This document shows positions 1 to 64,000 of a DNA stretch of 64,000 bases, piece after piece (within the stretch, counting starts at the first letter, position 1; each line of letters begins with the position of its first letter). The DNA is taken from positions 20,329 to 84,328 of the forward strand of contig CAZQBY010000003.1 in NCBI GenBank assembly GCA_964592405.1, read 5' to 3'. Source of the stretch: an uncultured archaeon. Lineage in GTDB: Archaea; Altiarchaeota; Altiarchaeia; JAFGQM01. The translations under genes were made by a program, and so were the position numbers. The notes under the pieces are model-generated. The model saw only the letters and a list, made by a program, of their open reading frames with translations. It had not been told where the DNA came from and did no database searches.

Positions 1-178
1 GGTAGCCGGCAAGCTCTCCGGTCCGAGGCTTTACAACGATGTCTGGGAATTCAAACTCGGGGGGCAAGTCAATGAATATCTTTATATAAACAGGGAGGAC
101 GGCAGCTGGACATACTCCCAGTTTTATCCGCGTAATAGCAGATTTAAGAGGCTCTTCAGATGGTTCAGGGTTCCATGA
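1..178 (+). CDS. 3' end of a hypothetical protein (truncated by window edge)
   Basis: Frame 2 is open from the window edge (VAGKLSGPRLYNDVWEFKLGG...FRWFRVP) to TGA at 176-178; not in the ORF track. Confidence 0.6.
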   Translation, partial: VAGKLSGPRLYNDVWEFKLGGQVNEYLYINREDGSWTYSQFYPRNSRFKRLFRWFRVP

Positions 179-196
179 AACTTTTAGAAATACAAT

Positions 197-859
197 GTGG
201 ACAAGAGTTATATCAAGGAGAGAACGCGCAGGGCGTATGATAAAATAGGCAGAGACTATGATAACTGGTATTGGATGAAGAAGTCCAGAGAGCTGCGCAT
301 GGAGCTGACCCGGAGGGTGGTTGAGATACTCAGAAATGAGGTAATTGCTGGGAGAAAGAAACATCCGAGCGTTCTTGATTTATGTTGCGGTACTGGGCAT
401 CTGGTAAATGAGTTAGGGGATGTTGGATATACAGGTCTAGACTTCGCACCGGCGATGGTGGCATGTTGCAGGAAGGCCTATCCAAAGAAAAAATTCGTCT
501 TGGGAGATGCTGAAAACCTGCCCTTCAGGGACAGGAGTTTTGATGCAGTCATCTGCTTCTGGTCATTCCACCATATAGTCTATCCTGAGAAGGTTGTAGA
601 GGAGATACGGCGCGTCCTCAGGCCGGGGGGGCTTGTGCTCATTGCCACCTTCAAGGATGTCAAACTGAACCTTGCCGCAAGGATAGCAGACTGGATATCT
701 GACTCTTACTGGGGCTATGTTACCAAGCGCTATTCGATTGGCGAGATGGAGCGTCTTATGCAAAGGTTTAAGAATGTTAAGGTGGAAGTATTTCCAAAAA
801 GCTTTTCCATCCTCAATATGATGGGGATAAGATTCCTTATAGTGAGTGGCAGAAGGTAA
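197..859 (+). CDS. class I SAM-dependent methyltransferase (UbiE/Methyltransf_11-like)
   Basis: VLDLCCGTG motif I, GLDFAPAM, GDAENLPF..SFDAV, RVLRPGG. Confidence 0.9.
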   Translation: MDKSYIKERTRRAYDKIGRDYDNWYWMKKSRELRMELTRRVVEILRNEVIAGRKKHPSVLDLCCGTGHLVNELGDVGYTGLDFAPAMVACCRKAYPKKKFVLGDAENLPFRDRSFDAVICFWSFHHIVYPEKVVEEIRRVLRPGGLVLIATFKDVKLNLAARIADWISDSYWGYVTKRYSIGEMERLMQRFKNVKVEVFPKSFSILNMMGIRFLIVSGRR

Positions 860-1190
860 GGGCCTCCTTCTGGCGTCCGCCTCACTGATTGGTGTTCTCC
901 TGATTAGCCTGTGGGCTGAGGATATTGAGATTGGGCTCATGGAATTGGAGGATATAAACGCATTTATGCTCAATGAGGTTGTCCATATCAGGGGAGTGGT
1001 GAAGGAGTATGGGCCCATTGACGGGGGAGTAAGGCTACTTGTTGAGCAGAACGGTTATGATATGAGCGTGGTCTATTTTGGAGATATTGATGGCAGAAAG
1101 GGGATGTGTGCCGATGTTATAGGTGAGGTAAAAACAAGCAGGGGACCGGTGGAGATAACCGCAGAAAGACTGACGCTTTTCATATGTTAG
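846..1190 (+). CDS. membrane-anchored OB-fold protein
   Basis: N-terminal hydrophobic helix, then VHIRGVV...ADVIGEVK..VEITAE OB-fold strand pattern; overlaps the upstream gene. Confidence 0.6.
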   Translation: MAEGKGLLLASASLIGVLLISLWAEDIEIGLMELEDINAFMLNEVVHIRGVVKEYGPIDGGVRLLVEQNGYDMSVVYFGDIDGRKGMCADVIGEVKTSRGPVEITAERLTLFIC

Positions 1191-1212
1191 CATGCTGTTC
1201 AGGTGTCCTGAT

Positions 1213-1899
1213 TTACAGCTTTCTCATAATCTTGCGATAGAAGCTGATTATCCTCCGCCCCTCCTGCTCAGTCAGCATGGATTTGCCATATATCCTGCGC
1301 AGAGTAGAGTCCACAGCATGCTGCTGATGGGGTTGTTCATATACCCTCCTGACTATTTCTGTGGTGTATTTGTAGAGCTGTGCGCGCAGTTCTCTTGTAA
1401 GAGCCTTCTCCCTGACAGTCTTCTCAAATCGCTTCTTGGCCAGCTCGTATAGGACAATGCAGACGCTCTGGGCCAGGTTCAGGATGGGATATTCCGGATT
1501 TGAGGGTATCCTAACAACAACATCCGTTTGCTCAAGGATATCATTGGGCAGACCGTATGCCTCATTGCCGAAAAGCAATGCAGTTTTATCATGTGGCAGG
1601 ATCCCGGCCAGTTGCTCAGGCGTAAGCGGCGCCTTTCGCTTGGGCGTCTTGTGACCACCCTTCTTACCTGTAGTCCCGACTATGTAACTGCATCCACGGA
1701 CAGCAGCAGGGAGGCTGTGGACAATCATAGCCTTCTCCAGGACCGTTGTACCATGACTTGCAAAGGCTCTTGCAACTCTCCCCAATTCACAGGGATTGAC
1801 CAGATAGAGTTCCGAAAAGCCGAAGTTCCTCATGGCACGTGCCACTGATCCTATATTGCCCTCCTCCTGCGGATGCAGCAGAACCACACGAACGTCCAT
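1213..1899 (-). CDS. trmJ: SPOUT tRNA 2'-O-methyltransferase, TrmJ family
   Basis: PQEEGNIGSVARAMRNFG, LLFGNEAYGL, YPILNLAQSV motifs. Confidence 0.85.
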   Translation of the reverse strand: MDVRVVLLHPQEEGNIGSVARAMRNFGFSELYLVNPCELGRVARAFASHGTTVLEKAMIVHSLPAAVRGCSYIVGTTGKKGGHKTPKRKAPLTPEQLAGILPHDKTALLFGNEAYGLPNDILEQTDVVVRIPSNPEYPILNLAQSVCIVLYELAKKRFEKTVREKALTRELRAQLYKYTTEIVRRVYEQPHQQHAVDSTLRRIYGKSMLTEQEGRRIISFYRKIMRKL

Positions 1900-1976
1900 C
1901 TTTTTAATCAGTATTTCCTAATTAATAAGCCCTATAATATAAGCATATAAGCCCAAATGAAAATATACACCCAAAA

Positions 1977-3203
1977 ATGAAAAAGAGAAACCTAATAAGT
2001 CTCCTATTGCTCTTGTTCCCAATATTGTTGCCCCCGGCGCCCGGTCAGCTCAGCCAAGAAGATGCAGGGATTATCTGTAATCAGTATGCGGGTGAGGGTG
2101 AGAGCGTACAGGTGATGGGGCCTGTCAGCTGTGAGGGGTCATACTGGCTCTGTGGTTTCACATACTTTGGCAATAAGCAGAATATCCTGCTGGCTGTCTC
2201 AAGGAGTACCGGGGCAGTCCTGCCGGAGACAAGCGACATATTCCATGACCTCATATCCACCAGATATGCAGAGGAATATGGGGCAACCCGCATATTCAGC
2301 CAGTTCATAACAGACCCGACGCTTGCCATAGAGCTGAGGGGTATGAACGCCACCATGTTCAATTATGAGAATATGCTGAGATCGGCGATGGAAGAAGGTA
2401 CGATAACCCGGGCAGAGTTTGCTGAAATCAGCAATGAGATTTCCTCAGTAGTAGAACTTGGGCTTGAACTGGCTGATATGGTAGATGGTCTTTACAATGC
2501 ATCAATGGAGTTCCTAGCATCACCGGATTGCGTTGAACTGCTTGACTATATGGACCACCTAAATACGACCCTTGGACTGGCCAGAAATTTCAGCATGTCT
2601 TGGAATGAATTTATAGACGATTACAACAGCATCGTCACAAGGCCTGAGAATATCCAGATGGTTGCCATAAATCCCAGCGATGCGCAGATATTCGCCCAAC
2701 GGCTTGCCTCTGTTTTGGATGATCTGGAGCAGTATAGGGGGAATGTTGAGGAGTTTAGGGAGACAGTTATCGGCAATGTCATAACCAGGCTTGAACGGAA
2801 AGAGACCAAAGACAAACTAGATGAGGCTTATGACATCGTGAGCACCTCTAGAAACCCGGATGCAAAGGAAAAATATAACCAAGCATCGAGAGCTTTCTCC
2901 AGTGGTGAATATCAGAAAGCGCGCAGCCTGATAAACGAAGCCATAGCCCTGGCGAGGATAGAGCTACCAGAAGATGACCATGGTCCTGTTGTTGTAGTCG
3001 AGAGAGCTTCGGATTATACGCCCTATTTCATTGCCATTGGAGTCCTTTTACTTGCCATACTGGTCATTATGCTGGCCAGAAGGAGAGGGGAGGAAAAGGA
3101 TGAAAACGAGGAAGGAGAGGACGAGGAGAACAGGAAGGAGTCCGCCGGAACCGGGACATGGAGCTGGACAAGGGAGGGGCACAGTGCCCTTGAAAGGGTA
3201 TGA
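1977..3203 (+). CDS. secreted/surface helical protein with C-terminal membrane anchor
   Basis: Signal peptide MKKRNLISLLLLLF; C-terminal TM FIAIGVLLLAILVIMLA followed by RRR and an acidic tail. Confidence 0.7.
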   Translation: MKKRNLISLLLLLFPILLPPAPGQLSQEDAGIICNQYAGEGESVQVMGPVSCEGSYWLCGFTYFGNKQNILLAVSRSTGAVLPETSDIFHDLISTRYAEEYGATRIFSQFITDPTLAIELRGMNATMFNYENMLRSAMEEGTITRAEFAEISNEISSVVELGLELADMVDGLYNASMEFLASPDCVELLDYMDHLNTTLGLARNFSMSWNEFIDDYNSIVTRPENIQMVAINPSDAQIFAQRLASVLDDLEQYRGNVEEFRETVIGNVITRLERKETKDKLDEAYDIVSTSRNPDAKEKYNQASRAFSSGEYQKARSLINEAIALARIELPEDDHGPVVVVERASDYTPYFIAIGVLLLAILVIMLARRRGEEKDENEEGEDEENRKESAGTGTWSWTREGHSALERV

Positions 3204-3584
3204 TCAGAGGGTCTGTTGGAGCCCGATGAGTGTTTCAAAGCTTATAGATGTATCGCTTTTTGATATCTTCATACCTGAAAGGAGATCCAATGGGAAGAAC
3301 CTTGGCTTTTCTCTGTCAAATTTGACCGCAATGTAGGCCTCACAGTCCGCTCGTGAGCGGAATGCCCTAAGCTTCTCAACATCGCTCTTGTCAAGCCTGA
3401 ATGAGTTCTTTTTGGTGGTCTTGCACTCTATGATTATAACACGCTGGTCCTTCATAGCGATTATGTCTGGTATTGGGAATGGTGCCGAACCACTTCCGGC
3501 TGCACGAACGGCCGTAAACCCGCTATCCCAGAACCTGCGGACTAGACTCCTCTCAAAATTGGCGCCCTTCCTGTAGAATGCCAT
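3204..3584 (-). CDS. hjc: archaeal Holliday junction resolvase
   Basis: KGANFER, RAAGSG, PDIIA, IECKT nuclease motifs. Confidence 0.93.
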   Translation of the reverse strand: MAFYRKGANFERSLVRRFWDSGFTAVRAAGSGSAPFPIPDIIAMKDQRVIIIECKTTKKNSFRLDKSDVEKLRAFRSRADCEAYIAVKFDREKPRFFPLDLLSGMKISKSDTSISFETLIGLQQTL

Positions 3585-3700
3585 GAGGAGTTAACAACTG
3601 GAGAATTAAAAACTTGTGGATCGGGAAATTGACAGACATGGGTTTATATTGGCCTGATGTTTATATTAAACATTATATTAAGCTAATTCCTAAAAAGAGG

Positions 3701-5083
3701 ATGAAAAGGTTTTTGATTATAGCATTGCTTTTGATGATTGGAGGGGCATCGGCAATCACCTGCCCATTCTGTAGTGGCAAGGTCGTAGAGGTTTGCAACG
3801 TGGACATCCAGCCCGAAAAGCCTGTTTACCGCCAAGACCTTGTGCTAAACATAACAAAGGGTTTTCTCCGCCACTTTGAACCAATCGAAGAGGGTACGGA
3901 AGTTGAAATATGGTTTTACAACACCACGACTAATGTAAAGAAGGTCAAACTTGAGACTGATGAGAGAGGGATTATCAGATTCACACCAGAGATAGTCGGT
4001 TATCATCTTATAAAGGTGTGTGGAAAGAGTATTCTTGTGTTTGTGAACACCACATGCGGTGATGGTATCTGTTATGGTTATGAAGCCCGGGGGAACTGCC
4101 CCGAAGACTGTGGATTCTGTGGAGATTATATATGCGACGCCAACGAAGACATCAACTGCCCTGATTGTGCCAAGTGTGGAGATGGAATATGCAGTGGGGG
4201 GGAGAACAAGGAAACCTGCATCATAGACTGCTATGTATGTGGCGATAAGGTATGCGATGAGCCGGAGGATTATGGATCCTGCAGGCTGGACTGCCCATCC
4301 GGAGGAGAGGATGGTCTGTGCGACATGCAGGCTGATGGTATATGTGATCCAGACTGCAGGTTTGAAGAGGACATAGACTGCAGGGTTGTTAACGAGGAGG
4401 TTGATTATCCCGGTTCGATAGAAAGAGAAGAGAACGGCTTTGACTTCATGTTCTACATCCCTGTGGCCATAATAGCAGTATGCGCTGTAGTTATGGTGTT
4501 TCTCTTCATGAAGTATGGCAGGACGGATGAAAGGCTTGAAGGGTGGGGGCTGGAGAAAGCTGGGGCAGGGGCAGGGACAAAAACAAAAGCTGCTGAAGAG
4601 CAGAAGGCTCTGGAAGAAGAGAAGGAGCTCGCACGCATAGCTGAAGAGCAGAAGAGGAAGGCTCTTGAGGAGGAAAGGCGCGTCTTAGAGGCCCAGAAGA
4701 AGGCTCTGGAAGAAGAGAAGAAAAGATTAGAGGAGGAAAAACGGGCAGCGGAGCAGAAAATAAAAGAAGAGCTCAGGCACACAGCAGAGCGAAAGAGGAG
4801 ATATCGCGAGTTACAACGCGAGGAAGCCAGGAGAAGGGCGGAGGAAGAAAGGAAGAAAAAGGAAGAGGAGATGAGGCGCAGAGAGGCTGAGAGATGGAGA
4901 GAATTGATAAGCAGAAAATATGCCAGGGAGGAGGTCGGCCAAAAGAAGGAGCCAAAGCCTCCAAAAACAAAAATCCAGAAGAAACAGAAGGAAGCGCCGA
5001 AAGAATCTCCACAGGGTGAAGAAGAGGTTCACAAAAGCGTCAAAGAGTTTCTCAATGAGCTGAAAGAGAGGGTGGGCAGATAG
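3701..5083 (+). CDS. Cys-rich surface protein with TM helix and E/K/R-rich cytoplasmic tail
   Basis: Start moved to MKRFLIIALLL signal peptide; repeated CGDxxC...CPxDC units; TM FYIPVAIIAVCAVVMVFLF; long charged helix. Confidence 0.75.
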   Translation: MKRFLIIALLLMIGGASAITCPFCSGKVVEVCNVDIQPEKPVYRQDLVLNITKGFLRHFEPIEEGTEVEIWFYNTTTNVKKVKLETDERGIIRFTPEIVGYHLIKVCGKSILVFVNTTCGDGICYGYEARGNCPEDCGFCGDYICDANEDINCPDCAKCGDGICSGGENKETCIIDCYVCGDKVCDEPEDYGSCRLDCPSGGEDGLCDMQADGICDPDCRFEEDIDCRVVNEEVDYPGSIEREENGFDFMFYIPVAIIAVCAVVMVFLFMKYGRTDERLEGWGLEKAGAGAGTKTKAAEEQKALEEEKELARIAEEQKRKALEEERRVLEAQKKALEEEKKRLEEEKRAAEQKIKEELRHTAERKRRYRELQREEARRRAEEERKKKEEEMRRREAERWRELISRKYAREEVGQKKEPKPPKTKIQKKQKEAPKESPQGEEEVHKSVKEFLNELKERVGR

Positions 5084-5086
5084 AGA

Positions 5087-5917
5087 CTAATGCAGGGAAT
5101 AATAGAGGTTTTTTGCTATCAGAATGAGAAGAGGGGTTAGGGCAGAGAGAAACAAAACCCACCTGAGACTCTGGCCGGCATTGCTCTCCGGCAGTTCCAT
5201 CGACAGATTTGGAGGAACCTGCTCAACCTCTATTGCACGGACTATATCCCAGTCTTTCCTTCCTCTTGCGCGCACCTTGATATTGTAAAACCCGCTGGCT
5301 GCTTTGTGTTTGACGACATCGGTCAGGATTATAATCCTGCTCTCGCCCTTTTTGAGATTATATCTCTGGGCATTACCCTTCCAGCCATAGAATGAATAAC
5401 AGGTTTTTCCCCCATAGACATAGGAGTAAATCTCCAGATCGGCGTCCTCATATGTTGTCAGTCTGATGGCAACCTGGAACTCCTCGCCTGTTTTGACTTT
5501 CTCTGGAACAGAGAGAAAGCTGAGGGCGATACCGCTCTCCGGCTTTGGCCTCTCGAACCCACTTTCCCCGACTTTAAAGAAAAAGTTCTTGTAGGTGTAA
5601 GTCCCGTTGACTATGTCCGCGCGCGCGTATATCTTGTATTCACCCTGCTCTGTAGGCACAGTGTAACTGCAATTGAGACGCATGGATTTGAGGGCTCCAA
5701 GGGAGTAATTTCCGCCACAATCTAGGTGGGAGATGACCTCCCAGTTTTCAGTTTTCTTTTTGAGCTGTAGATCCAAGTCGAACAAGACGTCATATTCTGC
5801 TTTGTTTTGTACCGTGACTTCAAGGAAGCCACACTGCAGCTTGCCGTCCAGACTGAGCGGAGCTGTGCTAGCCGGTTGGACAAACAGCAGGAAGAGGACC
5901 ACAAAACGCAACTCCAC
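5087..5917 (-). CDS. secreted beta-sandwich (Ig-like) protein with C-terminal anchor
   Basis: Signal peptide, two beta-rich halves (GEYKIYARA, GFYNIKVRA), C-terminal hydrophobic helix. Confidence 0.6.
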   Translation of the reverse strand: MELRFVVLFLLFVQPASTAPLSLDGKLQCGFLEVTVQNKAEYDVLFDLDLQLKKKTENWEVISHLDCGGNYSLGALKSMRLNCSYTVPTEQGEYKIYARADIVNGTYTYKNFFFKVGESGFERPKPESGIALSFLSVPEKVKTGEEFQVAIRLTTYEDADLEIYSYVYGGKTCYSFYGWKGNAQRYNLKKGESRIIILTDVVKHKAASGFYNIKVRARGRKDWDIVRAIEVEQVPPNLSMELPESNAGQSLRWVLFLSALTPLLILIAKNLYYSLH

Positions 5918-5959
5918 CAGAAGTTTAAAGTGATAAGGAAGAAAAACACACTGGCCTGA

Positions 5960-6190
5960 TTATTCATCAATGGTGGTATACCCGGTCTCGTCCACTATCT
6001 CGCGAATGGTGCGGGGAGTCTGCCTTCTGGTATCAAATAGTATCGTTACGACACCGCTGACATAATTGGCCTTCACATCTTCTATCCCCCCGGCAGAATT
6101 CCTTATCATTGTCTCACACCGCCGGGCATGGCCCTCTGTGAACAGTCCATCCACCCTGAGGGTCATCTTTGAGAGCCTCTTCTGGGACAT
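5960..6190 (-). CDS. degenerate heavy-metal-associated (HMA/CopZ-like) domain protein
   Basis: LRVDG....GIEDVKANY..VTILFD....I...GY ferredoxin-like HMA pattern, but GMxCxxC is replaced by GLFTEGH. Confidence 0.65.
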   Translation of the reverse strand: MSQKRLSKMTLRVDGLFTEGHARRCETMIRNSAGGIEDVKANYVSGVVTILFDTRRQTPRTIREIVDETGYTTIDE

Positions 6191-6220
6191 GATTAAACTA
6201 TAAGTTCAGGGAAGAAAAAA

Positions 6221-6402
6221 TCAGCCCAGCGGGCAGCCGAAAACCTGCGAGAGCTTGGAGAGGCTCTGCTTCCCCGTGAGGCGCATCTCGCTGCCTATCC
6301 ATGTCGGTAGCTTCTTACTCCCATGACGTCGCCCACCATGGCCACCACCTTGCCCTCCCGCTGCAGATGCTTGACATAGTTGACCTTGTCCTCGGGAAGC
6401 AT
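6221..6402 (-). pseudogene. fragment of a P1B-type heavy-metal ATPase (CopA-like)
   Basis: Minus strand from 6402 reads MLPEDKVNYVKHLQREGKVVAMVGD (hinge region preceding GDGxND), then breaks with a stop at 6295-6297. Confidence 0.75.
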
Positions 6403-6469
6403 AATTCACACGGTCGGCCTTGCTATGTATTTAAATAGAATGTCCAATGATATCAATTGACAGTAGATT

Positions 6470-6778
6470 ATGACCTGTTATATAATACCAACAGCGGCTG
6501 CTGTTGTCCATTATCTTGTAAGAACCCGCAGGCCTAGTTTAAAGCACAATACCCACCATCTATGGCTGAATCTATTATTTCTGGGTGGGGCCATCTTCGG
6601 TGTGATTGACCATTTATGGAATGGAGAGCTTTTCCTTTTTGGGGAGAATCTCCTCTTGGACTTGACACTGGGGGTTACAATTACTGCCTCAATAATAGTT
6701 GTGTGGGCCCTTATTGTGGTGTTGGACAAAAGCTTAGCTAGGGATATCGTGCAAAAACCAGAATTTTTACAGGGATAA
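6470..6778 (+). CDS. small membrane protein
   Basis: Three hydrophobic segments; LLFLGGAIFGVIDHLWNGELF. Confidence 0.65.
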   Translation: MTCYIIPTAAAVVHYLVRTRRPSLKHNTHHLWLNLLFLGGAIFGVIDHLWNGELFLFGENLLLDLTLGVTITASIIVVWALIVVLDKSLARDIVQKPEFLQG

Positions 6779-6863
6779 AATGACATACCTAGAGGAATCT
6801 TTGCTACCGGGTTGATTGGAATCTTTATGTTATCTATGGTTATATCAATCATCGAGCGTGAGG

Positions 6864-7184
6864 ATGCATGAGACCGTATTCGCAAACAGGATAATAGAGG
6901 AGGCAAGGAAAGAGGGTGAAATCACTGGAATAAGTGTGGAGGTGGGCGAGCTTGCGCATATCCCGGCCCGGGAACTCAAGGAGGCATTAGAAAGGCTGGT
7001 CGACTGGGATATTGAGATAATAGAGAAAAGGGCGAAGGTGAGATGCCCCTGTGGGTTTGAGGGGCATCCGAAGATTCTGGAAAAGGGCCACGATTACACT
7101 CTCTTCCAGTGTCCAAGATGTGCCAGAGTCCCTGAAGTCATGGAAGGTGGGGATATTATATTAAAAGAAGTAAGATGTGTCTAG
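6864..7184 (+). CDS. hypA: hydrogenase nickel metallochaperone HypA
   Basis: Start at MHE Ni-binding motif; VGEL; CPCG and CPRC zinc ligands; GGDIIL. Confidence 0.92.
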   Translation: MHETVFANRIIEEARKEGEITGISVEVGELAHIPARELKEALERLVDWDIEIIEKRAKVRCPCGFEGHPKILEKGHDYTLFQCPRCARVPEVMEGGDIILKEVRCV

Positions 7185-7384
7185 CCATCCCTGGACGGGT
7201 TATCGAGGTCAGGGGAGACGTCGCGACCGTAGACTATGGGGGCGAGAAAAGAAAGGCGAGGATCGAGGATATCCGCGTGTCTCCGGGAGATTATGTGATA
7301 GTCCAGTTCGGATTCGTGATGCAAAAGCTGGCAGAAGAGGAAGCATTGAAGAGTCTGGAGACATGGACTAGTTTGAAGGACTGA
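7175..7384 (+). CDS. hypC: hydrogenase maturation chaperone HypC
   Basis: MCLAIPGRV N-terminus; PGDYVIVQFG (conserved His replaced by Gln). Confidence 0.92.
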   Translation: MCLAIPGRVIEVRGDVATVDYGGEKRKARIEDIRVSPGDYVIVQFGFVMQKLAEEEALKSLETWTSLKD

Positions 7385-8075
7385 CGCTTCCAATAGCCTC
7401 GAGGGTAAGCCTTTCCAGATTCTTTTTCTGCGTTTTGGCGAGTACTTCTACTGCATGGTCCCAATGAATAGAGACATAATCTCCCTCTTTTATGAATAAC
7501 AGCTCCGGATCGAACAGAATTTTTTTCTCCCGAGGTTCCGAGAGGAGAAACCCGTCTTCCAAAAGGAGCTCTCTGCGGACCACGGTGGCGTGGTCATCAG
7601 TTACATCATCTACGCGGCCGCATGAAATCATGCACTTGTCCATGTTGCCGACCGTGCTCGGGAGGGAGCCGGTAGTCCTCCCCGGACCAACGTAAAGGAC
7701 GTGGAAGTTGTGGGTGAGGGGCATCGTCCGGGGGGGGTTCTTCAGCAGCTCGTCACGGATGGATTCAGGCAGTCCCCTTTTCCCCAGAAGGGAGAGCAAG
7801 GCCGTGAGATCCCGCTCTCCATATCCTCTGGACAACTCATTGCCGATCCAGTAGGCCTCGACCACGTCCGGATCAAAGGGCTGCAGACCGTGCCTCTTCG
7901 AGATTATCTCCAGGTAGGGATACAGGGCCTCGAAGCGGGTCAAGAGCCTGGCCGCTTCCCCGTCGTCCCCTAGGATGAATCTCCTCAATCCCTCCGCTGC
8001 TCCGGGGGGGCCGCAGAAGCCCAGCTTGTTCGTTATCAGGGAATACCTGCAACAAAGCCTAACTCCTTCCATCAT
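7368..8075 (-). CDS. DUF6390-like hydrogenase-associated protein with C-terminal HypC-like domain
   Basis: RYSLITNKLGFCGP, FEALYPYL, VVEAYWIGN, HNFHV, GDYVSIHW motifs; family name recalled from memory. Confidence 0.75.
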   Translation of the reverse strand: MMEGVRLCCRYSLITNKLGFCGPPGAAEGLRRFILGDDGEAARLLTRFEALYPYLEIISKRHGLQPFDPDVVEAYWIGNELSRGYGERDLTALLSLLGKRGLPESIRDELLKNPPRTMPLTHNFHVLYVGPGRTTGSLPSTVGNMDKCMISCGRVDDVTDDHATVVRRELLLEDGFLLSEPREKKILFDPELLFIKEGDYVSIHWDHAVEVLAKTQKKNLERLTLEAIGSVSPSN

Positions 8076-8967
8076 ACACCCTCAGCTTGGTCATTATCCC
8101 CTCAGGAATCCGACCGCTGAGAAATACCATAGTCACGACCCCGGAAATCAAGAACGCCGTGCCCAATATGTGGCCCGGGAGTATGGTCCCGTTCATCAAC
8201 GTGGCAGAAAGGAGCGTGGTGATCGGGCTGCCCAGAAGCAGGATAGAAGTCGCCACGTGCGCTTTCACGGTCTGGAGTCCTGTGTAGAAGGTAATCACGT
8301 AAAGGAAGAGGAAGCCGGAGGTGAGCAGCACCCAGGGCCAGTGCCCGACCAGGGAGCCCGCCTCGGCTATCGAGCCCGTGGCCGTCAAGAAGATCAGAAG
8401 GAACACGGCACCGAAGAACATTCTCCCGAATGCCACTATTGAAGGTGAAAGTGTGCTTAGGGTATGCTTGGATATAATTACCTCCACTGCCCAAAACAAG
8501 GTAGCCAGCAGGATAAGCAAGTCCCCCATTCCCAAACCTAACGGGAGATTCAAAAAGATAGCATTTCCTGCGAGCAGCAGGGTGGCAGGAATCAGGATTC
8601 TCTTGCCCAGCCTCTCCTTTAGTAAAAGGGCAGCGAGCACTGCCACATAGATGAACATGGTCTTGTGGATAAAGGCGCCCCTAGCGGCCGTGGTCATCTG
8701 GAGGCCGTTGAAGAACAGCAGGAAGGGGATGCTCCCCCCAAAAAGACCGATCGCAGCCAGACGCAGCCAGTCCCTCCTCCCCAGGACCCTCAGTTCTCTG
8801 AACTTCCTGACGAAGAGTATCAGAGCGAACAACAATAGCGCCGTGATAAGGTTCTTGCTCCAGGTATAAACGCTGGCGTTGATTCCCGATACGCCAACCC
8901 TGTTTACAAAAATGGATACTCCACTGATGACGGCAGTAGCTAGGACCAGATAAACCCCCCTTGCCAT
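8059..8967 (-). CDS. EamA/DMT family transporter
   Basis: About 10 TM helices in two repeats; GDLLILLATLFWA. Confidence 0.88.
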   Translation of the reverse strand: MARGVYLVLATAVISGVSIFVNRVGVSGINASVYTWSKNLITALLLFALILFVRKFRELRVLGRRDWLRLAAIGLFGGSIPFLLFFNGLQMTTAARGAFIHKTMFIYVAVLAALLLKERLGKRILIPATLLLAGNAIFLNLPLGLGMGDLLILLATLFWAVEVIISKHTLSTLSPSIVAFGRMFFGAVFLLIFLTATGSIAEAGSLVGHWPWVLLTSGFLFLYVITFYTGLQTVKAHVATSILLLGSPITTLLSATLMNGTILPGHILGTAFLISGVVTMVFLSGRIPEGIMTKLRVYDGRS

Positions 8968-8999
8968 TTTTCATTATGATAAGCAAAGAATAGATAAAA

Positions 9000-9362
9000 A
9001 TGCTCAAGGTGTTCTGTTTCGGGAACGAGTGGGTGGAGGGCGACAGCTTGGCCAAGGAGCTGGCCGATGAATTGGAGATTGACGGAGTCAAGTTCATAAA
9101 ATGTGACGATGTTGAGGATGTGGAAGACGGTGTCATCTTGGATGTGGTGAGGGGGCTGGATGATGTCCAAGTGGTTACGGAGCTGGACCGATTCAAATCC
9201 CTCCAGCCATGTTCGGCTCACGATTTGGACCTGGCGTTCTTCCTTAAACTGCTGAAGGAGATGGGGCATCTGAACGAAGTGAAGATAATATGCCTGCCTA
9301 TGGGGATGGAGAAGGAAAGGGCCAAAAAAGAGCTTAGGAGGCTACTCCCAGACAACATCTAG
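9000..9362 (+). CDS. short hydrogenase maturation protease-like protein
   Basis: FCFGNEWVEGDS, VILDVV, SAHDLDL match the HycI/HybD GN..DD / D / H pattern; convergent with the large subunit. Confidence 0.75.
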   Translation: MLKVFCFGNEWVEGDSLAKELADELEIDGVKFIKCDDVEDVEDGVILDVVRGLDDVQVVTELDRFKSLQPCSAHDLDLAFFLKLLKEMGHLNEVKIICLPMGMEKERAKKELRRLLPDNI

Positions 9363-10613
9363 GAAATGTGTTGAACAGGAGATGCAGGGATCGTAGGCCC
9401 TGATGAGTTGCTCGATCTTGGATACTATCACGTCCCGGCTCTCGCCCAGGAGCGAAGGGAGCAGGGCCCTGATATTCTCCTCCATATTCTCCAGATTCTG
9501 CGACGTGGGGGTTGTGATGTTTATCCTCTTGGCGTAGCCATCCTTGTCAAACTCGTATTTGTGGAAGAGGATTCCCCGGGGCGCTTCTATGGCTCCGAAA
9601 CCCACGCCTTTTTTCGGTCTGACATCAGCCGGGTCTTCTTTCTTTACCTTGATGGTCTTTATTATTTCCTCTGCCCTCCTAAAGCCCTCGTATATCTCCA
9701 AGGCTTGGGCGAGATTGTTCATGTAGGGCGAAAACCTCTTCTTTTCAATGAGTTGGACATAGGGCTTCGATCCCCGCGAGAGGGCATCTCCATTGTTCAA
9801 TACCCTAGCCAGAGCGCCGACCATGTAGTCCTTCCCCCCGGCGTCGACGAACTCGGAGGTCGAGCCCGGGACAAAGTATTCCCTGAAATGTTTTTCATAG
9901 TCTCTCACAGGAACACATCGAATGCCCCTACACAAGATTGTCTTGTCGCCGAAGAAATAGGGTTCGCCCTTCAGCGCAAAATAATCTCTCTCCCTTTCAA
10001 ATTCTGGGTAGCTGAGCTTGGCGAAGGTCTTCATTGCGTTCTCCGCTGCCCTCCTGATGCCCCTGACTTGTTTTAGGAGGGCATCCAGCTCCTTCTGGTT
10101 GGGTTGTTTGGAGAATCCACCCGGCAGGAAGGTGAAGGGATGCACGTCCCGCCCCCCGACGACCCTGACCATCCCACTTGCGACCCTCTTTATCTTAAGG
10201 CCTTGCTCCAAGAGCGTCCTGTGTCTCTTGACCATGCCTAGGGCGCTGTCATACCCCAGATAGTCGGGCAGGACCATGAAGTACAGGTGGAGTGCATGGC
10301 TCTGAATGATGCCGCCCAGATGCGCGAGCTCTCTGAGGGCCCGGGTCTGTTTGGAGACTGATACATTGAAGGCGTTTTCTATGGCCCTGAGAGACGCCAG
10401 ACCGTGGGCTACGGAACACACGCCGCAGATCCTCGACGAGATGGGACCCAGATCCGTGTAGAGCTGGTTCCTGAGTATCTTCTCGAAAAACCTGCTCCCC
10501 TCAAATATCTCCAAATTGGCCTTTTTGATCTTATCTCCATCTATCTTGATGGTCAGCTTCGCGTGGCCTTCAATCTTGGTGACAAATTCCTTTTTAATGA
10601 TTTTTTCTGCCAT
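9342..10613 (-). CDS. hydA: [NiFe]-hydrogenase large subunit, group 3b-like
   Basis: TKIEGH, L1 SRICGVCSVAH, EAPRG, L2 RAYDPCISCSTH followed by 7-residue tail FLDVVWE. Confidence 0.93.
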   Translation of the reverse strand: MAEKIIKKEFVTKIEGHAKLTIKIDGDKIKKANLEIFEGSRFFEKILRNQLYTDLGPISSRICGVCSVAHGLASLRAIENAFNVSVSKQTRALRELAHLGGIIQSHALHLYFMVLPDYLGYDSALGMVKRHRTLLEQGLKIKRVASGMVRVVGGRDVHPFTFLPGGFSKQPNQKELDALLKQVRGIRRAAENAMKTFAKLSYPEFERERDYFALKGEPYFFGDKTILCRGIRCVPVRDYEKHFREYFVPGSTSEFVDAGGKDYMVGALARVLNNGDALSRGSKPYVQLIEKKRFSPYMNNLAQALEIYEGFRRAEEIIKTIKVKKEDPADVRPKKGVGFGAIEAPRGILFHKYEFDKDGYAKRINITTPTSQNLENMEENIRALLPSLLGESRDVIVSKIEQLIRAYDPCISCSTHFLDVVWE

Positions 10614-11367
10614 GTTTTGATTCCTTGAGTTCCTTCGAGCCGAACCTCCTGATCTTGTTTATGGCTTCCTTTTTGGAGATGCCAAAGGATTCCAGGAGTC
10701 TTATCTCTGCGTACAGATCGGCGTTCTCCAAGGGCCCTCTGCACAGAGTACAGGGCATGTTGTTCCTTATGCACAGGGCATTACAGCCGCCGTTGGTTAT
10801 GGGACCCAGACATTCTATCTTGTTCAGCATATAACAGTCAGGCTTCCCCCTCCGCGGGCACTCCAGACAGACGGGCCCTCTGAACTCCTTGGGCTTTTCT
10901 CCTTTTATGAACTGGCTGATAAACTGAATGAATTCGTCTTTGATTATCGGACAGCCGTACATGAAATAGTCGACCTTCACGAAGTCGCTTATGGGTGAAA
11001 CTTCGATCCAGTCCCTAGCAAGCTTCTGACTGTAGATATATTTTCCCAAGGCCCTTCGCTTGAGTTGGTTTCTCATGGCCGGAATCCCCCCATGGGCCGC
11101 ACACTCGCCGAAGGCCACAAGGTATTTTGACTTAGCCCTTATCCTCTTTAGCTCTCTCATCTCATGCTTGGAGGATATCGCCCCCTCCACAAAAGCCAGA
11201 TCAAAGTCTGTTTCAGCGTTCTTTTCCTTTATGAGATGGAAATACTGGATATCCAGTTTGTCAAACAACTCGAGCAGTTCATCTAGGAAAAGGACCGTGA
11301 ACTCGCAGCCTTCGCAGCACGTAAACGAGAAGAAACCGACCACCGGCTTGCCCCTCTCCATGAGCAT
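10594..11367 (-). CDS. hydD: [NiFe]-hydrogenase small subunit (delta-like)
   Basis: TCCEGC, GECA..GG, GCP, PVCLEC, CLGPIT.GGC.ALC...PC..CRGP Fe-S ligands. Confidence 0.9.
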   Translation of the reverse strand: MLMERGKPVVGFFSFTCCEGCEFTVLFLDELLELFDKLDIQYFHLIKEKNAETDFDLAFVEGAISSKHEMRELKRIRAKSKYLVAFGECAAHGGIPAMRNQLKRRALGKYIYSQKLARDWIEVSPISDFVKVDYFMYGCPIIKDEFIQFISQFIKGEKPKEFRGPVCLECPRRGKPDCYMLNKIECLGPITNGGCNALCIRNNMPCTLCRGPLENADLYAEIRLLESFGISKKEAINKIRRFGSKELKESKHGRKNH

Positions 11368-11469
11368 TTTACCTGACTGGCAATAAATATGTACTGTGGA
11401 GAGCTGGTAGGCAAGAGCGTCTCAGGTATTGTACAGCCTGCTCAAAAGACAGAACTTGTGAATGCCGTA

Positions 11470-11781
11470 TTAGAAGCTGAATGCCATCTTCTTGGCCCTC
11501 CTGCCTGTCGTCATCTTGACCAGGCCGCCCGTTATCATGCCGACAGCAAAGGAGAGCAGGATTATCATCATGAACGATCCGTAGGTGATGTTGTAGTCGC
11601 CCTGGACCAGACCGTTGTATATCACAAGCACCAGGAAGGTCATTGTGGTCATGGATACACAAGTTAGTATTGCCGGTACCCAGGATATCATCCTCATTGT
11701 TCGCCCTATTGAGGAGAAATCTGGCATCTGCAGGCCTGTTCCCATGTCAAAAGGGCCAAAATCCTCCGGTTCACCGTCCAT
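11470..11781 (-). CDS. hypothetical membrane protein
   Basis: Two TM helices, acidic N-terminus, basic C-terminus. Confidence 0.5.
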   Translation of the reverse strand: MDGEPEDFGPFDMGTGLQMPDFSSIGRTMRMISWVPAILTCVSMTTMTFLVLVIYNGLVQGDYNITYGSFMMIILLSFAVGMITGGLVKMTTGRRAKKMAFSF

Positions 11782-11855
11782 TTTGGAAATAATTTGGGTT
11801 TAATTTAAAGTGTTGCTAATAAAAGGGCCTATGGACTAGGGACGAGAGACACTAA

Positions 11856-11861
11856 TTTAAG
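11856..11861 (+). promoter_or_regulatory. TATA-like box of tRNA-Arg
   Basis: TTTAAG about 20-25 nt upstream of the tRNA 5' end. Confidence 0.45.
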
Positions 11862-11879
11862 CAGCTCACCGACCTATGT

Positions 11880-12022
11880 GGGCCCGTAGGTTAGCCAGGA
11901 TATACTACGGGACTTCGGGAGCCCTTTTCTTCAAAAGAAAAGTGCTTCACCCCAAAAGAACGGGGTGCTGGGCAAACGGCTGGAGTCATCCCGTGACCCG
12001 GGTTCGAATCCCGGCGGGTCCG
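11880..12022 (+). tRNA. tRNA-Arg(UCG) with 69-nt intron (11919-11987) at 37/38
   Basis: Acceptor GGGCCCG/CGGGTCC; anticodon stem CGGGA/TCCCG with TCG at 11915-11917; T arm CCGGG TTCGAAT CCCGG; full BHB (CTTC/GGAG helix, bulges GG|G and TC|A, AGCC/GGCT); CCA not encoded. Confidence 0.93.
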
Positions 12023-12047
12023 TCTTACTGATGCTTAGCTGAGGCTC

Positions 12048-12120
12048 GACGGCCCCGCCTTATGTCGAGGTCATGTGCAGAGAGGATGTGTCCACCTCGC
12101 CATCCCGGTGGGTCCGTCCT
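12048..12120 (+). repeat. tRNA-trailer hairpin unit A (antisense and sense copy of the tRNA-Arg 3' end around a conserved core)
   Basis: 12102-12120 matches 12008-12026 at 17/19; 12048-12059 is 11/12 the reverse complement of the tRNA end; core shared with 38438-38495 and 30668-30711. Confidence 0.85.
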
Positions 12121-12168
12121 CATTCTTCATTGGCTTAACTAGCCTGTGCAATCCTTCCCTATTGATTT

Positions 12169-13719
12169 CTAGATCCTGTCCTTGCAGGCATCCCTCTGCC
12201 GCTTGTCCTCTATCTCATTACAGGCCTTACGAGCCATGGATGGGTTGTCGGAGGCCAGAATCCCAGCCAACTGCTGCAAGCAGTCCCATACCTGCTGATC
12301 ACTGGGCAGATCCAAACAAAGGCCTATGGCCAGTTGAGGACATTCCCTAGCCCTCCGGCCATAATCGTCACCGATTATACTTCGCACTGCACAGAATAGG
12401 TCATCTATATAGTCGCATATCTCGGTGACCTCCTGACAGGTCTCAGCCGACCACAGGAGATCCTGCAGACAGCTCTCCTTGCTCCACCCTCCTGACACAT
12501 GCTGGCAGACGGTAATTTTTTGAGATATATTCTCCATCAACTGCATGACTAAGCGGTAGCAATCCTCGGAGGACCGCCCAAAGGGAAAACCCTTAATCAT
12601 TCCGCAGGTCTCTATGGCAAAATTCAGGTCTGACGGGGCTGTGATGCGGGCTATCTTGACATAACAGTCAGTGGCCATTGTTCCCTCCATAGAACCACAA
12701 CAGTATTCCCTCGCCCCTGCAGGGTTTTCCATTATAAATTCGTCAGAACACGCGCTCCTGAAGCAGTCCTCCCTGCGATTCTTGCTTATGTGGTCCCTGC
12801 AGATTCTTATCGCTGAAAGAGGATTTTCCAAGTGTGCCATGACGCCATTAAGAAGGCAGTCGTCCCTCCGGTTGACTCCGGTTATCTTCAAGCATGCCTG
12901 TATTGCCTCCTGAAGAGAAGTGGAGACTATGTTCTCTGCCACCATATAAAAACAGTCATTTGAGTTCCCCTCAGAGAGCAAGCCACAGAGATCTAATACT
13001 CGGTCAGGATACTGCATTATGATATCCTTGGATTTCTGGAAGAGGTCCCAGTAACACATTTTGGAATCGGCCTCGTCATCTATTTTCCCACACAGTTCTA
13101 GGGAGAGGGATATATTCTGGTTGGCAGCTTCAATGCTTACCCTGCGATAGCACTCGTTCCTCATCTCAGCCTCGAAGAGCATATCGCAATACTTAGCCGC
13201 CTTTTGCGGATCTTCAGTAATTATCTTCTCCATCATATTCTTATAGCACCTGTCCCTGTCACCCAAGTCTGAAATTGAGGAACAGTCTGAAGGAGACTTC
13301 TTGAGTATCATGTTGGTGGATTCCTCTCCCGGAGCCCTGCTAAGAGCGTTTGCCATCAGAAGGAGCCCTGTTATCAAAAGTGCAATGGCGACTGCCAGAG
13401 TGGCAATGTTCTTTGGGCTGGCAAACCTTGCAGAAGTGACAGGACCTCCATATTTCCTCCGCAGTTCATCTATCTGCTTGCTGGCGAGGGAGAGCTCCTC
13501 CTCGTATTCGCGTATGAGCTTGTCGGCCTTGTCCCCCTCTATCCGCCTCCTGTAGAAGTCCAAGCGGGTGGTCTTTATCAGGTCCTTGAGCTGTTTCGTC
13601 CTCAGCTCCAGGCGGGACATCTCGTCGCCGGGTCCGCGGCTGCTGATCAGCCTGTAGAACAGAAAGGCGGCAATGCCTATGCATGCCAGGCCTGATATGA
13701 TGAGCTCCTCAGTTGCCAT
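12169..13719 (-). CDS. membrane-anchored protein with periodic Cys-pair helical repeats
   Basis: Two TM helices flanking a coiled segment, then about 10 C-x(9-12)-C[YFL] repeats (RDRCY, RNECY, RDDCL, REDCF). Confidence 0.75.
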   Translation of the reverse strand: MATEELIISGLACIGIAAFLFYRLISSRGPGDEMSRLELRTKQLKDLIKTTRLDFYRRRIEGDKADKLIREYEEELSLASKQIDELRRKYGGPVTSARFASPKNIATLAVAIALLITGLLLMANALSRAPGEESTNMILKKSPSDCSSISDLGDRDRCYKNMMEKIITEDPQKAAKYCDMLFEAEMRNECYRRVSIEAANQNISLSLELCGKIDDEADSKMCYWDLFQKSKDIIMQYPDRVLDLCGLLSEGNSNDCFYMVAENIVSTSLQEAIQACLKITGVNRRDDCLLNGVMAHLENPLSAIRICRDHISKNRREDCFRSACSDEFIMENPAGAREYCCGSMEGTMATDCYVKIARITAPSDLNFAIETCGMIKGFPFGRSSEDCYRLVMQLMENISQKITVCQHVSGGWSKESCLQDLLWSAETCQEVTEICDYIDDLFCAVRSIIGDDYGRRARECPQLAIGLCLDLPSDQQVWDCLQQLAGILASDNPSMARKACNEIEDKRQRDACKDRI

Positions 13720-13763
13720 CGTCTAATTAATGGGGATTATTAAAAAAAGGCAGTGGGGCAGGT

Positions 13764-14351
13764 TCAGCCGGTTATCTCCACTGAAGGTTTGTTAGTATCG
13801 GGCGACTGGACAGGGTGGGCATGCGTCTTGTTGTATATCCTGCCAGATTTCTTATCGACCCGGAAGCAAGTCACGACATTCCTGCCTATCAATTCGACAT
13901 AGTAGCAGTTGTCCCTTTCATAGATTTCCATCGTTTCATCCTCCGGAAAATTTTCCCTGCTTATATAATCAAATCCGGCTTTCCGCATGGAGCGTAAAAC
14001 AAAATCCACCGCCTTGTCGTTGTTCATATCCTTCGGGAATGGTAAGCAGGCCGGCAGGGATTTACTTGGTTCCCCAGGATCAACTGCTGCATACATAGAT
14101 GTATAGCCGGGTTCAAGGAGGTCGCCCTTGAGCTGGATAGTAAAGTCCTTGTAGATGGCGCTGTTCTTGGGAACATAGGTTATCGGGTTGCTGAAGTAGA
14201 CCCAAACCCCATCGTCCTTGAGAGTGACCTTCACACGATCGAACTCGCGAGAGGGGTCAAAGGGGGAGGGGAACAACTGCCCCTTCGCCAGCTCCACGGC
14301 CCTCCTTACTATGGCCTTCTTGCCCAGCCTTTTGAGCTTTTTGATGTCCAT
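13764..14351 (-). CDS. hypothetical protein
   Basis: 195-aa ORF filling the gap; C-terminal FRVDKKSGRI weakly PepSY-like. Confidence 0.6.
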   Translation of the reverse strand: MDIKKLKRLGKKAIVRRAVELAKGQLFPSPFDPSREFDRVKVTLKDDGVWVYFSNPITYVPKNSAIYKDFTIQLKGDLLEPGYTSMYAAVDPGEPSKSLPACLPFPKDMNNDKAVDFVLRSMRKAGFDYISRENFPEDETMEIYERDNCYYVELIGRNVVTCFRVDKKSGRIYNKTHAHPVQSPDTNKPSVEITG

Positions 14352-14534
14352 ACGCTACCTCACTTGGCCGGAATCTGTGCAGCTGGCCCATATACTATCT
14401 GAGTTGGTTAGGATACCAACTCTGCCCCTAACTTGTATAATATCTAGATTATGAAGAGCTGGATAAAAATGGGACCCCGTCAGACTGAAGTGCCCATGGG
14501 GGGAACAAAGGAGAGTCTTAGGAGGGGTTTCAGC

Positions 14535-15701
14535 CTAATCCTTCACCCATGCCAGCAGCAAGATGGCAGCAGTCAAAGACAATACCGCTCCAAAGCTAAA
14601 TGCTGCCTCGACACTGAAGAACTGCCAGAGCGAGCCCATGATGAACGATGCTGGGAATGCCGCCAGACCGACCGCAGTGTGGTAAATGCCGTAAGCAGTT
14701 CCTCTGTGTGCTTCGTCCACAAGGTCGGGTATCAGCGCTCTGGCACTGACTTCATAAATCGCTTGGAATATGGCATAAGCAGCGAAAAGTAGCCAGAGCA
14801 TAGAAGTGTTATTCATGAAACCAAATCCTAGGCTGACTATTGCAAAGGTAATGAAACTGGATGATAAGACTATCTTCTTGCCCACCATATCCGAAAGGCT
14901 TCCGGCCGGCATCGCAGCTGTGGCATATATTATATTATAGAAAAGGTAGAGCAGGGGCACTAGGCCAAGGGTCATGCCCATATCCTGTGCACGTATGAGG
15001 AGGAAGGCATAGCTGAAGTTTCCCAGCATGAACAGAGAGGAAACAAAAACGAACCGCTTGAACCCGCTGCTGAAGCCTCTGAGGCTCAGAGTCACTGACA
15101 GTCTCCTGCTGGCATGGCACCTCTTCTCCTTCACGAACATAAGTATTGTGAGAACTGACAGGATGCCGGGCACTGCAGTCAGTAGGAAGATGAGCTGGAA
15201 TGACATCGAGAGGAAGTAGAAGAGCACAAAGGCTATGGCAACTCCAGCAACCGCCCCAGAGGTATCCATCATCCTGTGGAAACCAAAAGACCTCCCCTCA
15301 TGTGCCTTTTGGGAAGAGGCAGCTATAAGGGCATCTCGGGGGGATGTCCGCACTCCCTTGCCGATACGGTCAACGAATTTTATGGCGAGGACAAAGGGCC
15401 ACGAGCTGGCAAGGGATAAAAGCGGTTTGGTCAGGTTGGATATAGCATAGCCGGCAACCACAAGGGGCTTTCTGGAACCAAATCTGTCGGAAATCCAGCC
15501 GGAGAGCAGTTTGAGCATGCTGGAGGAGCTCTCGGCAACGCCCTCTATGAGGCCAACTATTGCCTCACCAGCGCCAAGGACATTGGTCAGGAAGAGAGGC
15601 AAGAGGGAGAGTATCATCTCACTGCTCATATCATTGAAGAAACTGGCAATACCCATGAAGAGGATGTTCCGGTTTATGCCCGCCCTGATTGGCTTTGCCA
15701 T
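14535..15701 (-). CDS. MFS transporter
   Basis: 12 TM helices; GWISDRFGSRK and GSLSDMVGKK motif A; DRIGKGVRTSPRDA. Confidence 0.92.
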   Translation of the reverse strand: MAKPIRAGINRNILFMGIASFFNDMSSEMILSLLPLFLTNVLGAGEAIVGLIEGVAESSSSMLKLLSGWISDRFGSRKPLVVAGYAISNLTKPLLSLASSWPFVLAIKFVDRIGKGVRTSPRDALIAASSQKAHEGRSFGFHRMMDTSGAVAGVAIAFVLFYFLSMSFQLIFLLTAVPGILSVLTILMFVKEKRCHASRRLSVTLSLRGFSSGFKRFVFVSSLFMLGNFSYAFLLIRAQDMGMTLGLVPLLYLFYNIIYATAAMPAGSLSDMVGKKIVLSSSFITFAIVSLGFGFMNNTSMLWLLFAAYAIFQAIYEVSARALIPDLVDEAHRGTAYGIYHTAVGLAAFPASFIMGSLWQFFSVEAAFSFGAVLSLTAAILLLAWVKD

Positions 15702-15736
15702 GCTAATATTGATATTAGGATAAAAAAGAATTGGAT

Positions 15737-16504
15737 TTACTCCTCAATCCGGTTGAACTGCCTTATAGCAAACAGCATGAACAACACAGTCAGACTGGAT
15801 ATTGCCAGAAAGGAGACACCAAAGTCTATTCCTGAAGAGCCCAAGATGAGATATCTGAGGCCGGCCACACCATATGTAAGAGGGTCAAAGAGAGAGGCTG
15901 TCCTGAGGAAATCCGGCGCGGAGGATAGGGGAAACAGCGCGCCGCTCAGGAAGAACATGGGCATGATGAGGAAGTTCATTATCAGCTGGAATCCGTGCAT
16001 GTCAGTCATGGTGGATGCAATGGCTATGCCCAGTGAGACGAACATCATGGATATCATGAACATGAAGACCAACAGGAGAAGGATATTGACCAGCTGCACC
16101 TGCGCCCCCAAAAGGATAGCTATAATCATTATAATTATGCCCTGTATGACCGCAGTGGTCGCGCCGCCCAGTCCCTTCCCCAGGACCACCGAAAGCCTGC
16201 TTATAGGGGCGACGAGTGTCTCCTTCAGGAAGCCAAACTGCCGGTCCATGATAACTATTATGCCGGAGAACATGGAAGCAAACATCAGCACCATGCCGAT
16301 TATGCCGGGCGCGATGAACTGGAGGTAGCCACCCTCTATGGGAACCGCAATGGTGCTGTTAAGGCCGGTGCCCAGAATGGCGAGGAAGAAGAATGGCATC
16401 CCCAGACTGCCTATCAGCCTGGACTTGGATCTGAAGAACCTGATGAGCTCTCTCTTCCAAAGCGCGTATATGCCCTCTATCTCCCTGTTCATCGTCCCCC
16501 CCAT
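15737..16504 (-). CDS. ABC-2 type exporter permease (DrrB-like)
   Basis: FIAPGI, DRQFGFLKETLVAPISR, FLSGALFP, PLTY. Confidence 0.9.
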   Translation of the reverse strand: MGGTMNREIEGIYALWKRELIRFFRSKSRLIGSLGMPFFFLAILGTGLNSTIAVPIEGGYLQFIAPGIIGMVLMFASMFSGIIVIMDRQFGFLKETLVAPISRLSVVLGKGLGGATTAVIQGIIIMIIAILLGAQVQLVNILLLLVFMFMISMMFVSLGIAIASTMTDMHGFQLIMNFLIMPMFFLSGALFPLSSAPDFLRTASLFDPLTYGVAGLRYLILGSSGIDFGVSFLAISSLTVLFMLFAIRQFNRIEE

Positions 16505-17496
16505 GCCTTGCGCCTGAGGCGCATCCCCGCCCTCGGGTCGGCCTCCCCCTCCCGTATGGTGCGGCCTGTGTAGTGCAGGAATACATCGTCAAGCGAGGGT
16601 TTTCTGAGGCTCACCGATTCCACGGTGATGCCCTCCTTCTCCATGAAGCGCATCAGGGCAGGTATCTTCTCCTCGCCCTTCTCTACGCGGACGTCTATAT
16701 ACCCGTTGTGCTTGACGGCGGACTTGACCCAGCCGAGACCCAAAAGTCGGGATACGCGGGGGTCACCATCACTGCACTTCAACGAAATGACATCTCCGCC
16801 CAGCTTGTTTTTGAGGCTTTCGGGCGCATCTACTGTGATAATCTTTCCGTGGTCTATTATGGCGAGCTTGTCGCAGACCTTGTCCGCCTCGTCCATGTAA
16901 TGCGTTGTCAGTATTATGGTGATGCTCTCGGATTTGTTCAGCTTCTTTATGTACTCCCATATGCTGGCCCGGGTCTGGGGATCCAGACCTAGGGTGGGCT
17001 CGTCGAGGAAAAGCACCTTGGGATGATGGAGGAGGCCGCGGGCTATCTCCAGGCGCCTCTTCATGCCGCCGGAGAACTTCTTCACCACGACGTTGAGCCG
17101 GTCGCCCAGCTCCACGATGCCCATCAGCTCAGCGATGCGCTCGTCCCTGATGTCTTTGGAAATCCCATACATGGACGCATGTATCTCCAGATTCTCCCTT
17201 GCGGTCAGCTCGTCATCGAGGCTTGGATCCTGAAAGACTATGCCGATGCTTTTTCTCACAGAGTCCGCTTGTTTTGAGATATCGAAGCCGTTGACAAGGG
17301 CAGTCCCGGAGGTTGGCCGACGCATTGTGACAAGCATGGATATCAGGGTTGTCTTGCCGGCGCCATTGGGACCAAGGAGACCAAATATTGTACCTGCCTC
17401 CACCGACAGGCTGACTGAATCAACAGCGGTGAAATCGCCATATGCCTTCGTTAGGCCTTTGGCTTCAATTGCATTTTTAGTCATTGCGCGCGCCAT
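16489..17496 (-). CDS. ABC exporter ATP-binding protein (DrrA-like)
   Basis: Walker A GPNGAGKT, signature FSGGMKRR, Walker B LFLDEPT, TTHY. Confidence 0.93.
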   Translation of the reverse strand: MARAMTKNAIEAKGLTKAYGDFTAVDSVSLSVEAGTIFGLLGPNGAGKTTLISMLVTMRRPTSGTALVNGFDISKQADSVRKSIGIVFQDPSLDDELTARENLEIHASMYGISKDIRDERIAELMGIVELGDRLNVVVKKFSGGMKRRLEIARGLLHHPKVLFLDEPTLGLDPQTRASIWEYIKKLNKSESITIILTTHYMDEADKVCDKLAIIDHGKIITVDAPESLKNKLGGDVISLKCSDGDPRVSRLLGLGWVKSAVKHNGYIDVRVEKGEEKIPALMRFMEKEGITVESVSLRKPSLDDVFLHYTGRTIREGEADPRAGMRLRRKAWGGR

Positions 17497-17564
17497 CCCG
17501 GGATATTTGAGGTGGGGGGATTAAAAATGGGGGCTCGGAGGACATTGCAACCGGCGAGGCCCAC

Positions 17565-18287
17565 CTATCTTTTTCGTTGGCCAAATTTGTCCACGCTACC
17601 AAGTATCCTCCTTGTCAGGCGGTCGCCCTTCTCTAGGAACTCCCCGGCCATGCTCCTGAGTATCCTGTTCTCCCTAACCCAGCCATAGACGAGGAAGAAT
17701 GCTGAGGCTCCTGTCACGACCATGAATACTATTGTTGGGGTAAGAAAGGGCACGAGTCCAAGAGCCATATACCACCAGAAGACTATTGCGACAGCGCCCC
17801 CAATGCTTATGGCTATTATGGCGCGCTTAAGGCGTATCCTGAGGAAATATGCCACAATTCCCGCAACATAAACCCCATAGGCAAAACTTACAAGACCCAA
17901 AGCCATGTAAAAACCCAGATCGCCGAAGCTGCGTCTGAAGCTGAGGGTTAGCTCGCCCGCTCTGCCCACTATCTCTCTCCGGCTTTTGTGGATATAGGTT
18001 GCAACCTTATCAAGAATCTTGTTCTCAAACCGCTTCTCGGTAGGAAGGAGATGTAGTATGGAGTAAAGGAACAGAACCGAAAGCAACTCAAAGAGCAGGA
18101 GCAGAGAGAGGTGCGCCAGGGGCCTGAAAAGAGGATTGCCCAGACCGTAAGATATTGCCATTCCCGGGCCGAAGACCACGGATATGAATAGGAACTGGGT
18201 CAGGAAAGTGGTTCTTAAGAGGCGAAGGAGGAGCAGAGCAGCTGTTATGAGAAGTATCAATGGAACAAGGAATCGCCTAGATTTCAT
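17565..18287 (-). CDS. hypothetical multi-pass membrane protein
   Basis: 5-6 hydrophobic helices. Confidence 0.65.
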   Translation of the reverse strand: MKSRRFLVPLILLITAALLLLRLLRTTFLTQFLFISVVFGPGMAISYGLGNPLFRPLAHLSLLLLFELLSVLFLYSILHLLPTEKRFENKILDKVATYIHKSRREIVGRAGELTLSFRRSFGDLGFYMALGLVSFAYGVYVAGIVAYFLRIRLKRAIIAISIGGAVAIVFWWYMALGLVPFLTPTIVFMVVTGASAFFLVYGWVRENRILRSMAGEFLEKGDRLTRRILGSVDKFGQRKR

Positions 18288-18387
18288 GAATTATGTTCGG
18301 TCTTTGGGGATAAAAAAGGCTTTATGGTCCAACCGGGGGGGCATTCCGGAGAGTAGACTTTTTATAGGATTATCTACAAACATAAGG

Positions 18388-18437
18388 AACTCCGCGTGGA
18401 ATGTGGGGGGTAACCCTGAACCGAAGAGGAGGTTGAA
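18388..18437 (+). promoter_or_regulatory. candidate structured 5' leader of rpl15e
   Basis: TATA-like TTTTATA at about 18359-18365; two hairpins, the second (AACC/GGTT, loop GAACCGAAG) covering the SD-like GAGGAGG. Confidence 0.4.
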
Positions 18438-19037
18438 ATGAACGAAAAAAAATTTCTTACTGTAATAGAGCCGAAGAGGAGGGCAGCTGTGCTAGCCCTC
18501 AAAGAGAAGGACCCGGACGAATACAAGCAGACCATAAAGGAGCTGCGGCAGGTTTGGGTCGGAAGGGGCCGCATCTGGAGGAAGGGCGAAGCAGTGGTGA
18601 AGGAGAAAAAACCACTCAAGGCATGGCGGGCTAGGGAATTAGGCTGGAAGGACAAACCCGGTCTCATCGCAGTTGTGGTTCGTGTTGGGAAGGGTAACCG
18701 CAAGAGAAGACAGACCTCTGGCGGAAGAAAACCCGCAAAGGCTTATGATTACGCGACCCTTGACAAGTCGAAGCAGACGCAGGCTGAGGAGCGCGCAAAC
18801 CGCAAGTTTCCCAACTGCGAGGTGCTTGGTTCCTACTGGCTCTGGGAGGATGGCCAATATAAGTATTTTGAGGTTATACTAGCTGATCCAAACAATCCCC
18901 ATGTAAAGAATGACAAAGAGCTGAACTGGATATGCTCGGGCAAACAAAAGGGGAGAGTATATCGCGGTCTTACGCCCTCTGGAAAGAAGAGCAGGGGGCT
19001 TAGGGGAAAAGGCAAAGGCGCTGAGAAGGTGAGATAA
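18438..19037 (+). CDS. rpl15e: 50S ribosomal protein eL15
   Basis: RARELGWKDKPG, AEERANRKFPNCEVLGSYW, YKYFEVIL.DP, GRVYRGLT..GKKSRGL. Confidence 0.95.
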   Translation: MNEKKFLTVIEPKRRAAVLALKEKDPDEYKQTIKELRQVWVGRGRIWRKGEAVVKEKKPLKAWRARELGWKDKPGLIAVVVRVGKGNRKRRQTSGGRKPAKAYDYATLDKSKQTQAEERANRKFPNCEVLGSYWLWEDGQYKYFEVILADPNNPHVKNDKELNWICSGKQKGRVYRGLTPSGKKSRGLRGKGKGAEKVR

Positions 19038-19038
19038 A

Positions 19039-20178
19039 ATGTTATTTGCAAAAAGGATAGTGGATGTGCCGCCATCTGCAACGTTCAAGTATGCTGCAAT
19101 GGCCAAGAGGGAAGGTATTATAAACCTGACTATAGGCAGACCGGGCTTTGATACCCCGAGGATTATTGTCGAAGCGGCCAAGAAGGCGCTTGATGAGGGC
19201 AAGCACCACTATGGTCCCAGCAAGGGCATTCCGGAGCTGAGGGAGAAGATTGCAGAGAAGCTCGTCAGGGAGAATGGCCTTAAAGACATTGATAGTGAAA
19301 AGATTATTGTCAGCATGGGGGCCAAGAATATCCTCTATGAGATATTCACGGTTATGATAAATGATGGTGAAAAGGTCGCTATACCAAATCCCTCGTGGGT
19401 CAGCTATGAGAGCATGGTAACGCTGGCAGGAGGCAAGACTGTATGGATACCGCTAAAGCCGGAAAATGGTTTCATCCCGGACGAGGACTTTCTCACGGAG
19501 CTGGACAACTCTGGAGCCAAGATGGTTGTCATAAACAGCCCCAACAACCCTACTGGTGCAGTCTATCCAAAAGAGACTCTCAGGGAGATAATCAAGATAG
19601 CAAAGGCTAATGATATGTGGATTATCTCGGATGAGTGCTATGAGACAATAATCTATGATGAAAAGCACTTCAGCATAGGTTCTGAGTATGACAAAACCAT
19701 AACTGTCAATGCCTTCTCAAAGCCGTTTTCCATGACCGGATGGCGGCTAGGTTATGCAGCATGCCCGGAATTTGAGGTTATTGAGAAGATGAATATCCTG
19801 CAACAGCAGTCCGTCTCAAATCCAGTCACATTTGCCCAATACGGCGCGCTGGCCTGTTTCACAGACGAGGCACGGGAGGCCGCGAGCAGGATGAGAGATG
19901 AGTTCAGAAAGAGGCGCGATTATTCGATGAAGAGGATAAAGGACTTCAACTGCACATGTCTGAAACCGGGCGGAGCATTCTATATCTTCCCATATTTTGA
20001 AGGACAGGATGATGTAGAACTAGCAGATAGTCTCCTAGAAGCTGGTGTAGGGACTGTTCCCGGTTCGCCGTTTGGCACACAGGGGAGAGGCTGTATCCGC
20101 ATCAGTTACGGCAATGCTGATGTAAGAATCCTGAAAGAGGCCTTTGACCGAATGGCGACCGTAAAGGGGCTGGTATGA
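19039..20178 (+). CDS. PLP-dependent class I/II aminotransferase (aspartate aminotransferase-like)
   Basis: NSPNNPTG, SDECY, NAFSKPFSMTGWRLGY. Confidence 0.92.
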   Translation: MLFAKRIVDVPPSATFKYAAMAKREGIINLTIGRPGFDTPRIIVEAAKKALDEGKHHYGPSKGIPELREKIAEKLVRENGLKDIDSEKIIVSMGAKNILYEIFTVMINDGEKVAIPNPSWVSYESMVTLAGGKTVWIPLKPENGFIPDEDFLTELDNSGAKMVVINSPNNPTGAVYPKETLREIIKIAKANDMWIISDECYETIIYDEKHFSIGSEYDKTITVNAFSKPFSMTGWRLGYAACPEFEVIEKMNILQQQSVSNPVTFAQYGALACFTDEAREAASRMRDEFRKRRDYSMKRIKDFNCTCLKPGGAFYIFPYFEGQDDVELADSLLEAGVGTVPGSPFGTQGRGCIRISYGNADVRILKEAFDRMATVKGLV

Positions 20179-20218
20179 GGCCTTCCCACCTTTTTATTCT
20201 TGAACCAGTTAAAGAGAT

Positions 20219-20449
20219 ATGGAGAAGCGGGGTACAGGATATGCCCATGAGATGCTCGTAGCGTTCTTCTTCCTAATATTGGTTGTAACATTCTACGCCA
20301 GCGACTACCAGCTAGCCATGCCTGCCATACTGCTCATGGCGGGTGGAGTTATGATACTTGGGGGGAGTGTTATAAAAGAGCCACTTATCATAACGGCTGG
20401 TGTTGTGTGTCTGGCCATAGCGCTTATGTATTCAGAAGTATTTAAATAA
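20219..20449 (+). CDS. small membrane protein
   Basis: Three TM helices. Confidence 0.6.
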   Translation: MEKRGTGYAHEMLVAFFFLILVVTFYASDYQLAMPAILLMAGGVMILGGSVIKEPLIITAGVVCLAIALMYSEVFK

Positions 20450-20473
20450 TTTAAATAGTTTCCGCCCTTAAGA

Positions 20474-21319
20474 TTGGTGATGGATCCGCTCACAATAGCC
20501 CTTGTAACCGTATCCATGTTTGTTCTATTCCTGATGCTAACCTCCGGCCACAGAAGACACCGTCTTGAGGAGGCTCTCAAAAAACTGGAAAAGGAGCGGA
20601 TGCGCCTGATGAAATCCATAGAGCATGTAAAGCTCTCCTTTTACCACAAGAAACTGGATGAGAAGGAGGCACAGGACAGGATATTTGAGTACGAGGAAAA
20701 GTTACGTAACGTGCAGGACAGGATACTTGAGATAAAGGAAAAGCCGCTAATGCGCACGATAAAGAAACATGAGGAGGAAGACAAAAAGGCAGTCAAGGAA
20801 GAAGCTGGGGAGATAAGAGAATCGGAAAGGCTGATGATGGCAAACTTTGCAGCGAGATCCGTTGTCATTCTGTTCGTGATGGCGGCAGTGGCGATAATGG
20901 TTGTTTCTGTCATCTTTGGTATACGGTGGGGTGAAACACCATCCGGCTCCAACCCTTTCTTACAGATACCGGTGAGTGCGCGTATATCACCCGAGGGGAG
21001 TACATACCCCGGCAGCTCTGCAGGTCTGAGGGTTGAGATGAGTAACACACTGGACAAAAATCTTGAGGATGTGAGGGTAACTGTAAGAGCGCCCAAAGGC
21101 AGTGGCATAGACTTCGGAGAAGGGGAAATCGGGGTGAAGATAATCCCGGAGCTGGAGAGAGGGGGAGTTAGAGAAGTCTACTTCCCAATAAGGATAAACC
21201 AGGATGCAGAGGAGGGGGAGTATATCATAGGGGTAGAAGCAGAGAATGATTATGATAATCTCAAGGCATCGACCACGGCGAGGCTTGTAGTCAGAGTGGG
21301 GGCAGAAGAGAATGCTTGA
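20474..21319 (+). CDS. membrane protein with cytoplasmic coiled segment and C-terminal Ig-like (CARDB/COG1361-like) domain
   Basis: TM-coil-TM, then VEMSNT...V.V.V.AP, EVYFPIRI..DAEEGEYII. Confidence 0.65.
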   Translation: MVMDPLTIALVTVSMFVLFLMLTSGHRRHRLEEALKKLEKERMRLMKSIEHVKLSFYHKKLDEKEAQDRIFEYEEKLRNVQDRILEIKEKPLMRTIKKHEEEDKKAVKEEAGEIRESERLMMANFAARSVVILFVMAAVAIMVVSVIFGIRWGETPSGSNPFLQIPVSARISPEGSTYPGSSAGLRVEMSNTLDKNLEDVRVTVRAPKGSGIDFGEGEIGVKIIPELERGGVREVYFPIRINQDAEEGEYIIGVEAENDYDNLKASTTARLVVRVGAEENA

Positions 21320-21749
21320 TACAATAAGACGGATAAAATGGAGGAACATCGCAGGTCTGACAGCTCTTATACTGGTAGTGTTCTTCCTAGTTTATCTTGT
21401 ATCCTTCATAACCACGCTGTTGTATGGCGACTGTGTGGAAAAGGAGAACATCAAGGTATGTTTTTCTGTCGGGAAACAGAGTCTGGAGAGATATGGTGCA
21501 ACGGTCATAACAGCAGAGATAACCAATACGGGCAGGACTGTTTCAGGAGCAGTTGTCAATATGCGGCTCTCACCAAATCTGGACAACCTGTCTAGCACCA
21601 CTCAGGAGGTCGAGACCATGGCCCCGGGCGATACTGTCAAGCGCGAGTTCAGGATAGCCGCCAAGGGTGAAAGAGGGAGATTCAGGGTGGAATTTGACAC
21701 AAATTCAGACAACAAGCCGGACAAAGAGATGTTCATCACAGTTGACTAG
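21312..21749 (+). CDS. membrane-anchored Ig-like (CARDB-like) protein
   Basis: N-terminal TM; ITAEITNTG, MAPGDTV..EF. Confidence 0.6.
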   Translation: MLDTIRRIKWRNIAGLTALILVVFFLVYLVSFITTLLYGDCVEKENIKVCFSVGKQSLERYGATVITAEITNTGRTVSGAVVNMRLSPNLDNLSSTTQEVETMAPGDTVKREFRIAAKGERGRFRVEFDTNSDNKPDKEMFITVD

Positions 21750-21788
21750 GCTTGCTGATCGGTTTTATAGGTTCTCCTTCTAATTACA

Positions 21789-22922
21789 ATGGGGCAGAAA
21801 ATGATAGACAGGAGCGAAATCCAGGAGATTGCTGCCGGATATGAAACCGTCACAATTGGTGCGCTCGGATCACATTCTGCCTTGGACATCTCAAGGGGCG
21901 CCAAGGACGAGGGGTTTAAGACCATTGTTGTCTGCCAGAAGGGCCGCGAGAAGACCTACGACAGGTATTTCAGAAGCCGGGGCAGCATAGGGGTTGTAGA
22001 CGAGACCATAATCCTGGACAAATTCAGCCAGATAGCCAACCCTGAGATTGTGAAAAAACTAGTTGAAAAGAATACAATATTTTTACCACACAGGTCTTTT
22101 GAGGTGTATGTTGGTTATGACAAGATTGAGAATGAGTTTCGGGTTCCCCTTTTTGGTTCACGCAGCATGCTACGGGCAGAGGAGAGGACAGCACCTCGCA
22201 ACCAGTACTGGTTGATGGAACGGGCCGGGATACCCCACCCCAGAATCTACAGGAATGTGGAGGACATTGACCGGCTTGTCTTGGTCAAGGTGGCAGAGAA
22301 GCAGAGGAGCTATGAAAGGGCATTCTTTCTGTGCACCTCTCCGGAAGAGTTTAACAAAAAGGCAGACGACCTTATCAGGGCAGGGAGGATAACCGAAGAT
22401 GCACTGAAGGATGCTGTCATTGAGGAATTTGTAATGGGTGCACAGGTAAACTTCAACTATTTCTACTCTCCGCTGGAGGACCGGCTGGAGCTTTTGGGCA
22501 CTGACACGCGGAGGCAGACCAACCTGGACGGCATACTGAGGCTGCCGGCGCCACAGCAGCTGGAGGCACTTAGATATGTGGAGATGCAGTCGATTGAAGC
22601 AGGCCATATCGCCACCACGATAAAGGAGTCGCTGCTGGAGCAGGTGTTCGAGCTGGGCGAACGATTTGTCGAAGTGAGTAAAAGGGAATATCCACCCGGC
22701 ATAATCGGGCCGTTTGCACTGCAGGCCACTTTTATCCCCGGACCACCGAAGGAGAAGGCTGTCGTCTTTGACATCAGTCTGAGGGTCCAGGGCTCGCCGG
22801 GGACCAAGTTCACGCCATATTCGGGCTATCTTTTTGGCGAGGAGATTTCAGTCGGGCGAAGGATTGCTATTGAGATAAAGAACGCGATTAAGCAGAATAA
22901 ATTAGAGGAGGTTATAACTTAG
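21789..22922 (+). CDS. purP: FAICAR synthetase family protein (PurP-like, ATP-grasp)
   Basis: LGSHSALD, FNYFYSP, PPGIIGPFALQ, GRRIA.EI. Confidence 0.9.
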   Translation: MGQKMIDRSEIQEIAAGYETVTIGALGSHSALDISRGAKDEGFKTIVVCQKGREKTYDRYFRSRGSIGVVDETIILDKFSQIANPEIVKKLVEKNTIFLPHRSFEVYVGYDKIENEFRVPLFGSRSMLRAEERTAPRNQYWLMERAGIPHPRIYRNVEDIDRLVLVKVAEKQRSYERAFFLCTSPEEFNKKADDLIRAGRITEDALKDAVIEEFVMGAQVNFNYFYSPLEDRLELLGTDTRRQTNLDGILRLPAPQQLEALRYVEMQSIEAGHIATTIKESLLEQVFELGERFVEVSKREYPPGIIGPFALQATFIPGPPKEKAVVFDISLRVQGSPGTKFTPYSGYLFGEEISVGRRIAIEIKNAIKQNKLEEVIT

Positions 22923-22923
22923 A

Positions 22924-23139
22924 ATGATGAGAAAACCTGGAAAGGGAAGGAGACGTCCAAATAGGCGGCCTACGACAGCTGGGGAGTTGCATCGGCAACA
23001 CAATATCAAAAGATCTGCAGTGAAAGCAGGACTGAAAGCAAAACTGGGAAGAGAACCCACGGAGGCAGAAGTGAATGCTGAGCTTGCAAGGGTTATTAGC
23101 ATGGAGAGGCAGAGAAGGGTCCAGCATCTGGATGACTGA
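22924..23139 (+). CDS. small basic hypothetical protein
   Basis: Fills the gap between the purP paralogues exactly; Arg/Lys-rich; contains LGREPTEAEV. Confidence 0.55.
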   Translation: MMRKPGKGRRRPNRRPTTAGELHRQHNIKRSAVKAGLKAKLGREPTEAEVNAELARVISMERQRRVQHLDD

Positions 23140-23144
23140 AAAGC

Positions 23145-24176
23145 ATGACAAAACCAATCATAACCACTGTATGTTCCCACTCGTCGCTGCAGATATTCCA
23201 CGGCGCGCGCAGGGAGGGGGTGAAGACCCTCGGGATATGCCTAAAGGAGCCGCCCAAGTTCTACGACGCCTTCCCGCTGGCCAAGCCGGACGAGTTCTTC
23301 GTCATTCAGGACTACCAGGACCTTCTCAAGCCCGAGGTGGCCAAAAAGCTGAAGGCCAAGGGTGCTGTCATCGTGCCACATGGCTCGTTTGTGGAATATA
23401 TGGGCGCGCAAAACTTCAAGAAGCTGGACATCCCAGTCTACGGCAACAAGGCCGTGCTGGATTGGGAATCAGACCGCAGGAAGGAGCGACAGTGGCTGGA
23501 GGGGGCAGGCATCCGCATGCCAAGGGAGATAAAAAGGCCCGAGGACATCAATGGCCCGGTCATAGTCAAATACCACGGCGCCAAGGGCGGGAGAGGATTC
23601 TTTATAGCAAAGAACAGAAGGGAGTTCGATGAGAATGTGGATAAAAGCCAGAAATACACCATCCAGGAGTTCATACCCGGGGCGCGCTTCTACTTCCACT
23701 ATTTCTACTCGCCCCTAAAGGAGGACGGCTACAGGCTGAGCAAAGGCACGCTCGAGCTGCTGTCCATGGACAAGCGGGTGGAGAGCGACATAGACGAGAT
23801 ATTCAAGCTGGGCTCGATGAGCGAGCTCATGGGCGCCGGCATCACACCTGGATTCACAGTTGCCGGCAACATCCAGCTGGTCCTGAGGGAGTCGGTCCTG
23901 CCGCGGGTTCTGGAGATGGGTGCGCGCACCGTGGAGGAGAGCATCAGGCTCTTCGGCGGCCTGTGGGGCCCGTTCTGCCTTGAGTGCATAATCGACAAGG
24001 AGCTGAACATCTATGTTTTCGAAATCAGCGCGCGCATAGTGGCCGGGACCAATATAGCAGTCCCCACTTCCCCATACTCGGCTTTCATACAGCCGGAGCT
24101 GACCACGGGCAGGCGCATTGCCCAAGAGCTCAAGCTGGCTGCTGAAAAGGGGAAACTGGATGAGGTGCTGAGTTAA
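23145..24176 (+). CDS. purP: FAICAR synthetase PurP (second paralogue)
   Basis: CSHSSLQI, PHGSFVEY, GAKGGRGFF, GPFCLE, FEISARIVAGTN, TGRRIA. Confidence 0.92.
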   Translation: MTKPIITTVCSHSSLQIFHGARREGVKTLGICLKEPPKFYDAFPLAKPDEFFVIQDYQDLLKPEVAKKLKAKGAVIVPHGSFVEYMGAQNFKKLDIPVYGNKAVLDWESDRRKERQWLEGAGIRMPREIKRPEDINGPVIVKYHGAKGGRGFFIAKNRREFDENVDKSQKYTIQEFIPGARFYFHYFYSPLKEDGYRLSKGTLELLSMDKRVESDIDEIFKLGSMSELMGAGITPGFTVAGNIQLVLRESVLPRVLEMGARTVEESIRLFGGLWGPFCLECIIDKELNIYVFEISARIVAGTNIAVPTSPYSAFIQPELTTGRRIAQELKLAAEKGKLDEVLS

Positions 24177-24247
24177 GGTTTTTAAGACCAATCCACCTAA
24201 CTACAAGGGCCATTTCCCGGTCTGGATTGGCCAGATAGCAATCTGTT

Positions 24248-25639
24248 ATGATGTCCAAGGACTATGATGTCGTTATAATAGGTGCCGGGCAGGCCGGCAT
24301 GTTCGCTGCATACGAGCTAGCAAAGGCCAAAAAGAAGCTTAGAATCCTTCTCATAGATAAGGGCAAGGACATAGCCGGCAGGACCAAGAAGAGGGGCGAC
24401 AAGGCCCATGGATATGCAAACGGTTCTGACATCATGTGTGGCATGGGTGGAGCAGGCACGTGGTCTGATGGGACGCTCAATCTGAGACCCGACATAGGGG
24501 GGGATCTGGATCTTTTTACGCATGACAACAGCAAATCATGGGAGCTGATAAGGTATGTGGATAGTATATTTCTGAAGCATGGTGCCCCTAAAAAGCTCTA
24601 CAAGGCCAGAGACAAAGACACAGAGAATCTCAAGAGAAAGGCAGCATCCGTGGGTGTGGAGTTCATAGAGATAGAACAGCGTCATATAGGAAGTGACAAG
24701 GCACCTGCAGTCATAAAGAGCTTTGAGGATGAGCTCCGAAGATTGGGGGTGGAGCTACTCATGGAGACGGAAGTCAAGGATATACTAGTTAAGGGCGGAG
24801 TATGCAGTGGGGTTGTACTGAAGAATGGAAAGAAGATAGAATCCAGGAGCGTTATAGCCGCTCCGGGAAGGATAGGGGGCGAGTGGATAGACGGAGTCTT
24901 TACAAAACACGGGGTGGAATATTCATATGGGCCACTGGATGTTGGTGTAAGGGTTGAAGTCCCCTCTATAGTGATGGACCCTATAATCAAGATAAACCGC
25001 GACCCGAAATTCCACATACATACGAAGAAGTACGATGATTTCATGCGCACCTTCTGCACCAACCATCAGGGCTTTGTTGTCAAGGAAACATATGAAGGGC
25101 ATATAGGTGTCAATGGGCATGCAATGCAGGGCCGGAAGTCAAAAAACACGAACTTCGCCTTCCTACAGCGCATACAGCTGACCGAACCACTGGAGAACAC
25201 AACAAAATACGGCAAGTCCATCGGCAAGCTGGCAACAACAATCGGTGGCGGAAAACCCATTGTCCAGAGAATGGGTGATTTGTTCAATGGGAGGAGGTCA
25301 ACATGGGACAGGATAAACCGCAACCGCATCGAGCCCACCCTGAAGGACGTAACGCCGGGCGACATCTCCATGGCAATGCCCCACAGGATAGTCATGAACA
25401 TAATAGAGGGGCTGGAGAAGCTGAACGAAGTCATACCCGGTGTGGTGTCCGACTCGACCCTCCTCTACGCGCCGGAGATAAAGTTCTACTCCACCATGAC
25501 CAAGGTGGACGAAGATATGCAGACCTCGGTCAAGAACCTGTTCGCCGCGGGTGACGGCTGCGGGCTCTCGAGGGACATAACCAATGCGGCCGCTACGGGG
25601 GTCCTGGCCGCGCGCGGCATACTGAGGAACTTGGACTAA
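24248..25639 (+). CDS. FAD-dependent oxidoreductase (COG2509-like)
   Basis: IIGAGQAG, GMGGAGTWSDG, GVRVE, RTFCTN, LFAAGDG. Confidence 0.88.
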   Translation: MMSKDYDVVIIGAGQAGMFAAYELAKAKKKLRILLIDKGKDIAGRTKKRGDKAHGYANGSDIMCGMGGAGTWSDGTLNLRPDIGGDLDLFTHDNSKSWELIRYVDSIFLKHGAPKKLYKARDKDTENLKRKAASVGVEFIEIEQRHIGSDKAPAVIKSFEDELRRLGVELLMETEVKDILVKGGVCSGVVLKNGKKIESRSVIAAPGRIGGEWIDGVFTKHGVEYSYGPLDVGVRVEVPSIVMDPIIKINRDPKFHIHTKKYDDFMRTFCTNHQGFVVKETYEGHIGVNGHAMQGRKSKNTNFAFLQRIQLTEPLENTTKYGKSIGKLATTIGGGKPIVQRMGDLFNGRRSTWDRINRNRIEPTLKDVTPGDISMAMPHRIVMNIIEGLEKLNEVIPGVVSDSTLLYAPEIKFYSTMTKVDEDMQTSVKNLFAAGDGCGLSRDITNAAATGVLAARGILRNLD

Positions 25640-25689
25640 GCTTTTTATAGTTCGCCCTTTATACTTATGAGGGGGTCTAACTTCTGAAA

Positions 25690-26079
25690 ATGGCCAGGAC
25701 TATTGATGCTGAGGTCGCTGTGATAATTCTTGTGGGTTTTCTGCTGACGGTCTCTGGTATATACCTCAACTTCCAGAACTTGGAGCAGGTGCAGAGAAAG
25801 AATTTTGAGAATCCCGATGAGATATATCGAAATGAGATAATCTATGGAGTAGTTCAGATAATAGGGATGGCAATAATCTTTGTGGGAACCACCCGCGGGC
25901 TAATGCGGAGAACCGACATCATGGCAAACAAATTCGTGAACATCATGGACGTGTTCACGACTCTAGTGAAGAAGCAGATGGAGGTCATCGACAGTACTGA
26001 GGCCAGGAGCAATCTCAGGGAGATAGAGGAGAAAAGCCAGAGGTTCAAGGACGAAATGAAGACCCTGAAGAGGATTTAG
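25690..26079 (+). CDS. hypothetical membrane protein
   Basis: Two TM helices plus C-terminal coiled region. Confidence 0.6.
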   Translation: MARTIDAEVAVIILVGFLLTVSGIYLNFQNLEQVQRKNFENPDEIYRNEIIYGVVQIIGMAIIFVGTTRGLMRRTDIMANKFVNIMDVFTTLVKKQMEVIDSTEARSNLREIEEKSQRFKDEMKTLKRI

Positions 26080-26134
26080 CAGCATGTCTAGGGCGGCACG
26101 TCGCCTTTTTACGCTTTCCCTTCTAGTTTAACCC

Positions 26135-27553
26135 ATGATTTCGACAAAGGTCGAAGACAATGAGCAGATAAAGGAGCAGGATCTCGAGAAGCTCAAGCTC
26201 AGCAATACTGTCTATCAAGAGAGCGGCACCAACCCTGTGACCATCTCCGTAGTGTTGCCTACCTTCAACAACGGAAATCCGGAATATATAGAGACTATGC
26301 TTATGATAATGCGCAAGATAGGAAAGCTTATAGACCGTGGGGCAGTGGATGAGTTGGTTATCGTCGATGGCTCGCATGACAAGAAGGGACTACCCGACTC
26401 CGAATTCATCAAGTTCATGCTCGCACTGTGCGTAAAGCACTGCAAGACATTCTCAAAGGAGGTGGAGTTTGTCAGGAACCTGCCAGATGGTAAGCAGAAA
26501 AGCATGGAGGGGCGCTTTGACTTCTCAGTGCGCTTTTTAAGCCAGCTGGATCCCCTGCTTCACAGGATATTTCTAGACCACAAGCTTCTGACACCAAAGG
26601 AGATAGAGTTTCTGAAGAGGGGAAAGGGTGCCGGGCTCTGGTATGCCGTCCCAGTCACTTATGGAAATATCCTCTGTTTTATTGACTCTGATATCAAGTC
26701 TTTCAGAAAGTTTTATGTGAGCGCGCTCTGCAAACCCATACTTGATTCATGGAAATCTGACTGCAAGACCCGGACTTGCAATCCGCAGGTGCTCTTCACT
26801 AAGGCTGCCTACACACGGAAGAATGAAACGGCGGATGGTTTCAAGTTTGGCGGCAGGCTGGAGAGGGTCGGAATGAGGCCCCTGTTCCGGGTGCTAAAGA
26901 AGATGGGATATTTCAATGGTCTTGAAAAGCTGAAATACCACCTCAGTGGAGAGTGTGCCTTTGCCATAGATGCCCTTAAGAGCATACGCTTCTCTAACGG
27001 CTATGATATAGAGACGTCCATTCTCTGTCAACTCTGGAAGCAGTTTGGGATAAACAGGATAGCAGAGGTCGATCTTGGGATATATCAGCATATTCCCGGC
27101 AGTGATGAGCATATAAAGGACATGATGAGAGAGGTGGCCTCGGCCATCAGATACTGGACTGATGAATATGGTATGAGGATAGATGTTAGCAGACTTGCCA
27201 ATGAATACGCCAAAGAAGCTTATAACATGCTGCAGGAGTACTGGAACAAGGCCCTGAGTATGGAGGGGTTCACATACAACAGCAGGGACCGACAGGCTGA
27301 TGCCAAGCGCATTGATGAATTTAGGAAGATATTAATGAGCGTTTGGGAGAATGGCGGGAAGCCAAAACTCCTGCATTCTTGGAAGGAGATGGAAGAGCGG
27401 GCCAATTCGGAGAAGGGTTATTCATACCAGAACCTCAAGCTCTCCCTTCGCAAGCGCATCAACAAGTTCACATCCAACATAATTCTATCCTCTATTTACA
27501 TAGACAGATCAGATGACATCATCCAAAAATATTCTGGTGTTTACAGATCTTGA
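26135..27553 (+). CDS. glucosyl/mannosyl-3-phosphoglycerate synthase-like glycosyltransferase
   Basis: SVVLP, IVDGS, GKGAGLW, FIDSD, GGRL, LSGE, GYDIE motifs of GpgS/MpgS-type GT-A; overlaps the phosphatase gene. Confidence 0.75.
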   Translation: MISTKVEDNEQIKEQDLEKLKLSNTVYQESGTNPVTISVVLPTFNNGNPEYIETMLMIMRKIGKLIDRGAVDELVIVDGSHDKKGLPDSEFIKFMLALCVKHCKTFSKEVEFVRNLPDGKQKSMEGRFDFSVRFLSQLDPLLHRIFLDHKLLTPKEIEFLKRGKGAGLWYAVPVTYGNILCFIDSDIKSFRKFYVSALCKPILDSWKSDCKTRTCNPQVLFTKAAYTRKNETADGFKFGGRLERVGMRPLFRVLKKMGYFNGLEKLKYHLSGECAFAIDALKSIRFSNGYDIETSILCQLWKQFGINRIAEVDLGIYQHIPGSDEHIKDMMREVASAIRYWTDEYGMRIDVSRLANEYAKEAYNMLQEYWNKALSMEGFTYNSRDRQADAKRIDEFRKILMSVWENGGKPKLLHSWKEMEERANSEKGYSYQNLKLSLRKRINKFTSNIILSSIYIDRSDDIIQKYSGVYRS

Positions 27554-28319
27554 TGGGACTCTGATAGACCACGATACATATTCGTGGGAGCCGGCCAGAG
27601 AATCCATAGAGATGCTAAAAGGGGCCAGAATTCCCATAATTCCCTGCACCTCCAAGACGCGTGCAGAGATAGAGTTCTATCGCAGAGGTATGGGGTTGGA
27701 GGATCCATTCATCTCGGAGAATGGAGGGGGTATATTCATACCAAAGGAATATTTTGACTTCAACTTTGATTATGACAAGGAGGTTGGGAATTACAAGGTT
27801 ATAGAGCTAGGAATGTCCTACGGGGACATAAGGCGTGCGCTGGATGAGATGCGCAGCTTTGGAGACATTACTGGCTTTGGTGACATGTCCGTAGAGGAGG
27901 TCGCCAGAGACACAGGACTCTCTCTGGAGGAGGCACGCATGGCCAAAGAGCGGGAGTATGATGAGGCATTCATATTCAGCGGTGATGAGGAGGGCCTAAA
28001 GAGGGCCATCAAGAAGGCGGGCCTCCGGTGGACAAAAGGCGGGCGATACTGGCATATTATGGGTAACAACGACAAGGGGAAGGCAGTCAGGATATTGACC
28101 GGACTATTCGCAAAGAAGTTGGGTTCTGTCCAGACTGTTGGGCTTGGTGACTCCCTGAACGACCTTCCCATGCTAGAGGCGGTGGAAATTCCAATACTCG
28201 TGCAGAAAAAGGATGGAAGTTATGATGCAAGAGTGGACGTTCCCGGCCTGATAAAGACGGATGCGCCGGGCCCGGAGGGGTGGGCCAAGGCCGTCAGAAG
28301 TCTCTTCCCCGCAGTTTGA
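27513..28319 (+). CDS. mannosyl/glucosyl-3-phosphoglycerate phosphatase (HAD IIB)
   Basis: FTDLDGTL, CTSKT, ISENGG, GGRYWH, DKGKAV, GDSLND, GPEGW. Confidence 0.9.
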   Translation: MTSSKNILVFTDLDGTLIDHDTYSWEPARESIEMLKGARIPIIPCTSKTRAEIEFYRRGMGLEDPFISENGGGIFIPKEYFDFNFDYDKEVGNYKVIELGMSYGDIRRALDEMRSFGDITGFGDMSVEEVARDTGLSLEEARMAKEREYDEAFIFSGDEEGLKRAIKKAGLRWTKGGRYWHIMGNNDKGKAVRILTGLFAKKLGSVQTVGLGDSLNDLPMLEAVEIPILVQKKDGSYDARVDVPGLIKTDAPGPEGWAKAVRSLFPAV

Positions 28320-28488
28320 GTCCAGATATGGGTTTAATCCCGGCACAGTTCGGATAGGAACAGGATATCAAGGCTCCTTGCATCCGTCATGTTTTCCAGA
28401 TATCTCAAATTGGTTTGGGATTCAAAAGTAAAATTGTGAGCGGATGCGTGCGAGATTTTTATAGTTCGACGCATTACTTAAGAAGAAA

Positions 28489-28992
28489 ATGCTCAGAAGA
28501 AGAACTATGACAAAGGCCTTTCTAGTAGGTGTCCATGAGATGGAGAGGAAGATGGGGCCGGAGGCCACCGACGAATGGATGCGCAAGATTGGTGAGAAGC
28601 TGGCGGAATTTGAAGGCCCGGGCATAATGGGTGAGGAAGTGGACGGTTTATACTGCTTCCGGATATGTCTGTTTGCACCAAAGCTGGATGAATTTTTGGA
28701 AGAAATGGGATATTGCCCTGAGGGCCATGAGGAGATACTAGAATATGTTAAGGTCAGAGATCAGGGGCCAAGAGGACCTGCCGCTGTCAACGTCTGTTGC
28801 TCCATGTGCCATGCTTATAGGAAAAGAAGGGGAAGGCTCTCGGGCAAGTCGGATCTGTTGCATCTGGGCGCAAGATACAAACTGACCGGAGAAGAGAATA
28901 TCAACAAAGAGGCAATCAAGAAATCAGGTCATAAGATCAAGGACATTGAAGCTCTCCTCAAGAAGTTTGACTGCATTAATGCCTATGTATGA
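28489..28992 (+). CDS. hypothetical Cys-containing protein
   Basis: 167-aa ORF coupled to the downstream hydrolase; C..IC.F and CCSMCH. Confidence 0.6.
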   Translation: MLRRRTMTKAFLVGVHEMERKMGPEATDEWMRKIGEKLAEFEGPGIMGEEVDGLYCFRICLFAPKLDEFLEEMGYCPEGHEEILEYVKVRDQGPRGPAAVNVCCSMCHAYRKRRGRLSGKSDLLHLGARYKLTGEENINKEAIKKSGHKIKDIEALLKKFDCINAYV

Positions 28993-30194
28993 TGAACCTG
29001 AAGGAAGCCCAAAAACTCTATGATAAAAGCATAGAGATACTAAGGGAGAATCAGCATGAAAACGGCGGTTTCTATGCCTCGCCACCCGGGACCCGCTATC
29101 CCTATGTCTATGCACGCGACCATTCCATAGATGTCATGGGCGCAACCAGCGCTGGGCTTTTCAATGTTGCCAAAAAGGGGCTAGAATTTATGCTCAGGTA
29201 TCAGAAGCCTAGCGGCGAGTTTGCACAGAGGTATGATGTAGAGGGCAATGACCGCTCATACAAGGAGCTGCAGATAGACGGCAATGGACTGGTGCTCTTT
29301 GCACTGGGAGATTATTGCAGGAAAAGCGGAGACTACTCCCTGGTGGATGAATACTGGGAGCACATAATGAAGGGTGCTGAATTCATATTGCAGAATATGA
29401 ATGATGAGATTGGACTAGTCCACACGATAAACAGCATCCATGAGTATCCCGCCTATGAACAGGGGTTTGAGATATATGCAAACTCGGCCTGTTGCGGTGG
29501 TCTGGCGGAGGTCGCCCGCCTGGCTAAAAGGAAGGGAGAGAAAGTGGGTGAAATAACCAAGGCAGTAAAGAGGATAAAAGCTGGTATCGGAAAGGCCCTT
29601 TGGAGCCCAAGGAGGAGATCCTTCATAAAAAACATACGGATAAAAAACAAGCACAGCAACCCTTTGGGCTATGATCCCTATTCATCCGTGGTGACAGATG
29701 TTGACGCAGTTTTATATGCGCCTGCTTATTTTGGGATATTCCCAGACAGCGACAGAAAGATCAAGCTAACTGTTGAGAGGATACATAAGGAGCTATGGGA
29801 TCTGGAGCTGGGTGGATTAAATCGTTATCCTGAGAGCTGGGGACGCAACAACGGGGGTTATGGACCGTGGTGCCATTTTACAGCCATGTTGTCACGCCAC
29901 TATTCCAAGACTGGTATGAAGTGGATGGCTGACATATATCTTGGATGGGTAGTGGACAAGGCCTATAACTATCTTCTCCCGGAACATATATCCACCTGTG
30001 AGCGCTTCCGGCTGTGGGAGGAGGAGTATACCAACGCCCACATCATGCGAGACGACAAGATTGTGATGCGCAGACGCATCAAAAAGCACCCGATGTGGAA
30101 GGAAGGCTTGGCATATGTAGTGGTTCCGCTCATCTGGCCGCATGCCGAATATATCATGGCCTATAACGACTACAAGAAAGCCTTTTTGGGCTGA
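28989..30194 (+). CDS. GH15-like (alpha/alpha)6 glycoside hydrolase
   Basis: YPYVYARD, LQIDG, GLNRYPE, LPEH, PLIWPHAEY. Confidence 0.8.
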   Translation: MMNLKEAQKLYDKSIEILRENQHENGGFYASPPGTRYPYVYARDHSIDVMGATSAGLFNVAKKGLEFMLRYQKPSGEFAQRYDVEGNDRSYKELQIDGNGLVLFALGDYCRKSGDYSLVDEYWEHIMKGAEFILQNMNDEIGLVHTINSIHEYPAYEQGFEIYANSACCGGLAEVARLAKRKGEKVGEITKAVKRIKAGIGKALWSPRRRSFIKNIRIKNKHSNPLGYDPYSSVVTDVDAVLYAPAYFGIFPDSDRKIKLTVERIHKELWDLELGGLNRYPESWGRNNGGYGPWCHFTAMLSRHYSKTGMKWMADIYLGWVVDKAYNYLLPEHISTCERFRLWEEEYTNAHIMRDDKIVMRRRIKKHPMWKEGLAYVVVPLIWPHAEYIMAYNDYKKAFLG

Positions 30195-30362
30195 AGTTCC
30201 GGCCACCTGAGCCCAGTCGGAAGAAGGAGGATTTCCTGGCCAGTGGCCTGACATAAAGGTCCGGGAAATGAGGGTGCAGGCTTTTCAAGATTAGTCTTTT
30301 ATTTTGGAATATTCTAACTAAGCGCCATTGTCCGAATTGGAGAAGGCATTTGGAATCGTTGT

Positions 30363-30529
30363 GCGGCCGTGGTGTAGTCTGGTATCACTCAAGCCTTCCA
30401 CGACCTTTTCTCGGAGAAAAGGTCGATCAAAAGAGGCCTTCGCCTCGTGAAGGCGCTTTCGGTCGACCGTGGACTAGAGACTGGGAGCGGAGTGAGCTTG
30501 GAACCCGGGTTCGAATCCCGGCGGCCGCA
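30363..30529 (+). tRNA. tRNA-Gly(UCC) with 94-nt intron (30401-30494) at 37/38
   Basis: Acceptor GCGGCCG/CGGCCGC; anticodon stem CAAGC/GCTTG with TCC at 30397-30399; T arm CCGGG TTCGAAT CCCGG; CTTC/GGAG central helix and TG|A bulge (relaxed BHB). Confidence 0.92.
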
Positions 30530-30554
30530 CCTTACTTTTTCTTGAGTTAACCTT

Positions 30555-30638
30555 GGTGCGGTCTTCGCTTCACTGCTCAAGAAAGCCATTGGGCGAAGCA
30601 TGCTTCTCGCATTCGCTCGAAGCGGCGGCCACACTTAC
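30555..30638 (+). repeat. tRNA-trailer hairpin unit C1
   Basis: GTGCGGTCTTCGCTTC (30556-30571) pairs with GAAGCGGCGGCCACAC (30619-30634); CGGCGGCCACAC-TTAC repeats the tRNA end CGGCGGCCGCACCTTAC 104 nt upstream. Confidence 0.75.
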
Positions 30639-30656
30639 ACATCATTATGGTGGCTC

Positions 30657-30723
30657 GTGCTGGCTGCTATGGCAGGAGCATCTGCCTAGAGGTGTATCCA
30701 CCCTGCCATCCAAACGACCGTGC
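30657..30723 (+). repeat. tRNA-trailer hairpin unit C2 (same core family as units A and B)
   Basis: Core 30668-30711 aligns to 12061-12105 at about 33/45; ATGGCAGG/CCTGCCAT perfect stem; decayed tRNA-end copies on both flanks. Confidence 0.7.
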
Positions 30724-30754
30724 TTCTTTTTCTTGATTCCCTCGTTATAGCTCC

Positions 30755-32116
30755 ATGAAGATAAGTTTTCTAGGAGCCTGCAGAATGGTTACCGGCTCCT
30801 GTTATCTCATTGAGACAAATGGGGAGAAGGTGCTGGTTGACTGTGGTATGTTTCAGGGTTCCAAAGAGGTTACCCGGCTTAATTATGAGGGTTTTGGATT
30901 CAACCCGGAAGAGATATCATATGTTTTTCTGACTCATGCACATATTGACCATTCCGGCCTGCTGCCAAAGCTCTATGCAGAAGGATTTTATGGCAGAATC
31001 GTTTCGACCGGGGCAACTGCCGATTTGTGCAAGATTATGCTGGAAGATGCAGCTGATATGCACGAGCACGGAACAGAGCATGAGAACCGCAGAAGAGAGG
31101 AAGAGGGTTTGCCACCAAGAAAGCCGCTCTACACTAAGAGAGATGCTAGGGGCGTCTGCAGGCAGTTTGACAGGGTCAACTACGATGAGACATATGAAGG
31201 TGGCTGTATTAGTGTGAGGTATTTTGATGCAGGCCACATACTGGGCTCGGCAATAATTGAGATGTCTGCAGAGGGCAAAAAGATTGTCTTTTCCGGCGAT
31301 ATTGGTCAGTGGGGCAGCCCAATAGTGAGAGATCCCACCCTGATAAGGGAGGCAGACTATTTGCTGATGGAGTCTACGTATGGAAATCGTCTCCATCAGG
31401 ATGTTTCTGAGAGGGCAAACCTGCTGGCAGAATATGCCCGAGAAACTTACAAAAGGGGGGGCAAACTGCTTATACCCTCATTCGCTGTAGAGAGGACACA
31501 GGAGCTACTTTACACAATAAAAAAACTAAAGGATGCCGGAGAGTTCCCACAGGAAGAAGTCTTTCTGGACAGCCCGCTGGCCATGAGAGCAACCAATGTT
31601 TTCGTCAAGCACAGGGAGTGCTATGACTGGGAGAGTCTGAGTTCTGACGATCCTATGGGATTGGATGAAATTCAGTACACAGGAAGTGTGGAGGCTTCCA
31701 AGAAGCTCAACCACTACAGCAAGCCGTGTATCATAATTGCTGGGAGCGGAATGTGTACGGGTGGTAGGATAAAACACCATCTCAAAAACAGTCTTTATGA
31801 CTCAAGAAATATGGTGCTGTTTGTAGGCTATCAGGCAGAAGGCACTCTGGGCCGAGTAATCCTCGAAGGAGCCAAGAGAGTCAGGCTCTTGGGTGTTGAG
31901 GTGGATGTCAATGCCGAGATTCGCAGTATAGATGGGTTCTCGGCTCATGCCGATAGGAACGGCCTGCTCACATGGGTCAAGGGATTCAAAAGAGCACCAA
32001 AAATCACTTTTATAGTCCATGGCGAACCAGATGCTGCAGAGGCATTGAAAGAGGGGCTTGAGAGGGGAGGTTTCTATTGCAGGATACCCTCAATGCTACA
32101 GACCATAAGGCTCTGA
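30755..32116 (+). CDS. beta-CASP metallo-beta-lactamase ribonuclease
   Basis: THAHIDH, AGHILGS, FSGD, ESTYG, FSAHAD, VHGE. Confidence 0.92.
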   Translation: MKISFLGACRMVTGSCYLIETNGEKVLVDCGMFQGSKEVTRLNYEGFGFNPEEISYVFLTHAHIDHSGLLPKLYAEGFYGRIVSTGATADLCKIMLEDAADMHEHGTEHENRRREEEGLPPRKPLYTKRDARGVCRQFDRVNYDETYEGGCISVRYFDAGHILGSAIIEMSAEGKKIVFSGDIGQWGSPIVRDPTLIREADYLLMESTYGNRLHQDVSERANLLAEYARETYKRGGKLLIPSFAVERTQELLYTIKKLKDAGEFPQEEVFLDSPLAMRATNVFVKHRECYDWESLSSDDPMGLDEIQYTGSVEASKKLNHYSKPCIIIAGSGMCTGGRIKHHLKNSLYDSRNMVLFVGYQAEGTLGRVILEGAKRVRLLGVEVDVNAEIRSIDGFSAHADRNGLLTWVKGFKRAPKITFIVHGEPDAAEALKEGLERGGFYCRIPSMLQTIRL

Positions 32117-32180
32117 ATATCATAGCTATCCAAGAACCAAGCGGGTTTTTAACATTAGTCAGTAAAAAACTACTGAAGAA

Positions 32181-34373
32181 ATGCCCGCCAAGAAGACCGG
32201 ATCCCAGACATTTGGAACCTTCACCGGCGTTTTTGTGCCAACGTTCCTGAGTATTATAGGAGTTATACTCTTTCTCCGGCTGGGATATGTGGTGGGGGGT
32301 GCTGGAACACTCGGCGCTGCGATCATAATAATCTTGGCTGTATCAGTTACCTTCTCCACCGGCTTGGCCCTAAGCTCGATAACCAGTAATATAAGGATAG
32401 GAGCAGGCGGAGCTTTCTCCATAGTTTCAAAGACTTTGGGTTTGGAAGTGGGAGGTAGCGTAGGAATACCGCTCTTTCTCGCCCAGACATTCTCAGTGGC
32501 ACTCTATATCTTTGGTTTCACAGAGGCATGGAGTTTTATATATCCCGGGCATAATCCCCTTCTAGTATCTCTTCTGGTTTTTGGATCCCTGTTTCTCCTG
32601 GTCTTCATAAGCACCAGAATAGCCGTAAAGGCCCAGTTGCTGGTTTTTATCCTTGTCTGTGTGTCTCTGCTCTCAATATTTATGGGCGGTAACCCGGATA
32701 AAGGGGGAGCACATGTGCCGCTGATAGACTTCTCTAGGATACCCTTCTGGACGCTCTTTGCATTGTTCTTTCCAGCAGTAACAGGCCTGATGGCGGGAGT
32801 TGGTATGTCAGGAGAACTCTCTGATCCCAAGCAGCAGATACCCAAGGGCGTTCTCTCCGCCCTGATAATAACCACAGTTATTTATCTAAGTCTGGTGGTT
32901 TTCTTCGGCTACTTTTCAAACACGCTGGAACTGCTCAAGAACAACTTGATAGTCTTGGATCTTGCGGCCTTTCCCTTCCTGGTTCTTATAGGTATACTGG
33001 CAGCTACATACTCCAGTGCCCTTACCACATTCGTTGCTGCACCAAGGGTTCTGCTGGCCCTAGGCGAGCACTCAATATTACCAAAAGACAAAATGCTTTC
33101 CAGAAAAACCGGCCGTGGAGAGCCAAGGAATGCTACTCTGATAACAGGGATGATAGTCGCACTACTGCTTATGATGGGTAATCTCAATATGATAGCGCCT
33201 ATATTGACAATATTCTTCCTGATAACCTACGCTGCAATAAATGCCTCTGTTTTTATAGAACAGTCCCTCAGCCTGGTGAGCTTCAGACCAACATTCACAA
33301 TACCGCGGATAATCCCGTTGTATGGAGCCATCAGCTCAATCGCAATAATGTTCCTGATAAACAGCATAGCAGGCCTCGCTTCCATATCCTTCCTAATACT
33401 CCTGTACCTGGCTCTGATAAAGAAGCCGTTTAAGGAGAAAGAGGGGGATATACGCTCAGGACTCTTCAGATCCATCTCCGAATGGGCTATCAAGGAAACT
33501 AAAAGCTTCCCCCGGTCACCCCATACATGGAAGCCCAATATCCTTATACCTGTTCTCACAACAAAGACTCTTGCCGGCAATTTTCCGCTGATACGAGATA
33601 TTGCCCGCCCCTATGGCACCATGACTGTTCTTGGGTTTAATCTGGAGAGGAACATCAAGAAAAATCCGGAAAAGAAGGACATAACGAAAACCCAGATGAA
33701 GAAGGAGCTGACCGAGCTCCCCAATCTGGTAGAGAAGTTTGGCGAAAGCGGTATATTCACCTCCTTTTCAACAGTAGATGCGAGGAGATATGTCGATGGC
33801 CTTATAGTCGCAATGGAGGCTATGGAGAGCCAGGTCTTTGCCCCCAATATAGTTTTCCTCCCCTACAAGCCGGACAGGCTACCCCAGAGAAGTCTGAAGA
33901 AGATAATCAACATAACCAAAAAACTGAAATGCGGGCTGATGTTGTTTGACAAGGAGGAACAGGTTGGACTGGGTTCTGAAAAGAATATACATATCTGGAT
34001 ATCTCCCAAGGCCCTCAGAAAGGACCTTTATGAGGAAAAATACTATGATCTTGCCATGCTGATAGCCTATGCCCTGTGGAAGAACTGGAAGGGAAGTATA
34101 ACACTGTGGATGTGCGTCAAAAACAAGAGAAAAAAGCAGGAAGCAGAAAGATATCTCAGGCAACTGCTATATGATGCAAGATTTCCAAAATCCACAACAA
34201 TTAGGGTGGTTATTGGCGACTTTCACAGGGTTCTTGGAGAGAGCCCGGATGGGGATATCCACATGGTGCCCTTCCAGGCCAGTGATGTGAATGCTATCAT
34301 CAACATAGCCAAGACAAGGAACAAATCTTTCCTCTTTGTCCTTGATTCAACCGAAGAAAGCATTCTGGCATGA
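32181..34373 (+). CDS. APC-superfamily permease, cation-chloride cotransporter (SLC12-like)
   Basis: FGTFTGVFVPT..SIIGVILFLR, FFPAVTG, FRPTF, WKPNIL, large C-terminal cytoplasmic domain. Confidence 0.85.
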   Translation: MPAKKTGSQTFGTFTGVFVPTFLSIIGVILFLRLGYVVGGAGTLGAAIIIILAVSVTFSTGLALSSITSNIRIGAGGAFSIVSKTLGLEVGGSVGIPLFLAQTFSVALYIFGFTEAWSFIYPGHNPLLVSLLVFGSLFLLVFISTRIAVKAQLLVFILVCVSLLSIFMGGNPDKGGAHVPLIDFSRIPFWTLFALFFPAVTGLMAGVGMSGELSDPKQQIPKGVLSALIITTVIYLSLVVFFGYFSNTLELLKNNLIVLDLAAFPFLVLIGILAATYSSALTTFVAAPRVLLALGEHSILPKDKMLSRKTGRGEPRNATLITGMIVALLLMMGNLNMIAPILTIFFLITYAAINASVFIEQSLSLVSFRPTFTIPRIIPLYGAISSIAIMFLINSIAGLASISFLILLYLALIKKPFKEKEGDIRSGLFRSISEWAIKETKSFPRSPHTWKPNILIPVLTTKTLAGNFPLIRDIARPYGTMTVLGFNLERNIKKNPEKKDITKTQMKKELTELPNLVEKFGESGIFTSFSTVDARRYVDGLIVAMEAMESQVFAPNIVFLPYKPDRLPQRSLKKIINITKKLKCGLMLFDKEEQVGLGSEKNIHIWISPKALRKDLYEEKYYDLAMLIAYALWKNWKGSITLWMCVKNKRKKQEAERYLRQLLYDARFPKSTTIRVVIGDFHRVLGESPDGDIHMVPFQASDVNAIINIAKTRNKSFLFVLDSTEESILA

Positions 34374-34420
34374 GCAATGGGAGATTATTTTTAAAACAAA
34401 ACCAAATAAATTTCCGATCT

Positions 34421-35146
34421 ATGGACAAGAGGATCTTATCTGGCATAGGTGGAGGAGTGGCAGTATTTGTGATAGTTATGCTCATGATAATGTTCACAAG
34501 CCCGCATAGACCCAGGTGCGGTGACAACATCTGCAGTGATGCCGAGTCCTGTAAGTCCTGCCCGAAAGACTGTGGAAACTGTGCAACCCGGATAGAAGAG
34601 GCAGTGTGTGAAGACGGGCTCTTCTGGTGTGAGGATAAGGGGGAGTGTGTGAGATCGAGGGCACACTGTCTGGAAACACCATTTGGTGTGCATATTGCCG
34701 AAGAGGCCAATAAACAGTGGGGCGGAGCGTTTATCTACCCGGAGAGGAACATATCATCCACAGAGGGGTGGTGGAGAGCCAGTTTCAATGTCCCTGAAGG
34801 CGCACAGGTACTAGATGAGTGCTATATCTTTATGAGGGGAGATAGTAGCAGGGAGGCTGACGGTGCTTATTTTTTAGAACATGGCCCTGTCAACATCAGT
34901 GGCAGAAAGGTATGTGAGATAGAAGTCAGGGAAGGTCCGGTAAAGCCGTGCGGCAGGTTCATAGTGCACATAGATCTGGATGCCATGAAAGAGGGCTATG
35001 ATGCTGAGGCTGACAACTGGCGCGATTTCTTCGACTGCGAAACCGATGGAACTGATTACTGCCAGCGTGAATGCGATGCCATGATGATGGAATTGATGAA
35101 ACAGGAGACATCATCAGTCAACATAACCAGCCACCACTCAACATAA
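34421..35146 (+). CDS. membrane-anchored Cys-rich protein
   Basis: Start placed at MDKRIL; TM helix, then CGDNICSDAESCKSCPKDCGNC. Confidence 0.65.
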   Translation: MDKRILSGIGGGVAVFVIVMLMIMFTSPHRPRCGDNICSDAESCKSCPKDCGNCATRIEEAVCEDGLFWCEDKGECVRSRAHCLETPFGVHIAEEANKQWGGAFIYPERNISSTEGWWRASFNVPEGAQVLDECYIFMRGDSSREADGAYFLEHGPVNISGRKVCEIEVREGPVKPCGRFIVHIDLDAMKEGYDAEADNWRDFFDCETDGTDYCQRECDAMMMELMKQETSSVNITSHHST

Positions 35147-35261
35147 CCAGTGGATGAGCAAATTCGGATATGCGATTACTGAATTCTTGGACATGGCTGC
35201 CCATCTGGATGTGATAACTTCGTCAAGGGGTACGCACATTCCACCATGGGGGAGGATAGTC

Positions 35262-35681
35262 CTAGAAAGTAAGTCCCTCATCCATGCTACTCAGTGGCAG
35301 GCGTCTGTTCTTGGGCAGGTTGTTTATTATTTTTCCCTGCTTTGGCTTCCCAACCCCTAAGATATATTTCTTGTATCTGAGTATGACATAATATCCGCTA
35401 GCCTCCTTTTCAATATCAAGACCGCACATCCACTGCTTTGCCTGTTGTTCATCCAAATCAACAAAATTCTGCGTGGCCAGTTGTGCAACAGCAAAACTGG
35501 GTCTGAACACCCTTTCCATGGAACCTGTGTATAAGCCTTGTCTGCCCCGAAGATCCATATTCTCTCCTGTGTAGATAAAGACGCGCTTGCCCTTGGCATA
35601 CATTCTTCCCTGTGGAAGCTCTATTCCAAATTTGTCCTTCAGATACTCCCTGATGTGGTCAAAGTTGGGTTCCAAGTTCAT
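35262..35681 (-). CDS. NIP7/RsmF C-terminal PUA-like protein
   Basis: VDLDEQQAKQWMCGLDI, YVILRY...LGVGK, INNLPKNRR; coupled to the m5C methyltransferase. Confidence 0.75.
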   Translation of the reverse strand: MNLEPNFDHIREYLKDKFGIELPQGRMYAKGKRVFIYTGENMDLRGRQGLYTGSMERVFRPSFAVAQLATQNFVDLDEQQAKQWMCGLDIEKEASGYYVILRYKKYILGVGKPKQGKIINNLPKNRRLPLSSMDEGLTF

Positions 35682-36555
35682 TTTCTGTTATATCCTTTGA
35701 TATCTTCGCCACAAAGAAGAACTCTGTGTCATTATCCCATGGGTATATGCGCATACATCGCTCTGTGCCCGGCAGCAGGCCCGGGCGCGATTTTATTCTT
35801 GCGTTGACCCTCTCCAGTCTAGCCTCCCCAAAGCGCTCCAGCAGGGAGAGGATTACTGCCTCATTCTCCTCAACAGAACTGGTACATGTAGAGTAAACCA
35901 GAACCCCGCCCGGTTTGAGAAGCTTGAAGGCTGACCTGAGGAGTCCTTTCTGAAGACTAGATATCCTCTTGGCAAATCCGGGCGTCCACATCTTTAGAAC
36001 ACTGGGGCTCTTTCTAGCAGAGCCCATATTGGAACATGGAACATCCACCAGTATGCGGTCAAACTGCATGATAGTGGGGAAGCGAAGGCCATCAAAGTGT
36101 GTGACAACTGCATTCATAACACCACAGCGCTCAAGGTTGGAAACCAGGGCCTTGCGCCTCTCAGGATCCGGGTCATTGGCCACCAGCGTTCTGCAGAAGG
36201 GGGCAATCTGGGTGGATTTCGACCCGGGAGCTGCTGCTATGTCCAATACTGCATCTCCATGCTCCGGAGCCAGAACAACAGCCGGCAACATGGAAGCGGC
36301 CTCCTGAACGTAGAAGTAGCCAAGCTGGTGGGGTATAGTAGCCCCCCAAGGCCTGTTATCAACCCGGAATCCATACTTGCACCAAGGTAGTGGCTCGGCA
36401 CCCATGATATCCAGCTCGCTCCTGAAATCCCTTGGAGTTGTCCGGATGGGGTTTAATCTTATGGACTTTCGTATGGGCTTTTTTATCCATTCCCTGAACA
36501 GGGGAAATTCATCACCCAGCAACTCCCTGTGGTAATCCAGCATCTTTTTGTTCAT
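35659..36555 (-). CDS. RsmB/NOP2/RsmF-family RNA m5C methyltransferase
   Basis: YVQEAAS, VLDIAAAPGSKS, LVDVPCS, VYSTCT..EENE; start placed at MNKKML. Confidence 0.92.
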   Translation of the reverse strand: MNKKMLDYHRELLGDEFPLFREWIKKPIRKSIRLNPIRTTPRDFRSELDIMGAEPLPWCKYGFRVDNRPWGATIPHQLGYFYVQEAASMLPAVVLAPEHGDAVLDIAAAPGSKSTQIAPFCRTLVANDPDPERRKALVSNLERCGVMNAVVTHFDGLRFPTIMQFDRILVDVPCSNMGSARKSPSVLKMWTPGFAKRISSLQKGLLRSAFKLLKPGGVLVYSTCTSSVEENEAVILSLLERFGEARLERVNARIKSRPGLLPGTERCMRIYPWDNDTEFFFVAKISKDITENELGTQL

Positions 36556-36617
36556 TGCTTGAATTTGAATCTCATATACAAAAAACAATTTTTAAACCGA
36601 CTCTTATTAATTCCCCG

Positions 36618-38300
36618 ATGCATCAAAAGTTCATTGTATTGATATTTGTAGTTGTCTTTCTGACAAACTTGGCAACAGCAGACTCTCCTTGGAGGGTAAC
36701 AGAAATGAGGGCCAGAATAACATTTAGCGGAGAGGCTACCATCCAGAGAGAGGGCACCAATCCCAAGATCAACTGGGTTGAGGGCAGGTTTTATCTTGCC
36801 CCCCTTCACCTAAACGTCCAATCACCCAAGCTGGTGGGATATATGCCGGACGAGTACAGATTTGAGGAGGATGAGAACGGGAACAGATATGTGGTTTTCA
36901 GATGGGAAAACCCGACTGTGGACTCGCTCCCATATGCCATCGTTTGGGAGGTAGTGGTTAATGGATTCAATTATACAATAAACTCACTGGGTGACTTGGG
37001 CAGATATGCCGACAACCTAAAAAAGTATCTGGAACCCGATGAACTGACCCTTTGGACAGGATATATGAAATCCAAGGCAGATTCCATAATTCAGGGCTCA
37101 AGAAGCGTTGTGGAGGCCGCAAAGAGGTTATGTAATTGGGTGTCATCAGCACTGTCATATGATGATGCCTACTGGAAGATAACCGCTTCTGCACAGGAGG
37201 CATTCTCCCAGAGGAAAGGCACCTGCGATGAGTATGCCAATCTTTTCATAGCAATGTCCCGGAGTGTTGGCATACCAACCAGATATGTTGAGGGCCTTGT
37301 TTACAGTGGTGAAAGCTGGAACTATCATGCCTGGGCTGAGGTCTATGCCAGCGGGGCATGGATTCCGGTTGATCCAACCTACAATGAGATAGGCTTTCTT
37401 GACTCAACACACATAGCACTGGCAAAGGTGGTAAGTGATGAGGATGTTTACAACCGGATAAAATGGGCTGGTATTGGGGTAAGGGCAAGCTTTGGAAAGG
37501 ATGACAAACAAATAGAGATGACGACCGAATCCAGAGATATTCTAGAGATAAACCTGTCCGTACCGGAGAGCATTGTGGGGTCTGAGATCTTTGATGTTGT
37601 GGCGGAAATAACCAACACGCTGAACTCGTATGCTGTGGCGACGTGTGCGATAAATATGCCAGTTGAGATGATACTGCTGGATTATAAGGAGAAATCCGTA
37701 ATCCTTGAGCCGAGGGGTAAAGGGCGCCTCTCATGGAGGATTGCCTCACCCGGTAATTTGGACAGGAGATGGCTCCATAAGATGCCTGTCCAGATATACT
37801 GCTTCCCCAGTGGCTTTGTCAATAAGAGCATCATAATAGATCCGAGATACAGTAAGGAGATTGTGCGACAAGTCACAATATCTGATTTGGTAATTCTAAA
37901 CGGAAGTACAAGCATGGTTAGGGTCAGGAATGACGGAACTGGGGAGATAAGCAAACTAAATGTCGAACTTTGCCTTGAGAACAACAATTATACGTGCAAA
38001 ACCAATGTTGTCAGGGGACTTGAACCCGGCGGAACCGCTGAGGTTTTCTTTGAGATTGAGGTGGGGGACGGTGACACTGTATCGGTCACTGTTGAATCGG
38101 ATGAACTCGGGGCTGTGCACAGTAAGACTACTGTCTCCGGGCTGGAGAAGGCAACAAAGAAACAGGAGGAAACAAAGCCGCCTGTGGTACTAAAATCCAT
38201 GGAGGCTCGGAAGGAGGAATGGGTTATTATTGTATTGGTAGTTATCATACTTGCCGCCATAATGTCTGCAGTTGCAGCCAGCATTATCAGGAGGGATTAA
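36618..38300 (+). CDS. secreted, membrane-anchored transglutaminase-like protein
   Basis: Signal peptide from MHQKF; Cys-His-Asp triad GTCDEYA, YHAWAE, VDPT; Ig-like domains; C-terminal TM. Confidence 0.85.
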   Translation: MHQKFIVLIFVVVFLTNLATADSPWRVTEMRARITFSGEATIQREGTNPKINWVEGRFYLAPLHLNVQSPKLVGYMPDEYRFEEDENGNRYVVFRWENPTVDSLPYAIVWEVVVNGFNYTINSLGDLGRYADNLKKYLEPDELTLWTGYMKSKADSIIQGSRSVVEAAKRLCNWVSSALSYDDAYWKITASAQEAFSQRKGTCDEYANLFIAMSRSVGIPTRYVEGLVYSGESWNYHAWAEVYASGAWIPVDPTYNEIGFLDSTHIALAKVVSDEDVYNRIKWAGIGVRASFGKDDKQIEMTTESRDILEINLSVPESIVGSEIFDVVAEITNTLNSYAVATCAINMPVEMILLDYKEKSVILEPRGKGRLSWRIASPGNLDRRWLHKMPVQIYCFPSGFVNKSIIIDPRYSKEIVRQVTISDLVILNGSTSMVRVRNDGTGEISKLNVELCLENNNYTCKTNVVRGLEPGGTAEVFFEIEVGDGDTVSVTVESDELGAVHSKTTVSGLEKATKKQEETKPPVVLKSMEARKEEWVIIVLVVIILAAIMSAVAASIIRRD

Positions 38301-38334
38301 CTTTTTAAGATAAAATTTCTAACTAACCACTTCT

Positions 38335-38407
38335 GCGACCGTAGTCTAGCCTGGTATGACATCGGCTTGCCAAGCCGGTAGCCCGGGTTCAAATCCCGGC
38401 GGTCGCA
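38335..38407 (+). tRNA. tRNA-Gly(GCC), no intron
   Basis: Acceptor GCGACCG/CGGTCGC; anticodon GCC at 38369-38371 in TCGGC/GCCGG stem; T arm CCGGG TTCAAAT CCCGG; TTTTTAAG upstream at 38302. Confidence 0.95.
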
Positions 38408-38431
38408 CCTCGTTCTTCTTTCTGTAGGTTC

Positions 38432-38500
38432 AGTGCACCCGCCTTATGTCAAGGTCATTCGCAGAGAATTGGTGTCCGCCTCAACATCCTGGCGGCCGGA
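38432..38500 (+). repeat. tRNA-trailer hairpin unit B
   Basis: 38438-38495 matches 12054-12111 at 46/58 without gaps; 38486-38500 repeats the tRNA end 38393-38407 at 12/15. Confidence 0.85.
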
Positions 38501-38569
38501 TGTAGGTTTCTATGAGGTTGTGGAGACTGTGGGCTTTTATTCCCCTATGTTATAAAGGATTGGAGGAGA

Positions 38570-39379
38570 ATGGACAAGAGGTTGGTTTTTGCCGCGGCCC
38601 TGGTAATCACCATCACGCTTCTACTCTCATACAATCGGCCGGTTGAGGAGGCCACTTCCCCTATTGCTCCGACTACAACCGAGGATAACGAATCAGCGGG
38701 GACGGGCCCCATAAGGCTACCAGAGATTCAGGCTTATACCGACGCCAGACGGAGGATGGTGAAGAATCAACTGGAGGCCAGAGGCATAACCGATGAGAGG
38801 GTTCTGAAGGCCATGGAAAGCGTCCAGCGCCATGAGTTCGTCCCCGATTCGCAGAGGGGCTCGGCTTATGAAGACCATCCCCTTCCCATAGGGTACGGTC
38901 AGACAATATCCCAGCCCTACATAGTCGCCCTCATGACGCAGTCTCTGAACCTGTCGGGAGATGAGAAGGTCCTAGAGATAGGGACGGGCTCGGCCTATCA
39001 GGCAGCTGTTTTGGCCGAGATAGTGGATGAAGTCTACACTATAGAGATAATCGATGCTCTGGCGGAGAGGGCCAAGGATACGCTGCGCAGGTTGGGATAC
39101 GACAATGTCAGGGTGAAGAACGCGGATGGATACTATGGATGGGAGGAGCACGCCCCCTTTGACGCGATAATCATAACCGCTGCAGCCACCCACGTGCCCC
39201 CGCCACTGCTGGAGCAGCTCAAGGAGGGCGGCCTGCTGATAATACCCTTGGGAAGCCAGAGATACTACCAGACTCTGACGCTGATGAAAAAGGTCGGGGA
39301 AGAGGTGGAAACCACATATATAACCGGCGTGAGGTTCGTGCCTATGACCGGGAGGGTGATGGGTGAGCAGCCAGCCTAA
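38570..39379 (+). CDS. pcm: protein-L-isoaspartate O-methyltransferase with N-terminal signal/anchor
   Basis: [38 protein letters not shown]. Confidence 0.92.
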
Positions 39380-41639
39380 GGGACATGACAAGTGCGATTA
39401 GATATGCCAGTGAGGCAAGCAGAAAAACGGCGGTTATGCCAATCGATATGGCGACCAGAGCCCCTATGATGGAGCCTAGGACAGACGCGCACCCGTTGGC
39501 TGCCCAAGACCAGGGTATCAGGCTTTTGTTTATACTGTCCGCCATCCTTACTCCTACAGGGAAGGGCACCCCCAGCAAAAGGCCTATTGGGACAAGGAGG
39601 AGGAACGCTGCGACTGCGCGCAGCATTATGTCACCGCCCGGGTTCATGGCGAACAACATAGGGTAGAAGGGGATCAAGACCGCTATGCTCACGAGCACCA
39701 CCTTAATTCTACCGGCCTTCATCCTCTTGGACATTATGGAGCCGAGACCTGAGAAGAAGAGGATGGAGGAGAGTACTAGGGAGAAGGAATAGACGGGATG
39801 CCCCAGCCAGAGGGTCAGCCTCTGTATGGAGGCCATCTCGAACATCATGAAGCCCAGACCTATGGAGAAGAAATATGCTATCATGAACCATTTTCCGCGC
39901 ACCTTATCCTTTATCTTCCTGAGAGACAGCACTGGGAGGAGTATGAAGACAGCCGAGAGGATGAGAGCCTGCGCCAAGACGAAGAATATGACGAACCCGC
40001 CCTCGAAGAAAGGCTCCCATTTCTTTCCCATGCTTTCATACAGCTCTCCTATCTTATCCCACCGGAAGAAGTTGGAGAAAAATGGTTTGTCATCGGTGGT
40101 CGGTGAAACGTCAAATAGGTAGTCCCAGTTGCCGGCTAGGACCGCGGAAACGGCTTTGTGATACAGCGGCTCGGGGAATTTGTTATGGATGTTGACCTCG
40201 GACTGCTCTATGCCAGGGTAATAGACCAAGTCGTAGTTTCTCTCCTTACAGAACTCTTTTATGGTCTTTATGTCCTCATCAGTGAGCTTCTCCTTCCTCA
40301 CCAGTACTGTGCTTGTTACATAAGTGCGTATCACGGCTATGTGCTCCTTTGGGTCTTCCATGGCGCTCGAGGCTATCGCGACAATCCTGAGGAGCTCCCT
40401 CGGTGGGTTCTGTAGCCATCGAGTCACCGCCAAGAAGCCATCGTCGGAGAGATGGCTTAGATATTTCCTGAACCCCTCGACCGTGAAGATATAGTTCTCG
40501 GACATACCATATACGCCCAAGGAAGAAGACCCCACGCTCCCTGAAAGCGGAAGGACAATCAAATCGTATTCTTCTCCTGGCAGGTCTCTGGGACCGCCTA
40601 TGACAACAGGGACTCCATCATACAGGTCCGAATGCCTCCGTACCGCTTCGGCCACCAAGGGATTTGATTCAAGGACCTCAGGGGAAGCGCCGTTCTCCAA
40701 GGCGACTAAGACCTCCAGACCCCCTCCCGGATTTATAATCAGCGTCCTCCCCATGGATAGCTTATAGGGCAGGGAAAGGGGCAGGTAATCCGTGAAGCCG
40801 TCTCCCGAAGGCAGCGCGCTCAGCGAGTCGCCGTCCATGGTTATGCCCAGCTGGGGCGGGATTTCACCGCGGTATCCCAGGCTCAGCCCGGGCGCCATCC
40901 GGACCCCGGGAGAGTCCACCACATCAACCCTCGACTGGACGTTCCAGGCGGTCTCTACGATGCGCGCGCCCTCGTAGTTCAGCAGCTGGTTCAGGCTCTT
41001 GTAGGGCGAGATGCTTATGGCCGGCGGGGAGAGGAGAACCAATACCAAGAGAACAGCCCAGACGCCTGATGCGATTCTGACACGAGCGGTGCGCGCAAAG
41101 GCCGGTAGTGAAGCTGCGCCCATGGCAGCCGTGGCGAATATCGTGCCCGACTCGGGAAGGACGGACATCAGCAAGAGAGCCACACCCGCCCCCAGACCGG
41201 AGCCAGCCAAGCTCGAGAAGTATATAGTATTGACCCTCTCGCTCATCCTAGTTATGGCCAGAGCGATGACAGAACCGGCGAAGAGGAAGGGAAGCGACCA
41301 GAGCACGTAATACACGGCCAAGCGCAGCAGCTGCGTCGAGTCCCACATCAATTGGTAGGGGTCGAAGGGCATGGGGTTTGTAATCAGGAAAGAGGCTACA
41401 ATTGATATGGAGAAGATGGCTGAGAGGGTTGACATCGTCTTGTCCACGTCCCCTTTCAGCAGTCTCGGGAAAACTGAGAGGAGCGCCCCGGAGGCAGCGA
41501 AACCGAAGAGGGCTATGCTGATGACCATGAATGCGAAGTGATGCCACTGGGCTATTGAGAAAAGCCGTGTGAGGCTTATCTCCAGGACCAACGAGGAGAG
41601 TGAAATCAGGAAAACCCCCACATATAGTCGTCTGGCCAT
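39342..41639 (-). CDS. multi-pass membrane protein with central spermidine-synthase-like SAM-binding domain
   Basis: About 7 TM + soluble domain ([29 protein letters not shown]) + about 6 TM ([13 protein letters not shown]); start placed at MARRLY. Confidence 0.8.
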
Positions 41640-41711
41640 TGATATTTTAGCAGCTGGGAGGATTTTAATAGAAAATTTTAAAACCCCGCCCATTACTATC
41701 ACGCATTTTCA

Positions 41712-41823
41712 ACGCCAAAATGGAACCCGCGAACCAATCTAATCCGGAGGGCGGCCAGTGCGACCTGCGTGGCGACGGGCAATGGCTTCCTATGCAGACG
41801 GATAGTCACATAGACTGGCGGCT
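41712..41823 (+). ncRNA. candidate structured small RNA
   Basis: GC-rich intergenic segment between BRE/TATA-like GAAAATTTTAAAA (41671-41683) and a pyrimidine tract; nested stems GCCAGT/ACTGGC and CTGCGTGG/CTATGCAG. Confidence 0.35.
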
Positions 41824-41872
41824 ATTTTTCTCTTTCCTTTCCTTTTTTACTCTCATTAGTTCTAACTAGGAT

Positions 41873-42889
41873 ATGAAGGAAGCCTTGCTCTGGAAGAAAG
41901 AGAAGGACAAAATCCGCTGCTCCCTCTGCAACCACCGCTGCCTTATAGCAGAGGGCAGGAGGGGCGCGTGCGCAGTGCGCGAGAACCGGGAGGGAAGGCT
42001 CTACTCGCTCGTCTACGGGAAGCTGGTCGCCGTCCACATAGACCCCATAGAAAAGAAGCCGTTGTACCACTTTTATCCGGGTCATGCCTCATTCTCCATA
42101 GCCTCCGTGGGCTGCAACTTCCGCTGTTTGTTCTGCCAGAACGCGGATATCGCTCAGCTGCCCCATGACCACGGGGGGCTGATAGCAGGTAAGGACTACA
42201 AGGCGGAGCAGATAGTCGGCGAGGCGCGCGAGAACAGCTGCCTCAGCATCGCCTACACCTACACGGAGCCCACGGTTTGGTATGAGTTCACAAAAGACTG
42301 CGGCAGGCTTGCGCGGAAGAAGGGCCTCAAGAACGTCTATGTTTCAAACGGCTATATGACAAGGGAGATGATAGATGACGCTAAGTTCATAGATGCAGCA
42401 AACATAGACCTCAAGGCGTTCAATGACAACTTCTACAGAGAGATCTGCGGAGCGCGGCTGGAGCCGGTGCTGGAGAGTCTGAAGTATCTAAAGAAGAAGG
42501 GTGTATGGATAGAGGTCACCACGCTCGTGATACCCGGTAAGAACGACTCTGATGATGAGCTAAAGCAGGCGGCACAGTTCATCGCAGATGAGCTTGGAAA
42601 GGAGACGCCCTGGCACCTATCAGCCTTCCACCCAGACTACAAGATGCTGGATGTCCCGCCGACACCACTGGAGACACTGATGCGCGCATATGGTATAGGA
42701 AAGGAAGCAGGATTGAGGTATATCTACATCGGTAACATCGATAGTGAGACAGGACGCGACACCATATGTCCAAACTGTGGAGAGGTGGTGGTGAGGCGGG
42801 GATGGATGGAGGTGCTGGAGAACCGTCTTCAGGGCAGGAAACCGGGACAGTGCCCCAACTGCGGGAAGCTGGTGGCCGGGTGGTTCTAG
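41873..42889 (+). CDS. AmmeMemoRadiSam system radical SAM enzyme
   Basis: N-terminal CxxCxxxC...CxVR, DPIEKKPLYHF, GCNFRCLFCQN, YTYTEP, FHPDY, YIYIGN, C-terminal CPNCG twice. Confidence 0.92.
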   Translation: MKEALLWKKEKDKIRCSLCNHRCLIAEGRRGACAVRENREGRLYSLVYGKLVAVHIDPIEKKPLYHFYPGHASFSIASVGCNFRCLFCQNADIAQLPHDHGGLIAGKDYKAEQIVGEARENSCLSIAYTYTEPTVWYEFTKDCGRLARKKGLKNVYVSNGYMTREMIDDAKFIDAANIDLKAFNDNFYREICGARLEPVLESLKYLKKKGVWIEVTTLVIPGKNDSDDELKQAAQFIADELGKETPWHLSAFHPDYKMLDVPPTPLETLMRAYGIGKEAGLRYIYIGNIDSETGRDTICPNCGEVVVRRGWMEVLENRLQGRKPGQCPNCGKLVAGWF

Positions 42890-42920
42890 CGGTTTTTATA
42901 CCAATTGTTTCTAAATAACC

Positions 42921-43037
42921 GACCAACGGCCATAGCGGGGTGGTCACACCTGGTCTCATCTCGAACCCAGAAGTTAAGAACCCCAGCGATCCGGCCGGTA
43001 CTGCGCAACGCGTGGGAAATCCGGGACGCTGTTGGTC
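42921..43037 (+). rRNA. rrf: 5S rRNA (stand-alone)
   Basis: Terminal stem GACCAACGGC/GCTGTTGGTC, CCATAGCG, TCTCGAACCCAGAAGTTAAG, GTACTG..GTGGGAA; TTTTTATA at 42893-42900. Confidence 0.95.
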
Positions 43038-43335
43038 ACTTCATTCTTTCTTCCAAAGAAAACGAAGGATTTGTCTTTGGTGAACTTATGTGTTTTGCCT
43101 TTGTTAGGTTTGCAGGCTGATTAAAACGGCCCGATCCCTCCCAACAGGTTTTTATTGCTGGATACATGAATATTCTGTGGCCTATTTGGCTTTGTAATGA
43201 GGCGAGCGCGCATGAGACACCGGCCAGAACCGTATAGATAATCGCATACAGCACAGTTCATGCCTCGGCCAGAGCCCAAGCAGACCCATTGGAAACCCCG
43301 CGCTCAACAAATAATAAAAGGAGGTTTGTCTCCCG

Positions 43336-44589
43336 ATGACAAAAAAGGGCATGCAGAACAGTATGCTGCACAAGTTGATTGCTTCACCAAAGGAGAGGAT
43401 GTCAGTTTTCAGGGAGATGCCTCCAAACACCCAGGGATTTATACTTCTGAATCTGTCAAAACACATCCGATCCGAGATACTTAGCAAATTGAAAGATCAG
43501 GAGGTAATAGATCTGCTGCATTATCTGGATCCGGACGAAGCGACTGATCTGTTACAGAACATTCCGCCCCGCAGGAGAAAAAAAATCATAAAAAGACTAA
43601 GCAGGGACATAAGGGAGAAAGTGGAATTCCTTCTTAGGTTTGATCCGAGAACTGCAGCAGGCATAATGAGTCTGAGCTATATTGAGGTCGATAAAGATAG
43701 CACATTTGAGGAGATTTCCAGAGCCCTCCAAATTCATGAAAAGAAAACCGGAAAATTTCCGGCCATACTTGTTGTTGAAAATGGTCTTTTGATTGGAGAA
43801 CTGCCGGGACATGCCCTTGCATTGCATAAGGGCAGGGAAAAAATCCATAAGCATATCAGAAAGGTACCACATATCCGTTACGACAGAAAAGAAAATGAGG
43901 TTGTAGAAACGTTCAAGAAACATCCTCACAACAAGATTGTGGTCCTAGACAAAGACGGCAGTATTTTGGGTGTTATCTATTCCGATGATATCTTGGAGCT
44001 CATTCAGAGACAGTCCCTAAACAATCTTCGTGATTTCGCTGGTGTTAGCAGAGAGGAGGATGTGCTTGATTCTGCCTTAACAAAAGTAAAAAACAGATAC
44101 AAATGGTTGATTATTAATCTTGGCACAGCATTTCTGGCCGCATCGGTTGTTGCACTCTTTCAGGAGACACTCTCCGCATTTGTTTTGCTGGCAGTTTACA
44201 TGCCCATAGTGGCCGGCATGGGCGGGAATGCCGGAACGCAGACCTTGGCAGTTGTTGTCAGGGGCATGGCACTAAAAGAAATCGAGCTAAAGACAGGCAA
44301 GAGGGTTATCACCAACGAAGTGCTGGCGGGAGCGGTTAATGGAGTCATAAACGGAGCCCTAGTTGCGACAGTGGCAGTATTATGGAACGGAAGCCCGTTA
44401 CTCGGCTTAATTATTGGAATGGCAATGATTATCAACCTCATAATTGCAGGTTTCTTTGGAGCCATTATCCCGCTGGTAATGAAACGTCTTGGAAAAGATC
44501 CGGCTTCTTCGGCCACTATCTTTATAACGACAGCCACAGATGTTCTCGGGTTTCTTGCATTTCTGGGATTGGCAAGCGTCATGTTATGA
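43336..44589 (+). CDS. mgtE: magnesium transporter MgtE
   Basis: N domain LDPDEATDLL, TAAGIM, CBS pair, PIVAGMGGNAGTQ, DPA.SA..FITTATD. Confidence 0.93.
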   Translation: MTKKGMQNSMLHKLIASPKERMSVFREMPPNTQGFILLNLSKHIRSEILSKLKDQEVIDLLHYLDPDEATDLLQNIPPRRRKKIIKRLSRDIREKVEFLLRFDPRTAAGIMSLSYIEVDKDSTFEEISRALQIHEKKTGKFPAILVVENGLLIGELPGHALALHKGREKIHKHIRKVPHIRYDRKENEVVETFKKHPHNKIVVLDKDGSILGVIYSDDILELIQRQSLNNLRDFAGVSREEDVLDSALTKVKNRYKWLIINLGTAFLAASVVALFQETLSAFVLLAVYMPIVAGMGGNAGTQTLAVVVRGMALKEIELKTGKRVITNEVLAGAVNGVINGALVATVAVLWNGSPLLGLIIGMAMIINLIIAGFFGAIIPLVMKRLGKDPASSATIFITTATDVLGFLAFLGLASVML

Positions 44590-44748
44590 GGAATAGTGAG
44601 ATTGGTGCTTGTCAGAACGGTATATATGATAAAATTGGATAATATGATAAAATCAAAAAGACGAAGTGACTAAACAACTATGCTGATCATTCTGCCTCTC
44701 CCCCTGCTTTGGGGTAAGTGCAGCCTTTGAAGGGACTTGGAAGAAGAA

Positions 44749-46266
44749 CTAGACTTCTTCGACCCTCTGGCCTTCATCCCTGACCTCGACAAGTCTCTTT
44801 CCCTTCCTGCGGGCGTAGAACAAACCAACGGCTACGATTATAATCAGGAGTATGCCTATGAATGGGGCAGAATACTCATCAAAAAATGACTTTTGAGATG
44901 ATGTGGTAACAGGGGTAGTCCCCGACCGTGGCATGCCCTCCGGTGATATTGTTGCAGCAGCCATGACATCTATCTCCTTTTCATCGACAAGATCCTCTGG
45001 ATCTGTCGGGTTCTTGTAGATGACCTTCCACTTGCCGGCCTTGCCCTGAGCCACCTCGGCAGGGACTGTGACCCTTGATTCCTTGTGGATATGCTTGACC
45101 TCACCGGTTTCCTCATCAACAACATCTACATACACCTTCTCTACCGGCAGCTCAATGCGCTCCTCAGTTGGAAGCTCTATTTCAACCCTATTGCCCGTCG
45201 CTGGAATGGCTATAAGTCTGGCAGTCGCCGGATCAACACCCTCCGGCCAGAAGTCCCATATCCTGAATGAGAAGTCCTCCAGCTCGTTTGGCAGCTTTTC
45301 TGGTTTCTCGATAAGGGGTGGGGCCATCTGCCCAACACCACCTTCTCTGTGTCTGTCTCCCGGCGGGAGTATCGGACACGAACCACAATCACTGGGGCAG
45401 GTGACGCATGTCTCATCACCATTGCATTTGCCATCTCCACAGAAGTTTTCAAGCTGGCATGCGGGATCTTTCTCGCAGTCAGAATCAGCACAATCAATTC
45501 TCTGGTCGCCGTCATTGTCCACACCATCATCACAGTCAATAAGGATATGCTCATGGCAATCGATATCAGTCCGGTCAACGTCACCATCTCTGTCATCATC
45601 TCTGCCATTATCACAACAGAGTCCGTTCACGCCGCTGGGGCCGGGTGCCCCCTCATCCTCACCAAAGAACTTGAAACATGCAGGGTCTGGGCAGCAATCG
45701 GGGTCGTCGCAGTCTATGAGCTTGTCTTTGTCATTGTCAAGACCATCTTTGCACTCGGACTCGGGTGGGAAGCAACGCGGGTCCACAGGATCCAAGACCT
45801 CGAAATCGAATTCCTCTTTCGCATGGATGACGCCGTTTTTTATGAGTATATCTATTGTATACTCCCCACCTTCCTGGCATATAGGCAGCTTCCAGGCTAT
45901 CAATGCGTCTTGGGAGCACTCGTTGTCATGGTAGCCCCAGCAGAACTCGAAGGCTGAGACCCCCAGACTGTAGCCATCACAGTTCTTCTTGTGGACATCC
46001 CCATCCGTCCTGAGTTTCACAGTGCAGGAATGCTTTCCATCCGGCCCGTCTATGCTTATATCAGCCTCATAGGTCTTGCCAGGCTGGCTGTTCTCTATAG
46101 ATATTGCGAGCTGGGGGTAGTCATCATCACCAGGAGTAAAAGGGCCCGGAGTTTCTAAGTGCACGTCAGCATCAGCAGCCATGGACTGGGCCATAAAAAG
46201 AAAAAGACCCAAGAGGGCTGACGTCATCAAAATCAACCTTCGGCTTCGGGTTCTTTTCTCGGCCAT
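44749..46266 (-). CDS. secreted Cys/Asp-rich surface protein with C-terminal anchor
   Basis: Signal peptide; three CxDGxDxDxDxxxDxxDxDC repeats; CGDGKC..ETC..CP.DCG; C-terminal TM followed by RRK. Confidence 0.8.
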   Translation of the reverse strand: MAEKRTRSRRLILMTSALLGLFLFMAQSMAADADVHLETPGPFTPGDDDYPQLAISIENSQPGKTYEADISIDGPDGKHSCTVKLRTDGDVHKKNCDGYSLGVSAFEFCWGYHDNECSQDALIAWKLPICQEGGEYTIDILIKNGVIHAKEEFDFEVLDPVDPRCFPPESECKDGLDNDKDKLIDCDDPDCCPDPACFKFFGEDEGAPGPSGVNGLCCDNGRDDDRDGDVDRTDIDCHEHILIDCDDGVDNDGDQRIDCADSDCEKDPACQLENFCGDGKCNGDETCVTCPSDCGSCPILPPGDRHREGGVGQMAPPLIEKPEKLPNELEDFSFRIWDFWPEGVDPATARLIAIPATGNRVEIELPTEERIELPVEKVYVDVVDEETGEVKHIHKESRVTVPAEVAQGKAGKWKVIYKNPTDPEDLVDEKEIDVMAAATISPEGMPRSGTTPVTTSSQKSFFDEYSAPFIGILLIIIVAVGLFYARRKGKRLVEVRDEGQRVEEV

Positions 46267-46513
46267 CTTGTATACTGGTAATTATGTGCTTTAAGCTTAT
46301 AAATAGTGAATTTGTTCCAAGCATACTTGCAAGTACTGGTATGTGAACCGGCAACATGAAAGCTGTAGTTGGCAGTTACAGTTGGCAGTTACTATCCCCT
46401 CCTAAATACCTGTCAGACGGGCTAGTGGATCCTCTGGTTTGAGGTAGATTTGAGGTTAGTGAGGATCAAATAAAGATTTTTGCGTTATAAGTATAAATTA
46501 CAAGGGGTATCAA

Positions 46514-48505
46514 ATGAGAGTCCTGAAGCCATACCAGATTGCTAGCATTGCAGTTGTGTGTGTAGTCATCTTCATTCTGCTCCTACTGGGAAACCCGGTC
46601 TACACGAAAGTCGGTCTAGGGAATGAGTTCATGTGGCTTGAGACCGACAAGCGGATTAATGAAGATTTTATCTATTTGCATAGGGGAGATTCAGTGGTAC
46701 TTTATTTCATCCCGTGGGAGATGAAGCTGAATTACGGAGGTGAGGAGAGGAGGGTATTTGGATATGATAGCAATGAGAGTTGGTTCAATGGTGGGGACTC
46801 AAAGCGGATAGAGGTGAGCAGGAACGAGATGGTGATAACCTACTTCAACAAGAGCAAGGATCCTAGTGCAATAAGCATTTTGTTCAGGCTGGAGGGCGAT
46901 ATTCTAAAGTACAAGATTAGGGCTGAAGTCTTAAAGCCTGAGGAGTTGCATGGGATAGTCTACGGCTACCGGTTCAAGGGCCTTGGTTATAGGGAGATAA
47001 TAACTCCTAGCGATGAGGTCATAAAGAATGAGGGCCAGCAGAGCTTTACATTCACTAGGCTGCAAATACCCGAGGTGACAAAGGATTTCCAGCTTATGGT
47101 CTCGGATGACATCATGCTCAACATCAGCGGGGAGTTTGAGAGCATATGGAACTCATTGAAATGGCAGGTGTCACATTTCTACACGGATGTTGAAAAAAGT
47201 ATTGATATCAGGGTCCAAGAGCCAAGGCCCTTGGATGTTCCAAAGGCAAGTCTTCGCCTAGTGGCCAAGGATGAGATAATTGAGAATGACGTTTATCTAT
47301 ACCACGATGAGGAAACCGTGCTGGAGCTGGACCCGTGGGAGATGAAGCTGAATTACGGAGGTGAGGAGAGGAGGGTATTTGGATATGATAGCAATGAGAG
47401 TTGGTTCAATGGTGGGGACTCAAAGCGGATAGAGGTGAGCAGGAACGAGATGGTGATAACCTACTTCAACAAGAGCAAGGATCCTAGTGCAATAAGCATT
47501 TTGTTCAGGCTGGAGGGCGATATTCTAAAGTACAAGATTAGGGCTGAAGTCTTAAAGCCTGAGGAGTTGCATGGGATAGTCTACGGCTACCGGTTCAAGG
47601 GCCTTGGTTATAGGGAGATAATAACTCCTAGCGATGAGGTCATAAAGAATGAGGGCCAGCAGAGCTTTACATTCACTAGGCTGCAAATACCCGAGGTGAC
47701 AAAGGATTTCCAGCTTATGGTCTCGGATGACATCATGCTCAACATCAGCGGGGAGTTTGAGAGCATATGGAACTCATTGAAATGGCAGGTGTCACATTTC
47801 TACACGGATGTTGACGGGAGTATAAGCATCAGGGTACAGGATAGGGGAGAATTAAAAACTCCGGAAAAGGGCCTGTATCTGATTACTGATGAAAGGCTCT
47901 CCGAGAACATTGTCCATTTATATGAAGGGGGAGAAGAAATCTTGTACTTCAGACCTGAGGAGATGGGACTGAATTATAGAGGTGAGGAAAAAGTAGTCTT
48001 TGAGTATGACAATCCAGAGGCTTACTTTAACAAGAGCGACTCGAAGAGGGTCGAAGTTAGCGGGAACGAGATGGTGATAACCTACTTCAACAAGAGCAAA
48101 GATCCTAGTGCAATAAGCATTTTGTTCAGGCTGGAGGGTGATGGGATAAAGTATGACATTGTTCCTGAGGTAGCGTGGCCCATATATCTTGAAGGGGTCT
48201 ACTATGGATACAACTTCGGTGGCTTGGGCTATCGTGAGATAACAACGCCAACCGGGAACGTAATAAATGCTACGGGAAATGCAAGTCACACTGATATATT
48301 GATTGGATCCAAGACTTGGAATGATTACCAGAGCATGATCTCAGATGAGCGAATTCTGAATTTCAGCGGTGATTTCACAAAGACATGGAACTCGCTGAAA
48401 TGGCAAGTGTCACATCTATACAGTGAGGGGGAAGGGGGAGTTTACATTAATGTTCAAGACCTTGAGAAGGGGGATGTTCCGAAGGATGAAGAACAAGACA
48501 TTTAG
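46514..48505 (+). CDS. membrane-anchored protein with three ~207-aa internal repeats
   Basis: N-terminal TM; WNSLKWQVSH occurs three times; beta-rich. Confidence 0.8.
   Translation: MRVLKPYQIASIAVVCVVIFILLLLGNPVYTKVGLGNEFMWLETDKRINEDFIYLHRGDSVVLYFIPWEMKLNYGGEERRVFGYDSNESWFNGGDSKRIEVSRNEMVITYFNKSKDPSAISILFRLEGDILKYKIRAEVLKPEELHGIVYGYRFKGLGYREIITPSDEVIKNEGQQSFTFTRLQIPEVTKDFQLMVSDDIMLNISGEFESIWNSLKWQVSHFYTDVEKSIDIRVQEPRPLDVPKASLRLVAKDEIIENDVYLYHDEETVLELDPWEMKLNYGGEERRVFGYDSNESWFNGGDSKRIEVSRNEMVITYFNKSKDPSAISILFRLEGDILKYKIRAEVLKPEELHGIVYGYRFKGLGYREIITPSDEVIKNEGQQSFTFTRLQIPEVTKDFQLMVSDDIMLNISGEFESIWNSLKWQVSHFYTDVDGSISIRVQDRGELKTPEKGLYLITDERLSENIVHLYEGGEEILYFRPEEMGLNYRGEEKVVFEYDNPEAYFNKSDSKRVEVSGNEMVITYFNKSKDPSAISILFRLEGDGIKYDIVPEVAWPIYLEGVYYGYNFGGLGYREITTPTGNVINATGNASHTDILIGSKTWNDYQSMISDERILNFSGDFTKTWNSLKWQVSHLYSEGEGGVYINVQDLEKGDVPKDEEQDI
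46711..47814 (+). repeat. 483-bp intragenic direct repeat (46711-47193 and 47332-47814)
   Basis: Identical by eye at DNA level, period 621 bp; partial third copy at 48063-48138. Confidence 0.9.
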
Positions 48506-49118
48506 GGAAATTTATAGGAATATCAAACCAGTGATTCAGACTACTTTCAAGACATTGCTGATAATATTTTTATTGCTTTTGCTTGTACAACAATTTGATT
48601 CAAATCTCATTGATAGGTACATAAGCATGGATTATTTCTTGGTTGTCATCTTGGTTCTGGGAACTTTGACCATAGCAACTGGATGGGGGGGCATCTGGGG
48701 TGAACAACCTAAAGAGGCGCTGACTCAAAAGGAGTATGGCCTAATATTTCTGCTAGGGACCATTGGTGCTGTCCTGATTTGGTATAAGCTCGATTCCTTG
48801 GGCGCCGGTGGTGTAGCATATGTCGTTTCAGTGCTGAGCGGAGCCATAATCATAGTCCTCTCCCTGATGATTATGGGATGGGATTTGGGAGATCAACTGG
48901 GCGGAGTTGCCAGAGGAGATGGAAGAGGTATCCTAGAAGAAGGAGTACCAAAAGAACCTCCAAAGGAGCCGGGAAGAATTACTGAAGGCTATTGCGTCAA
49001 ATGCAAGGCAAAGCGTAAGATGACTAATGCTCAGTATGTAATTTTGAAAAACGGCAGGAGGGCAAAAAAGGGTTTTTGTTCTGTCTGCGGATCTGCCATG
49101 TATAAAATGGGCAGATGA
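48486..49118 (+). CDS. membrane protein with C-terminal DUF5679-like zinc ribbon
   Basis: Four TM helices; YCVKCKAKRKM...KNGR.A.KG.CSVCG. Confidence 0.75.
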   Translation: MKNKTFREIYRNIKPVIQTTFKTLLIIFLLLLLVQQFDSNLIDRYISMDYFLVVILVLGTLTIATGWGGIWGEQPKEALTQKEYGLIFLLGTIGAVLIWYKLDSLGAGGVAYVVSVLSGAIIIVLSLMIMGWDLGDQLGGVARGDGRGILEEGVPKEPPKEPGRITEGYCVKCKAKRKMTNAQYVILKNGRRAKKGFCSVCGSAMYKMGR

Positions 49119-49164
49119 GCTGCGCTTTTTAAGTTCCAGCCATTATAATCCCCAACCTAGTAAG

Positions 49165-50088
49165 ATGATGTTGGTAACCGGTGGAGCAGGTTTCATAGGT
49201 AGCAATCTAGTTGATGCGTTACTGAAGAAGGGTTATGAGGTCAGAGTATTGGACGATCTGTCGACAGGCAGGATGGAAAACCTGAATGCTGCCTCAGGCA
49301 GTAGGGGATTTGAGTTTGTCAAGGGAGATATCAGGAACTTCAACAGTAAGATCTTAAAGGACGTTGAGATGGTATTTCACCAAGCGGCGCAGGTTGCTGT
49401 GAGAAGGTCCATAAAAGAGCCCCTGTACGATCTGGATGTGAATGTGTCTGGGACCCTGAATCTCCTCGAGAGTATGCGAAAGAATGACATCGGCAAGATA
49501 GTGTATGCCTCGTCAGGGGGAGCAGTCTATGGAAACCCAAAATATCTGCCATGTGATGAGAAACATCCAACAGATCCCGTAAGCCCCTATGGTGCGTCAA
49601 AGCTAGCGGCTGAGAAATATATACGAGTCTATCACGAAAACTACGGCATTGATTATGTGAACCTGCGATATGGCAATGTCTATGGTCCTCGGCAGGACCC
49701 CTCAGGTGAAGCTGGAGTAATTGCAATATTTCTGAACAAGGCCCTGAGCAGAAAAAAGCTTATCATCTTTGGCGACGGTTCACAGACGAGAGACTATATA
49801 CATGTGTATGATGTCATAGGTGCAAATCTGCTCGCGATTGACAATAGGATGAACGGCGACAGCTTTAATGTGGGGACAGGTATTGAGACCTCTGTAAACC
49901 AGCTGGTTGCCATGATACGAAGCCTGATGCATAATGACATCATTGCAGAGCATGGGGAAGGCATAAAAGGTGAGGTCAAGAGGATATTTCTAGATATCTC
50001 GAAGATTAGAAAATTCGGTTTCAAGGCGAGATATAATCTGGAGATGGGTATAAGGAGTGTCTTGAAGTGGATGTCTGACAGAAGATGA
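49165..50088 (+). CDS. NAD-dependent epimerase/dehydratase (UDP-glucose 4-epimerase-like)
   Basis: TGGAGFIGS, SPYGASK, RYGNVYGPRQ, GDGSQTRDY. Confidence 0.92.
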   Translation: MMLVTGGAGFIGSNLVDALLKKGYEVRVLDDLSTGRMENLNAASGSRGFEFVKGDIRNFNSKILKDVEMVFHQAAQVAVRRSIKEPLYDLDVNVSGTLNLLESMRKNDIGKIVYASSGGAVYGNPKYLPCDEKHPTDPVSPYGASKLAAEKYIRVYHENYGIDYVNLRYGNVYGPRQDPSGEAGVIAIFLNKALSRKKLIIFGDGSQTRDYIHVYDVIGANLLAIDNRMNGDSFNVGTGIETSVNQLVAMIRSLMHNDIIAEHGEGIKGEVKRIFLDISKIRKFGFKARYNLEMGIRSVLKWMSDRR

Positions 50089-51044
50089 CAAAACTGGTTG
50101 TGATGATTCCTGCAAAGAACGAAAAAGGCAGAATAGAGAGAGTGATAGCCGGAGTTCCCAGAAAAATTGCAGGGATTAGCAGTGTCAGGGTCCTAGTAAT
50201 TGATGACGATAGCACTGACGGGACAGGCAAAACTGCAAAGATGGCCGGGGCTGATAGGATAATTCGTTTTGACAAGAGCAGGGGGCTTGCCACGGCCTTT
50301 AAAACAGGGCTTGAGACCGCACTTGAAATGGGAGCGGATGTGATAGTGAATATTGATGCAGACGGACAGTATGACAGCAGGGAGATCCCAAAATTGATTA
50401 GGCCGGTAATCGAGGGAAGGGTGGACATGGTGCTTGGAGCAAGGAATATCGATGAGCTGGAGGATATGCCAATGGGAAAGCTGATTGGCAATAAGATAGT
50501 GACTTTCATAATGAGGGTTTTGACAGGTCTTCCGATAACTGATGCACAGACGGGCTTTAGGGCTTTCTCAAAAGAGGCAGCTTTGAGACTTAACATTTTG
50601 TCGAAGAAGACTTATGTACATGAGACTATCATAGAGGCTGCAATAAAGAGGCTGAAAATAGCTGAGGTCCCGATAACCTTCAGAAGAAGGATGGGTAAAT
50701 CACGCTTGATTCACAGTATATATTCTTATGCTACGAAGGAGGGCATAACCATTCTGAAGACTTACAGGGATTACAACCCAATGGGATTCTTCGGCCTGAG
50801 TGGGGTGTTTATACTCGGAATAGGCCTTGTACTCATAACCGGGATGACCCTTGGGTATATGAGCAGTCAGAGAGAGGGTACTTTTCTGCTGTTGCCATTG
50901 GCTCTTATTGTAATAGGGGGCTTGACAATATTTTATGGGTTCCTGCTCAGCAGAAGCGAAAGGCGGAGGACACTAGTTGAGGAGAGGATCTATCAGGAGA
51001 GGAAACGAAGGCTAGAGAAAAAATCGCGGAGGGAAAAGAGATGA
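50085..51044 (+). CDS. GT2 glycosyltransferase (DPM1-like) with C-terminal TM helices
   Basis: IPAKNE, IDDDSTD, IDADGQY, TDAQTGFRAF. Confidence 0.9.
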   Translation: MTKLVVMIPAKNEKGRIERVIAGVPRKIAGISSVRVLVIDDDSTDGTGKTAKMAGADRIIRFDKSRGLATAFKTGLETALEMGADVIVNIDADGQYDSREIPKLIRPVIEGRVDMVLGARNIDELEDMPMGKLIGNKIVTFIMRVLTGLPITDAQTGFRAFSKEAALRLNILSKKTYVHETIIEAAIKRLKIAEVPITFRRRMGKSRLIHSIYSYATKEGITILKTYRDYNPMGFFGLSGVFILGIGLVLITGMTLGYMSSQREGTFLLLPLALIVIGGLTIFYGFLLSRSERRRTLVEERIYQERKRRLEKKSRREKR

Positions 51045-52186
51045 AGGTCATGTTGATAGGCACCCTGCCCCCGATAAAAGGGATAAGTCCCTACTGTCAG
51101 GGACTGCTTGAGGCGCTTTCGAAAAGGATCGACGTGGAATTTATTGGGTTCAAGAAGATCTATCCTGATTTTTTGTATCCCGGAGGAACGAGAATACGGG
51201 ACAAAGAATACATGCTGATTAAAATAAAAAATACGAAGGTTAGGAATGTTCTAACCTACTATAACCCTCTCTCATGGATCTGGGCTGGATTAACTGCCAA
51301 GGGAGAGATAATACATGCCCAGTGGTGGAGCAATGTACTTGCTCCGGTATATTTCACGCTTTTGTTTATCTACAAGTTCCTAAAGAGGAAAAGGATCCTT
51401 ATCACAGTCCATAACGTCATACCACATGAAACAACTAACCTAGACCGGATTCTGAACAGGCTTGTCTTGAGCTTTGGAGATCGGTTCATCACTCATACAG
51501 AGGGGGATAGAAAAAGTCTCTCTGAAATCTATGACATTCCTAAGGAGAAAATTGATGTCGTACCTCACGGCATCCTGATTCCAGCGCCCATTATGGGCAT
51601 CTCAAAGAAGGATGCCAAGAAACACTTGGGGATAGCTATGAACAGTAGAGTGGTACTGTATTTTGGAAACATACGGGCCTACAAAGGCTTGGACATTCTA
51701 ATCAGAGCCATGAAACATGTCATAGAGAGAGAGCCACGGGCGATATTGCTGATAGCCGGGGAACTTTGGGAAGATTGGCAAAAGTATGAAGATGCCATCG
51801 CGGAAAGCGGCATAGGTGGAAATGTGATGAAGGTGCTGAACTTCATCCCGCCATCCGAGGTGGAGTACTATTTCAGCTCTGCGGACGTGGTGGTGTTGCC
51901 ATACAAGCACTTCGACTCGCAGAGCGGAGTGGGAGCGATGGCCCTTGCCTTTGGCAAGCCGCTGGTTGTAACTAGAGTCGGCGGGCTCCCGGATTTCGTC
52001 AAGGATGAGCTGGCAATAGCTAGACCCAATGACGCAGGCGATTTGGCAAAGGTAATAGCTAGAATCCTAAGGGATGACAGGTTATCCGATAAGTTGTCTA
52101 GCGAGTCACGACAGCTTGCGAAGAGGTATAAGTGGGGAGATGCGGCAGAGAAAACAGTCCAGATATATGAAAAATTATCAAGATGA
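51041..52186 (+). CDS. GT4 glycosyltransferase
   Basis: FGNIRAYKGLD, ADVVVLPY, SQSGV, KPLVVTRVGG. Confidence 0.9.
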   Translation: MKVMLIGTLPPIKGISPYCQGLLEALSKRIDVEFIGFKKIYPDFLYPGGTRIRDKEYMLIKIKNTKVRNVLTYYNPLSWIWAGLTAKGEIIHAQWWSNVLAPVYFTLLFIYKFLKRKRILITVHNVIPHETTNLDRILNRLVLSFGDRFITHTEGDRKSLSEIYDIPKEKIDVVPHGILIPAPIMGISKKDAKKHLGIAMNSRVVLYFGNIRAYKGLDILIRAMKHVIEREPRAILLIAGELWEDWQKYEDAIAESGIGGNVMKVLNFIPPSEVEYYFSSADVVVLPYKHFDSQSGVGAMALAFGKPLVVTRVGGLPDFVKDELAIARPNDAGDLAKVIARILRDDRLSDKLSSESRQLAKRYKWGDAAEKTVQIYEKLSR

Positions 52187-53271
52187 GAATTGGTGTAATA
52201 ACGTATGATTTTTACCCATATAAGGGGGGGCAGGGAAGGTACCTAATTGAACTCTACAACAGGATTTACAAAAAGGAAGATTTTTTGGTGTTCTCGCCCA
52301 ACGTCAATAATCTGAAAAACCATATAACCCTTTTTAAGGTCACCCAGTTGTTTGGTAAAAACTTACTATATTCCCTCCTGCTTAATTTTAAGATTGATGA
52401 CTTGATTAGAAAATATGGTTTAGATATTGTTCATCTTAACTGTGGACCGGGAGGCATTTTGCTTAATAAAAAGCCCAAAGCCAGATTAATCTGCACTGTT
52501 TACCACACTTATTACCAGCAACAAAAGTACATCTCTGGCCAGAAGTGGAAATACCTTCTATACTCTTTGGAGAAGAGAATGTACGGAAATGCAGACAAAT
52601 TAATAGCGGTTTCGGAGGACACGAGGAATGTTCTAATCCAGAATTATGGTGTTGATTCATCTAAAATAGAACTTATCCATTGCGGTGTCGATCTTAAGAG
52701 ATTCAAACGGGATGAAAAAATCCAGAAGTTTGAGAATAGCTTACTTTTTGTTGGGCGTTTGGACAAGCGAAAGGGCATAGACTTTTTGATCAAGGCACTT
52801 CCCCTTGTAAAGAAGGAGATACCTAACGTCAAATTGTTTGTGATTGGGAGTAAGAAAATGCCGAAAAACCTGGAAAATTTTATTAGAAAAAACGGGATGG
52901 AGCAGGACATAGAATTATTGGGCTTTGTTCAAGAGAGCCTTTCTGAATGGTATAACCATTGCCAAATAACAACCGTGCCTTCAGTTTTTGAGGGCCTTGG
53001 GATAGTTGCTTTAGAGTCTATGGCTTGCGGAACACCTGTCGTTGCCAGCGATGTGGATGGACTAAGAAGTATTATAGAAAACAACAAAAACGGCATATTG
53101 GTTGAATACAACAATAAAGAGGAATTGGCAAACCAGATTGTTAGATTATTAAAGACGCCCTTGTTAAGAAAAAAATTTTCTAAGAATGGGTTAAAAACTG
53201 TTAAAGAAAAATTTGATATGGATAGAATTGCCTTAAAGACTGTGAAGATGTATGAAAATGTCGTATATTGA
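52183..53271 (+). CDS. GT4 glycosyltransferase
   Basis: FVGRLDKRKG, PSVFEGLGIVALESMACGTPVVAS. Confidence 0.9.
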   Translation: MRIGVITYDFYPYKGGQGRYLIELYNRIYKKEDFLVFSPNVNNLKNHITLFKVTQLFGKNLLYSLLLNFKIDDLIRKYGLDIVHLNCGPGGILLNKKPKARLICTVYHTYYQQQKYISGQKWKYLLYSLEKRMYGNADKLIAVSEDTRNVLIQNYGVDSSKIELIHCGVDLKRFKRDEKIQKFENSLLFVGRLDKRKGIDFLIKALPLVKKEIPNVKLFVIGSKKMPKNLENFIRKNGMEQDIELLGFVQESLSEWYNHCQITTVPSVFEGLGIVALESMACGTPVVASDVDGLRSIIENNKNGILVEYNNKEELANQIVRLLKTPLLRKKFSKNGLKTVKEKFDMDRIALKTVKMYENVVY

Positions 53272-54982
53272 AAGGGAATGGCTAGGTTGGTTATCTCTTG
53301 CTCTGATAGTATCAGTTTTTGGTTTTTTCTATTTTGGCATGATTTTTTCCTTGCCCTTATTTGGTGATGCCGCCAGCCATGGAAGCATAACGAAGGAAGT
53401 GATTGCTAGAGGAGTCTTAGCTACCAATGCCACATATCCTCCAGTTTACAGCGTATTCCAAGGCGTTCTAGTCTCGTTATTCGGGGAGGAGGGCATGAAT
53501 GCTATTGTTTTTTTGGGTGTTTTGCTTATAGGGCTTTCCGTTTTTCTATTGACTAAGGAATTGACCAATAGGATATCAGTCGCACTGGTAAGTGCTATAA
53601 TCGTTTTGGCTTCTCCAAAACTGATATTCTATTCCGCGAGGATGTATATGGAGATCCTTATTTCGGGTCTTTTTGTCTTTACGATCTTTTTGTTGCTGAG
53701 GTTCGTTAAAGACAAATCTAATAAGAATCTGTTTCTGCTGGTTCTTTTCACATCAGTCACCGCCTCCATCAAACAACAGGGCCTCTTTATCCTTTTCCCC
53801 TCCATCCTAGCATCCCTTTGTTGTTTTTTCATCATAGAGAGGAGGTGGAATAAAGACAAAATCCAGAACATGGTGAGTAGGAGACATATAGTTGCATATC
53901 TCCTAATTTTCCTGTTGCTAATATTTCCTGCATATCTCGTAGTAGTGCACACTAGCGGCGAAATAGTGCAGGGTAGTAATGAATTCGACGTACTTAGGAA
54001 AATCAATTACGCTGGGCAAAGGATAAGCGGTTACAAGGAATCGCCAGAGGACATCAAATTCAATGAAAAATGGGGCCAAAGATTGGAGTGGATACAAGAG
54101 AAATATTGGTCCGTTGGTACAAGATTGGCTGAGACTAGACACATATGGCCACTCGATCCGATAACCTCATGGGATGGGTTTACAAAAACAAACGGTTTGT
54201 ATCTGGAAAGGTTTTGGGGCGGGTCGACGAGTGAGAGACTGGCGAACTCCATGAACATCCTGATGCTCTTTGGCCTCATCCTGTTCGTGTTGAACATATT
54301 CCTTAGGGATAAGATTCTCGGGTTTGGGCACACGAGTCTGCAGAGATACTTCCTTATTTTTTTGCTAATCTTTCTCATAATCAATTATGCGTTCTTCTTT
54401 CGAAACACAGATCAGACTAGATATCATCTATTCATCGCGATTATATTCTCGTTGTTTTCTGCAATCGGGATTTATTTTTTGGTGGATGTTTTTGTTCTGA
54501 TGGGGGGTTTCCCCGAACATATAAAGATATTGACAACTTCCCTGATTGTGATGGTATTAATCATGTCTCTCATCACACTGGCGTATGAGGACAGCAATTT
54601 CAATAAAAGGTGGTACAAGTCACAGATATACAGGCCGAGTAAAGGTGGTATTGCATCCATAAAAGAGGCAGGAGAATGGTTAGATAACCATACTGAGGAG
54701 AATGCTAGGATATGGCAAAGTTGTGGCAATGAGCTTGCATATTACTCTGAGAGGGAAGTCACCGGCAATTTCTGGTTCTACTTCCTAGAGGAATCAGAGC
54801 TAAGAGAGATATTCAGAGACCAAAATGTTGAGTATATAGTCATATTGGATTCGCAAATTGTGGATGATGAGAAATGGAGAAACTTATGTTGGGTACCAAA
54901 ATCATTTGCGGAAAAAATCAAGAAGATTTACCCCCTAGCCTACAGGACATCCTTTGGGGACATCAACATCTACAAAGTCTGA
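53252..54982 (+). CDS. multi-pass GT-C-like membrane glycosyltransferase
   Basis: GD..SH, YPP, about 11 TM helices, RY motif, EAGEWL..HT soluble tail. Confidence 0.65.
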   Translation: MKMSYIEREWLGWLSLALIVSVFGFFYFGMIFSLPLFGDAASHGSITKEVIARGVLATNATYPPVYSVFQGVLVSLFGEEGMNAIVFLGVLLIGLSVFLLTKELTNRISVALVSAIIVLASPKLIFYSARMYMEILISGLFVFTIFLLLRFVKDKSNKNLFLLVLFTSVTASIKQQGLFILFPSILASLCCFFIIERRWNKDKIQNMVSRRHIVAYLLIFLLLIFPAYLVVVHTSGEIVQGSNEFDVLRKINYAGQRISGYKESPEDIKFNEKWGQRLEWIQEKYWSVGTRLAETRHIWPLDPITSWDGFTKTNGLYLERFWGGSTSERLANSMNILMLFGLILFVLNIFLRDKILGFGHTSLQRYFLIFLLIFLIINYAFFFRNTDQTRYHLFIAIIFSLFSAIGIYFLVDVFVLMGGFPEHIKILTTSLIVMVLIMSLITLAYEDSNFNKRWYKSQIYRPSKGGIASIKEAGEWLDNHTEENARIWQSCGNELAYYSEREVTGNFWFYFLEESELREIFRDQNVEYIVILDSQIVDDEKWRNLCWVPKSFAEKIKKIYPLAYRTSFGDINIYKV

Positions 54983-54991
54983 TGGATAAAA

Positions 54992-56176
54992 ATGAGGATC
55001 CTATTGCTTAGCGACTATGTGGCCGAGTTTGGCGGCGCAGAAGAGGTTGTCCTGAAGACAAGAAAACTTCTTGAGAAAAAAGGTCATGAGGTCCGAATCA
55101 TCGGCTCGGATAAACGGAGAATTCTTAGTTCCTTTTTTAGCAGATGGCTTAGCGCCAAATATTACCGCCAAACAAGGAGGTTGATAAAAAGCTTTAAGCC
55201 GGATATAGTCCATTGCCATAACTTCACTAGAAACATCTCGCCATCCCCCCTGCTGGCCGCAAAAAGGCTGGAAGTTCCCACTGTGCTGACCGTCCACGAT
55301 TTCTATCTGTATTGCCCAAAGACTTGTGGGATATTCAGCGATGGAAAGGTCTGCGAAAGGGGGTATAATATGCTGTGTCCCTTCTACCAATGCAAAACCC
55401 ATAAGGTTGGCTATCAGTACGTACCATACTATCTCCTGAAATGGCTGAAGGCAGGCATGCACAGGTATATAATAAGAAAAAACGTGGATTATTTTATCTG
55501 CCCCACAGAGGCATTAAAGCGGTTAATAACAAGATCATTGGGTGTAGAGGACAGCAGGGTAATCCATCTGCCAAACTTCATTGAGACCAAGAATAAGAGG
55601 ATAGCCTTTGACAAAACGAATGAAAAACTGTTTCTGTTTGTGGGCAGATTGAGCAGGGAAAAGGGTGTTGATGTGGGAATCAGGGCGATGGACTATTTGA
55701 TTAAGAAGGAGGGTCTAAGGAATATCAAACTCAAGATTATAGGTGATGGGCCTGAGATGGAAAACCTTGTTAGGCAGGTCACCAAGCTTGGGCTGGACAA
55801 GAACATTAAATTCATAGGACAAGTGGAAAACAAGGGCTTGGGCCGATATTACCAAGAGTCTTGCGCAGTACTATTGCCGAGCGTTTACTTGGAGAATGCT
55901 CCCCTCGTCGCTTTGGAGGCTATGCTCAGCGGCAAGCCGATAATTGCCTCCGATATCGGAGGTCTACCGGAGCTGGTCGAGCACAACAAAACCGGCTATC
56001 TCTTTGAGATGAGCAATTATGTAGAGATGGGTGAGTATATGAAAAGGCTATATGATAACAGGGAATTATCAGCCAAACTGGGCAAGGCGGGATTTGAAAA
56101 ATGCAGGAGAGAGTTTAATGCACAATCACACTACAAGAGGCTGATGGAGATTTATGATGGCCTAATTTCTGGCTGA
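54992..56176 (+). CDS. GT4 glycosyltransferase
   Basis: GGAE, VHDF...CP, FVGRLSREKG, ENAPLVALEAM..GKPIIAS. Confidence 0.9.
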   Translation: MRILLLSDYVAEFGGAEEVVLKTRKLLEKKGHEVRIIGSDKRRILSSFFSRWLSAKYYRQTRRLIKSFKPDIVHCHNFTRNISPSPLLAAKRLEVPTVLTVHDFYLYCPKTCGIFSDGKVCERGYNMLCPFYQCKTHKVGYQYVPYYLLKWLKAGMHRYIIRKNVDYFICPTEALKRLITRSLGVEDSRVIHLPNFIETKNKRIAFDKTNEKLFLFVGRLSREKGVDVGIRAMDYLIKKEGLRNIKLKIIGDGPEMENLVRQVTKLGLDKNIKFIGQVENKGLGRYYQESCAVLLPSVYLENAPLVALEAMLSGKPIIASDIGGLPELVEHNKTGYLFEMSNYVEMGEYMKRLYDNRELSAKLGKAGFEKCRREFNAQSHYKRLMEIYDGLISG

Positions 56177-56183
56177 TATCAGG

Positions 56184-57629
56184 ATGAGGGACTTCAACAA
56201 GGGAACAAATGGAAAGTTACCGGACAGTGTGATTATAGTGACAGCGATTTTCTTACTCATCTTTGCAGCAAGAGTGTTTCCCTATGCTGGTAGTCAGATT
56301 CCACCCGGATACGACGCCGGGCTCTACAAATATGTGATTGAACAGTATATTGATAATCTCCCGGGCATTCCAGAATACGATCTCCCTGTATGGGTAAGAA
56401 ATGCCTATCCACAGGGGTTGTTCCTTCTGACCGACCAATTATACCTTTTCGGCCTCGAACCATCATCAATACTGGGGGCCATTTTCCCCCTCCTGTGTGC
56501 GCTCCTGGTGTTCCCTCTGTTCATAGTCGCAAGGGAGTTCTTCGGCGAGCGTGCCGGATTTATCGCAGCGATCCTCTACGCTCTCTCCGCCACCCAATTC
56601 CACGTGTTCTCCCTACTCTACTTCAAGAATGTTGTCGGCTTGATACTTATGCTCACCTCTGTTTATCTCCTGAAGAGGAAGCGCTATGCCATTCTGGCTT
56701 TGACTTACGCCGCAACCGGCGCCTACCACAGGCCGACATTTCTGCTCCTGACGCTGGTTCTTGTGGCACGCCTGATTCAGCTCTCGGTTTTCTGGGCCAA
56801 GGACAGAAGCGATGAACAAGTGAGAAGGAGTGTCAAGTACCTCGGGCTGGCCGTCATCGCCGCTTGGACCCTGCTGGCGCCCTTTTATCTCATGAGGGCA
56901 GAGCTCTATTGGGACGTGTTCTCCTCGGCCATAGGCAGCCCCAGCGCAGGGACTTTCATGGATCCGGGGACCTACGCTTGGCTCTCGCTGGTATACCTGC
57001 CGTTCGCAGTCTTCGGTTTTGTGTGGCTGGCGAAAAGGAGGGATCTCAACCTCGTTTTCCTTTGGGCAGCGATAAACGGGTGCATAGTCGTCTTCAGTCT
57101 GTTTTTCTACAACAGGTTTATAATCCACTTGGACATAGCACTCATAATGCTCGCCGCCGCGGGACTGGGCTACGTGCTGGATTCAAAAAGGGTGCCGAAG
57201 ATGCTCGGCGTGGCTCTGATTACAGCAGTCTTTGCTATAAGCGGCGCCATGCTACTCAGTGAGCTACAGGGCATGGAGCCTCCTATTTCAGCGAACGAGC
57301 TAGATGCTCTTGCCTGGCTGTCAGACAACCTGGAGAAGGACTCCCATATCATCACGCTTTCGAGTCATGCTCCTTGGGTCCTAGGATGGGGTGGAAGAGA
57401 GGTCATCGCCCCAGGGCTTTTTGGGCATGACGAGTACAGCAAGGATGAATGGAGGGACTTCCTCAGGGATGGGAGCCCTGACAAGATCCAAGAGTTCCTT
57501 AGCATCTACGACAGGCCTTTATACATCTACCGCAAGAGGGGAAATGGCTTCGGATTTATCGATTTTGAGAATGAATGCTTTGAGAAGGTTTATGATGGAG
57601 AAGCCATCATCTACAGATACGTGTGCTGA
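56184..57629 (+). CDS. multi-pass GT-C-like membrane glycosyltransferase
   Basis: GYDAGLY, YPQG, about 11 TM helices, NRF, ALAWL. Confidence 0.65.
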   Translation: MRDFNKGTNGKLPDSVIIVTAIFLLIFAARVFPYAGSQIPPGYDAGLYKYVIEQYIDNLPGIPEYDLPVWVRNAYPQGLFLLTDQLYLFGLEPSSILGAIFPLLCALLVFPLFIVAREFFGERAGFIAAILYALSATQFHVFSLLYFKNVVGLILMLTSVYLLKRKRYAILALTYAATGAYHRPTFLLLTLVLVARLIQLSVFWAKDRSDEQVRRSVKYLGLAVIAAWTLLAPFYLMRAELYWDVFSSAIGSPSAGTFMDPGTYAWLSLVYLPFAVFGFVWLAKRRDLNLVFLWAAINGCIVVFSLFFYNRFIIHLDIALIMLAAAGLGYVLDSKRVPKMLGVALITAVFAISGAMLLSELQGMEPPISANELDALAWLSDNLEKDSHIITLSSHAPWVLGWGGREVIAPGLFGHDEYSKDEWRDFLRDGSPDKIQEFLSIYDRPLYIYRKRGNGFGFIDFENECFEKVYDGEAIIYRYVC

Positions 57630-57662
57630 TTTATAAGCTCTCATCGGTTATATGTAAAAGGA

Positions 57663-57986
57663 ATGATAATGGAGGCTTTGAGCGCAATCTTGGGGACAGT
57701 GCTTGTCGTGTTTATCCCAGGGTATGCTGTAACCCTTGCGATATTCAAAAAGGATGAAATAGACCTGATTGAGAGAATAGCTCTCTCATTCGCCCTGAGC
57801 ATTGCTTTGGTCCCGTTGCTATTGTTCTATCTCAACCTAGGCATAGGCATGAGAATAGATTTGGCCAGTTCAATCCTGATTGTCTTGCTGATAGTGTTCT
57901 TCTCATGGCTTCTGTGGGCCAAGCGAAATGGCAGACTAGAGTGGATACTAAGCAGGATAAAGATACTAAGCAGAACCAGAAGTTAG
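57663..57986 (+). CDS. DUF1616-like membrane protein
   Basis: FIPGYA...F, IERIALSFALSIA. Confidence 0.75.
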   Translation: MIMEALSAILGTVLVVFIPGYAVTLAIFKKDEIDLIERIALSFALSIALVPLLLFYLNLGIGMRIDLASSILIVLLIVFFSWLLWAKRNGRLEWILSRIKILSRTRS

Positions 57987-57987
57987 A

Positions 57988-59265
57988 ATGTTTCACATAG
58001 ACATAAGACATGGCATAGCCTACTTCTACAAGGATAAATTGTATAGAAATGCCTCTTATCTGGTAATGTCTAACTTAGTCATAAGCATAACCGGTTTTTT
58101 GTTCTGGGTAATAGCTGCGCGTTTGTATGAGCCGAGTGACATAGGGATGGCATCGGTATTGATATCCATGATGGCCTTTTTTTCAATTTTTGCGGTATCT
58201 GGCTTTGACGTCACATCCATACGATTCTTGCCCTCAATGGATGACGAGGAAGGTGGCAAGCTCATTTCAACATCGTTCCTCTTCGCCATAGCCATCTCCC
58301 TGACGCTTTCCACTGCTTTCATCCTGCTTATTGACCTCTTCGCACCCAGTATCAGCATCTTAAAGTCCCCTATATATGGGTTAATGTTCATAGTTTCCTC
58401 AGTGTCGTTTTGTGTGTTCTACTTGCTAAACGGCATGTTCATCGCGCGCATGAGGAGCGATCTCGTGCTCCTGAAGGGCAGCCTGCAGGGCGCCCTGAAG
58501 GTGATTTTCCTGCCCTTTCTGATAATCGCAGGTGGATTTGGGATATACCTCTCCTACGCCCTTTCTGTGATTGTGGGGCTGCTACTATCCATATTCCTTA
58601 TAGTGAGGCTCTACTCCAAAATAAGCCTCTGCTTTGATTTTGATGTGCTAAAAAAGACATTAGTGTTCCTGTCAGGGAATTACATATCCTCAATATTTTC
58701 ACAGCTCCCCAACCTACTGTTCCCGATAATTATACTGAACATGATATCCGGGGCGGACGCGGCATACTTTTACATGCCGTGGCACATGTTCTTCGTGTTC
58801 TTTGGCTTCATAGGCCCCATAAATGCTGCGTTCTTGATGGAGGGTTCCTACGACGAAAAGGAAAAGGAGATAGAGATGGGTGAGGTGAAAGCAATAAAGC
58901 TATGTTCACTGGTCGTTCTCGGCGGGTTGGTATTGTTCTTAGTATTCGGCAGATTCATCCTGTCGCTGTTTGGAGCCAGATACGCGAACGCCGACAACCT
59001 CTTATACGTCTTGGCAGTGTCTCTTGTCCCCGCCGCGATAAACCAAATCTATCTGACGCTTAAGAACATAAGGAAGGAGATGAAGATTCTCACAAGCCTG
59101 AACATGTTGATATACTCGTCAAGCTTGGTCTTGGGAACCCTGTTGATTCCCAGCTTCGGCATACTTGGGATTGGATATGGATGGTTCATTGGGCAATCCC
59201 TCGGGACTGTATGGATTGGTTTAGAGAGCTGCAGGCACCATATAAGGAGGCGCATAAGGGCCTGA
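57988..59265 (+). CDS. oligosaccharide flippase (Wzx/MOP family)
   Basis: LYRNASYL, GFLFW..AARLY, IRFLP, about 12 TM helices. Confidence 0.88.
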   Translation: MFHIDIRHGIAYFYKDKLYRNASYLVMSNLVISITGFLFWVIAARLYEPSDIGMASVLISMMAFFSIFAVSGFDVTSIRFLPSMDDEEGGKLISTSFLFAIAISLTLSTAFILLIDLFAPSISILKSPIYGLMFIVSSVSFCVFYLLNGMFIARMRSDLVLLKGSLQGALKVIFLPFLIIAGGFGIYLSYALSVIVGLLLSIFLIVRLYSKISLCFDFDVLKKTLVFLSGNYISSIFSQLPNLLFPIIILNMISGADAAYFYMPWHMFFVFFGFIGPINAAFLMEGSYDEKEKEIEMGEVKAIKLCSLVVLGGLVLFLVFGRFILSLFGARYANADNLLYVLAVSLVPAAINQIYLTLKNIRKEMKILTSLNMLIYSSSLVLGTLLIPSFGILGIGYGWFIGQSLGTVWIGLESCRHHIRRRIRA

Positions 59266-59313
59266 TGATGGCCCCCCTCAACAGTTTTTAAAAAGTCACA
59301 TAAAATAATCGCC

Positions 59314-59548
59314 ATGAAAGGCGTAATCTTTGGGAGCGAGCTTCATTGGTCATGGGAGTCCGACCGTTTCCGCGCTGACGGACATCGAGCCGAAGCATGT
59401 CGAGAATCCAATCCACAACTATGTCTACACGACCAAAGCGGATGTGGCACCGCAAAGAGGGCACTGGGTTCAGGGCCAAGTTAGGCATCTAAGAGGGAAT
59501 CAAGAAAAGCTGTTGAGTATTACAAAAAGCATTAATAAGAGATTTTAG
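59314..59548 (+). pseudogene. decayed N-terminal fragment of a sugar-1-phosphate nucleotidyltransferase (RfbA-like)
   Basis: MKGVI in one frame, then GHGS...ALTDIEPKH in another, resembling MKG.ILAGG.GTRL.PLT...PK of the intact gene at 61977. Confidence 0.5.
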
Positions 59549-60492
59549 AGGCTTTTCCACCATCCGGGATTATCTTTGTACCAATCAATTGTCTCGGCAA
59601 TTGCTTTCTCAAATATATAGCCGGGTTTCCACCCCAGCTTTTTTACCTTTGTGGAGTCCAGAGAGTATCTCCTGTCATGGCCCGGGCGGTCCCCGACAAA
59701 CTCGATATAGCTGTCATCGAGACCTATGTGAGATATTAAGAGTCTTACGACCTCGAGATTCGTCTTCTCATTCCCCCCTCCCACATTGTAGATCTCGCCC
59801 GGCTTTCCCTTGTGAACAATCAAATCGATCGCCTCGCAGTTGTCCAAGACGTATATCCAGTCTCTCACGTTCAGCCCGTCGCCATAGACCGGAACCTTTT
59901 TCCCGCGCAGAAGGTTCGTGATGGCCAGGGGGATGAGCTTCTCTGGGTATTGGTAGGGCCCGAAGTTGTTCGATGAGCGGGTTATGAAGGTCGGCAGGCC
60001 ATAGGTGACATGGTACGAGTTGACTATCATGTCCGCGGCCGCCTTGCTCGCTGAGTAGGGGGAGGATGGGTTGAGCGGGTCGGTCTCCCTAAAGGAGCCC
60101 TTCGCTATGCTGCCGTAGACCTCATCCGTTGATATCTGGACGTATCTATCAACGCCAAACTTCCGCGAGGCCTCGAGGAGTCGGTAGGTTCCTATGACGT
60201 CCGTCTTGACAAATGCGCCGGCATCCATTATCGACCGGTCCACGTGCGTCTCCGCGGCGAAGTTGATGACTATGTCCGAGTTCTTGACCAGCTTCTCGTC
60301 GGTCTTCCTGTCGCAGATGTCTCCCTTCACAAACCTTATCTTTTTCCTTATGTCCTTGAGGTTCTCCAGATTGCCGGCATAGGTCAGCTTGTCGAGGACA
60401 GTGATCTCGTAGTCGGGGTGCTTCTGCAGCATCATGCGTGTGAAGTTGCTCCCTATGAAGCCTGCGCCGCCAGTTATCAGGAGTCTTTTCAT
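59545..60492 (-). CDS. rfbB: dTDP-glucose 4,6-dehydratase
   Basis: TGGAGFIGSNF, DKLTYAG, FAAETHVDRSI, STDEVYG, YSASK, DRPGHDRRY. Confidence 0.95.
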   Translation of the reverse strand: MKRLLITGGAGFIGSNFTRMMLQKHPDYEITVLDKLTYAGNLENLKDIRKKIRFVKGDICDRKTDEKLVKNSDIVINFAAETHVDRSIMDAGAFVKTDVIGTYRLLEASRKFGVDRYVQISTDEVYGSIAKGSFRETDPLNPSSPYSASKAAADMIVNSYHVTYGLPTFITRSSNNFGPYQYPEKLIPLAITNLLRGKKVPVYGDGLNVRDWIYVLDNCEAIDLIVHKGKPGEIYNVGGGNEKTNLEVVRLLISHIGLDDSYIEFVGDRPGHDRRYSLDSTKVKKLGWKPGYIFEKAIAETIDWYKDNPGWWKSL

Positions 60493-61052
60493 TTTTTTGA
60501 GTATTGGAAGTCAACACCAGCTTCAGAGAGCCTAGGCAGCCGCATGTCCTTCGCCGAAAGAAGTGGGTCTTTGACAGGCCACTTTATCCCAAGGGACTCG
60601 TCATTCCATATTATTCCTCGCTCGTTCTCGGGGGAATAGGGCTTAGTGGTGTTATAGATGACCTCTGCGGAATCGCTCAGGACACAAAAGCCATGGGCAA
60701 AGCCTTCCGGGATGTAGACCATCCGCCGGTTCTTGTCCGAAAGCCTTACCGAGACATGCTTACCGAATGTCGGCGAGCCCCTCCTTATGTCAACAGCCAC
60801 GTCAAATATCTCGCCGCTCACAACGCGGACCAGCTTGCCCTGTGCCATCGGCGGCTTCTGATAATGGAGGCCTCTCAGCACATTTTTGTGTGACAAAGAC
60901 TGGTTCTCCTGGACGAAAATGGGCGTTATGCCGAACTCCCGGAAATCGGCCTGCTTGTAGACCTCCATAAAAGAGCCTCTCTTACTTTTGAAGACCTTCG
61001 GCGTCACAAGAACCACGTCCGGGATTCTTAACCGCCTGAACCTGAAGGGCAT
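60489..61052 (-). CDS. rfbC: dTDP-4-dehydrorhamnose 3,5-epimerase
   Basis: VLRGLHYQ, QGKLVRV, DVAVDIR.GSPTFG, GFAHGF; start may be 61052 or 61079. Confidence 0.95.
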   Translation of the reverse strand: MPFRFRRLRIPDVVLVTPKVFKSKRGSFMEVYKQADFREFGITPIFVQENQSLSHKNVLRGLHYQKPPMAQGKLVRVVSGEIFDVAVDIRRGSPTFGKHVSVRLSDKNRRMVYIPEGFAHGFCVLSDSAEVIYNTTKPYSPENERGIIWNDESLGIKWPVKDPLLSAKDMRLPRLSEAGVDFQYSKK

Positions 61053-61102
61053 TTTGGTGATATTAATACGGCCAAACATTAATTATTAGGAGCCGAATAT
61101 AA

Positions 61103-61975
61103 ATGGAAAGGCTACTAATTACAGGATGCACAGGCCTGCTGGGGAGCAAGCTTGTAGAGAAGGCTCCCGAGGGCGCCAAAGTATACGGCGTTGCCCTTGA
61201 GAACCCCCGAGGAAAGACCAGATACGAGTTCAACAAACTGGACATAAGCGACAGGGACGAGACGACCAAACTAATTGCGAAGCTTGGGCCGGATACCGTC
61301 ATCCACACGGCCGCGCTGACCGGCGTGGACTACTGTGAGGAGCATCCTGAAGAAGCGCGCAGCGTGAACGCCTTGGGAACCGAGAATGTGGCCTTGGGAT
61401 GCAAAAAAACTGGCGCGAGGCTGGTTTATGTCTCAACAGACTATGTATTCGACGGCAAGAAGGGCATGTACGCGGAGACTGATACCCCAAATCCGATCAA
61501 CGTTTACGGCAAAACAAAGTTGGAGGGCGAGGCCTTGCTCAAAGAGGCGGGCATCGACTGGTGCATCGCCAGGACCAGCGTCCTTTATGGGTGGCATGAG
61601 AACTACAACTTCGCTAAGTGGGTCGTCGGAGAGCTGAGGGAGGGAAAGAGCATCAATGTCGTAAACGGGCAGTACTGCTCGCCGACGTTCGCCGACAACC
61701 TGGCGGAGGCCCTCCTGCTGTTGTCGGAGAAGGGAGCGACAGGCATTTTCCACACCGCCGGCAGCAAGAGGGTGTCAAGGTACGAATTTGCGGTGAAAAC
61801 GGCAGAGATCTTTGGCCTGGATTCAAATTTGATTAATCCGGTTACATCAGACAAGTTAAGGCAAAAAGCCAAACGGCCCAAAGATTCCTCCCTAGACATA
61901 AACAAGGCAAAAAAATCAGGATTGTATATGATGGACATTTATGAAGGACTAAACGAAATGAAAGGGAGCGAATAG
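61103..61975 (+). CDS. rfbD: dTDP-4-dehydrorhamnose reductase
   Basis: ITGCTGLLG, AA.T.VD.CE, STDYVFDG, YGKTK..GE, SPT, RP..SSL. Confidence 0.93.
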   Translation: MERLLITGCTGLLGSKLVEKAPEGAKVYGVALENPRGKTRYEFNKLDISDRDETTKLIAKLGPDTVIHTAALTGVDYCEEHPEEARSVNALGTENVALGCKKTGARLVYVSTDYVFDGKKGMYAETDTPNPINVYGKTKLEGEALLKEAGIDWCIARTSVLYGWHENYNFAKWVVGELREGKSINVVNGQYCSPTFADNLAEALLLLSEKGATGIFHTAGSKRVSRYEFAVKTAEIFGLDSNLINPVTSDKLRQKAKRPKDSSLDINKAKKSGLYMMDIYEGLNEMKGSE

Positions 61976-61976
61976 A

Positions 61977-63053
61977 ATGAAGGGTCTTATACTAGCCGGC
62001 GGGAGAGGGACGCGGCTGAGGCCGCTCACCCACAGCGGGCCGAAGCAGCTGATACCGATTGCGAACAAGCCCGTCTTGTTCCATGCCATTGAGGACCTGA
62101 AGGAGGCAGGGATAAAGGATATCGGAATCGTGCTCGGATTGAACATGCCAGAGCAGATAAGGGCTGCGGTCGGCAACGGCTCCAAACTGGGTGTGAGAGT
62201 CACCTACATAGAGCAGGGCGAGGCCAAAGGCTTGGCCCACGCCATCGGCATCTCGCGGGATTTCTTGGGCGATGGGCCCTTTGTTGTCCATCTAGGAGAC
62301 AACGTCCTCAGACAAGGCATCAGGGAAATCATGAATGAGTTTAAGGGGAAAAAATCAGATGCTGGCATACTCCTCTCAAGGATAAAAAACCCTGAGAGGT
62401 TCGGCGTCGCGGAGATAAAGGGCGGCAAGGTGGTCAGGCTTGTGGAAAAGCCGAAGGTCCCGAAGAGCGACCTAGCACTCGTTGGCGTTTACTTTTTCAC
62501 CCGGCCGGTCTTTGACGCGATATCCCAGATAAAGCCTTCCAGAAGGGGGGAGCTCGAGATAGTCGACGCAATCCAGAGGATGATAGACAGCGGCTACAGG
62601 GTGGACTACCGCATAGTTGACGGCTGGTGGAAGGACATGGGCAGGCCTGAGGACGTGCTGGAGGCGAATAGAGTGTTCCTGGAGGACATTAAGACTTACA
62701 ACAAGGGGACAATCGGGAAGAACGTTAGAATCCAGGGACAAGTACAAATAGGCAAGGGGACAATAATTAGAGGCGATTCGGTGATACGTGGACCCGTGAG
62801 CATAGGCGAGAAGTGCGAAATCGTGGATGCTTGTATAGGCCCTTATTCCTCGGTCGGCAGCAACACGAAGATAATCGGCGGGGAGATTGAGGATTCCATA
62901 TTAATCGGCGATTCGGTGATAAGCTGCGGTAAGAGGATTGTCAGGAGCCTGATTGGCAGCAACTCGCGGGTCGTTTCATCTGAAAAAATGGGGGAGAGCG
63001 AGCAGAGACTTATCGTCGGCGACAACTCGGAGATTGAGTATGATGGCCAATAA
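61977..63053 (+). CDS. rfbA: glucose-1-phosphate thymidylyltransferase, long form
   Basis: LAGGRGTRLRPLT..PKQL, GLAHA, LGDN, EKP, RGELEI.D; C-terminal left-handed beta-helix. Confidence 0.93.
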   Translation: MKGLILAGGRGTRLRPLTHSGPKQLIPIANKPVLFHAIEDLKEAGIKDIGIVLGLNMPEQIRAAVGNGSKLGVRVTYIEQGEAKGLAHAIGISRDFLGDGPFVVHLGDNVLRQGIREIMNEFKGKKSDAGILLSRIKNPERFGVAEIKGGKVVRLVEKPKVPKSDLALVGVYFFTRPVFDAISQIKPSRRGELEIVDAIQRMIDSGYRVDYRIVDGWWKDMGRPEDVLEANRVFLEDIKTYNKGTIGKNVRIQGQVQIGKGTIIRGDSVIRGPVSIGEKCEIVDACIGPYSSVGSNTKIIGGEIEDSILIGDSVISCGKRIVRSLIGSNSRVVSSEKMGESEQRLIVGDNSEIEYDGQ

Positions 63054-64000
63054 GGGGAGGATCAGACCAAAAAAGCAGGGGAAGCTGCCCTACGTGAGCA
63101 TCATAGTCCTGAATTACAACGGCAGGGCGCACCTGAAGGAGTGCTTTGAGTCGCTGCGCAGAATCAAGTATCCCAAAGACCGGTATGAGGTTATTATGGT
63201 GGACAACGCCTCCTCGGACGATTCAGTTATCTACACGAAGAAGAACTTCCCGTGGGTCAGAATCCTGAGGCTTGACAGGAACTACGGGTTCGCTGAAGGC
63301 AACAACAGGGGGGCGGAGATTGCAAAGGGGGAGCATATAGTGTTTTTGAACAATGACACCGTGGTCCATAGGGACTGGTTGATTGAGCTTGTTAAGGCCG
63401 CTATTGAGAATCCTAAGAGGATTTGTTCGCCCCTTATGCTGGATTATTACAGAAAAAACCGCGTGTTGGCAGGTAATATAAAGATGACCATATTTGGCAC
63501 TCATGTATGCGCAGGCCGTGGAACGCTTTATTCACCAGAGAAATTCACTCAAGTAGATACTTTTTTTCCAGATGGAGGTAGTATGCTGCTGAAAAAAGAG
63601 ACATTTGAAAAACTGAGTAAATTTGAGTCTTCTTATTTTATGTATGGCGAGGACGTGGCTATCGGGTGGAAAGCATGGCTGTTGGGGTATGAGCTGGTTT
63701 TTGTGCCATCCTCAATATACTGGCATAAGGTGGGGGCGTCGTCGGGAGGAGGGAATAAAGGGATTTATGTTTATTATTGCTTGAAAAATTCTATGACAAA
63801 TGTTTTGAAATACCCTGAGCTGCAGAATTCGGTGGTCATGTTGTTCTGGTTCCTTGTTGTCAGGAGCTTGTGGACTTTGCTTGAAGCTGTGAGGAATAAA
63901 AGACTATCTTCAGTAGTCGAAGTCCTGAGGGCAATATACGACTTTGTTAAGGAGAGCCCCAAAATACTCAGGGAGAGGAAAGCCATCCAGTTGAGGCGGG
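63043..64000 (+). CDS. GT2 glycosyltransferase (rhamnosyltransferase-like), truncated by window edge
   Basis: VSIIVLNYNG, VDNASSD, NYGFAEGNN, FLNND, FMYGED; frame open to the window end; not in the ORF track. Confidence 0.88.
   Translation, partial: MANKGRIRPKKQGKLPYVSIIVLNYNGRAHLKECFESLRRIKYPKDRYEVIMVDNASSDDSVIYTKKNFPWVRILRLDRNYGFAEGNNRGAEIAKGEHIVFLNNDTVVHRDWLIELVKAAIENPKRICSPLMLDYYRKNRVLAGNIKMTIFGTHVCAGRGTLYSPEKFTQVDTFFPDGGSMLLKKETFEKLSKFESSYFMYGEDVAIGWKAWLLGYELVFVPSSIYWHKVGASSGGGNKGIYVYYCLKNSMTNVLKYPELQNSVVMLFWFLVVRSLWTLLEAVRNKRLSSVVEVLRAIYDFVKESPKILRERKAIQLRR

Follow-up and report, generated by a model that had tools for sequence, protein, structure and literature searches.

We propose, with a probability of about 45%, that the DUF6390 protein is a maturation factor for [NiFe]-hydrogenases, in which a new helical domain is joined to an OB domain derived from HypC, and which holds the active-site iron unit and docks HypC. 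The gene was found in a 64,000-nucleotide stretch of DNA from an uncultured archaeon, the whole of which we refer to as the window. The HypC-like half of the protein, and its linkage to hydrogenase genes in many small genomes in which the standard maturation genes were not found, points to an undescribed route for building the cofactor. The sequence strings quoted in an earlier note on this DNA are all present in the window, and the genes concerned are as follows.

6864..7184 (+): HypA (PF01155, 32.3 bits against a cut-off of 28.9)
7175..7384 (+): HypC, 69 aa (PF01455, 80.4 bits; TIGR00074, 67.4 bits)
7368..8075 (-): DUF6390 protein, a 235 aa ORF with a second Met at codon 2, which gives the 234-aa form P0001
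7371..7634 (-): C-terminal HypC-like OB domain and helix of the DUF6390 protein, residues 148-235 (Cys148 at 7632-7634, His204-Trp205 at 7461-7466)
7635..8075 (-): N-terminal all-helical domain of the DUF6390 protein, residues 1-147 (Cys21 at 8013-8015, His122 at 7710-7712, VVEAYWIGN motif)
8059..8967 (-): EamA/DMT-family transporter, 302 aa (PF00892, 118.4 bits, two repeats)
9000..9362 (+): probable hydrogenase maturation endopeptidase, 120 aa (weak match to PF01750)
9342..10613 (-): [NiFe]-hydrogenase large subunit, group-3b-like, 423 aa (PF00374, 101.3 bits)
10594..11367 (-): [NiFe]-hydrogenase small subunit, 257 aa (PF01058, 87.1 bits; ShyD/HydD-like, 165.7 bits)

The HypC and DUF6390 genes are convergent, with their 3' ends overlapping by 17 nt, and the EamA gene lies directly upstream of the DUF6390 gene on the same strand, also with a 17-nt overlap. 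The listed ORF for HypA begins at 6816 with TTG; the true start is likely the ATG that gives an MHE N-terminus, which we take to be the nickel-binding start of HypA, and the translation from 6864 begins MHETVF and contains CPCG...CPRC. The match of the endopeptidase to PF01750 (21.5 bits, E 2.3e-4) is slightly below the cut-off of 23. The large subunit has the motifs RICGVC and DPCISCSTH and a 7-residue tail beyond the His, and its top NCBIfam model is ShyA at 297 bits, which is under the equivalog cut-off. It is the sole large subunit in the genome, and DUF6390 and HypC are likewise each present in one copy. Among the nine sequencing runs listed for positions 6800-11400 of the window none is recorded as RNA, their kind being given as DNA or as unknown.

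Residues 148-231 of the DUF6390 protein are a true HypC homologue. The match to the neighbouring HypC, from which the presence of a hidden HypC-like domain had been suggested, is weak taken alone (BLASTP E 5e-4, 24 of 78 residues identical). It is backed by three independent checks, and we thus regard the homology as real. By hhalign the DUF6390 profile matches a profile of 21 canonical HypCs at 94.5% (E 7.6e-8, 60 columns), and the alignment pairs Cys148 with Cys2 of HypC and His204 with the conserved HypC His (His51 in E. coli). When the DUF6390 profile was compared with all PDB sequences the two best matches were T. kodakarensis HypC (2z1c, E 0.0071, and 3vyr, E 0.0097). The third check is the fold: an AF2 model of the full protein (pLDDT 96.9), compared by VIA with 48,161 PDB representatives, has HypC 2z1c_A as its best match (Z 5.7, rmsd 1.9 A, 70 of 71 residues, model residues 149-231) and the only chain at Z>=5, with E. 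coli HypC 2ot2 second at Z 4.6. HypC came out on top by profile and by VIA, the methods relied on here, but not by Foldseek, in which the whole model had nothing in PDB at E<=0.001 and HypC 2z1c_B ranked 33rd, in the midst of ribosomal OB folds (TM 0.67 on target). Neither PF01455 nor TIGR00074 was reported for the protein by hmmscan at E<=0.01, and its only family match is DUF6390 (Pfam PF19927, 126.4 bits, E 1.6e-36, cut-off 25, residues 3-230 on positions 4-236 of the 244 in the model).

With regard to the features that define the HypC/HupF family, residues 148-231 are modelled as an OB barrel followed by a C-terminal helix (strands in 151-211, helix 214-231), and His204 stands for the His of the GD-x-V-x-V-H motif. 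The family Cys is Cys2, the first residue after Met removal, whereas the aligned Cys of the DUF6390 protein is the internal residue 148. The N-terminal domain modelled alone is all-helical (pLDDT 91.4), and searches for relatives of its fold gave a best Z of 3.8 in VIA against 48,161 PDB chains, to acyl-carrier-like helical bundles with none at Z>=5, a best E of 2.7 in Foldseek and no usable match in an ESM Atlas feature search. We call this predicted domain new, although failed searches do not prove a new fold.

The earlier note had drawn attention to a Cys and a His in the HypC-like part and to FCGP and HNFH motifs in the N-terminal part, and these are now located as Cys148 (CMISCGRV), His204 (VSIHWDHA), Cys21 (FCGP) and His122 and His125 (HNFH). 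The pattern Cys21/His122/Cys148/His204 recurs in 257 of the 263 relatives; five of the six exceptions are truncated sequences, and the sixth has lost both Cys together (the same in locus L063). His204 is invariant in alignment A1 (35/35). The family comprises 1606 cluster representatives. Among the best 150 of these, which were inspected for fusions, there are five fusions to helix-turn-helix domains of four kinds, PadR (P0154), XRE (P0181, P0261), GntR (P0226) and ArsR-like (P0201), all of which retain the Cys/His residues. Recurrent fusion to unrelated DNA-binding domains is the mark of a one-component sensor domain, and is found in this family, although the window protein itself has no such domain. 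The fusions suggest a ligand-sensing module, which would fit plain metal-ion binding too and so counts against the iron-unit role proposed above. In a search for split forms only two short fragments were found (P0123 and P0124), which may be cut at contig ends and give no evidence of a free-standing N-terminal domain.

The window HypC starts MCLAIPGRV, so that Cys2 is kept, and its GDYVIVQFGF stretch has Gln44 in the position of His51, as the earlier note had observed. This replacement is common, with Gln at the His site in 40 of 50 DUF6390-linked HypCs from archaeal and CPR loci, whereas the His is kept in 22 of 22 HypCs of HypD-bearing genomes; HypC loses its His in step with the absence of HypD. 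The idea that the His had in effect been transferred from HypC to the DUF6390 protein does not hold, as the latter has its Cys/His/Cys/His pattern in nearly every relative (257 of 263), including those in soil operons where the adjoining HypC has kept its His (48 of 48 in soil-type loci).

The window was said to carry no hypB, hypD, hypE or hypF, which is correct and extends to the whole assembly of 1.13 Mb and 87.5% completeness that we searched: there were no matches to HypD (PF01924) or HypB, and the best matches to the HypE and HypF models were 60.7 bits (cut-off 251.6) and 38.9 bits (cut-off 466.1). For a wider comparison we hand-picked 50 DUF6390 genomes from the 80 best of at least 594 DUF6390-encoding stretches in the GTDB set, so most stretches fall outside the sample, which is biased to relatives of the window archaeal protein. 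All are incomplete MAGs, and related genomes are not independent. HypD and HypF were both not found in 44 of the 50, and a large subunit homologous to that of the window occurs in 42. HypD and HypF are present in six and HypE above cut-off in five, always in the same genomes, one of the six having a frameshifted hypD and hypE. Those with HypD/E/F are four related actinobacterial/Chloroflexi genomes (G032, G037, G048, G050) and one nanoarchaeal genome (G030). In a CPR class sample the large subunit was found in 36 of 121 genomes, and of these 23 have DUF6390, four have HypD and none has both. In the archaeon's own phylum DUF6390 was above cut-off in 3 of 61 genomes, and HypD is absent from all three. 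Carriers with complete hypBDEF and no correlation with the state of the HypC His, the pattern that would have spoken against the earlier proposal, are thus not what we see. The suggestion that DUF6390 replaces HypD is borne out only in part: it accords with the 44 genomes lacking HypD and HypF, but the soil operons have HypC with its His, and HypD/E/F are present in the five genomes named above, and for these reasons DUF6390 is not simply found "instead of HypD". It is a general HypC-linked maturation factor or partner, and not solely a HypD substitute.

In the 80 genome loci the genes near DUF6390 encode EamA (64), large subunit (55), HypC (49), small subunit (46), protease (30) and HypA (11). 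Genes for the 3b beta and gamma subunits and for pyruvate:ferredoxin oxidoreductase also recur nearby, and there is no further conserved candidate enzyme in the 80 loci. The linked hydrogenases are of two groups, 3b-like and 1h-like, and the adjoining large subunits retain the Cys motifs, with all four Cys ligands, and a tail of 7-9 residues. EamA adjacency tracks the absence of HypD, the gene adjoining DUF6390 in 38 of 44 HypD-less loci as against none of five with intact HypD, and in only 2 of 80 soil-type metagenome loci. In soil bacteria the operon order is protease-HypA-HypC(His)-DUF6390. HypA is directly upstream in 39 of the 51 soil-type loci with enough flank, and the protease gene is present in 18 of 24; there are 48 adjacent HypCs, and in locus L170 the HypC gene overlaps the start of the DUF6390 gene. 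EamA is fused to DUF6390 in P0121, P0122 and P0132; the members of this EamA subfamily share the invariant residues S15, G16, E118, W159, E162 and R182, and have no conserved Cys or His. Stop-to-stop frames that seemed to give further fusions in high-GC Thermoplasmata (L024, L030, L045, L050, L054) were rejected, the EamA match being in a different frame.

A predicted complex of the DUF6390 protein with the window-type HypC had ipSAE scores of 0.62, 0.61 and 0.64 in three runs, against 0.01 for the best of three controls; the runs share at least 78% of contacts, and partner pLDDT is at least 81. Among solved complexes 58 of 80 attain this ipSAE mark, and among mismatched pairs 2 of 110, counts that are only approximate here as we used our own alignments. 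The modelled interface takes in residues 19-24, 97-106 and 147-148 of DUF6390 as well as residues 1-6 and 44-47 of HypC, and so brings the Cys-bearing faces together. The model supports binding of HypC by DUF6390, the score being the model's own measure of confidence.

In the available part of a 2025 review, the iron is described as held by C41 of HypD, C2 of HypC and possibly H51, and six Hyp proteins (HypA-F) are stated to be necessary for [NiFe]-hydrogenase. In the mechanism that we propose, Cys21, His122, Cys148 and His204 would most likely form one putative metal site at the junction of the two domains, and DUF6390 would most likely hold the active-site iron unit there, much as Cys2 and His51 of HypC and Cys41 of HypD do. 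It would then dock free HypC, by which the iron unit may be delivered to the large subunit. In the source genome, and in those DPANN, Thermoplasmata and CPR genomes where HypD/E/F were not found, EamA, DUF6390 and HypC(Gln) would stand in the place of HypD(EF), with a presumed role for the transporter. A more far-reaching version, in which these three are a complete alternative to HypD/E/F, we think improbable. On that version a ready-made Fe-carbonyl/cyanide synthon, or a CN/CO donor, would be imported from other cells, captured at the Cys2His2 site by DUF6390 docked on or fused to EamA, and passed on through HypC(Gln). No gene of the module looks capable of making CN or CO. Receipt of a ready-made cofactor had already been put forward in the earlier note, and we infer that it gains weight from the EamA transporter, of which that note made no mention.

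The same site could have a different ligand. Cys2His2 sites suit Ni or Zn, and DUF6390 might be a nickel or metal-ion chaperone and sensor that binds Ni(II) and delivers it with HypA in place of HypB, with EamA importing nickel or a chelate and the HTH fusions acting as metal-responsive regulators. HypB was not found in the source genome, DUF6390 follows HypA in most soil-type operons, the fusions with all their Cys and His residues follow a typical sensor-domain pattern, and EamA-DUF6390 fusions occur. We nonetheless consider nickel delivery rather unlikely: it leaves unexplained both the mutual exclusion of DUF6390 and HypD in CPR hydrogenase genomes and the filling of the same gap by HydG with a HypC-HydE fusion, the domain has its homologue in HypC, which carries the iron unit, and not in any nickel chaperone, and in the membrane part of the EamA subfamily no Cys or His is conserved. 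The most tightly coupled gene is moreover HypC, as seen in the L170 overlap, the modelled interface and the adjacent soil copies.

It is also conceivable, though in our view unlikely, that DUF6390 is a holding chaperone only, a HypC paralogue specific to the large subunit that keeps the apo subunit open or protected, with the iron unit of HypDEF-less genomes coming from unrecognised enzymes elsewhere. The available part of the 2025 review describes HupF/HoxL as paralogues of HypC that have an additional segment and serve particular hydrogenases, and they too have a HypC-type module with an extension, lie beside a normal HypC in hydrogenase clusters, and so resemble DUF6390 where it coexists with HypC(His) in operons of aerobic soil bacteria and with HypCDEF in the four bacterial genomes. 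The HypC fold and the linkage to 3b-like and 1h-like hydrogenases fit such a role. As far as HupF/HoxL are described there, however, DUF6390 differs in that its extension is N-terminal, a full domain and bears conserved Cys and His, and it also occurs where HypDEF were not found. A holding chaperone would have no need of a second domain with two further invariant residues of metal type, of a transporter partner where HypDEF are missing, or of the HTH fusions, and the 80 loci offered no other conserved enzyme as a candidate. That DUF6390 is no hydrogenase factor at all, but partners EamA in the cytoplasm in a regulatory or substrate-binding capacity and merely travels with hydrogenase genes, we regard as very improbable. 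EamA is indeed the commonest neighbour and is sometimes fused to it, and in several loci (e.g. L018, L044, L045, L050) EamA-DUF6390 has no hydrogenase within 10 kb. Yet the soil-type genes almost always lack EamA and are still inside hydrogenase maturation operons, most carriers have a large subunit, and the HypC homology and coupling to the HypC gene hold.

Returning to DUF6390 as an iron-unit-holding maturation factor, its nearest relative is HypC/HybG (PF01455, TIGR00074). Residues 148-231 have the same OB barrel and C-terminal helix (1.9 A, 70 residues compared), and both motifs, C-x-x-x-G-x-V with GD-x-V-x-x-H, recur there together with the Cys and the His that are linked to iron. DUF6390 differs in that HypC needs its Cys at a free N-terminus, and in the 147-residue helical domain placed in front with an invariant Cys and His of its own. 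The likeness to HypD (PF01924) is in proposed role only: DUF6390 would offer a Cys for iron beside the HypC Cys, with predicted HypC binding and the Cys faces together, and the two have complementary distributions in CPR hydrogenase genomes. Against a scaffold role, no part of DUF6390 resembles HypD in sequence or fold; it has 235 aa to about 370 for HypD, no HypD chain was among the VIA fold matches of the N-terminal domain, an absence that carries little weight by itself, and that domain lacks a [4Fe-4S] motif and a Rossmann fold. The GFETT-type motif of HypD is also absent. According to the available part of the review, HupK/HoxV are intermediate scaffolds that take Fe(CN)2CO from HypCD before it reaches the large subunit. 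DUF6390 could likewise be a relay between a cofactor source and the large subunit, with a HypC-type partner, but HupK/HoxV as described there are homologues of the large subunit and DUF6390 is not.

In other HypD-less genomes HydG and a HypC-HydE fusion adjoin the [NiFe] large subunits. This set occupies the same gap, a hydrogenase for which HypD was not found, and its HypC module also lacks the His (Gln or Thr), but HydG and HydE are radical-SAM enzymes from the families responsible for the CO and CN of [FeFe] hydrogenases, and the DUF6390 module has none of these. Joint action of DUF6390 with HydE or HydG was considered and dropped, as a HydE-like radical-SAM gene was found in only one of the 50 DUF6390 genomes, below cut-off, and in the source genome not at all.

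There are thus dozens of tested DPANN, Thermoplasmata and CPR genomes with an intact-looking large subunit, a cleavable tail and often a protease gene in which HypD/E/F were not found, and two small HypC-centred gene sets in their place, EamA with DUF6390 and HypC(Gln), and HydG with the HypC-HydE fusion. If either set suffices alone it would be a minimal maturation kit for heterologous expression of soluble hydrogenases, and a new experimental handle on oxygen-free synthesis of the CO ligand. If import of a ready-made unit were true, [NiFe]-hydrogenase would have at least three independent routes to Fe(CN)2CO, counting that with HydG and HypC-HydE. That HypC loses its His in the absence of HypD lends independent support, by comparison, to the iron site proposed for His51 and HypD, and for a family with some 1,600 sequence clusters there is now a function that can be tested.

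In open-access text and bioRxiv we found no paper that uses the name DUF6390 and none describing HypDEF-less [NiFe] maturation or a HypC-HydE fusion, and the available parts of PMC8204110 and PMC9431212 hold nothing relevant. Jaffe et al. 2020 (PMC7304191), in the part available, report a family, fam002, that is partly hypC-like and adjoins CPR 3b hydrogenases; the genes discussed here may also be among those in its supplementary tables.

The 235-aa DUF6390 protein of the window, for which NCBIfam has no model, is encoded within a hydrogenase gene cluster:

5960-6190, minus strand, heavy-metal-associated (CopZ/MerP-like) protein, 76 aa (PF00403, 22.6 bits, under the cut-off)
6470-6778, plus strand, membrane protein, 102 aa, no family
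6864-7184, plus strand, HypA, from the ATG at 6864 that gives an MHE start
7175-7384, plus strand, HypC, 69 aa
7368-8075, minus strand, DUF6390 protein, 235 aa (Pfam DUF6390, 126.4 bits, E 1.6e-36)
8059-8967, minus strand, EamA/DMT transporter, directly upstream of the DUF6390 gene with a 17-nt overlap
9000-9362, plus strand, hydrogenase endopeptidase (weak match)
9342-10613, minus strand, [NiFe] large subunit, group-3b-like, with RICGVC, DPCISCSTH and a 7-residue tail
10594-11367, minus strand, [NiFe] small subunit

The HypC and DUF6390 genes are convergent, and their 3' ends overlap by 17 nt. The HypA ORF was listed with a TTG start 48 nt upstream (window 6816-6863) of the ATG, and as the ATG gives MHE, the canonical HypA N-terminus, the longer form is probably an artefact of ORF listing. 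The two genes just upstream of HypA, for the CopZ/MerP-like protein (the usual CxxC is absent from the listed ORF) and the 102-aa membrane protein, have no homologue in the 80 DUF6390 loci discussed below. DUF6390, large subunit and HypC were not found in two genomes of the window's genus (G106, G107) or five others of the family, all 63-85% complete, so that the whole hydrogenase cassette is patchy and was probably acquired sideways.

The earlier note had claimed that the C-terminal part of the protein aligns with HypC, and profile and structure comparisons both bear this out. The two window proteins align at an E value of only 5e-4. A profile (A1) of 35 DUF6390 proteins, picked for diversity among 120 listed of 458 matches, had T. 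kodakarensis HypC as its two best matches among all PDB sequences (E 0.0071 and 0.0097), in alignments that pair the His residues and place Cys148 at Cys2. A1 also aligned by hhalign with a profile (A3) of 21 canonical HypCs, drawn from members of the window's phylum that have HypD, at 94.5% probability (E 7.6e-8, 60 columns). When the AF2 model (pLDDT 96.9, pTM 0.93) was compared with 48,161 PDB representatives the best fold match was HypC 2z1c_A (Z 5.7, rmsd 1.9 A, 70 of 71 residues, on model residues 149-231), followed by E. coli HypC at Z 4.6, and no chain except 2z1c_A reached Z 5. Foldseek gave a weaker result, with HypC at rank 33 among other OB folds. Modelled on their own, the N-terminal 147 residues form a helical domain at pLDDT 91.4, for which the structure searches gave no convincing solved relative.

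Of 263 relatives 200 aa or longer, 257 have all four of Cys21, His122, Cys148 and His204, which probably form a Cys2His2 site. Five of the six exceptions are incomplete sequences, and the other, protein P0175, has lost both Cys together, as has locus L063 in an identical double loss. This joint loss, and the sharing of one modelled interface by residues 19-24 and 147-148, hint at a paired function of the two Cys. The interface comes from modelling DUF6390 (alignment A1) with Gln-type HypC (alignment A4, 32 rows), and in it residues 1-6 and 44-47 of HypC face residues 19-24, 97-106 and 138-148 of DUF6390. The ipSAE was 0.62, 0.61 and 0.64, against 0.01 for the best control, and the runs share at least 78% of contacts with partner pLDDT of at least 81. 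Of 80 solved complexes 58 attain this ipSAE mark, as do 2 of 110 mismatched pairs; these counts are only approximate here because we used our own alignments. The contact is a prediction at the model's own confidence. To our knowledge no similar complex has been solved, so a high score through model memory seems unlikely.

A search at E<=0.001 placed 1606 cluster representatives in the DUF6390 family. Scanning one genome per species gave at least 594 DUF6390-encoding stretches, and the best 80, retained as loci, are from Woesearchaeota, Nanoarchaeota, Thermoplasmata, Iainarchaeota and Patescibacteria, with some Acidimicrobiia and Chloroflexota. Homologues of window proteins in the flanks of these best 80 include EamA in 64, large subunit in 55, HypC in 49, small subunit in 46, protease in 30 and HypA in 11. 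There are two recurrent arrangements: that of DPANN matches the window, with EamA-DUF6390 and HypC tail-to-tail, and that of Thermoplasmata is HypC-EamA-DUF6390 on a single strand. Group 3b beta and gamma subunits and pyruvate:ferredoxin oxidoreductase also recur, with no other recurring candidate maturation enzyme in the 80 loci, and the large subunits retain both Cys pairs and a tail of 7-9 residues. EamA and DUF6390 are fused in P0122 (558 aa), P0132 (563 aa) and the partial P0121.

The lack of hypB, D, E and F first noted for the window extends to the whole assembly (1.13 Mb, 22 contigs, 87.5% complete), in which HypD and HypB were not found and the highest score is 60.7 bits for the HypE model (cut-off 251.6) and 38.9 bits for the HypF model (cut-off 466.1), both at paralogue level only. 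Fifty genomes from the 80 loci were chosen ahead of results, the 30 omitted being mostly short contigs. HypD is absent from 44 of these, and where present (G020, G030, G032, G037, G048, G050) it coincides throughout with HypF (6 genomes) and HypE (over cut-off in 5); a large-subunit homologue is present in 42. Omission of the unpublished genome G001 gives HypD absent in 43/49 and large subunit present in 41/49. In the window's phylum (61 genomes surveyed) the large subunit is matched in 32 and HypD occurs in 22, of which 21 have both, and the three with DUF6390 over cut-off (G000, G101, G102) all belong to the 11 with large subunit and no HypD. In an even draw of 121 CPR genomes from one class, a large subunit is encoded in 36. 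DUF6390 occurs in 23 of those 36 (22 over cut-off) and HypD in 4, with no genome carrying the two together, while 9 carry neither; the genomes surveyed are all incomplete, mutually related MAGs and the counts are descriptive, not a test.

In one HypD-bearing genome (G020, locus L043, Thermoplasmata) EamA-DUF6390 lies alongside hypF-hypD-hypE (G020:C1:338882-343565), where frameshifts seem to affect hypD, with 3 in-frame TGA, and hypE, which is split, and the DUF6390-linked HypC retains its His. The genome may have been caught in the course of losing HypDEF, or the assembly may be at fault.

The suggested link of DUF6390 to loss of His from the adjacent HypC is also seen beyond the window. In the archaeal/CPR set, including the window, 40 of 50 DUF6390-adjacent HypCs have Gln at the His51 site, 5 have His and 5 another residue, and all 50 have Cys2. 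Within the window's phylum the site is His in 22/22 examined HypCs of HypD-bearing genomes, and in 8 from HypD-less genomes it is Gln in 5 and His in 3, these being the best 30 of 39 matches, with second copies adjoining large subunits among the omitted 9. Loss of the His accompanies absence of HypD, which fits a proposal, given in a review (PMC12134894), that His51 contributes to iron holding alongside HypD Cys41 and HypC Cys2.

DUF6390 also occurs together with HypDEF: of the 50 genomes tested, the four actinobacterial and Chloroflexi ones all have the complete set. We also have 80 soil-type metagenome loci (L127-L206) related to the GntR-fused P0226, most of them unfused. In these high-GC bacteria DUF6390 terminates an operon protease - HypA - HypC(His) - DUF6390, downstream of a 1h-like large subunit and DUF6084, with DUF5947 further upstream, which gives three Pfam DUFs a common hydrogenase context. 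Of the 51 loci whose flank reaches 1.2 kb or more, 39 have a co-oriented HypA gene upstream; protease and DUF6084 are each in 18 of 24, and the large subunit in 7 of 13. In L170 (1802-8786) the HypC stop overlaps the DUF6390 start. The adjacent HypC has His in 48/48. EamA is present in only 2 of the 80 soil-type loci, and among the genomes adjoins DUF6390 in 38 of 44 HypD-less loci as against 0 of 5 with intact HypD, so that EamA adjacency follows HypD absence. In L196 (2-8792) HypC-DUF6390 adjoins a CoxL-like molybdopterin dehydrogenase, CoxG and an SRPBCC protein, with no hydrogenase within 8 kb, an association that could be fortuitous or could reflect carbon monoxide metabolism.

A role for DUF6390 as an accessory in hydrogenase maturation is well supported, as are its HypC-derived domain and its genetic coupling to HypC. 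The protein would hold the iron unit and then pass it to HypC, and in HypDEF-less genomes DUF6390 and the EamA transporter would occupy the place of HypDEF. The chief alternative reading is that the protein handles nickel or senses metal. Adjacency to HypA would fit such a role and so would fusions to N-terminal DNA-binding domains, of PadR (P0154), XRE (P0181, P0261), GntR (P0226) and ArsR-like (P0201) type. All five retain the Cys/His/Cys/His set, and four unrelated kinds of fusion are the pattern of an autonomous ligand-binding module, which suggests that the module can sense metal or a small ligand in one-component regulators. However the mutual exclusion of DUF6390 and HypD does not fit a nickel or sensing role.

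In the open-access literature searched no paper mentions DUF6390 and there is no account of [NiFe] maturation without HypDEF; Jaffe et al. 2020 (PMC7304191) observed a partly hypC-like family beside CPR 3b hydrogenases.

Some genomes with a [NiFe] large subunit and neither HypD nor DUF6390 have full-length HydG and a fusion of a HypC domain to a HydE-type radical-SAM enzyme (loci L118:406-1692, L120:391-1689 and L123:43-2709, all minus strand). HydG/HydE-type families make CO and CN for [FeFe] enzymes. The HydE score of the fusion reaches 287 bits, which exceeds the cut-off, and its HypC part has Gln or Thr at the His site. Intact copies of the adjacent HydG gene score 540-572 bits. The two genes are mutually adjacent in five phylum genomes (G073, G084, G088, G090, G093), and are directly beside the large subunit in CPR genomes, where they occur in five of the nine with neither HypD nor DUF6390 (G116, G125, G159, G221 and G122, the last a partial match at a contig end). 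An [FeFe]-hydrogenase domain was not found in 5/5 of such genomes tested, and HydG with HypC-HydE looks like a second HypDEF-independent [NiFe] maturation set.

Follow-up and report, generated by a model that had tools for sequence, protein, structure and literature searches.

Viruses and plasmids that integrate into a genome classically do so at tRNA genes, and to our knowledge the passengers found at such sites are kilobases long and carry their own integrase. The stretch of DNA analysed here (the window; 64,000 nt, positions 20329-84328 of contig C3 of genome G000) has a hairpin partly made from a copy of the tRNA's own 3' end behind each of its three tRNA genes (Arg-TCG, Gly-UCC, and Gly-GCC). 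The assembly comprises 1.13 Mb in 22 contigs, with 49% G+C and an estimated completeness of 87%. Intron-aware ARAGORN located 33 tRNA genes in it, many of them with introns of 19-204 nt; long tRNA introns (69-204 nt) are abundant in the family and are made of similar small hairpin modules. DNA of the same organism is contained in hydrothermal-vent metagenome runs.

The tRNA-Arg(TCG) gene, which has a 69-nt intron, was located by ARAGORN with introns at 11879-12024 (C3:32207-32352) and, like all features described below for the window, lies on the forward strand. Its last 17 nt, from A59 in the T-loop to the discriminator (12008-12024), constitute the first copy of the 3' end, S. Then come, in this order, a linker that is pyrimidine-rich and continues into a TAGC..GCTCG-like motif (12025-12047; read from the sequence and from an alignment of 67 units), an inverted arm equal to the reverse complement of the acceptor 3' strand plus two T-stem bases (arm A, 12048-12059), a core hairpin consisting of TTATG, a covarying stem, a variable apex, and a closing C (12060-12101; predicted fold and pair counts), and, downstream, S1 (12102-12120), which repeats the 3' end of the tRNA in sense orientation. 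The apex of this core is of the type GGTCAT..GCAGAGA..TGTCCACC. The antisense and sense copies had been reported by a previous sequence-only reading of this DNA, and both were recovered when recomputed: the reverse complement of 12048-12059 agreed with 12013-12024 at 11 of 12 positions, and 12102-12120 agreed with 12008-12026 at 17 of 19 positions, 94 nt further on. When the 200-nt downstream flank of tRNA-Arg was shuffled 2000 times (mononucleotide shuffles), the 17/19 sense match was never reached. Arm, core, and S1 were matched together (12048-12117; C3:32376-32445, 70.7 bits, E=1.3e-16) by R1, a covariance model with a two-helix structure built from 13 aligned hairpins. Next to S1, a linker-like remnant ending in AATCC (12120-12154) was recognized in the sequence and in a three-genome alignment; it has no arm, core, or 3'-end copy. 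Two same-genus genomes of that alignment contain a full second unit at this place, and the remnant is probably a collapsed second unit. A contig from metagenome run X2 spans 11822-12675 with the arrangement unchanged. Contigs of four runs were compared with positions 11500-31000, and no joint or variant was found in them at the units; the joints listed at tRNAs in that interval turned out to belong to the tRNAs of other organisms.

Behind the intron-containing tRNA-Gly(UCC) gene (30363-30531, ARAGORN with introns) there are two units. The first (30532-30634) was recognized from the sequence and from a copy of the tRNA 3' end at offset 104, recomputed here as 11/19 ungapped. It is a variant, type B, in which a linker and the arm GGTGCGG (30555-30561) precede a longer core, of the CTTCGCTTCAC type, and the 3'-end copy (30622-30634) is degenerate; type B units also occur behind tRNA-Arg in two relatives. 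The second unit (30655-30723; R1 match at C3:50983-51051, 48 bits, E=4.5e-10) is of the common type and its arms are decayed. The tRNA-Gly(GCC) gene (38335-38409, ARAGORN) is followed by a single unit (38410-38502; R1 match at C3:58760-58829, 61.2 bits). It comprises a linker, an arm (38433-38443), and a core; its 3'-end copy (38486-38502) has decayed to 12/17 identities, and the spacing of 93 nt was again obtained for it. The core shared by the Arg and Gly(GCC) loci was also reproduced, 12054-12111 and 38438-38495 being identical at 46 of 58 ungapped positions.

To define the repeating unit, 96 tRNAs (the 33 of G000 plus those in the loci fetched from relatives) were parsed, yielding 79 units free of N. 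In 67 of these the period was 83-99 nt, with a mode at 91-93. Units follow a constant order, namely tRNA 3'-end copy, linker of about 22 nt, inverted arm, hairpin of about 45 nt, and next 3'-end copy, and they form arrays of one to four per tRNA, often with differing cores. The 67-unit alignment revealed a single architecture common to four genera. Its consensus 3'-end copy reads ATCC, T-stem 3' strand, acceptor 3' strand, and discriminator, and is followed by a pyrimidine-rich stretch, the TAGC..GCTCG-like linker (a motif conserved in three of the four genera), the inverted arm, CTTATG, the covarying stem with its variable apex, and CATCC; the CATCC that ends the hairpin opens the next 3'-end copy. 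The tract after each copy resembles native tRNA trailers. The repeats of the 3' end measure 15-19 nt starting at A59, and the first copy is intact. Decay is frequent in downstream copies (12/17 at Gly-GCC, and also at Ala-GGC and Phe), which identifies the first copy as the working tRNA end. An array ends in a copy that has no arm or hairpin of its own. As in tRNA-targeting integrative elements, a direct repeat of the tRNA 3' part thus flanks the insert and the tRNA is regenerated.

Arm and copy form a helix of 10-13 bp whose 3' strand is the tRNA's own. Mismatches recur in this arm stem opposite nt 70-71, and in the core stem at positions 0 and 3. The arm was located by a procedure that favoured neither flanking copy, and the positions at which the two copies differ were then scored. 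In first units (81 such positions) the arm matched the upstream copy at 51, the downstream copy at 6, and neither at 24; in later units (29 positions) the corresponding figures were 15, 5, and 9. The arm also pairs with the first 1-2 bases past the upstream discriminator. Since the arm fits the upstream copy better than the downstream one, the unit is better written as [3'-end copy - linker - inverted arm - hairpin]. The layout proposed initially was confirmed as to the presence of arm, core, and copies, with this correction of the unit borders.

The distribution of the units was then established at the level of genome, family, and phylum. The sequence-only reading had stated that every tRNA gene is trailed by such a hairpin; this holds for 3/3 genes in the window and for about 18/33 genome-wide. 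Reading the 260 nt after all 33 tRNAs of G000 disclosed a similar layout behind many of them: 12 have an R1 match (14 strong matches, all behind tRNAs), about six carry variant, truncated, or contig-end units, and about 15 have none. Among the variants, those of Ser-GGA, Ser-GCU, and one contig-end tRNA have a different common core, the Gln unit is short, that of Arg-GCG is cut by a contig end, and that of Thr-GGU is truncated. N gaps or contig ends fall within several arrays, so the assembler evidently had trouble with the units. A profile made from ten units (nhmmer) gave 17 matches at E<10, all 17 at tRNA 3' flanks.

R1 matched all seven other genomes of the family, which represent four genera, with 4-15 matches in each. 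In 33 other genomes of the class it gave one weak match (E=0.006), and across the phylum (61 genomes, one class) matches at E<=0.001 were obtained in 8/8 family genomes versus 0/53 others. For the relatives, 62 regions were fetched around 78 R1 matches. A co-oriented tRNA called by ARAGORN lies within 500 nt upstream in 69 of these, the distance being 16-28 nt when the unit is the first and about 105-165 nt when it is the second. Each of the other nine is placed behind a copy of the same tRNA 3' end, either in tRNAs not callable by ARAGORN or in orphan 3' fragments. R1 matches therefore occurred only behind tRNA 3' ends, and the core was not found away from tRNAs; exclusive linkage to tRNAs was one of the points that the sequence-only reading had asked to be tested. 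A metagenome scan returned 20 loci. Eight are true loci (nine matches) with the same architecture, six of them beside an ARAGORN tRNA, and the remaining 12, in coding-like DNA, were discarded as matches by chance. None of the nine true matches was a longer version of the unit with genes in it, and viral contigs scanned with one core pattern gave no match. A match to a described Rfam family, which would have spoken against a new element, was not obtained: the window contained only 5S rRNA and two tRNAs at the gathering threshold, and in 14 unit-bearing loci searched at E<=1 the matches fell on tRNAs or their 3' ends and none on the arm-core hairpin. Full-text literature searches returned no description of such units in the portions of text that they made accessible.

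Comparison of cores showed turnover. Mean core identity was 0.48 for orthologous tRNAs in different genomes (39 pairs), 0.47 for different tRNAs of one genome, and 0.46 for different tRNAs of different genomes, and cores at least 80% alike were found in 1/39, 7/303, and 41/1825 pairs, respectively. Cores are thus independent of the identity and orthology of the host tRNA. Orthologous tRNAs differ in unit number as well. At the syntenic tRNA-Arg(TCG) of three same-genus genomes, linker, arm, and the CTTATG and CATCC borders align, the apex is different in each genome, and the two relatives have a second unit that is missing from G000. Near-identical units were observed behind different tRNA genes having the same 3' end (Ala-UGC and Ala-GGC in G000 and also in G004; Ser-GGA and Ser-UGA in G005), and identical tandem units at Val-UAC, Ser-GCU, and His in G000 and at Val-GAC in G003. 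From these sequence comparisons, the units appear to act as cassettes moved or exchanged according to the 3'-end sequence, unlike a structure inherited with its gene. Empty and filled sites were compared for tRNA-Ala(AGC) and tRNA-Lys(UUU) between G000 and G002; the downstream flanks were unalignable and not syntenic.

The hairpin itself showed covariation, as the sequence-only reading had asked to be checked. In the alignment of 13 hairpins, 76.5% of cells pair versus 65.6% in shuffles (0/500 reached the observed value), 14 of 20 pairs changed on both sides, and slid-register controls were 31-46% paired. In the core stem of 63 units, written as the tRNA strand, there were 544 Watson-Crick pairs (86%), 9 G:T, 24 A:C, and 53 other combinations; de-duplication left 9 G:T versus 23 A:C (binomial p=0.02, related copies being treated as independent). 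The complementary strand was the stabler one in 49/62 de-duplicated hairpins (mean -32.2 versus -29.7 kcal/mol), again with related copies treated as independent. As a control, 18 intron-less tRNAs were folded, and here the sense strand was stabler in 15/18 and the antisense strand in 3/18. Because the copies are mutually related, p-values for this strand asymmetry overstate the case. A transcript functioning on the tRNA strand would tolerate G:U and avoid A:C; since the opposite was seen, this argues against a trailer RNA. These data favour a structure that would act in the bottom strand, whether DNA or antisense RNA.

One genome of the family contains a genuine integrative element at a tRNA site. 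On contig 38 of G003, tRNA-Thr(GGU) (18208-18282) is followed by a small hairpin and a run of the motif GGTCT.C.GTCTT. Two genes come next, one for a tyrosine integrase of 370 aa (PF00589, E=7e-20) and then an Eco57I-like restriction-modification gene; AAGACCGAAGACC motifs and a tRNA repeat of about 31 bp starting in the T-loop are reached at 29.29 kb, about 11 kb after the tRNA. Short distal units without an arm bear both end motifs of this element, GGTCT.C.GTCTT and AAGACCGAAGACC, and are therefore miniatures of the 11-kb integrase element family. They sit in the same arrays as arm-bearing units. The 11-kb element and its arm-less miniatures indicate that tRNAs of the family have an active attachment site at the T-loop and 3' end, and that miniaturization occurs. 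In G001, two integrases beside tRNA-Ser and tRNA-Tyr have the same left-end motif, and in G003 a further integrase beside tRNA-Arg has none; a tRNA lies beside the integrase in three of the five over-cut-off loci examined. The arm-bearing units have no sequence in common with the ends of the 11-kb element. They are non-coding; an integrase gene inside the insert was seen only for the 11-kb element of G003. No autonomous partner of the arm-bearing units was detected in the eight family genomes, among the nine true metagenome matches, or, with one core pattern, in viral contigs. ORF218, beside a unit of G003, had no Pfam match and no relative in G000 or in the fetched loci.

The suggested test for co-occurrence of the units with a tyrosine recombinase, an HUH nuclease, or a reverse transcriptase was carried out on the eight family genomes (63-87% complete), in which seven candidate Pfam families were examined and no consistent partner emerged. 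The tyrosine recombinase profile PF00589 was over cut-off in 2/8 and matched at E<=0.001 in 4/8, an HUH Y1 transposase was present in 4/8 (and also in 9/33 other genomes), a resolvase in 1/8, and the archaeal integrase PF16795 and reverse transcriptase in 0/8. Cas1 (PF01867), expected of a CRISPR- or casposon-like system, was likewise found in 0/8. G005, a bin of 20 contigs and 85% completeness, has 10 units and none of these enzymes. An origin from IS200/IS605 was discarded, since the ends of the resident copy are unrelated and the Y1 transposase is not specific to the family. Incomplete bins tend to lose mobile DNA, and the absence of an enzyme is therefore weak evidence.

The interpretation that we tentatively prefer, and hold to be somewhat short of an even chance, is the serial site-specific insertion of non-autonomous mini-cassettes of about 90 nt at a T-loop attachment site. 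Each cassette would bring its own tRNA 3' end, from A59 to 1-2 bases past the discriminator, together with a linker of about 22 nt, an arm complementary to its copy, and a hairpin of about 45 nt. Insertion would keep the tRNA working and displace the previous 3' end downstream, where it would decay, and arrays would grow by repeated insertion and unequal crossing-over. Under this model the arm-bearing cassettes would be mobile at present. The hairpin, folded from the single strand that lies opposite to the tRNA, would be the attachment site, in the manner of integron attC or CTX attP; the bottom-strand signature and the fixed mismatches would fit this type of integration. Host-matched arms might reflect a separate lineage per tRNA, with cores shuffled at the conserved CTTATG/CATCC borders, or alternatively correction of the arm from its partner as template. 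The element of about 90 nt mobilized in trans, one of two possibilities raised by the sequence-only reading, agrees with most of the evidence (size, arrays, linkage, turnover, and shared site) and is left with no consistent enzyme. Against the mini-cassette model stand, besides the missing enzyme and the failure to find a gene-bearing relative of the arm-bearing cassettes, the stiffness of a double-stranded circle of 90 bp, which is too great for the usual integrase chemistry, and the fact that the model does not account for the matching of both arms to a new tRNA. A more specific version, which we judge quite unlikely, is that the units are integrated single-stranded, probably circular cassettes of about 90 nt, in which arm and copy mimic the target duplex and a putative enzyme, of the host or of an element, inserts them at any tRNA 3' end that the arms match. 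If true, Archaea would possess a retargetable insertion system guided by a hairpin, analogous to recombination at integron attC and CTX attP but with no known recombinase.

Two alternatives would place the function of the units in RNA. The hairpin could be a functional trailer of the tRNA transcript that mimics the acceptor/T-arm minihelix and acts as a back-up terminator, as a processing signal for RNase P or tRNase Z, or as a regulator competing for the acceptor 3' strand. Its constant spacing from the tRNA (16-28 nt for the majority of first units) and shared orientation with it, its presence in 8/8 family genomes, the complementarity of the arms to each host tRNA, the covarying stems, the trailer-like pyrimidine-rich tract behind each copy, and the 10-13-bp helix that takes its 3' strand from the tRNA itself would all suit such a role. 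However, units follow only about 18 of 33 tRNAs, orthologous tRNAs have unrelated cores and unequal numbers of units, downstream copies and arms decay, and on the tRNA strand A:C exceeds G:T and the fold is the less stable one in 49/62 hairpins, the reverse of what tRNAs show. We consider a trailer function unlikely, and the other possibility raised by the sequence-only reading, a co-transcribed structure pairing with the tRNA strand, is disfavoured by the same excess of A:C over G:T, greater stability of the complementary strand, and decay of downstream copies. The units could also be T-loop introns or alternative 3' exons, cut by the archaeal splicing endonuclease at a bulge-helix-bulge and released as small circular RNAs. 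The T-loop is a known non-canonical position of tRNA introns and is where the 3'-end copy begins; tRNA genes of the family are rich in introns of 69-204 nt built of similar hairpin modules, and in Ser-type units the TGAA before CAT-CCCAG could, by eye, pair with the T-loop TTCA. In the common type, however, the bases before the copy are not complementary to the T-loop, so that by eye the 4-bp central helix cannot form; moreover, the tRNA is already complete with the first copy, later copies decay, and the strand signature is not that of the tRNA strand. Splicing is in our view highly improbable.

The units could instead be passive scars, left where large elements collapsed and where tRNA flanks underwent tandem duplication and gene conversion with one another. 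The same site is indeed used by large integrase elements, short derivatives of which lie within the arrays, most family genomes have no detected recombinase, and the identical tandem units at Val-UAC, Ser-GCU, and His of G000 and Val-GAC of G003, as well as the collapsed remnants at 12120-12154 and behind Thr-GGU in G000, are of the kind that such processes would leave. Yet a uniform unit of 88-94 nt with one internal order in four genera is not expected from random deletion, a host-matched inverted arm is not made by integrase scarring, and no sequence of the arm-bearing units recurs at the ends of the integrase element. In addition, mismatches confined to fixed places (nt 70-71; core-stem positions 0 and 3) look selected rather than decayed. 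Scarring by itself seems rather improbable as an account of the units, and serial insertion of mini-cassettes was retained as the preferred reading.

Serial insertion of mini-cassettes can be set beside several known systems. Elements inserted at tRNAs by tyrosine recombinases, of which the insert at tRNA-Thr in G003 is a genuine member, likewise lie between direct repeats of the 3' part of the tRNA from the T-loop onward, leave the tRNA intact, and produce arrays of partial tRNA copies by serial insertion; the units differ from them in being about 90 nt long, gene-less, and without integrase, and in having in addition an inverted att copy and a hairpin. The tRNA fragments described in the accessible part of 10.1101/2022.07.05.498093 flank elements of 9-23 kb. 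Integrons have been reported in Archaea too, according to the accessible part of 10.1101/2022.02.06.479319. Arrays of integron cassettes resemble ours in that each unit is closed by an imperfect attC hairpin of about 70 nt, with outer stem, unpaired spacer, inner stem with fixed mismatches, and variable apex; bottom-strand folding, a mark of attC, is apparently favoured here too, related copies having been treated as independent. By contrast, the GTTRRRY / RYYYAAC box is missing, the outer stem is host tRNA sequence (ATCCCGG... in the 67-unit alignment), no integron integrase was found, the "cassette" is a 22-nt linker, and the platform is a tRNA gene and not attI.

Phages of the CTX type integrate as folded single-stranded DNA with two inverted att arms around a loop. 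Integration at such a folded att leaves [inverted att copy - loop - att copy], with an imperfect stem, at one end of the element, and the units show this layout. CTX is a 7-kb phage that uses the host XerCD at dif, whereas here the whole element would be about 90 nt, the target is a tRNA gene, and no Xer-like recombinase was found in 4/8 genomes. Like MITEs, REPINs/REPs, and IS200/IS605 elements, the units are small multi-copy sequences of a single lineage that form hairpins and have no coding capacity; those elements, however, are dispersed in intergenic DNA and have fixed ends, whereas the units are restricted to tRNA 3' ends and have arms that vary with the host. The units are best grouped with tRNA-site integrative elements and their miniatures, and there is a modest chance that the arm-bearing cassettes operate by a mechanism undescribed in Archaea.

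The arrays have practical consequences, as they break assemblies, N gaps and contig ends falling inside them, and can mislead the annotation of tRNAs and pseudogenes in these lineages. As to their biology, a whole family of vent archaea bears, at its tRNA sites, arrays of gene-less 90-nt cassettes with both arms tailored to the host tRNA. If mobile, the units would be among the smallest site-specific elements known and would raise the question of how arms that fit each tRNA are copied or selected, and by what; if not mobile, they would record unusually fast recombination at tRNA 3' ends.

When the sequence of the tRNA-Arg(TCG) gene of the window (11879-12024) was read by eye, its acceptor stem was found to pair G3 with U70. 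At this locus, the inverted arm of the downstream unit places a pyrimidine, and not G or A, opposite U70 in the three same-genus genomes that were compared here (the genome under study, G000, and its relatives G001 and G002). Upstream of this tRNA gene lie the genes for the large and small subunits of a [NiFe] hydrogenase (9342-11367, minus strand; Pfam); these and the 5S rRNA gene of the window (42922-43037, plus strand) are ordinary. Very long tRNA introns are found throughout the family, as in window 11879-12024 and in a region of G001 (L055, contig C53), and range from 69 to 204 nt in G000. They consist of several short GC-rich hairpin modules, and modules resembling them are also present within some downstream units. 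Several tRNAs of this unit-bearing family were missed entirely by ARAGORN.

Some units carry a nested insertion, which separates the core stem from the CATCC border and is formed by two small hairpins flanked by ACACGA...TCGTGT-like inverted repeats; this was the case for a metagenome contig (L125) and for unit 1 of tRNA-Arg(UCU) in the relative G003 (L035/L078). The unit arrays of G000 are interrupted by N runs (C14:19841-20300, C17:5970-6425, and C18:8246-8600), and contigs C3 and C6 end inside such arrays; therefore, the true arrays are probably longer than assembled. A fragmentary IS200/IS605 Y1 transposase that contains an in-frame TAG is located at the extreme start of contig C1 of G000 (66-212).

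In G003, an element of ~11 kb is integrated at tRNA-Thr(GGU) (contig 38, positions 18208-29312; L122-L124), and it contains genes for a tyrosine integrase and an Eco57I-like type IIG restriction-modification protein. Its att repeat is ~31 bp long and starts inside the T-loop. On the same contig (29290-30172; L080), a direct repeat of ~62 bp, comprising the tRNA-Thr 3' end and its flank, is located on both sides of ~760 bp. Within this stretch lie a hairpin unit, an incomplete copy of the 3' end and an ORF of 218 aa, for which Pfam gave no match. Orphan tRNA-Ser 3' fragments that start within the T-loop (TCAAATCCCAG...) were detected in three further regions (L058, L109, and L138), preceded on the 5' side by AAGAC-rich sequence. 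These fragments are probably the right ends of integrase elements, although they may instead represent split tRNA genes.

Follow-up and report, generated by a model that had tools for sequence, protein, structure and literature searches.

Stacked hairpin units with copies of the tRNA 3' end behind an archaeal tRNA-Gly(UCC) gene, most likely members of a tRNA-cognate cassette family

Introduction

Genes for tRNAs are classic landing sites of mobile DNA. The attC sites of integrons are imperfect palindromes of roughly 60-140 nt with unpaired bases, and their outermost arms repeat the sequence of the insertion point. Xer-dependent elements of the CTX type have a hairpin attachment site, which is folded from a single strand and mimics the target duplex. 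To our knowledge, no archaeal mobile DNA has been described that recognizes its site by a tRNA-templated principle.

Integrases of archaea often have tRNA genes as their targets. One plasmid family is reported to target 14 different tRNAs, target switching stays within the tRNA classes with or without an extra arm, and the attB may consist of no more than the acceptor end, or of the 5' half (PMC8371274). The model of Sugahara et al. 2012 links tRNA fragments and introns to integrase-borne elements (PMC3293823). Integrons in archaea are the subject of another report (10.1101/2022.02.06.479319).

Here, we analyze a locus at which two hairpin units, called C1 and C2, are stacked behind the gene for tRNA-Gly(UCC), and compare it with these systems. 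C1 and C2 are a pair from an undescribed family of tRNA-cognate hairpin cassettes of one vent-archaeal lineage. They most likely act at the DNA level and are related to recombination at attachment sites, a trailer RNA being a serious rival explanation. Searches of the full-text literature found no description of such tRNA-end units.

Results

The tRNA-Gly(UCC) gene and its downstream spacer

The window, by which we mean the whole stretch of 64,000 nucleotides that was analysed (G000:C3:20329-84328), belongs to a genome assembly of 1.13 Mb in 22 contigs that is 87% complete. This genome, G000, is archaeal, with many tRNAs containing long introns, an archaeal RNase P RNA and a splicing endonuclease. 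The public sequencing runs that contain G000 sequence come from metagenomes of hydrothermal vents and marine sites. The intron of tRNA-Gly(UCC) was estimated at about 94 nt by ARAGORN with introns and is located at about 30401-30494, after position 37/38. With default settings, ARAGORN misses two intron-bearing tRNA genes of the window, tRNA-Arg(TCG) and tRNA-Gly(UCC), both of which were recovered by the intron mode or by Rfam. A 5S rRNA gene is located at 42922-43037 of the window (Rfam 80 bits).

The spacer from tRNA-Gly(UCC) to the next gene, which encodes a beta-CASP RNase, is 225 nt long and contains both units (Table 1). The RNase gene is counted here as the downstream neighbour of the C1+C2 block; since its relatives are spread over bacteria and archaea, synteny based on this gene is uninformative. 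No family-supported ORF was found in 30530-30754, where the ORF listing gives one TTG ORF of 65 aa (30553-30750). In a search of the locus with Rfam 15, which includes tRNA-like elements and small ribozymes, only the tRNA scored, and the other matches had E>0.1 or covered the tRNA end. An 11-mer of the tRNA trailer (30535-30545) is repeated exactly behind C2, so that the two copies bracket the whole C1+C2 block. The 11-mer has only 3 further occurrences in G000 when both strands are considered.

Table 1. Features of the tRNA-Gly(UCC) locus and type-I units used for comparison, in window coordinates.
Feature	Position	Strand	Basis
tRNA-Gly(UCC)	30363..30529	+	Rfam tRNA 48 bits, 96-nt insertion; ARAGORN intron mode
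Pyrimidine-rich trailer, the C1 linker	30530..30554	+	T5 run; 11-mer 30535-30545; R2 alignment
Unit C1	30532-30635	+	Family alignment
C1 inverted copy	30555..30563	+	Reverse complement of acceptor 3' strand, discriminator and trailer
C1 core, second core type	30564..30622	+	Unmatched by type-I model
C1 direct copy of tRNA 3' end	30623..30634	+	11/12
Unit C2	30636-30723	+	Family alignment; R2
C2 linker and degenerate inverted copy	30636..30668	+	R2-aligned to linker and 5' arm of outer helix, several broken pairs
C2 core	30669..30709	+	Fold; alignments; type-a apical region
C2 diverged copy of tRNA positions about 59-73	30708..30723	+	10/16; family alignment
Exact repeat of the tRNA trailer 11-mer, end of C1+C2 block	30726..30736	+	
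Beta-CASP metallo-beta-lactamase RNase gene	30755..32116	+	Pfam Beta-Casp 1.4e-37, RMMBL 1.4e-20
Unit A, reference type-I unit behind tRNA-Arg(TCG) (11879-12024)	12026..12118	+	R2 81.8 bits, E 1.6e-20
Type-I unit behind tRNA-Gly(GCC) (38335-38409)	38410..38502	+	R2 54.6 bits, E 6e-13

A family of units behind tRNA genes

The same unit plan was observed behind many tRNA genes in G000 when the 150 nt following all 33 ARAGORN calls were listed. A unit is about 90 nt long. It begins with a linker, after which a conserved hairpin core lies between two copies of the tRNA 3' end, the first inverted and the second direct. The linker is pyrimidine-rich, with one or two short conserved words. The inverted copy corresponds to tRNA positions about 64-73 plus 2-3 bases of the trailer, and the direct copy to positions about 59-75. 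The units keep a register in which the inverted copy lies at +23..+25 and the direct copy at +72..+79. When the 3' 16-mer of each tRNA was searched within <=400 nt downstream, 17 recurrences were found at 11 of the 33 tRNAs of G000, as compared to 18 matches in 1006 non-cognate pairs of tRNA and downstream sequence.

Sixteen units, 12 from G000 and 4 from G002 and G007, were aligned. Their two-helix structure had 82.6% of its cells paired, as compared to 68.8% in shuffled sequences and 32-46% when the partner was slid. Double-sided changes were present in 16 of the 21 pairs overall, and in 8 of the 9 pairs of the inner helix.

Two models, which define the type-I unit family, were used for searches, both with E-values that come from short calibrations and are thus rough. 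R1 gave 14 significant matches in G000, all located in arrays behind tRNAs, 12 of these being rows on which it was trained. R2, a covariance model, was built solely from 36 units of other genomes, and the window was scanned with filters off. Unit A and the unit behind tRNA-Gly(GCC) were recovered (Table 1), and the best unrelated match after the units had an E-value of 0.72. A core of about 45 nt is common to units at >12 different tRNAs in 8 genomes. Further core types, distinguished by eye, are a Ser/Leu type behind class II tRNAs, those of His, Pro and Gln, and the C1 type.

Separately, in units behind tRNAs with a G3.U70 pair (tRNA-Arg(TCG) and both tRNA-Ala of G000), the inverted copy has a C facing the U, which is neither the G of the tRNA nor the complementary A. 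A pseudoknot between linker and loop was rejected, with a mean run of 4.17 within units versus 4.06 across units and 3.76 in shuffled sequences. Readings as a bulge-helix-bulge intron, a C/D or H/ACA guide, a K-turn or a primer-binding site were dropped on reading the sequences.

Units C1 and C2

An initial sequence-only reading of the locus had described two discrete, stacked units behind tRNA-Gly(UCC) that belong to a repeat family. The family comparison bore this out, and the observation of stacked tRNA-end hairpin units at this tRNA is confirmed. The borders first given had omitted the linkers and were redrawn from the family alignment (Table 1).

C1 lies directly behind the tRNA and contains a T-rich linker, an inverted tRNA-end copy, a core and, at its end, a direct tRNA-end copy, in the position and order of the type-I units. 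Its inverted copy lies about 24-27 nt behind the tRNA, near the register of +23..+25 at the other tRNAs, and matches the reverse complement of 30520-30531 at 9/12 positions (P 0.09 when taken alone). C1 had been described as carrying a different core and a well preserved tRNA-end copy, and both descriptions hold. The 12-mer at 30623-30634 matches the tRNA at 30519-30530 in 11/12 positions, a score equalled in 3 of 5000 dinucleotide shuffles of the spacer (P 0.0006, for a 12-mer window picked post hoc). A 16-mer that includes part of the T-stem has 6 mismatches and is not significant (P 0.29). R2 matched C1 at 30533-30574 with an E-value of 0.062, and 30533-30558 was aligned to the family linker. 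Only the linker and the start of the outer helix match this model, and the core of C1 is outside type I. The unit folds into one long hairpin of -33.2 kcal/mol (z -2.6, equalled by 5/200 shuffles). Cores of the C1 type were also found in relatives: a stretch of 34 nt (30595-30628) shares 94% identity with the second of the units behind tRNA-Arg(TCG) in G002, which bears Arg-specific ends, and a diverged unit of the C1 type is located behind a Gly-type end in G001.

C2 follows the end copy of C1, and both of its arms are degenerate. The similarity of C2 to the family, as measured against unrelated or shuffled sequence, was upheld for the core and not for the end copy. R2, which was built without the candidate, matched C2 at 30636-30722 with 19 bits and an E-value of 0.0048, the third match in the 64-kb window, which confirms the shared core and places C2 in the type-I family. 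The end copy matches at 10/16 positions in the alignment of the sequence-only reading, had 7 mismatches in a separate 16-mer test and was not significant alone; its status as an end copy follows from its position in the family alignment. Since the 16-mer copies of both C1 and C2 are unremarkable, the membership of C2 rests on R2. The inner helix is formed by 30669-30676 with 30702-30709 in 8 perfect pairs, as compared to 9 bp with one T x C mismatch in unit A. The model alignments reproduced the stem change from CGAG/CTCG in unit A to CAGG/CCTG in C2 as it had been described. The fold of C2 is unremarkable (z -1.1).

Distribution in relatives, metagenomes and viral contigs

Units were detected by R1 in 7 of the 7 other genomes of family f1, to which G000 belongs, with 3-16 units per genome, so that the main type is present in 8/8 genomes including G000. 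None were detected in the 33 genomes of five sister families. In the relatives, 24 of 26 arrays, as read by eye, begin right behind the T-arm and acceptor end of a tRNA. Directly behind tRNA-Gly(UCC), a core of type a, which is the C2-like class as sorted by eye, was found in G002 of the same genus, and also in G005 and G007 of another genus. Core identity including the loops is 75-87% across four genera, as compared to about 68% in neighbouring coding DNA.

Metagenome contigs contained the type-a pattern at 6 loci, all of which look chromosomal. A tRNA is located directly upstream at 4 of these, and the remaining 2 are short stretches in which no tRNA was found. Exact-pattern scans of viral contigs gave 0 matches for both the type-a pattern and a 21-mer of the C1 core. 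The scans of viral and metagenome contigs yielded no free copy of a unit, nor one on a virus or plasmid. A search for C1 and C2 elsewhere, which had been proposed as a check, gave no copy of >16 nt in G000 by blastn-short, in addition to the empty viral scan. As to polymorphism in unit number, another check that had been proposed, no variant was present at 29800-31300 in contigs of 4 DNA runs, which may include the source sample of G000. One metagenome contig of 1358 nt spans the tRNA, C1, C2 and the start of the gene without a difference.

Order of insertion and turnover

Sequential insertion, with the newest unit next to the tRNA, had been proposed. This fits the tRNA-Gly(UCC) locus but is not a general rule: in 11 two-unit arrays compared by eye, the distal copy was the worse one in 3, the proximal copy was worse by 1-2 bases in 3, and the two were equal in 5. 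At tRNA-Gly(UCC), the C1-type core is proximal to the tRNA in G000 only, and G007 has a different core in the proximal and type a in the distal position. C2 is the most diverged of the type-a cores, with a best identity of 0.74 versus about 0.8-0.87 for the others. This pattern fits a type-a unit that was resident early and was then displaced outward. The intact 11-mer bracket also allows the insertion or duplication of the C1+C2 block in one piece, and it equally allows C2 to be a later arrival at the end copy of C1. The bracket and the diverged tRNA-like part of C2 would fit a hybrid junction in a single inserted block of two hairpins. In four two-unit arrays from three relatives' genomes (L052, L053, L070 and L076), a type-b core is followed by a type-a core, as sorted by eye, an order that hints at a composite unit of two hairpins.

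Of 46 units, 10 had their nearest core neighbour within their own genome (6 expected), and 3 had a nearest neighbour with the same tRNA end. Judged from core identity, the cores group neither by genome nor by tRNA. Orthologous tRNAs of congeneric genomes bear different core types, and identical tandem copies as well as assembly gaps were observed behind Val, Ser and His tRNAs. Scaffold gaps are located behind tRNA-Val(TAC), Ser(GCT), His and Pro(TGG).

Pairing at the DNA or RNA level

In an RNA fold under selection, G.U is normally tolerated whereas A.C is not. In the helices, the numbers of G.U and A.C cells were 21/21 (A1), 35/31 (A2) and 9/9 (A2, inner helix). Of 43 units, 25 have an inverted copy with better complementarity to the end and trailer of the tRNA than to the end copy with which it would pair; the fit to the tRNA is worse in 3 units and equal in 15. 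The inverted copy thus tracks the tRNA rather than its partner, which indicates that each arm is derived from, or kept like, the tRNA without co-evolution.

These data bear on the proposal that the units are under selection for single-stranded structure. The covariation of the inner helix agrees with it, whereas the equality of G.U and A.C and the lack of co-evolution between the outer arms do not. Pairing therefore looks DNA-level or templated, and not like a classic selected RNA fold, and we infer that the units act as DNA. The covariation of the inner helix and the conservation of the core loops make a reading as wholly neutral sequence less likely. G000 has genes for RNase Z (G000:C2:44023-44919), RNase P RNA and the splicing endonuclease.

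Larger elements at the same tRNA segment

In family f1, the same tRNA segment is a live attachment site. Behind tRNA-Thr(GGT) in G003, there is an insert of 11 kb with a tyrosine integrase (Pfam 7.4e-20). Its bounding repeat of about 30 nt extends from the T-loop to 9 nt beyond the tRNA, and the insert has 7-nt iterons at both ends. A similar element is located behind tRNA-Ser(TGA) in G001. In G000 itself, a 780-bp element with a MazE antitoxin and a PemK/MazF toxin lies behind tRNA-Leu(TAG) (L197, G000:C14:21686-22465), with 7-nt iterons at both ends and a diverged tRNA-end copy on the far side. One metagenome locus (L190) has the order tRNA, unit, HicB/HicA element, type-a unit and the same element end again, showing that the end copies of units serve as insertion points for a larger element.

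Three features are common to gene-carrying elements and units: the beginning of the linker, words that resemble iterons and, at an equivalent position, a short inverted stretch. The cognate inverted stretch is only 6-8 nt in the gene-carrying elements, where it overlaps with a conserved motif that they have in common. The link between units and elements therefore rests on the layout, without clear homology, and a common descent of the two would be a reading of this layout and not a result.

With regard to an attR-type arrangement, a direct repeat of the tRNA 3' end was found to bracket the insert. No tyrosine recombinase (PF00589) was found in a six-frame search of G000 (E<=0.01; 87% complete), nor in G002, G005 and G007, all of which bear units. 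Integrases are present in the relatives G001 and G003. A XerA-like recombinase was observed in 1 of the 8 f1 genomes, all of which are incomplete assemblies.

Other enzymes were considered and rejected. No reverse transcriptase was found in G000, and Cas1 of the casposon or CRISPR type (PF01867) was present in 0/8 f1 genomes versus 10/33 genomes of the sister families. Y1 transposases (IS200/IS605, REP/RAYT) were detected in 4/8 f1 genomes versus 9/33 others, showing no phyletic link to the units, and TnpB-type nucleases gave only sub-threshold matches. The Y1_Tnp match in G000 is an IS200-type fragment only, with an in-frame stop, at the start of a contig (G000:C1:66-212).

Two further arrangements of tRNA parts were observed. 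Outside the window, tandem repeats with a period of 132 nt precede tRNA-Arg(GCG) and are broken by a scaffold gap (L048, G000:C3:108136-108560). Each repeat consists of the 5' leader and positions 1-19 of tRNA-Arg(GCG), followed by a module of 106 nt, the first 36 nt of which match the intron of tRNA-Gly(UCC) (window 30401-30436). These 5'-fragment repeats mirror the 3' units on the 5' side of a tRNA. On the reverse strand of a G001 contig (L079, G001:C16, about 1040-1425), about 250 nt of intron-like hairpins lie behind a promoter-like stretch and lead without a break into the final ~13 nt of tRNA-Gly(UCC) and then a C1-like unit; the 5' part of the tRNA is absent from the contig. This arrangement could represent a fragment of a tRNA, a split gene or an assembly error.

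Discussion

Explanations for the units

We tentatively favour, with slightly less than even confidence, the explanation that C1 and C2 are gene-less, non-autonomous insertion cassettes of about 90 bp at a tRNA 3'-end attachment site, and that they act as DNA. Such cassettes would be miniature relatives of the mobile elements whose attachment site in family f1 is the same tRNA segment. Recombination, with a putative recombinase supplied in trans, would insert or duplicate them either at the 3' end of the tRNA or at the end copy of a cassette already in place. The inverted copy may form a folded or cruciform site together with the tRNA end or an end copy. Tandem stacks would result, in which the end copies, being free of the selection that acts on the tRNA, would drift. 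C2, with its type-a core, would have been the old resident at tRNA-Gly(UCC), and the C1-type cassette would have been added later beside the tRNA in the lineage of G000. In favour of this explanation are the confinement of the units to tRNA ends and to family f1, the larger mobile elements at the same segment, the DNA-like statistics of the helices, the turnover of the cores, and the known use of tRNA genes by archaeal integrases. Against it stand the failure to find a tyrosine recombinase in four unit-bearing genomes, a reverse transcriptase in G000, Cas1 in the family or a Y1 transposase that follows the units, the lack of free copies and of unit-number variants in the contigs scanned, and the link to the gene-carrying elements by layout only. 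In addition, for a cassette to move from one tRNA to another, its inverted copy must be re-made for each target, and we know of no recombinase that does this. The conservation of the cores across genera could equally mean a function as RNA or in protein binding.

A function as RNA leads to the main rival explanation, a serious one that we consider possible if rather unlikely: a structured 3' trailer RNA that is co-transcribed with the tRNA, the helix of which mimics the acceptor/T-stem stack and is cut by RNase Z, and perhaps RNase P, like a t-element. In a variant of this explanation, the inverted copy pairs with the 3' end and trailer of the pre-tRNA and modulates its maturation; the arrays would grow by unequal crossing-over between the repeated ends. 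Consistent with a trailer RNA, the units are always on the tRNA strand and start at the tRNA end, the loops are conserved across four genera, and both helices are supported by the excess of paired cells (82.6% versus 68.8%) and by the 16/21 double changes. The inverted copy also stays complementary to the tRNA end and trailer, as is needed for a cis antisense, RNase Z, RNase P RNA and the splicing endonuclease are at hand, and 4/8 f1 genomes have no detected recombinase. However, G.U is not above A.C and the outer helix shows no compensatory co-evolution. In several units, the one next to tRNA-Gly(UCC) among them, the stretch that separates the tRNA from the hairpin contains T4-T6 runs, which are the common terminator signal in archaea. 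Within a genus, core types are exchanged among orthologous tRNAs, the units have no match in Rfam, and the sister families, which have the same processing enzymes, carry no units.

A third, distinctly unlikely explanation is an integron-like platform on tRNA 3' ends, in which both gene-less hairpin cassettes and small toxin-antitoxin elements would be captured at any tRNA via a folded recombination site, with one arm templated on the 3' strand of the target tRNA or kept matched to it.

We find it improbable that the units are a neutral by-product of tandem duplication and template switching at heavily transcribed tRNA genes, with neither function nor mobility, the arms being kept matched by quasi-palindrome correction. 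Such an origin would agree with the equality of G.U and A.C, the independent resemblance of both arms to the tRNA, the identical tandem copies and the failure to find a candidate enzyme, but it leaves unexplained the conserved core of about 45 nt at >12 tRNAs in 8 genomes, the fixed length and register (+72..+79 and +23..+25) and the conserved words of the linker.

Chance similarity in a terminator-rich spacer, which would accommodate the non-significant C2 end copy and 16-mer tests and the z of -1.1 for the C2 fold, has a negligible probability. Against it stand the 12-mer copy of C1 (P 0.0006) and the homologous units behind the same tRNA in G002, G005 and G007, and it is refuted for practical purposes by the match of the independent model R2 to C2 (E about 0.005), the strongly positive genome-wide test of cognate versus non-cognate pairs, and the limitation of R1 matches to family f1.

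Significance

In an entire family of vent archaea, a large share of the tRNAs is accompanied by uniform, conserved mini-cassettes, each of which is matched to the tRNA beside it. If the cassettes are mobile, they would represent a new and very small kind of site-specific element, with a target matching for which no enzyme is known. An integron-like platform, if true, would make the target programmable without a change in enzyme specificity, and units acting as RNA would form a new class of cognate tRNA-trailer structure. Either way, the units account for gaps in the assemblies and for odd "tRNA fragments" of these genomes. They are also relevant to the origin of tRNA introns and split tRNAs, as the same hairpin modules are present in introns, leaders and trailers.

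Comparison with known systems

The layout of a direct copy, a short loop, an inverted copy, the element body and another direct copy is shared with the CTX-type elements that depend on Xer. This likeness concerns the layout, the units here giving no sign of a single-stranded stage. They differ from the CTX type in that they are tiny, their target is a tRNA end and not dif, and neither Xer nor another recombinase was found in G000.

Like t-elements, the units have a helix that copies the acceptor end beside a stable RNA gene, in a genome with RNase Z. Unlike t-elements, they have neither a T-loop nor a tRNA-like score, and their helix continues through the discriminator. They are also cognate to the adjacent tRNA, are organized in arrays and show a fast turnover.

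Integron arrays are similar in that cassettes are stacked at one fixed site and include toxin-antitoxin cassettes. In contrast to integrons, the anchor here is the tRNA 3' end, the arms are tRNA-specific, most cassettes are empty, and the units have no core sites of the RYYYAAC / GTTRRRY type. No integrase of the IntI type was found, and G000 gave no match to PF00589.

The archaeal integrase-borne elements are alike in that a direct repeat of the tRNA 3' end brackets the insert (PMC8371274, PMC3293823), the intact tRNA remains on the promoter side and inserts stack at one tRNA. Class II tRNAs (Ser, Leu) have a core type of their own in the genomes analysed here, and tRNA-Arg(GCG) has 5'-fragment repeats. 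The units differ from the integrase-borne elements by their small size of about 90 bp, their lack of genes, their uniform length and their conserved hairpin core. Each unit bears, in addition, an inverted copy of the cognate tRNA end, and units are located at a large share of the tRNAs in every f1 genome, even in those in which no integrase was found.
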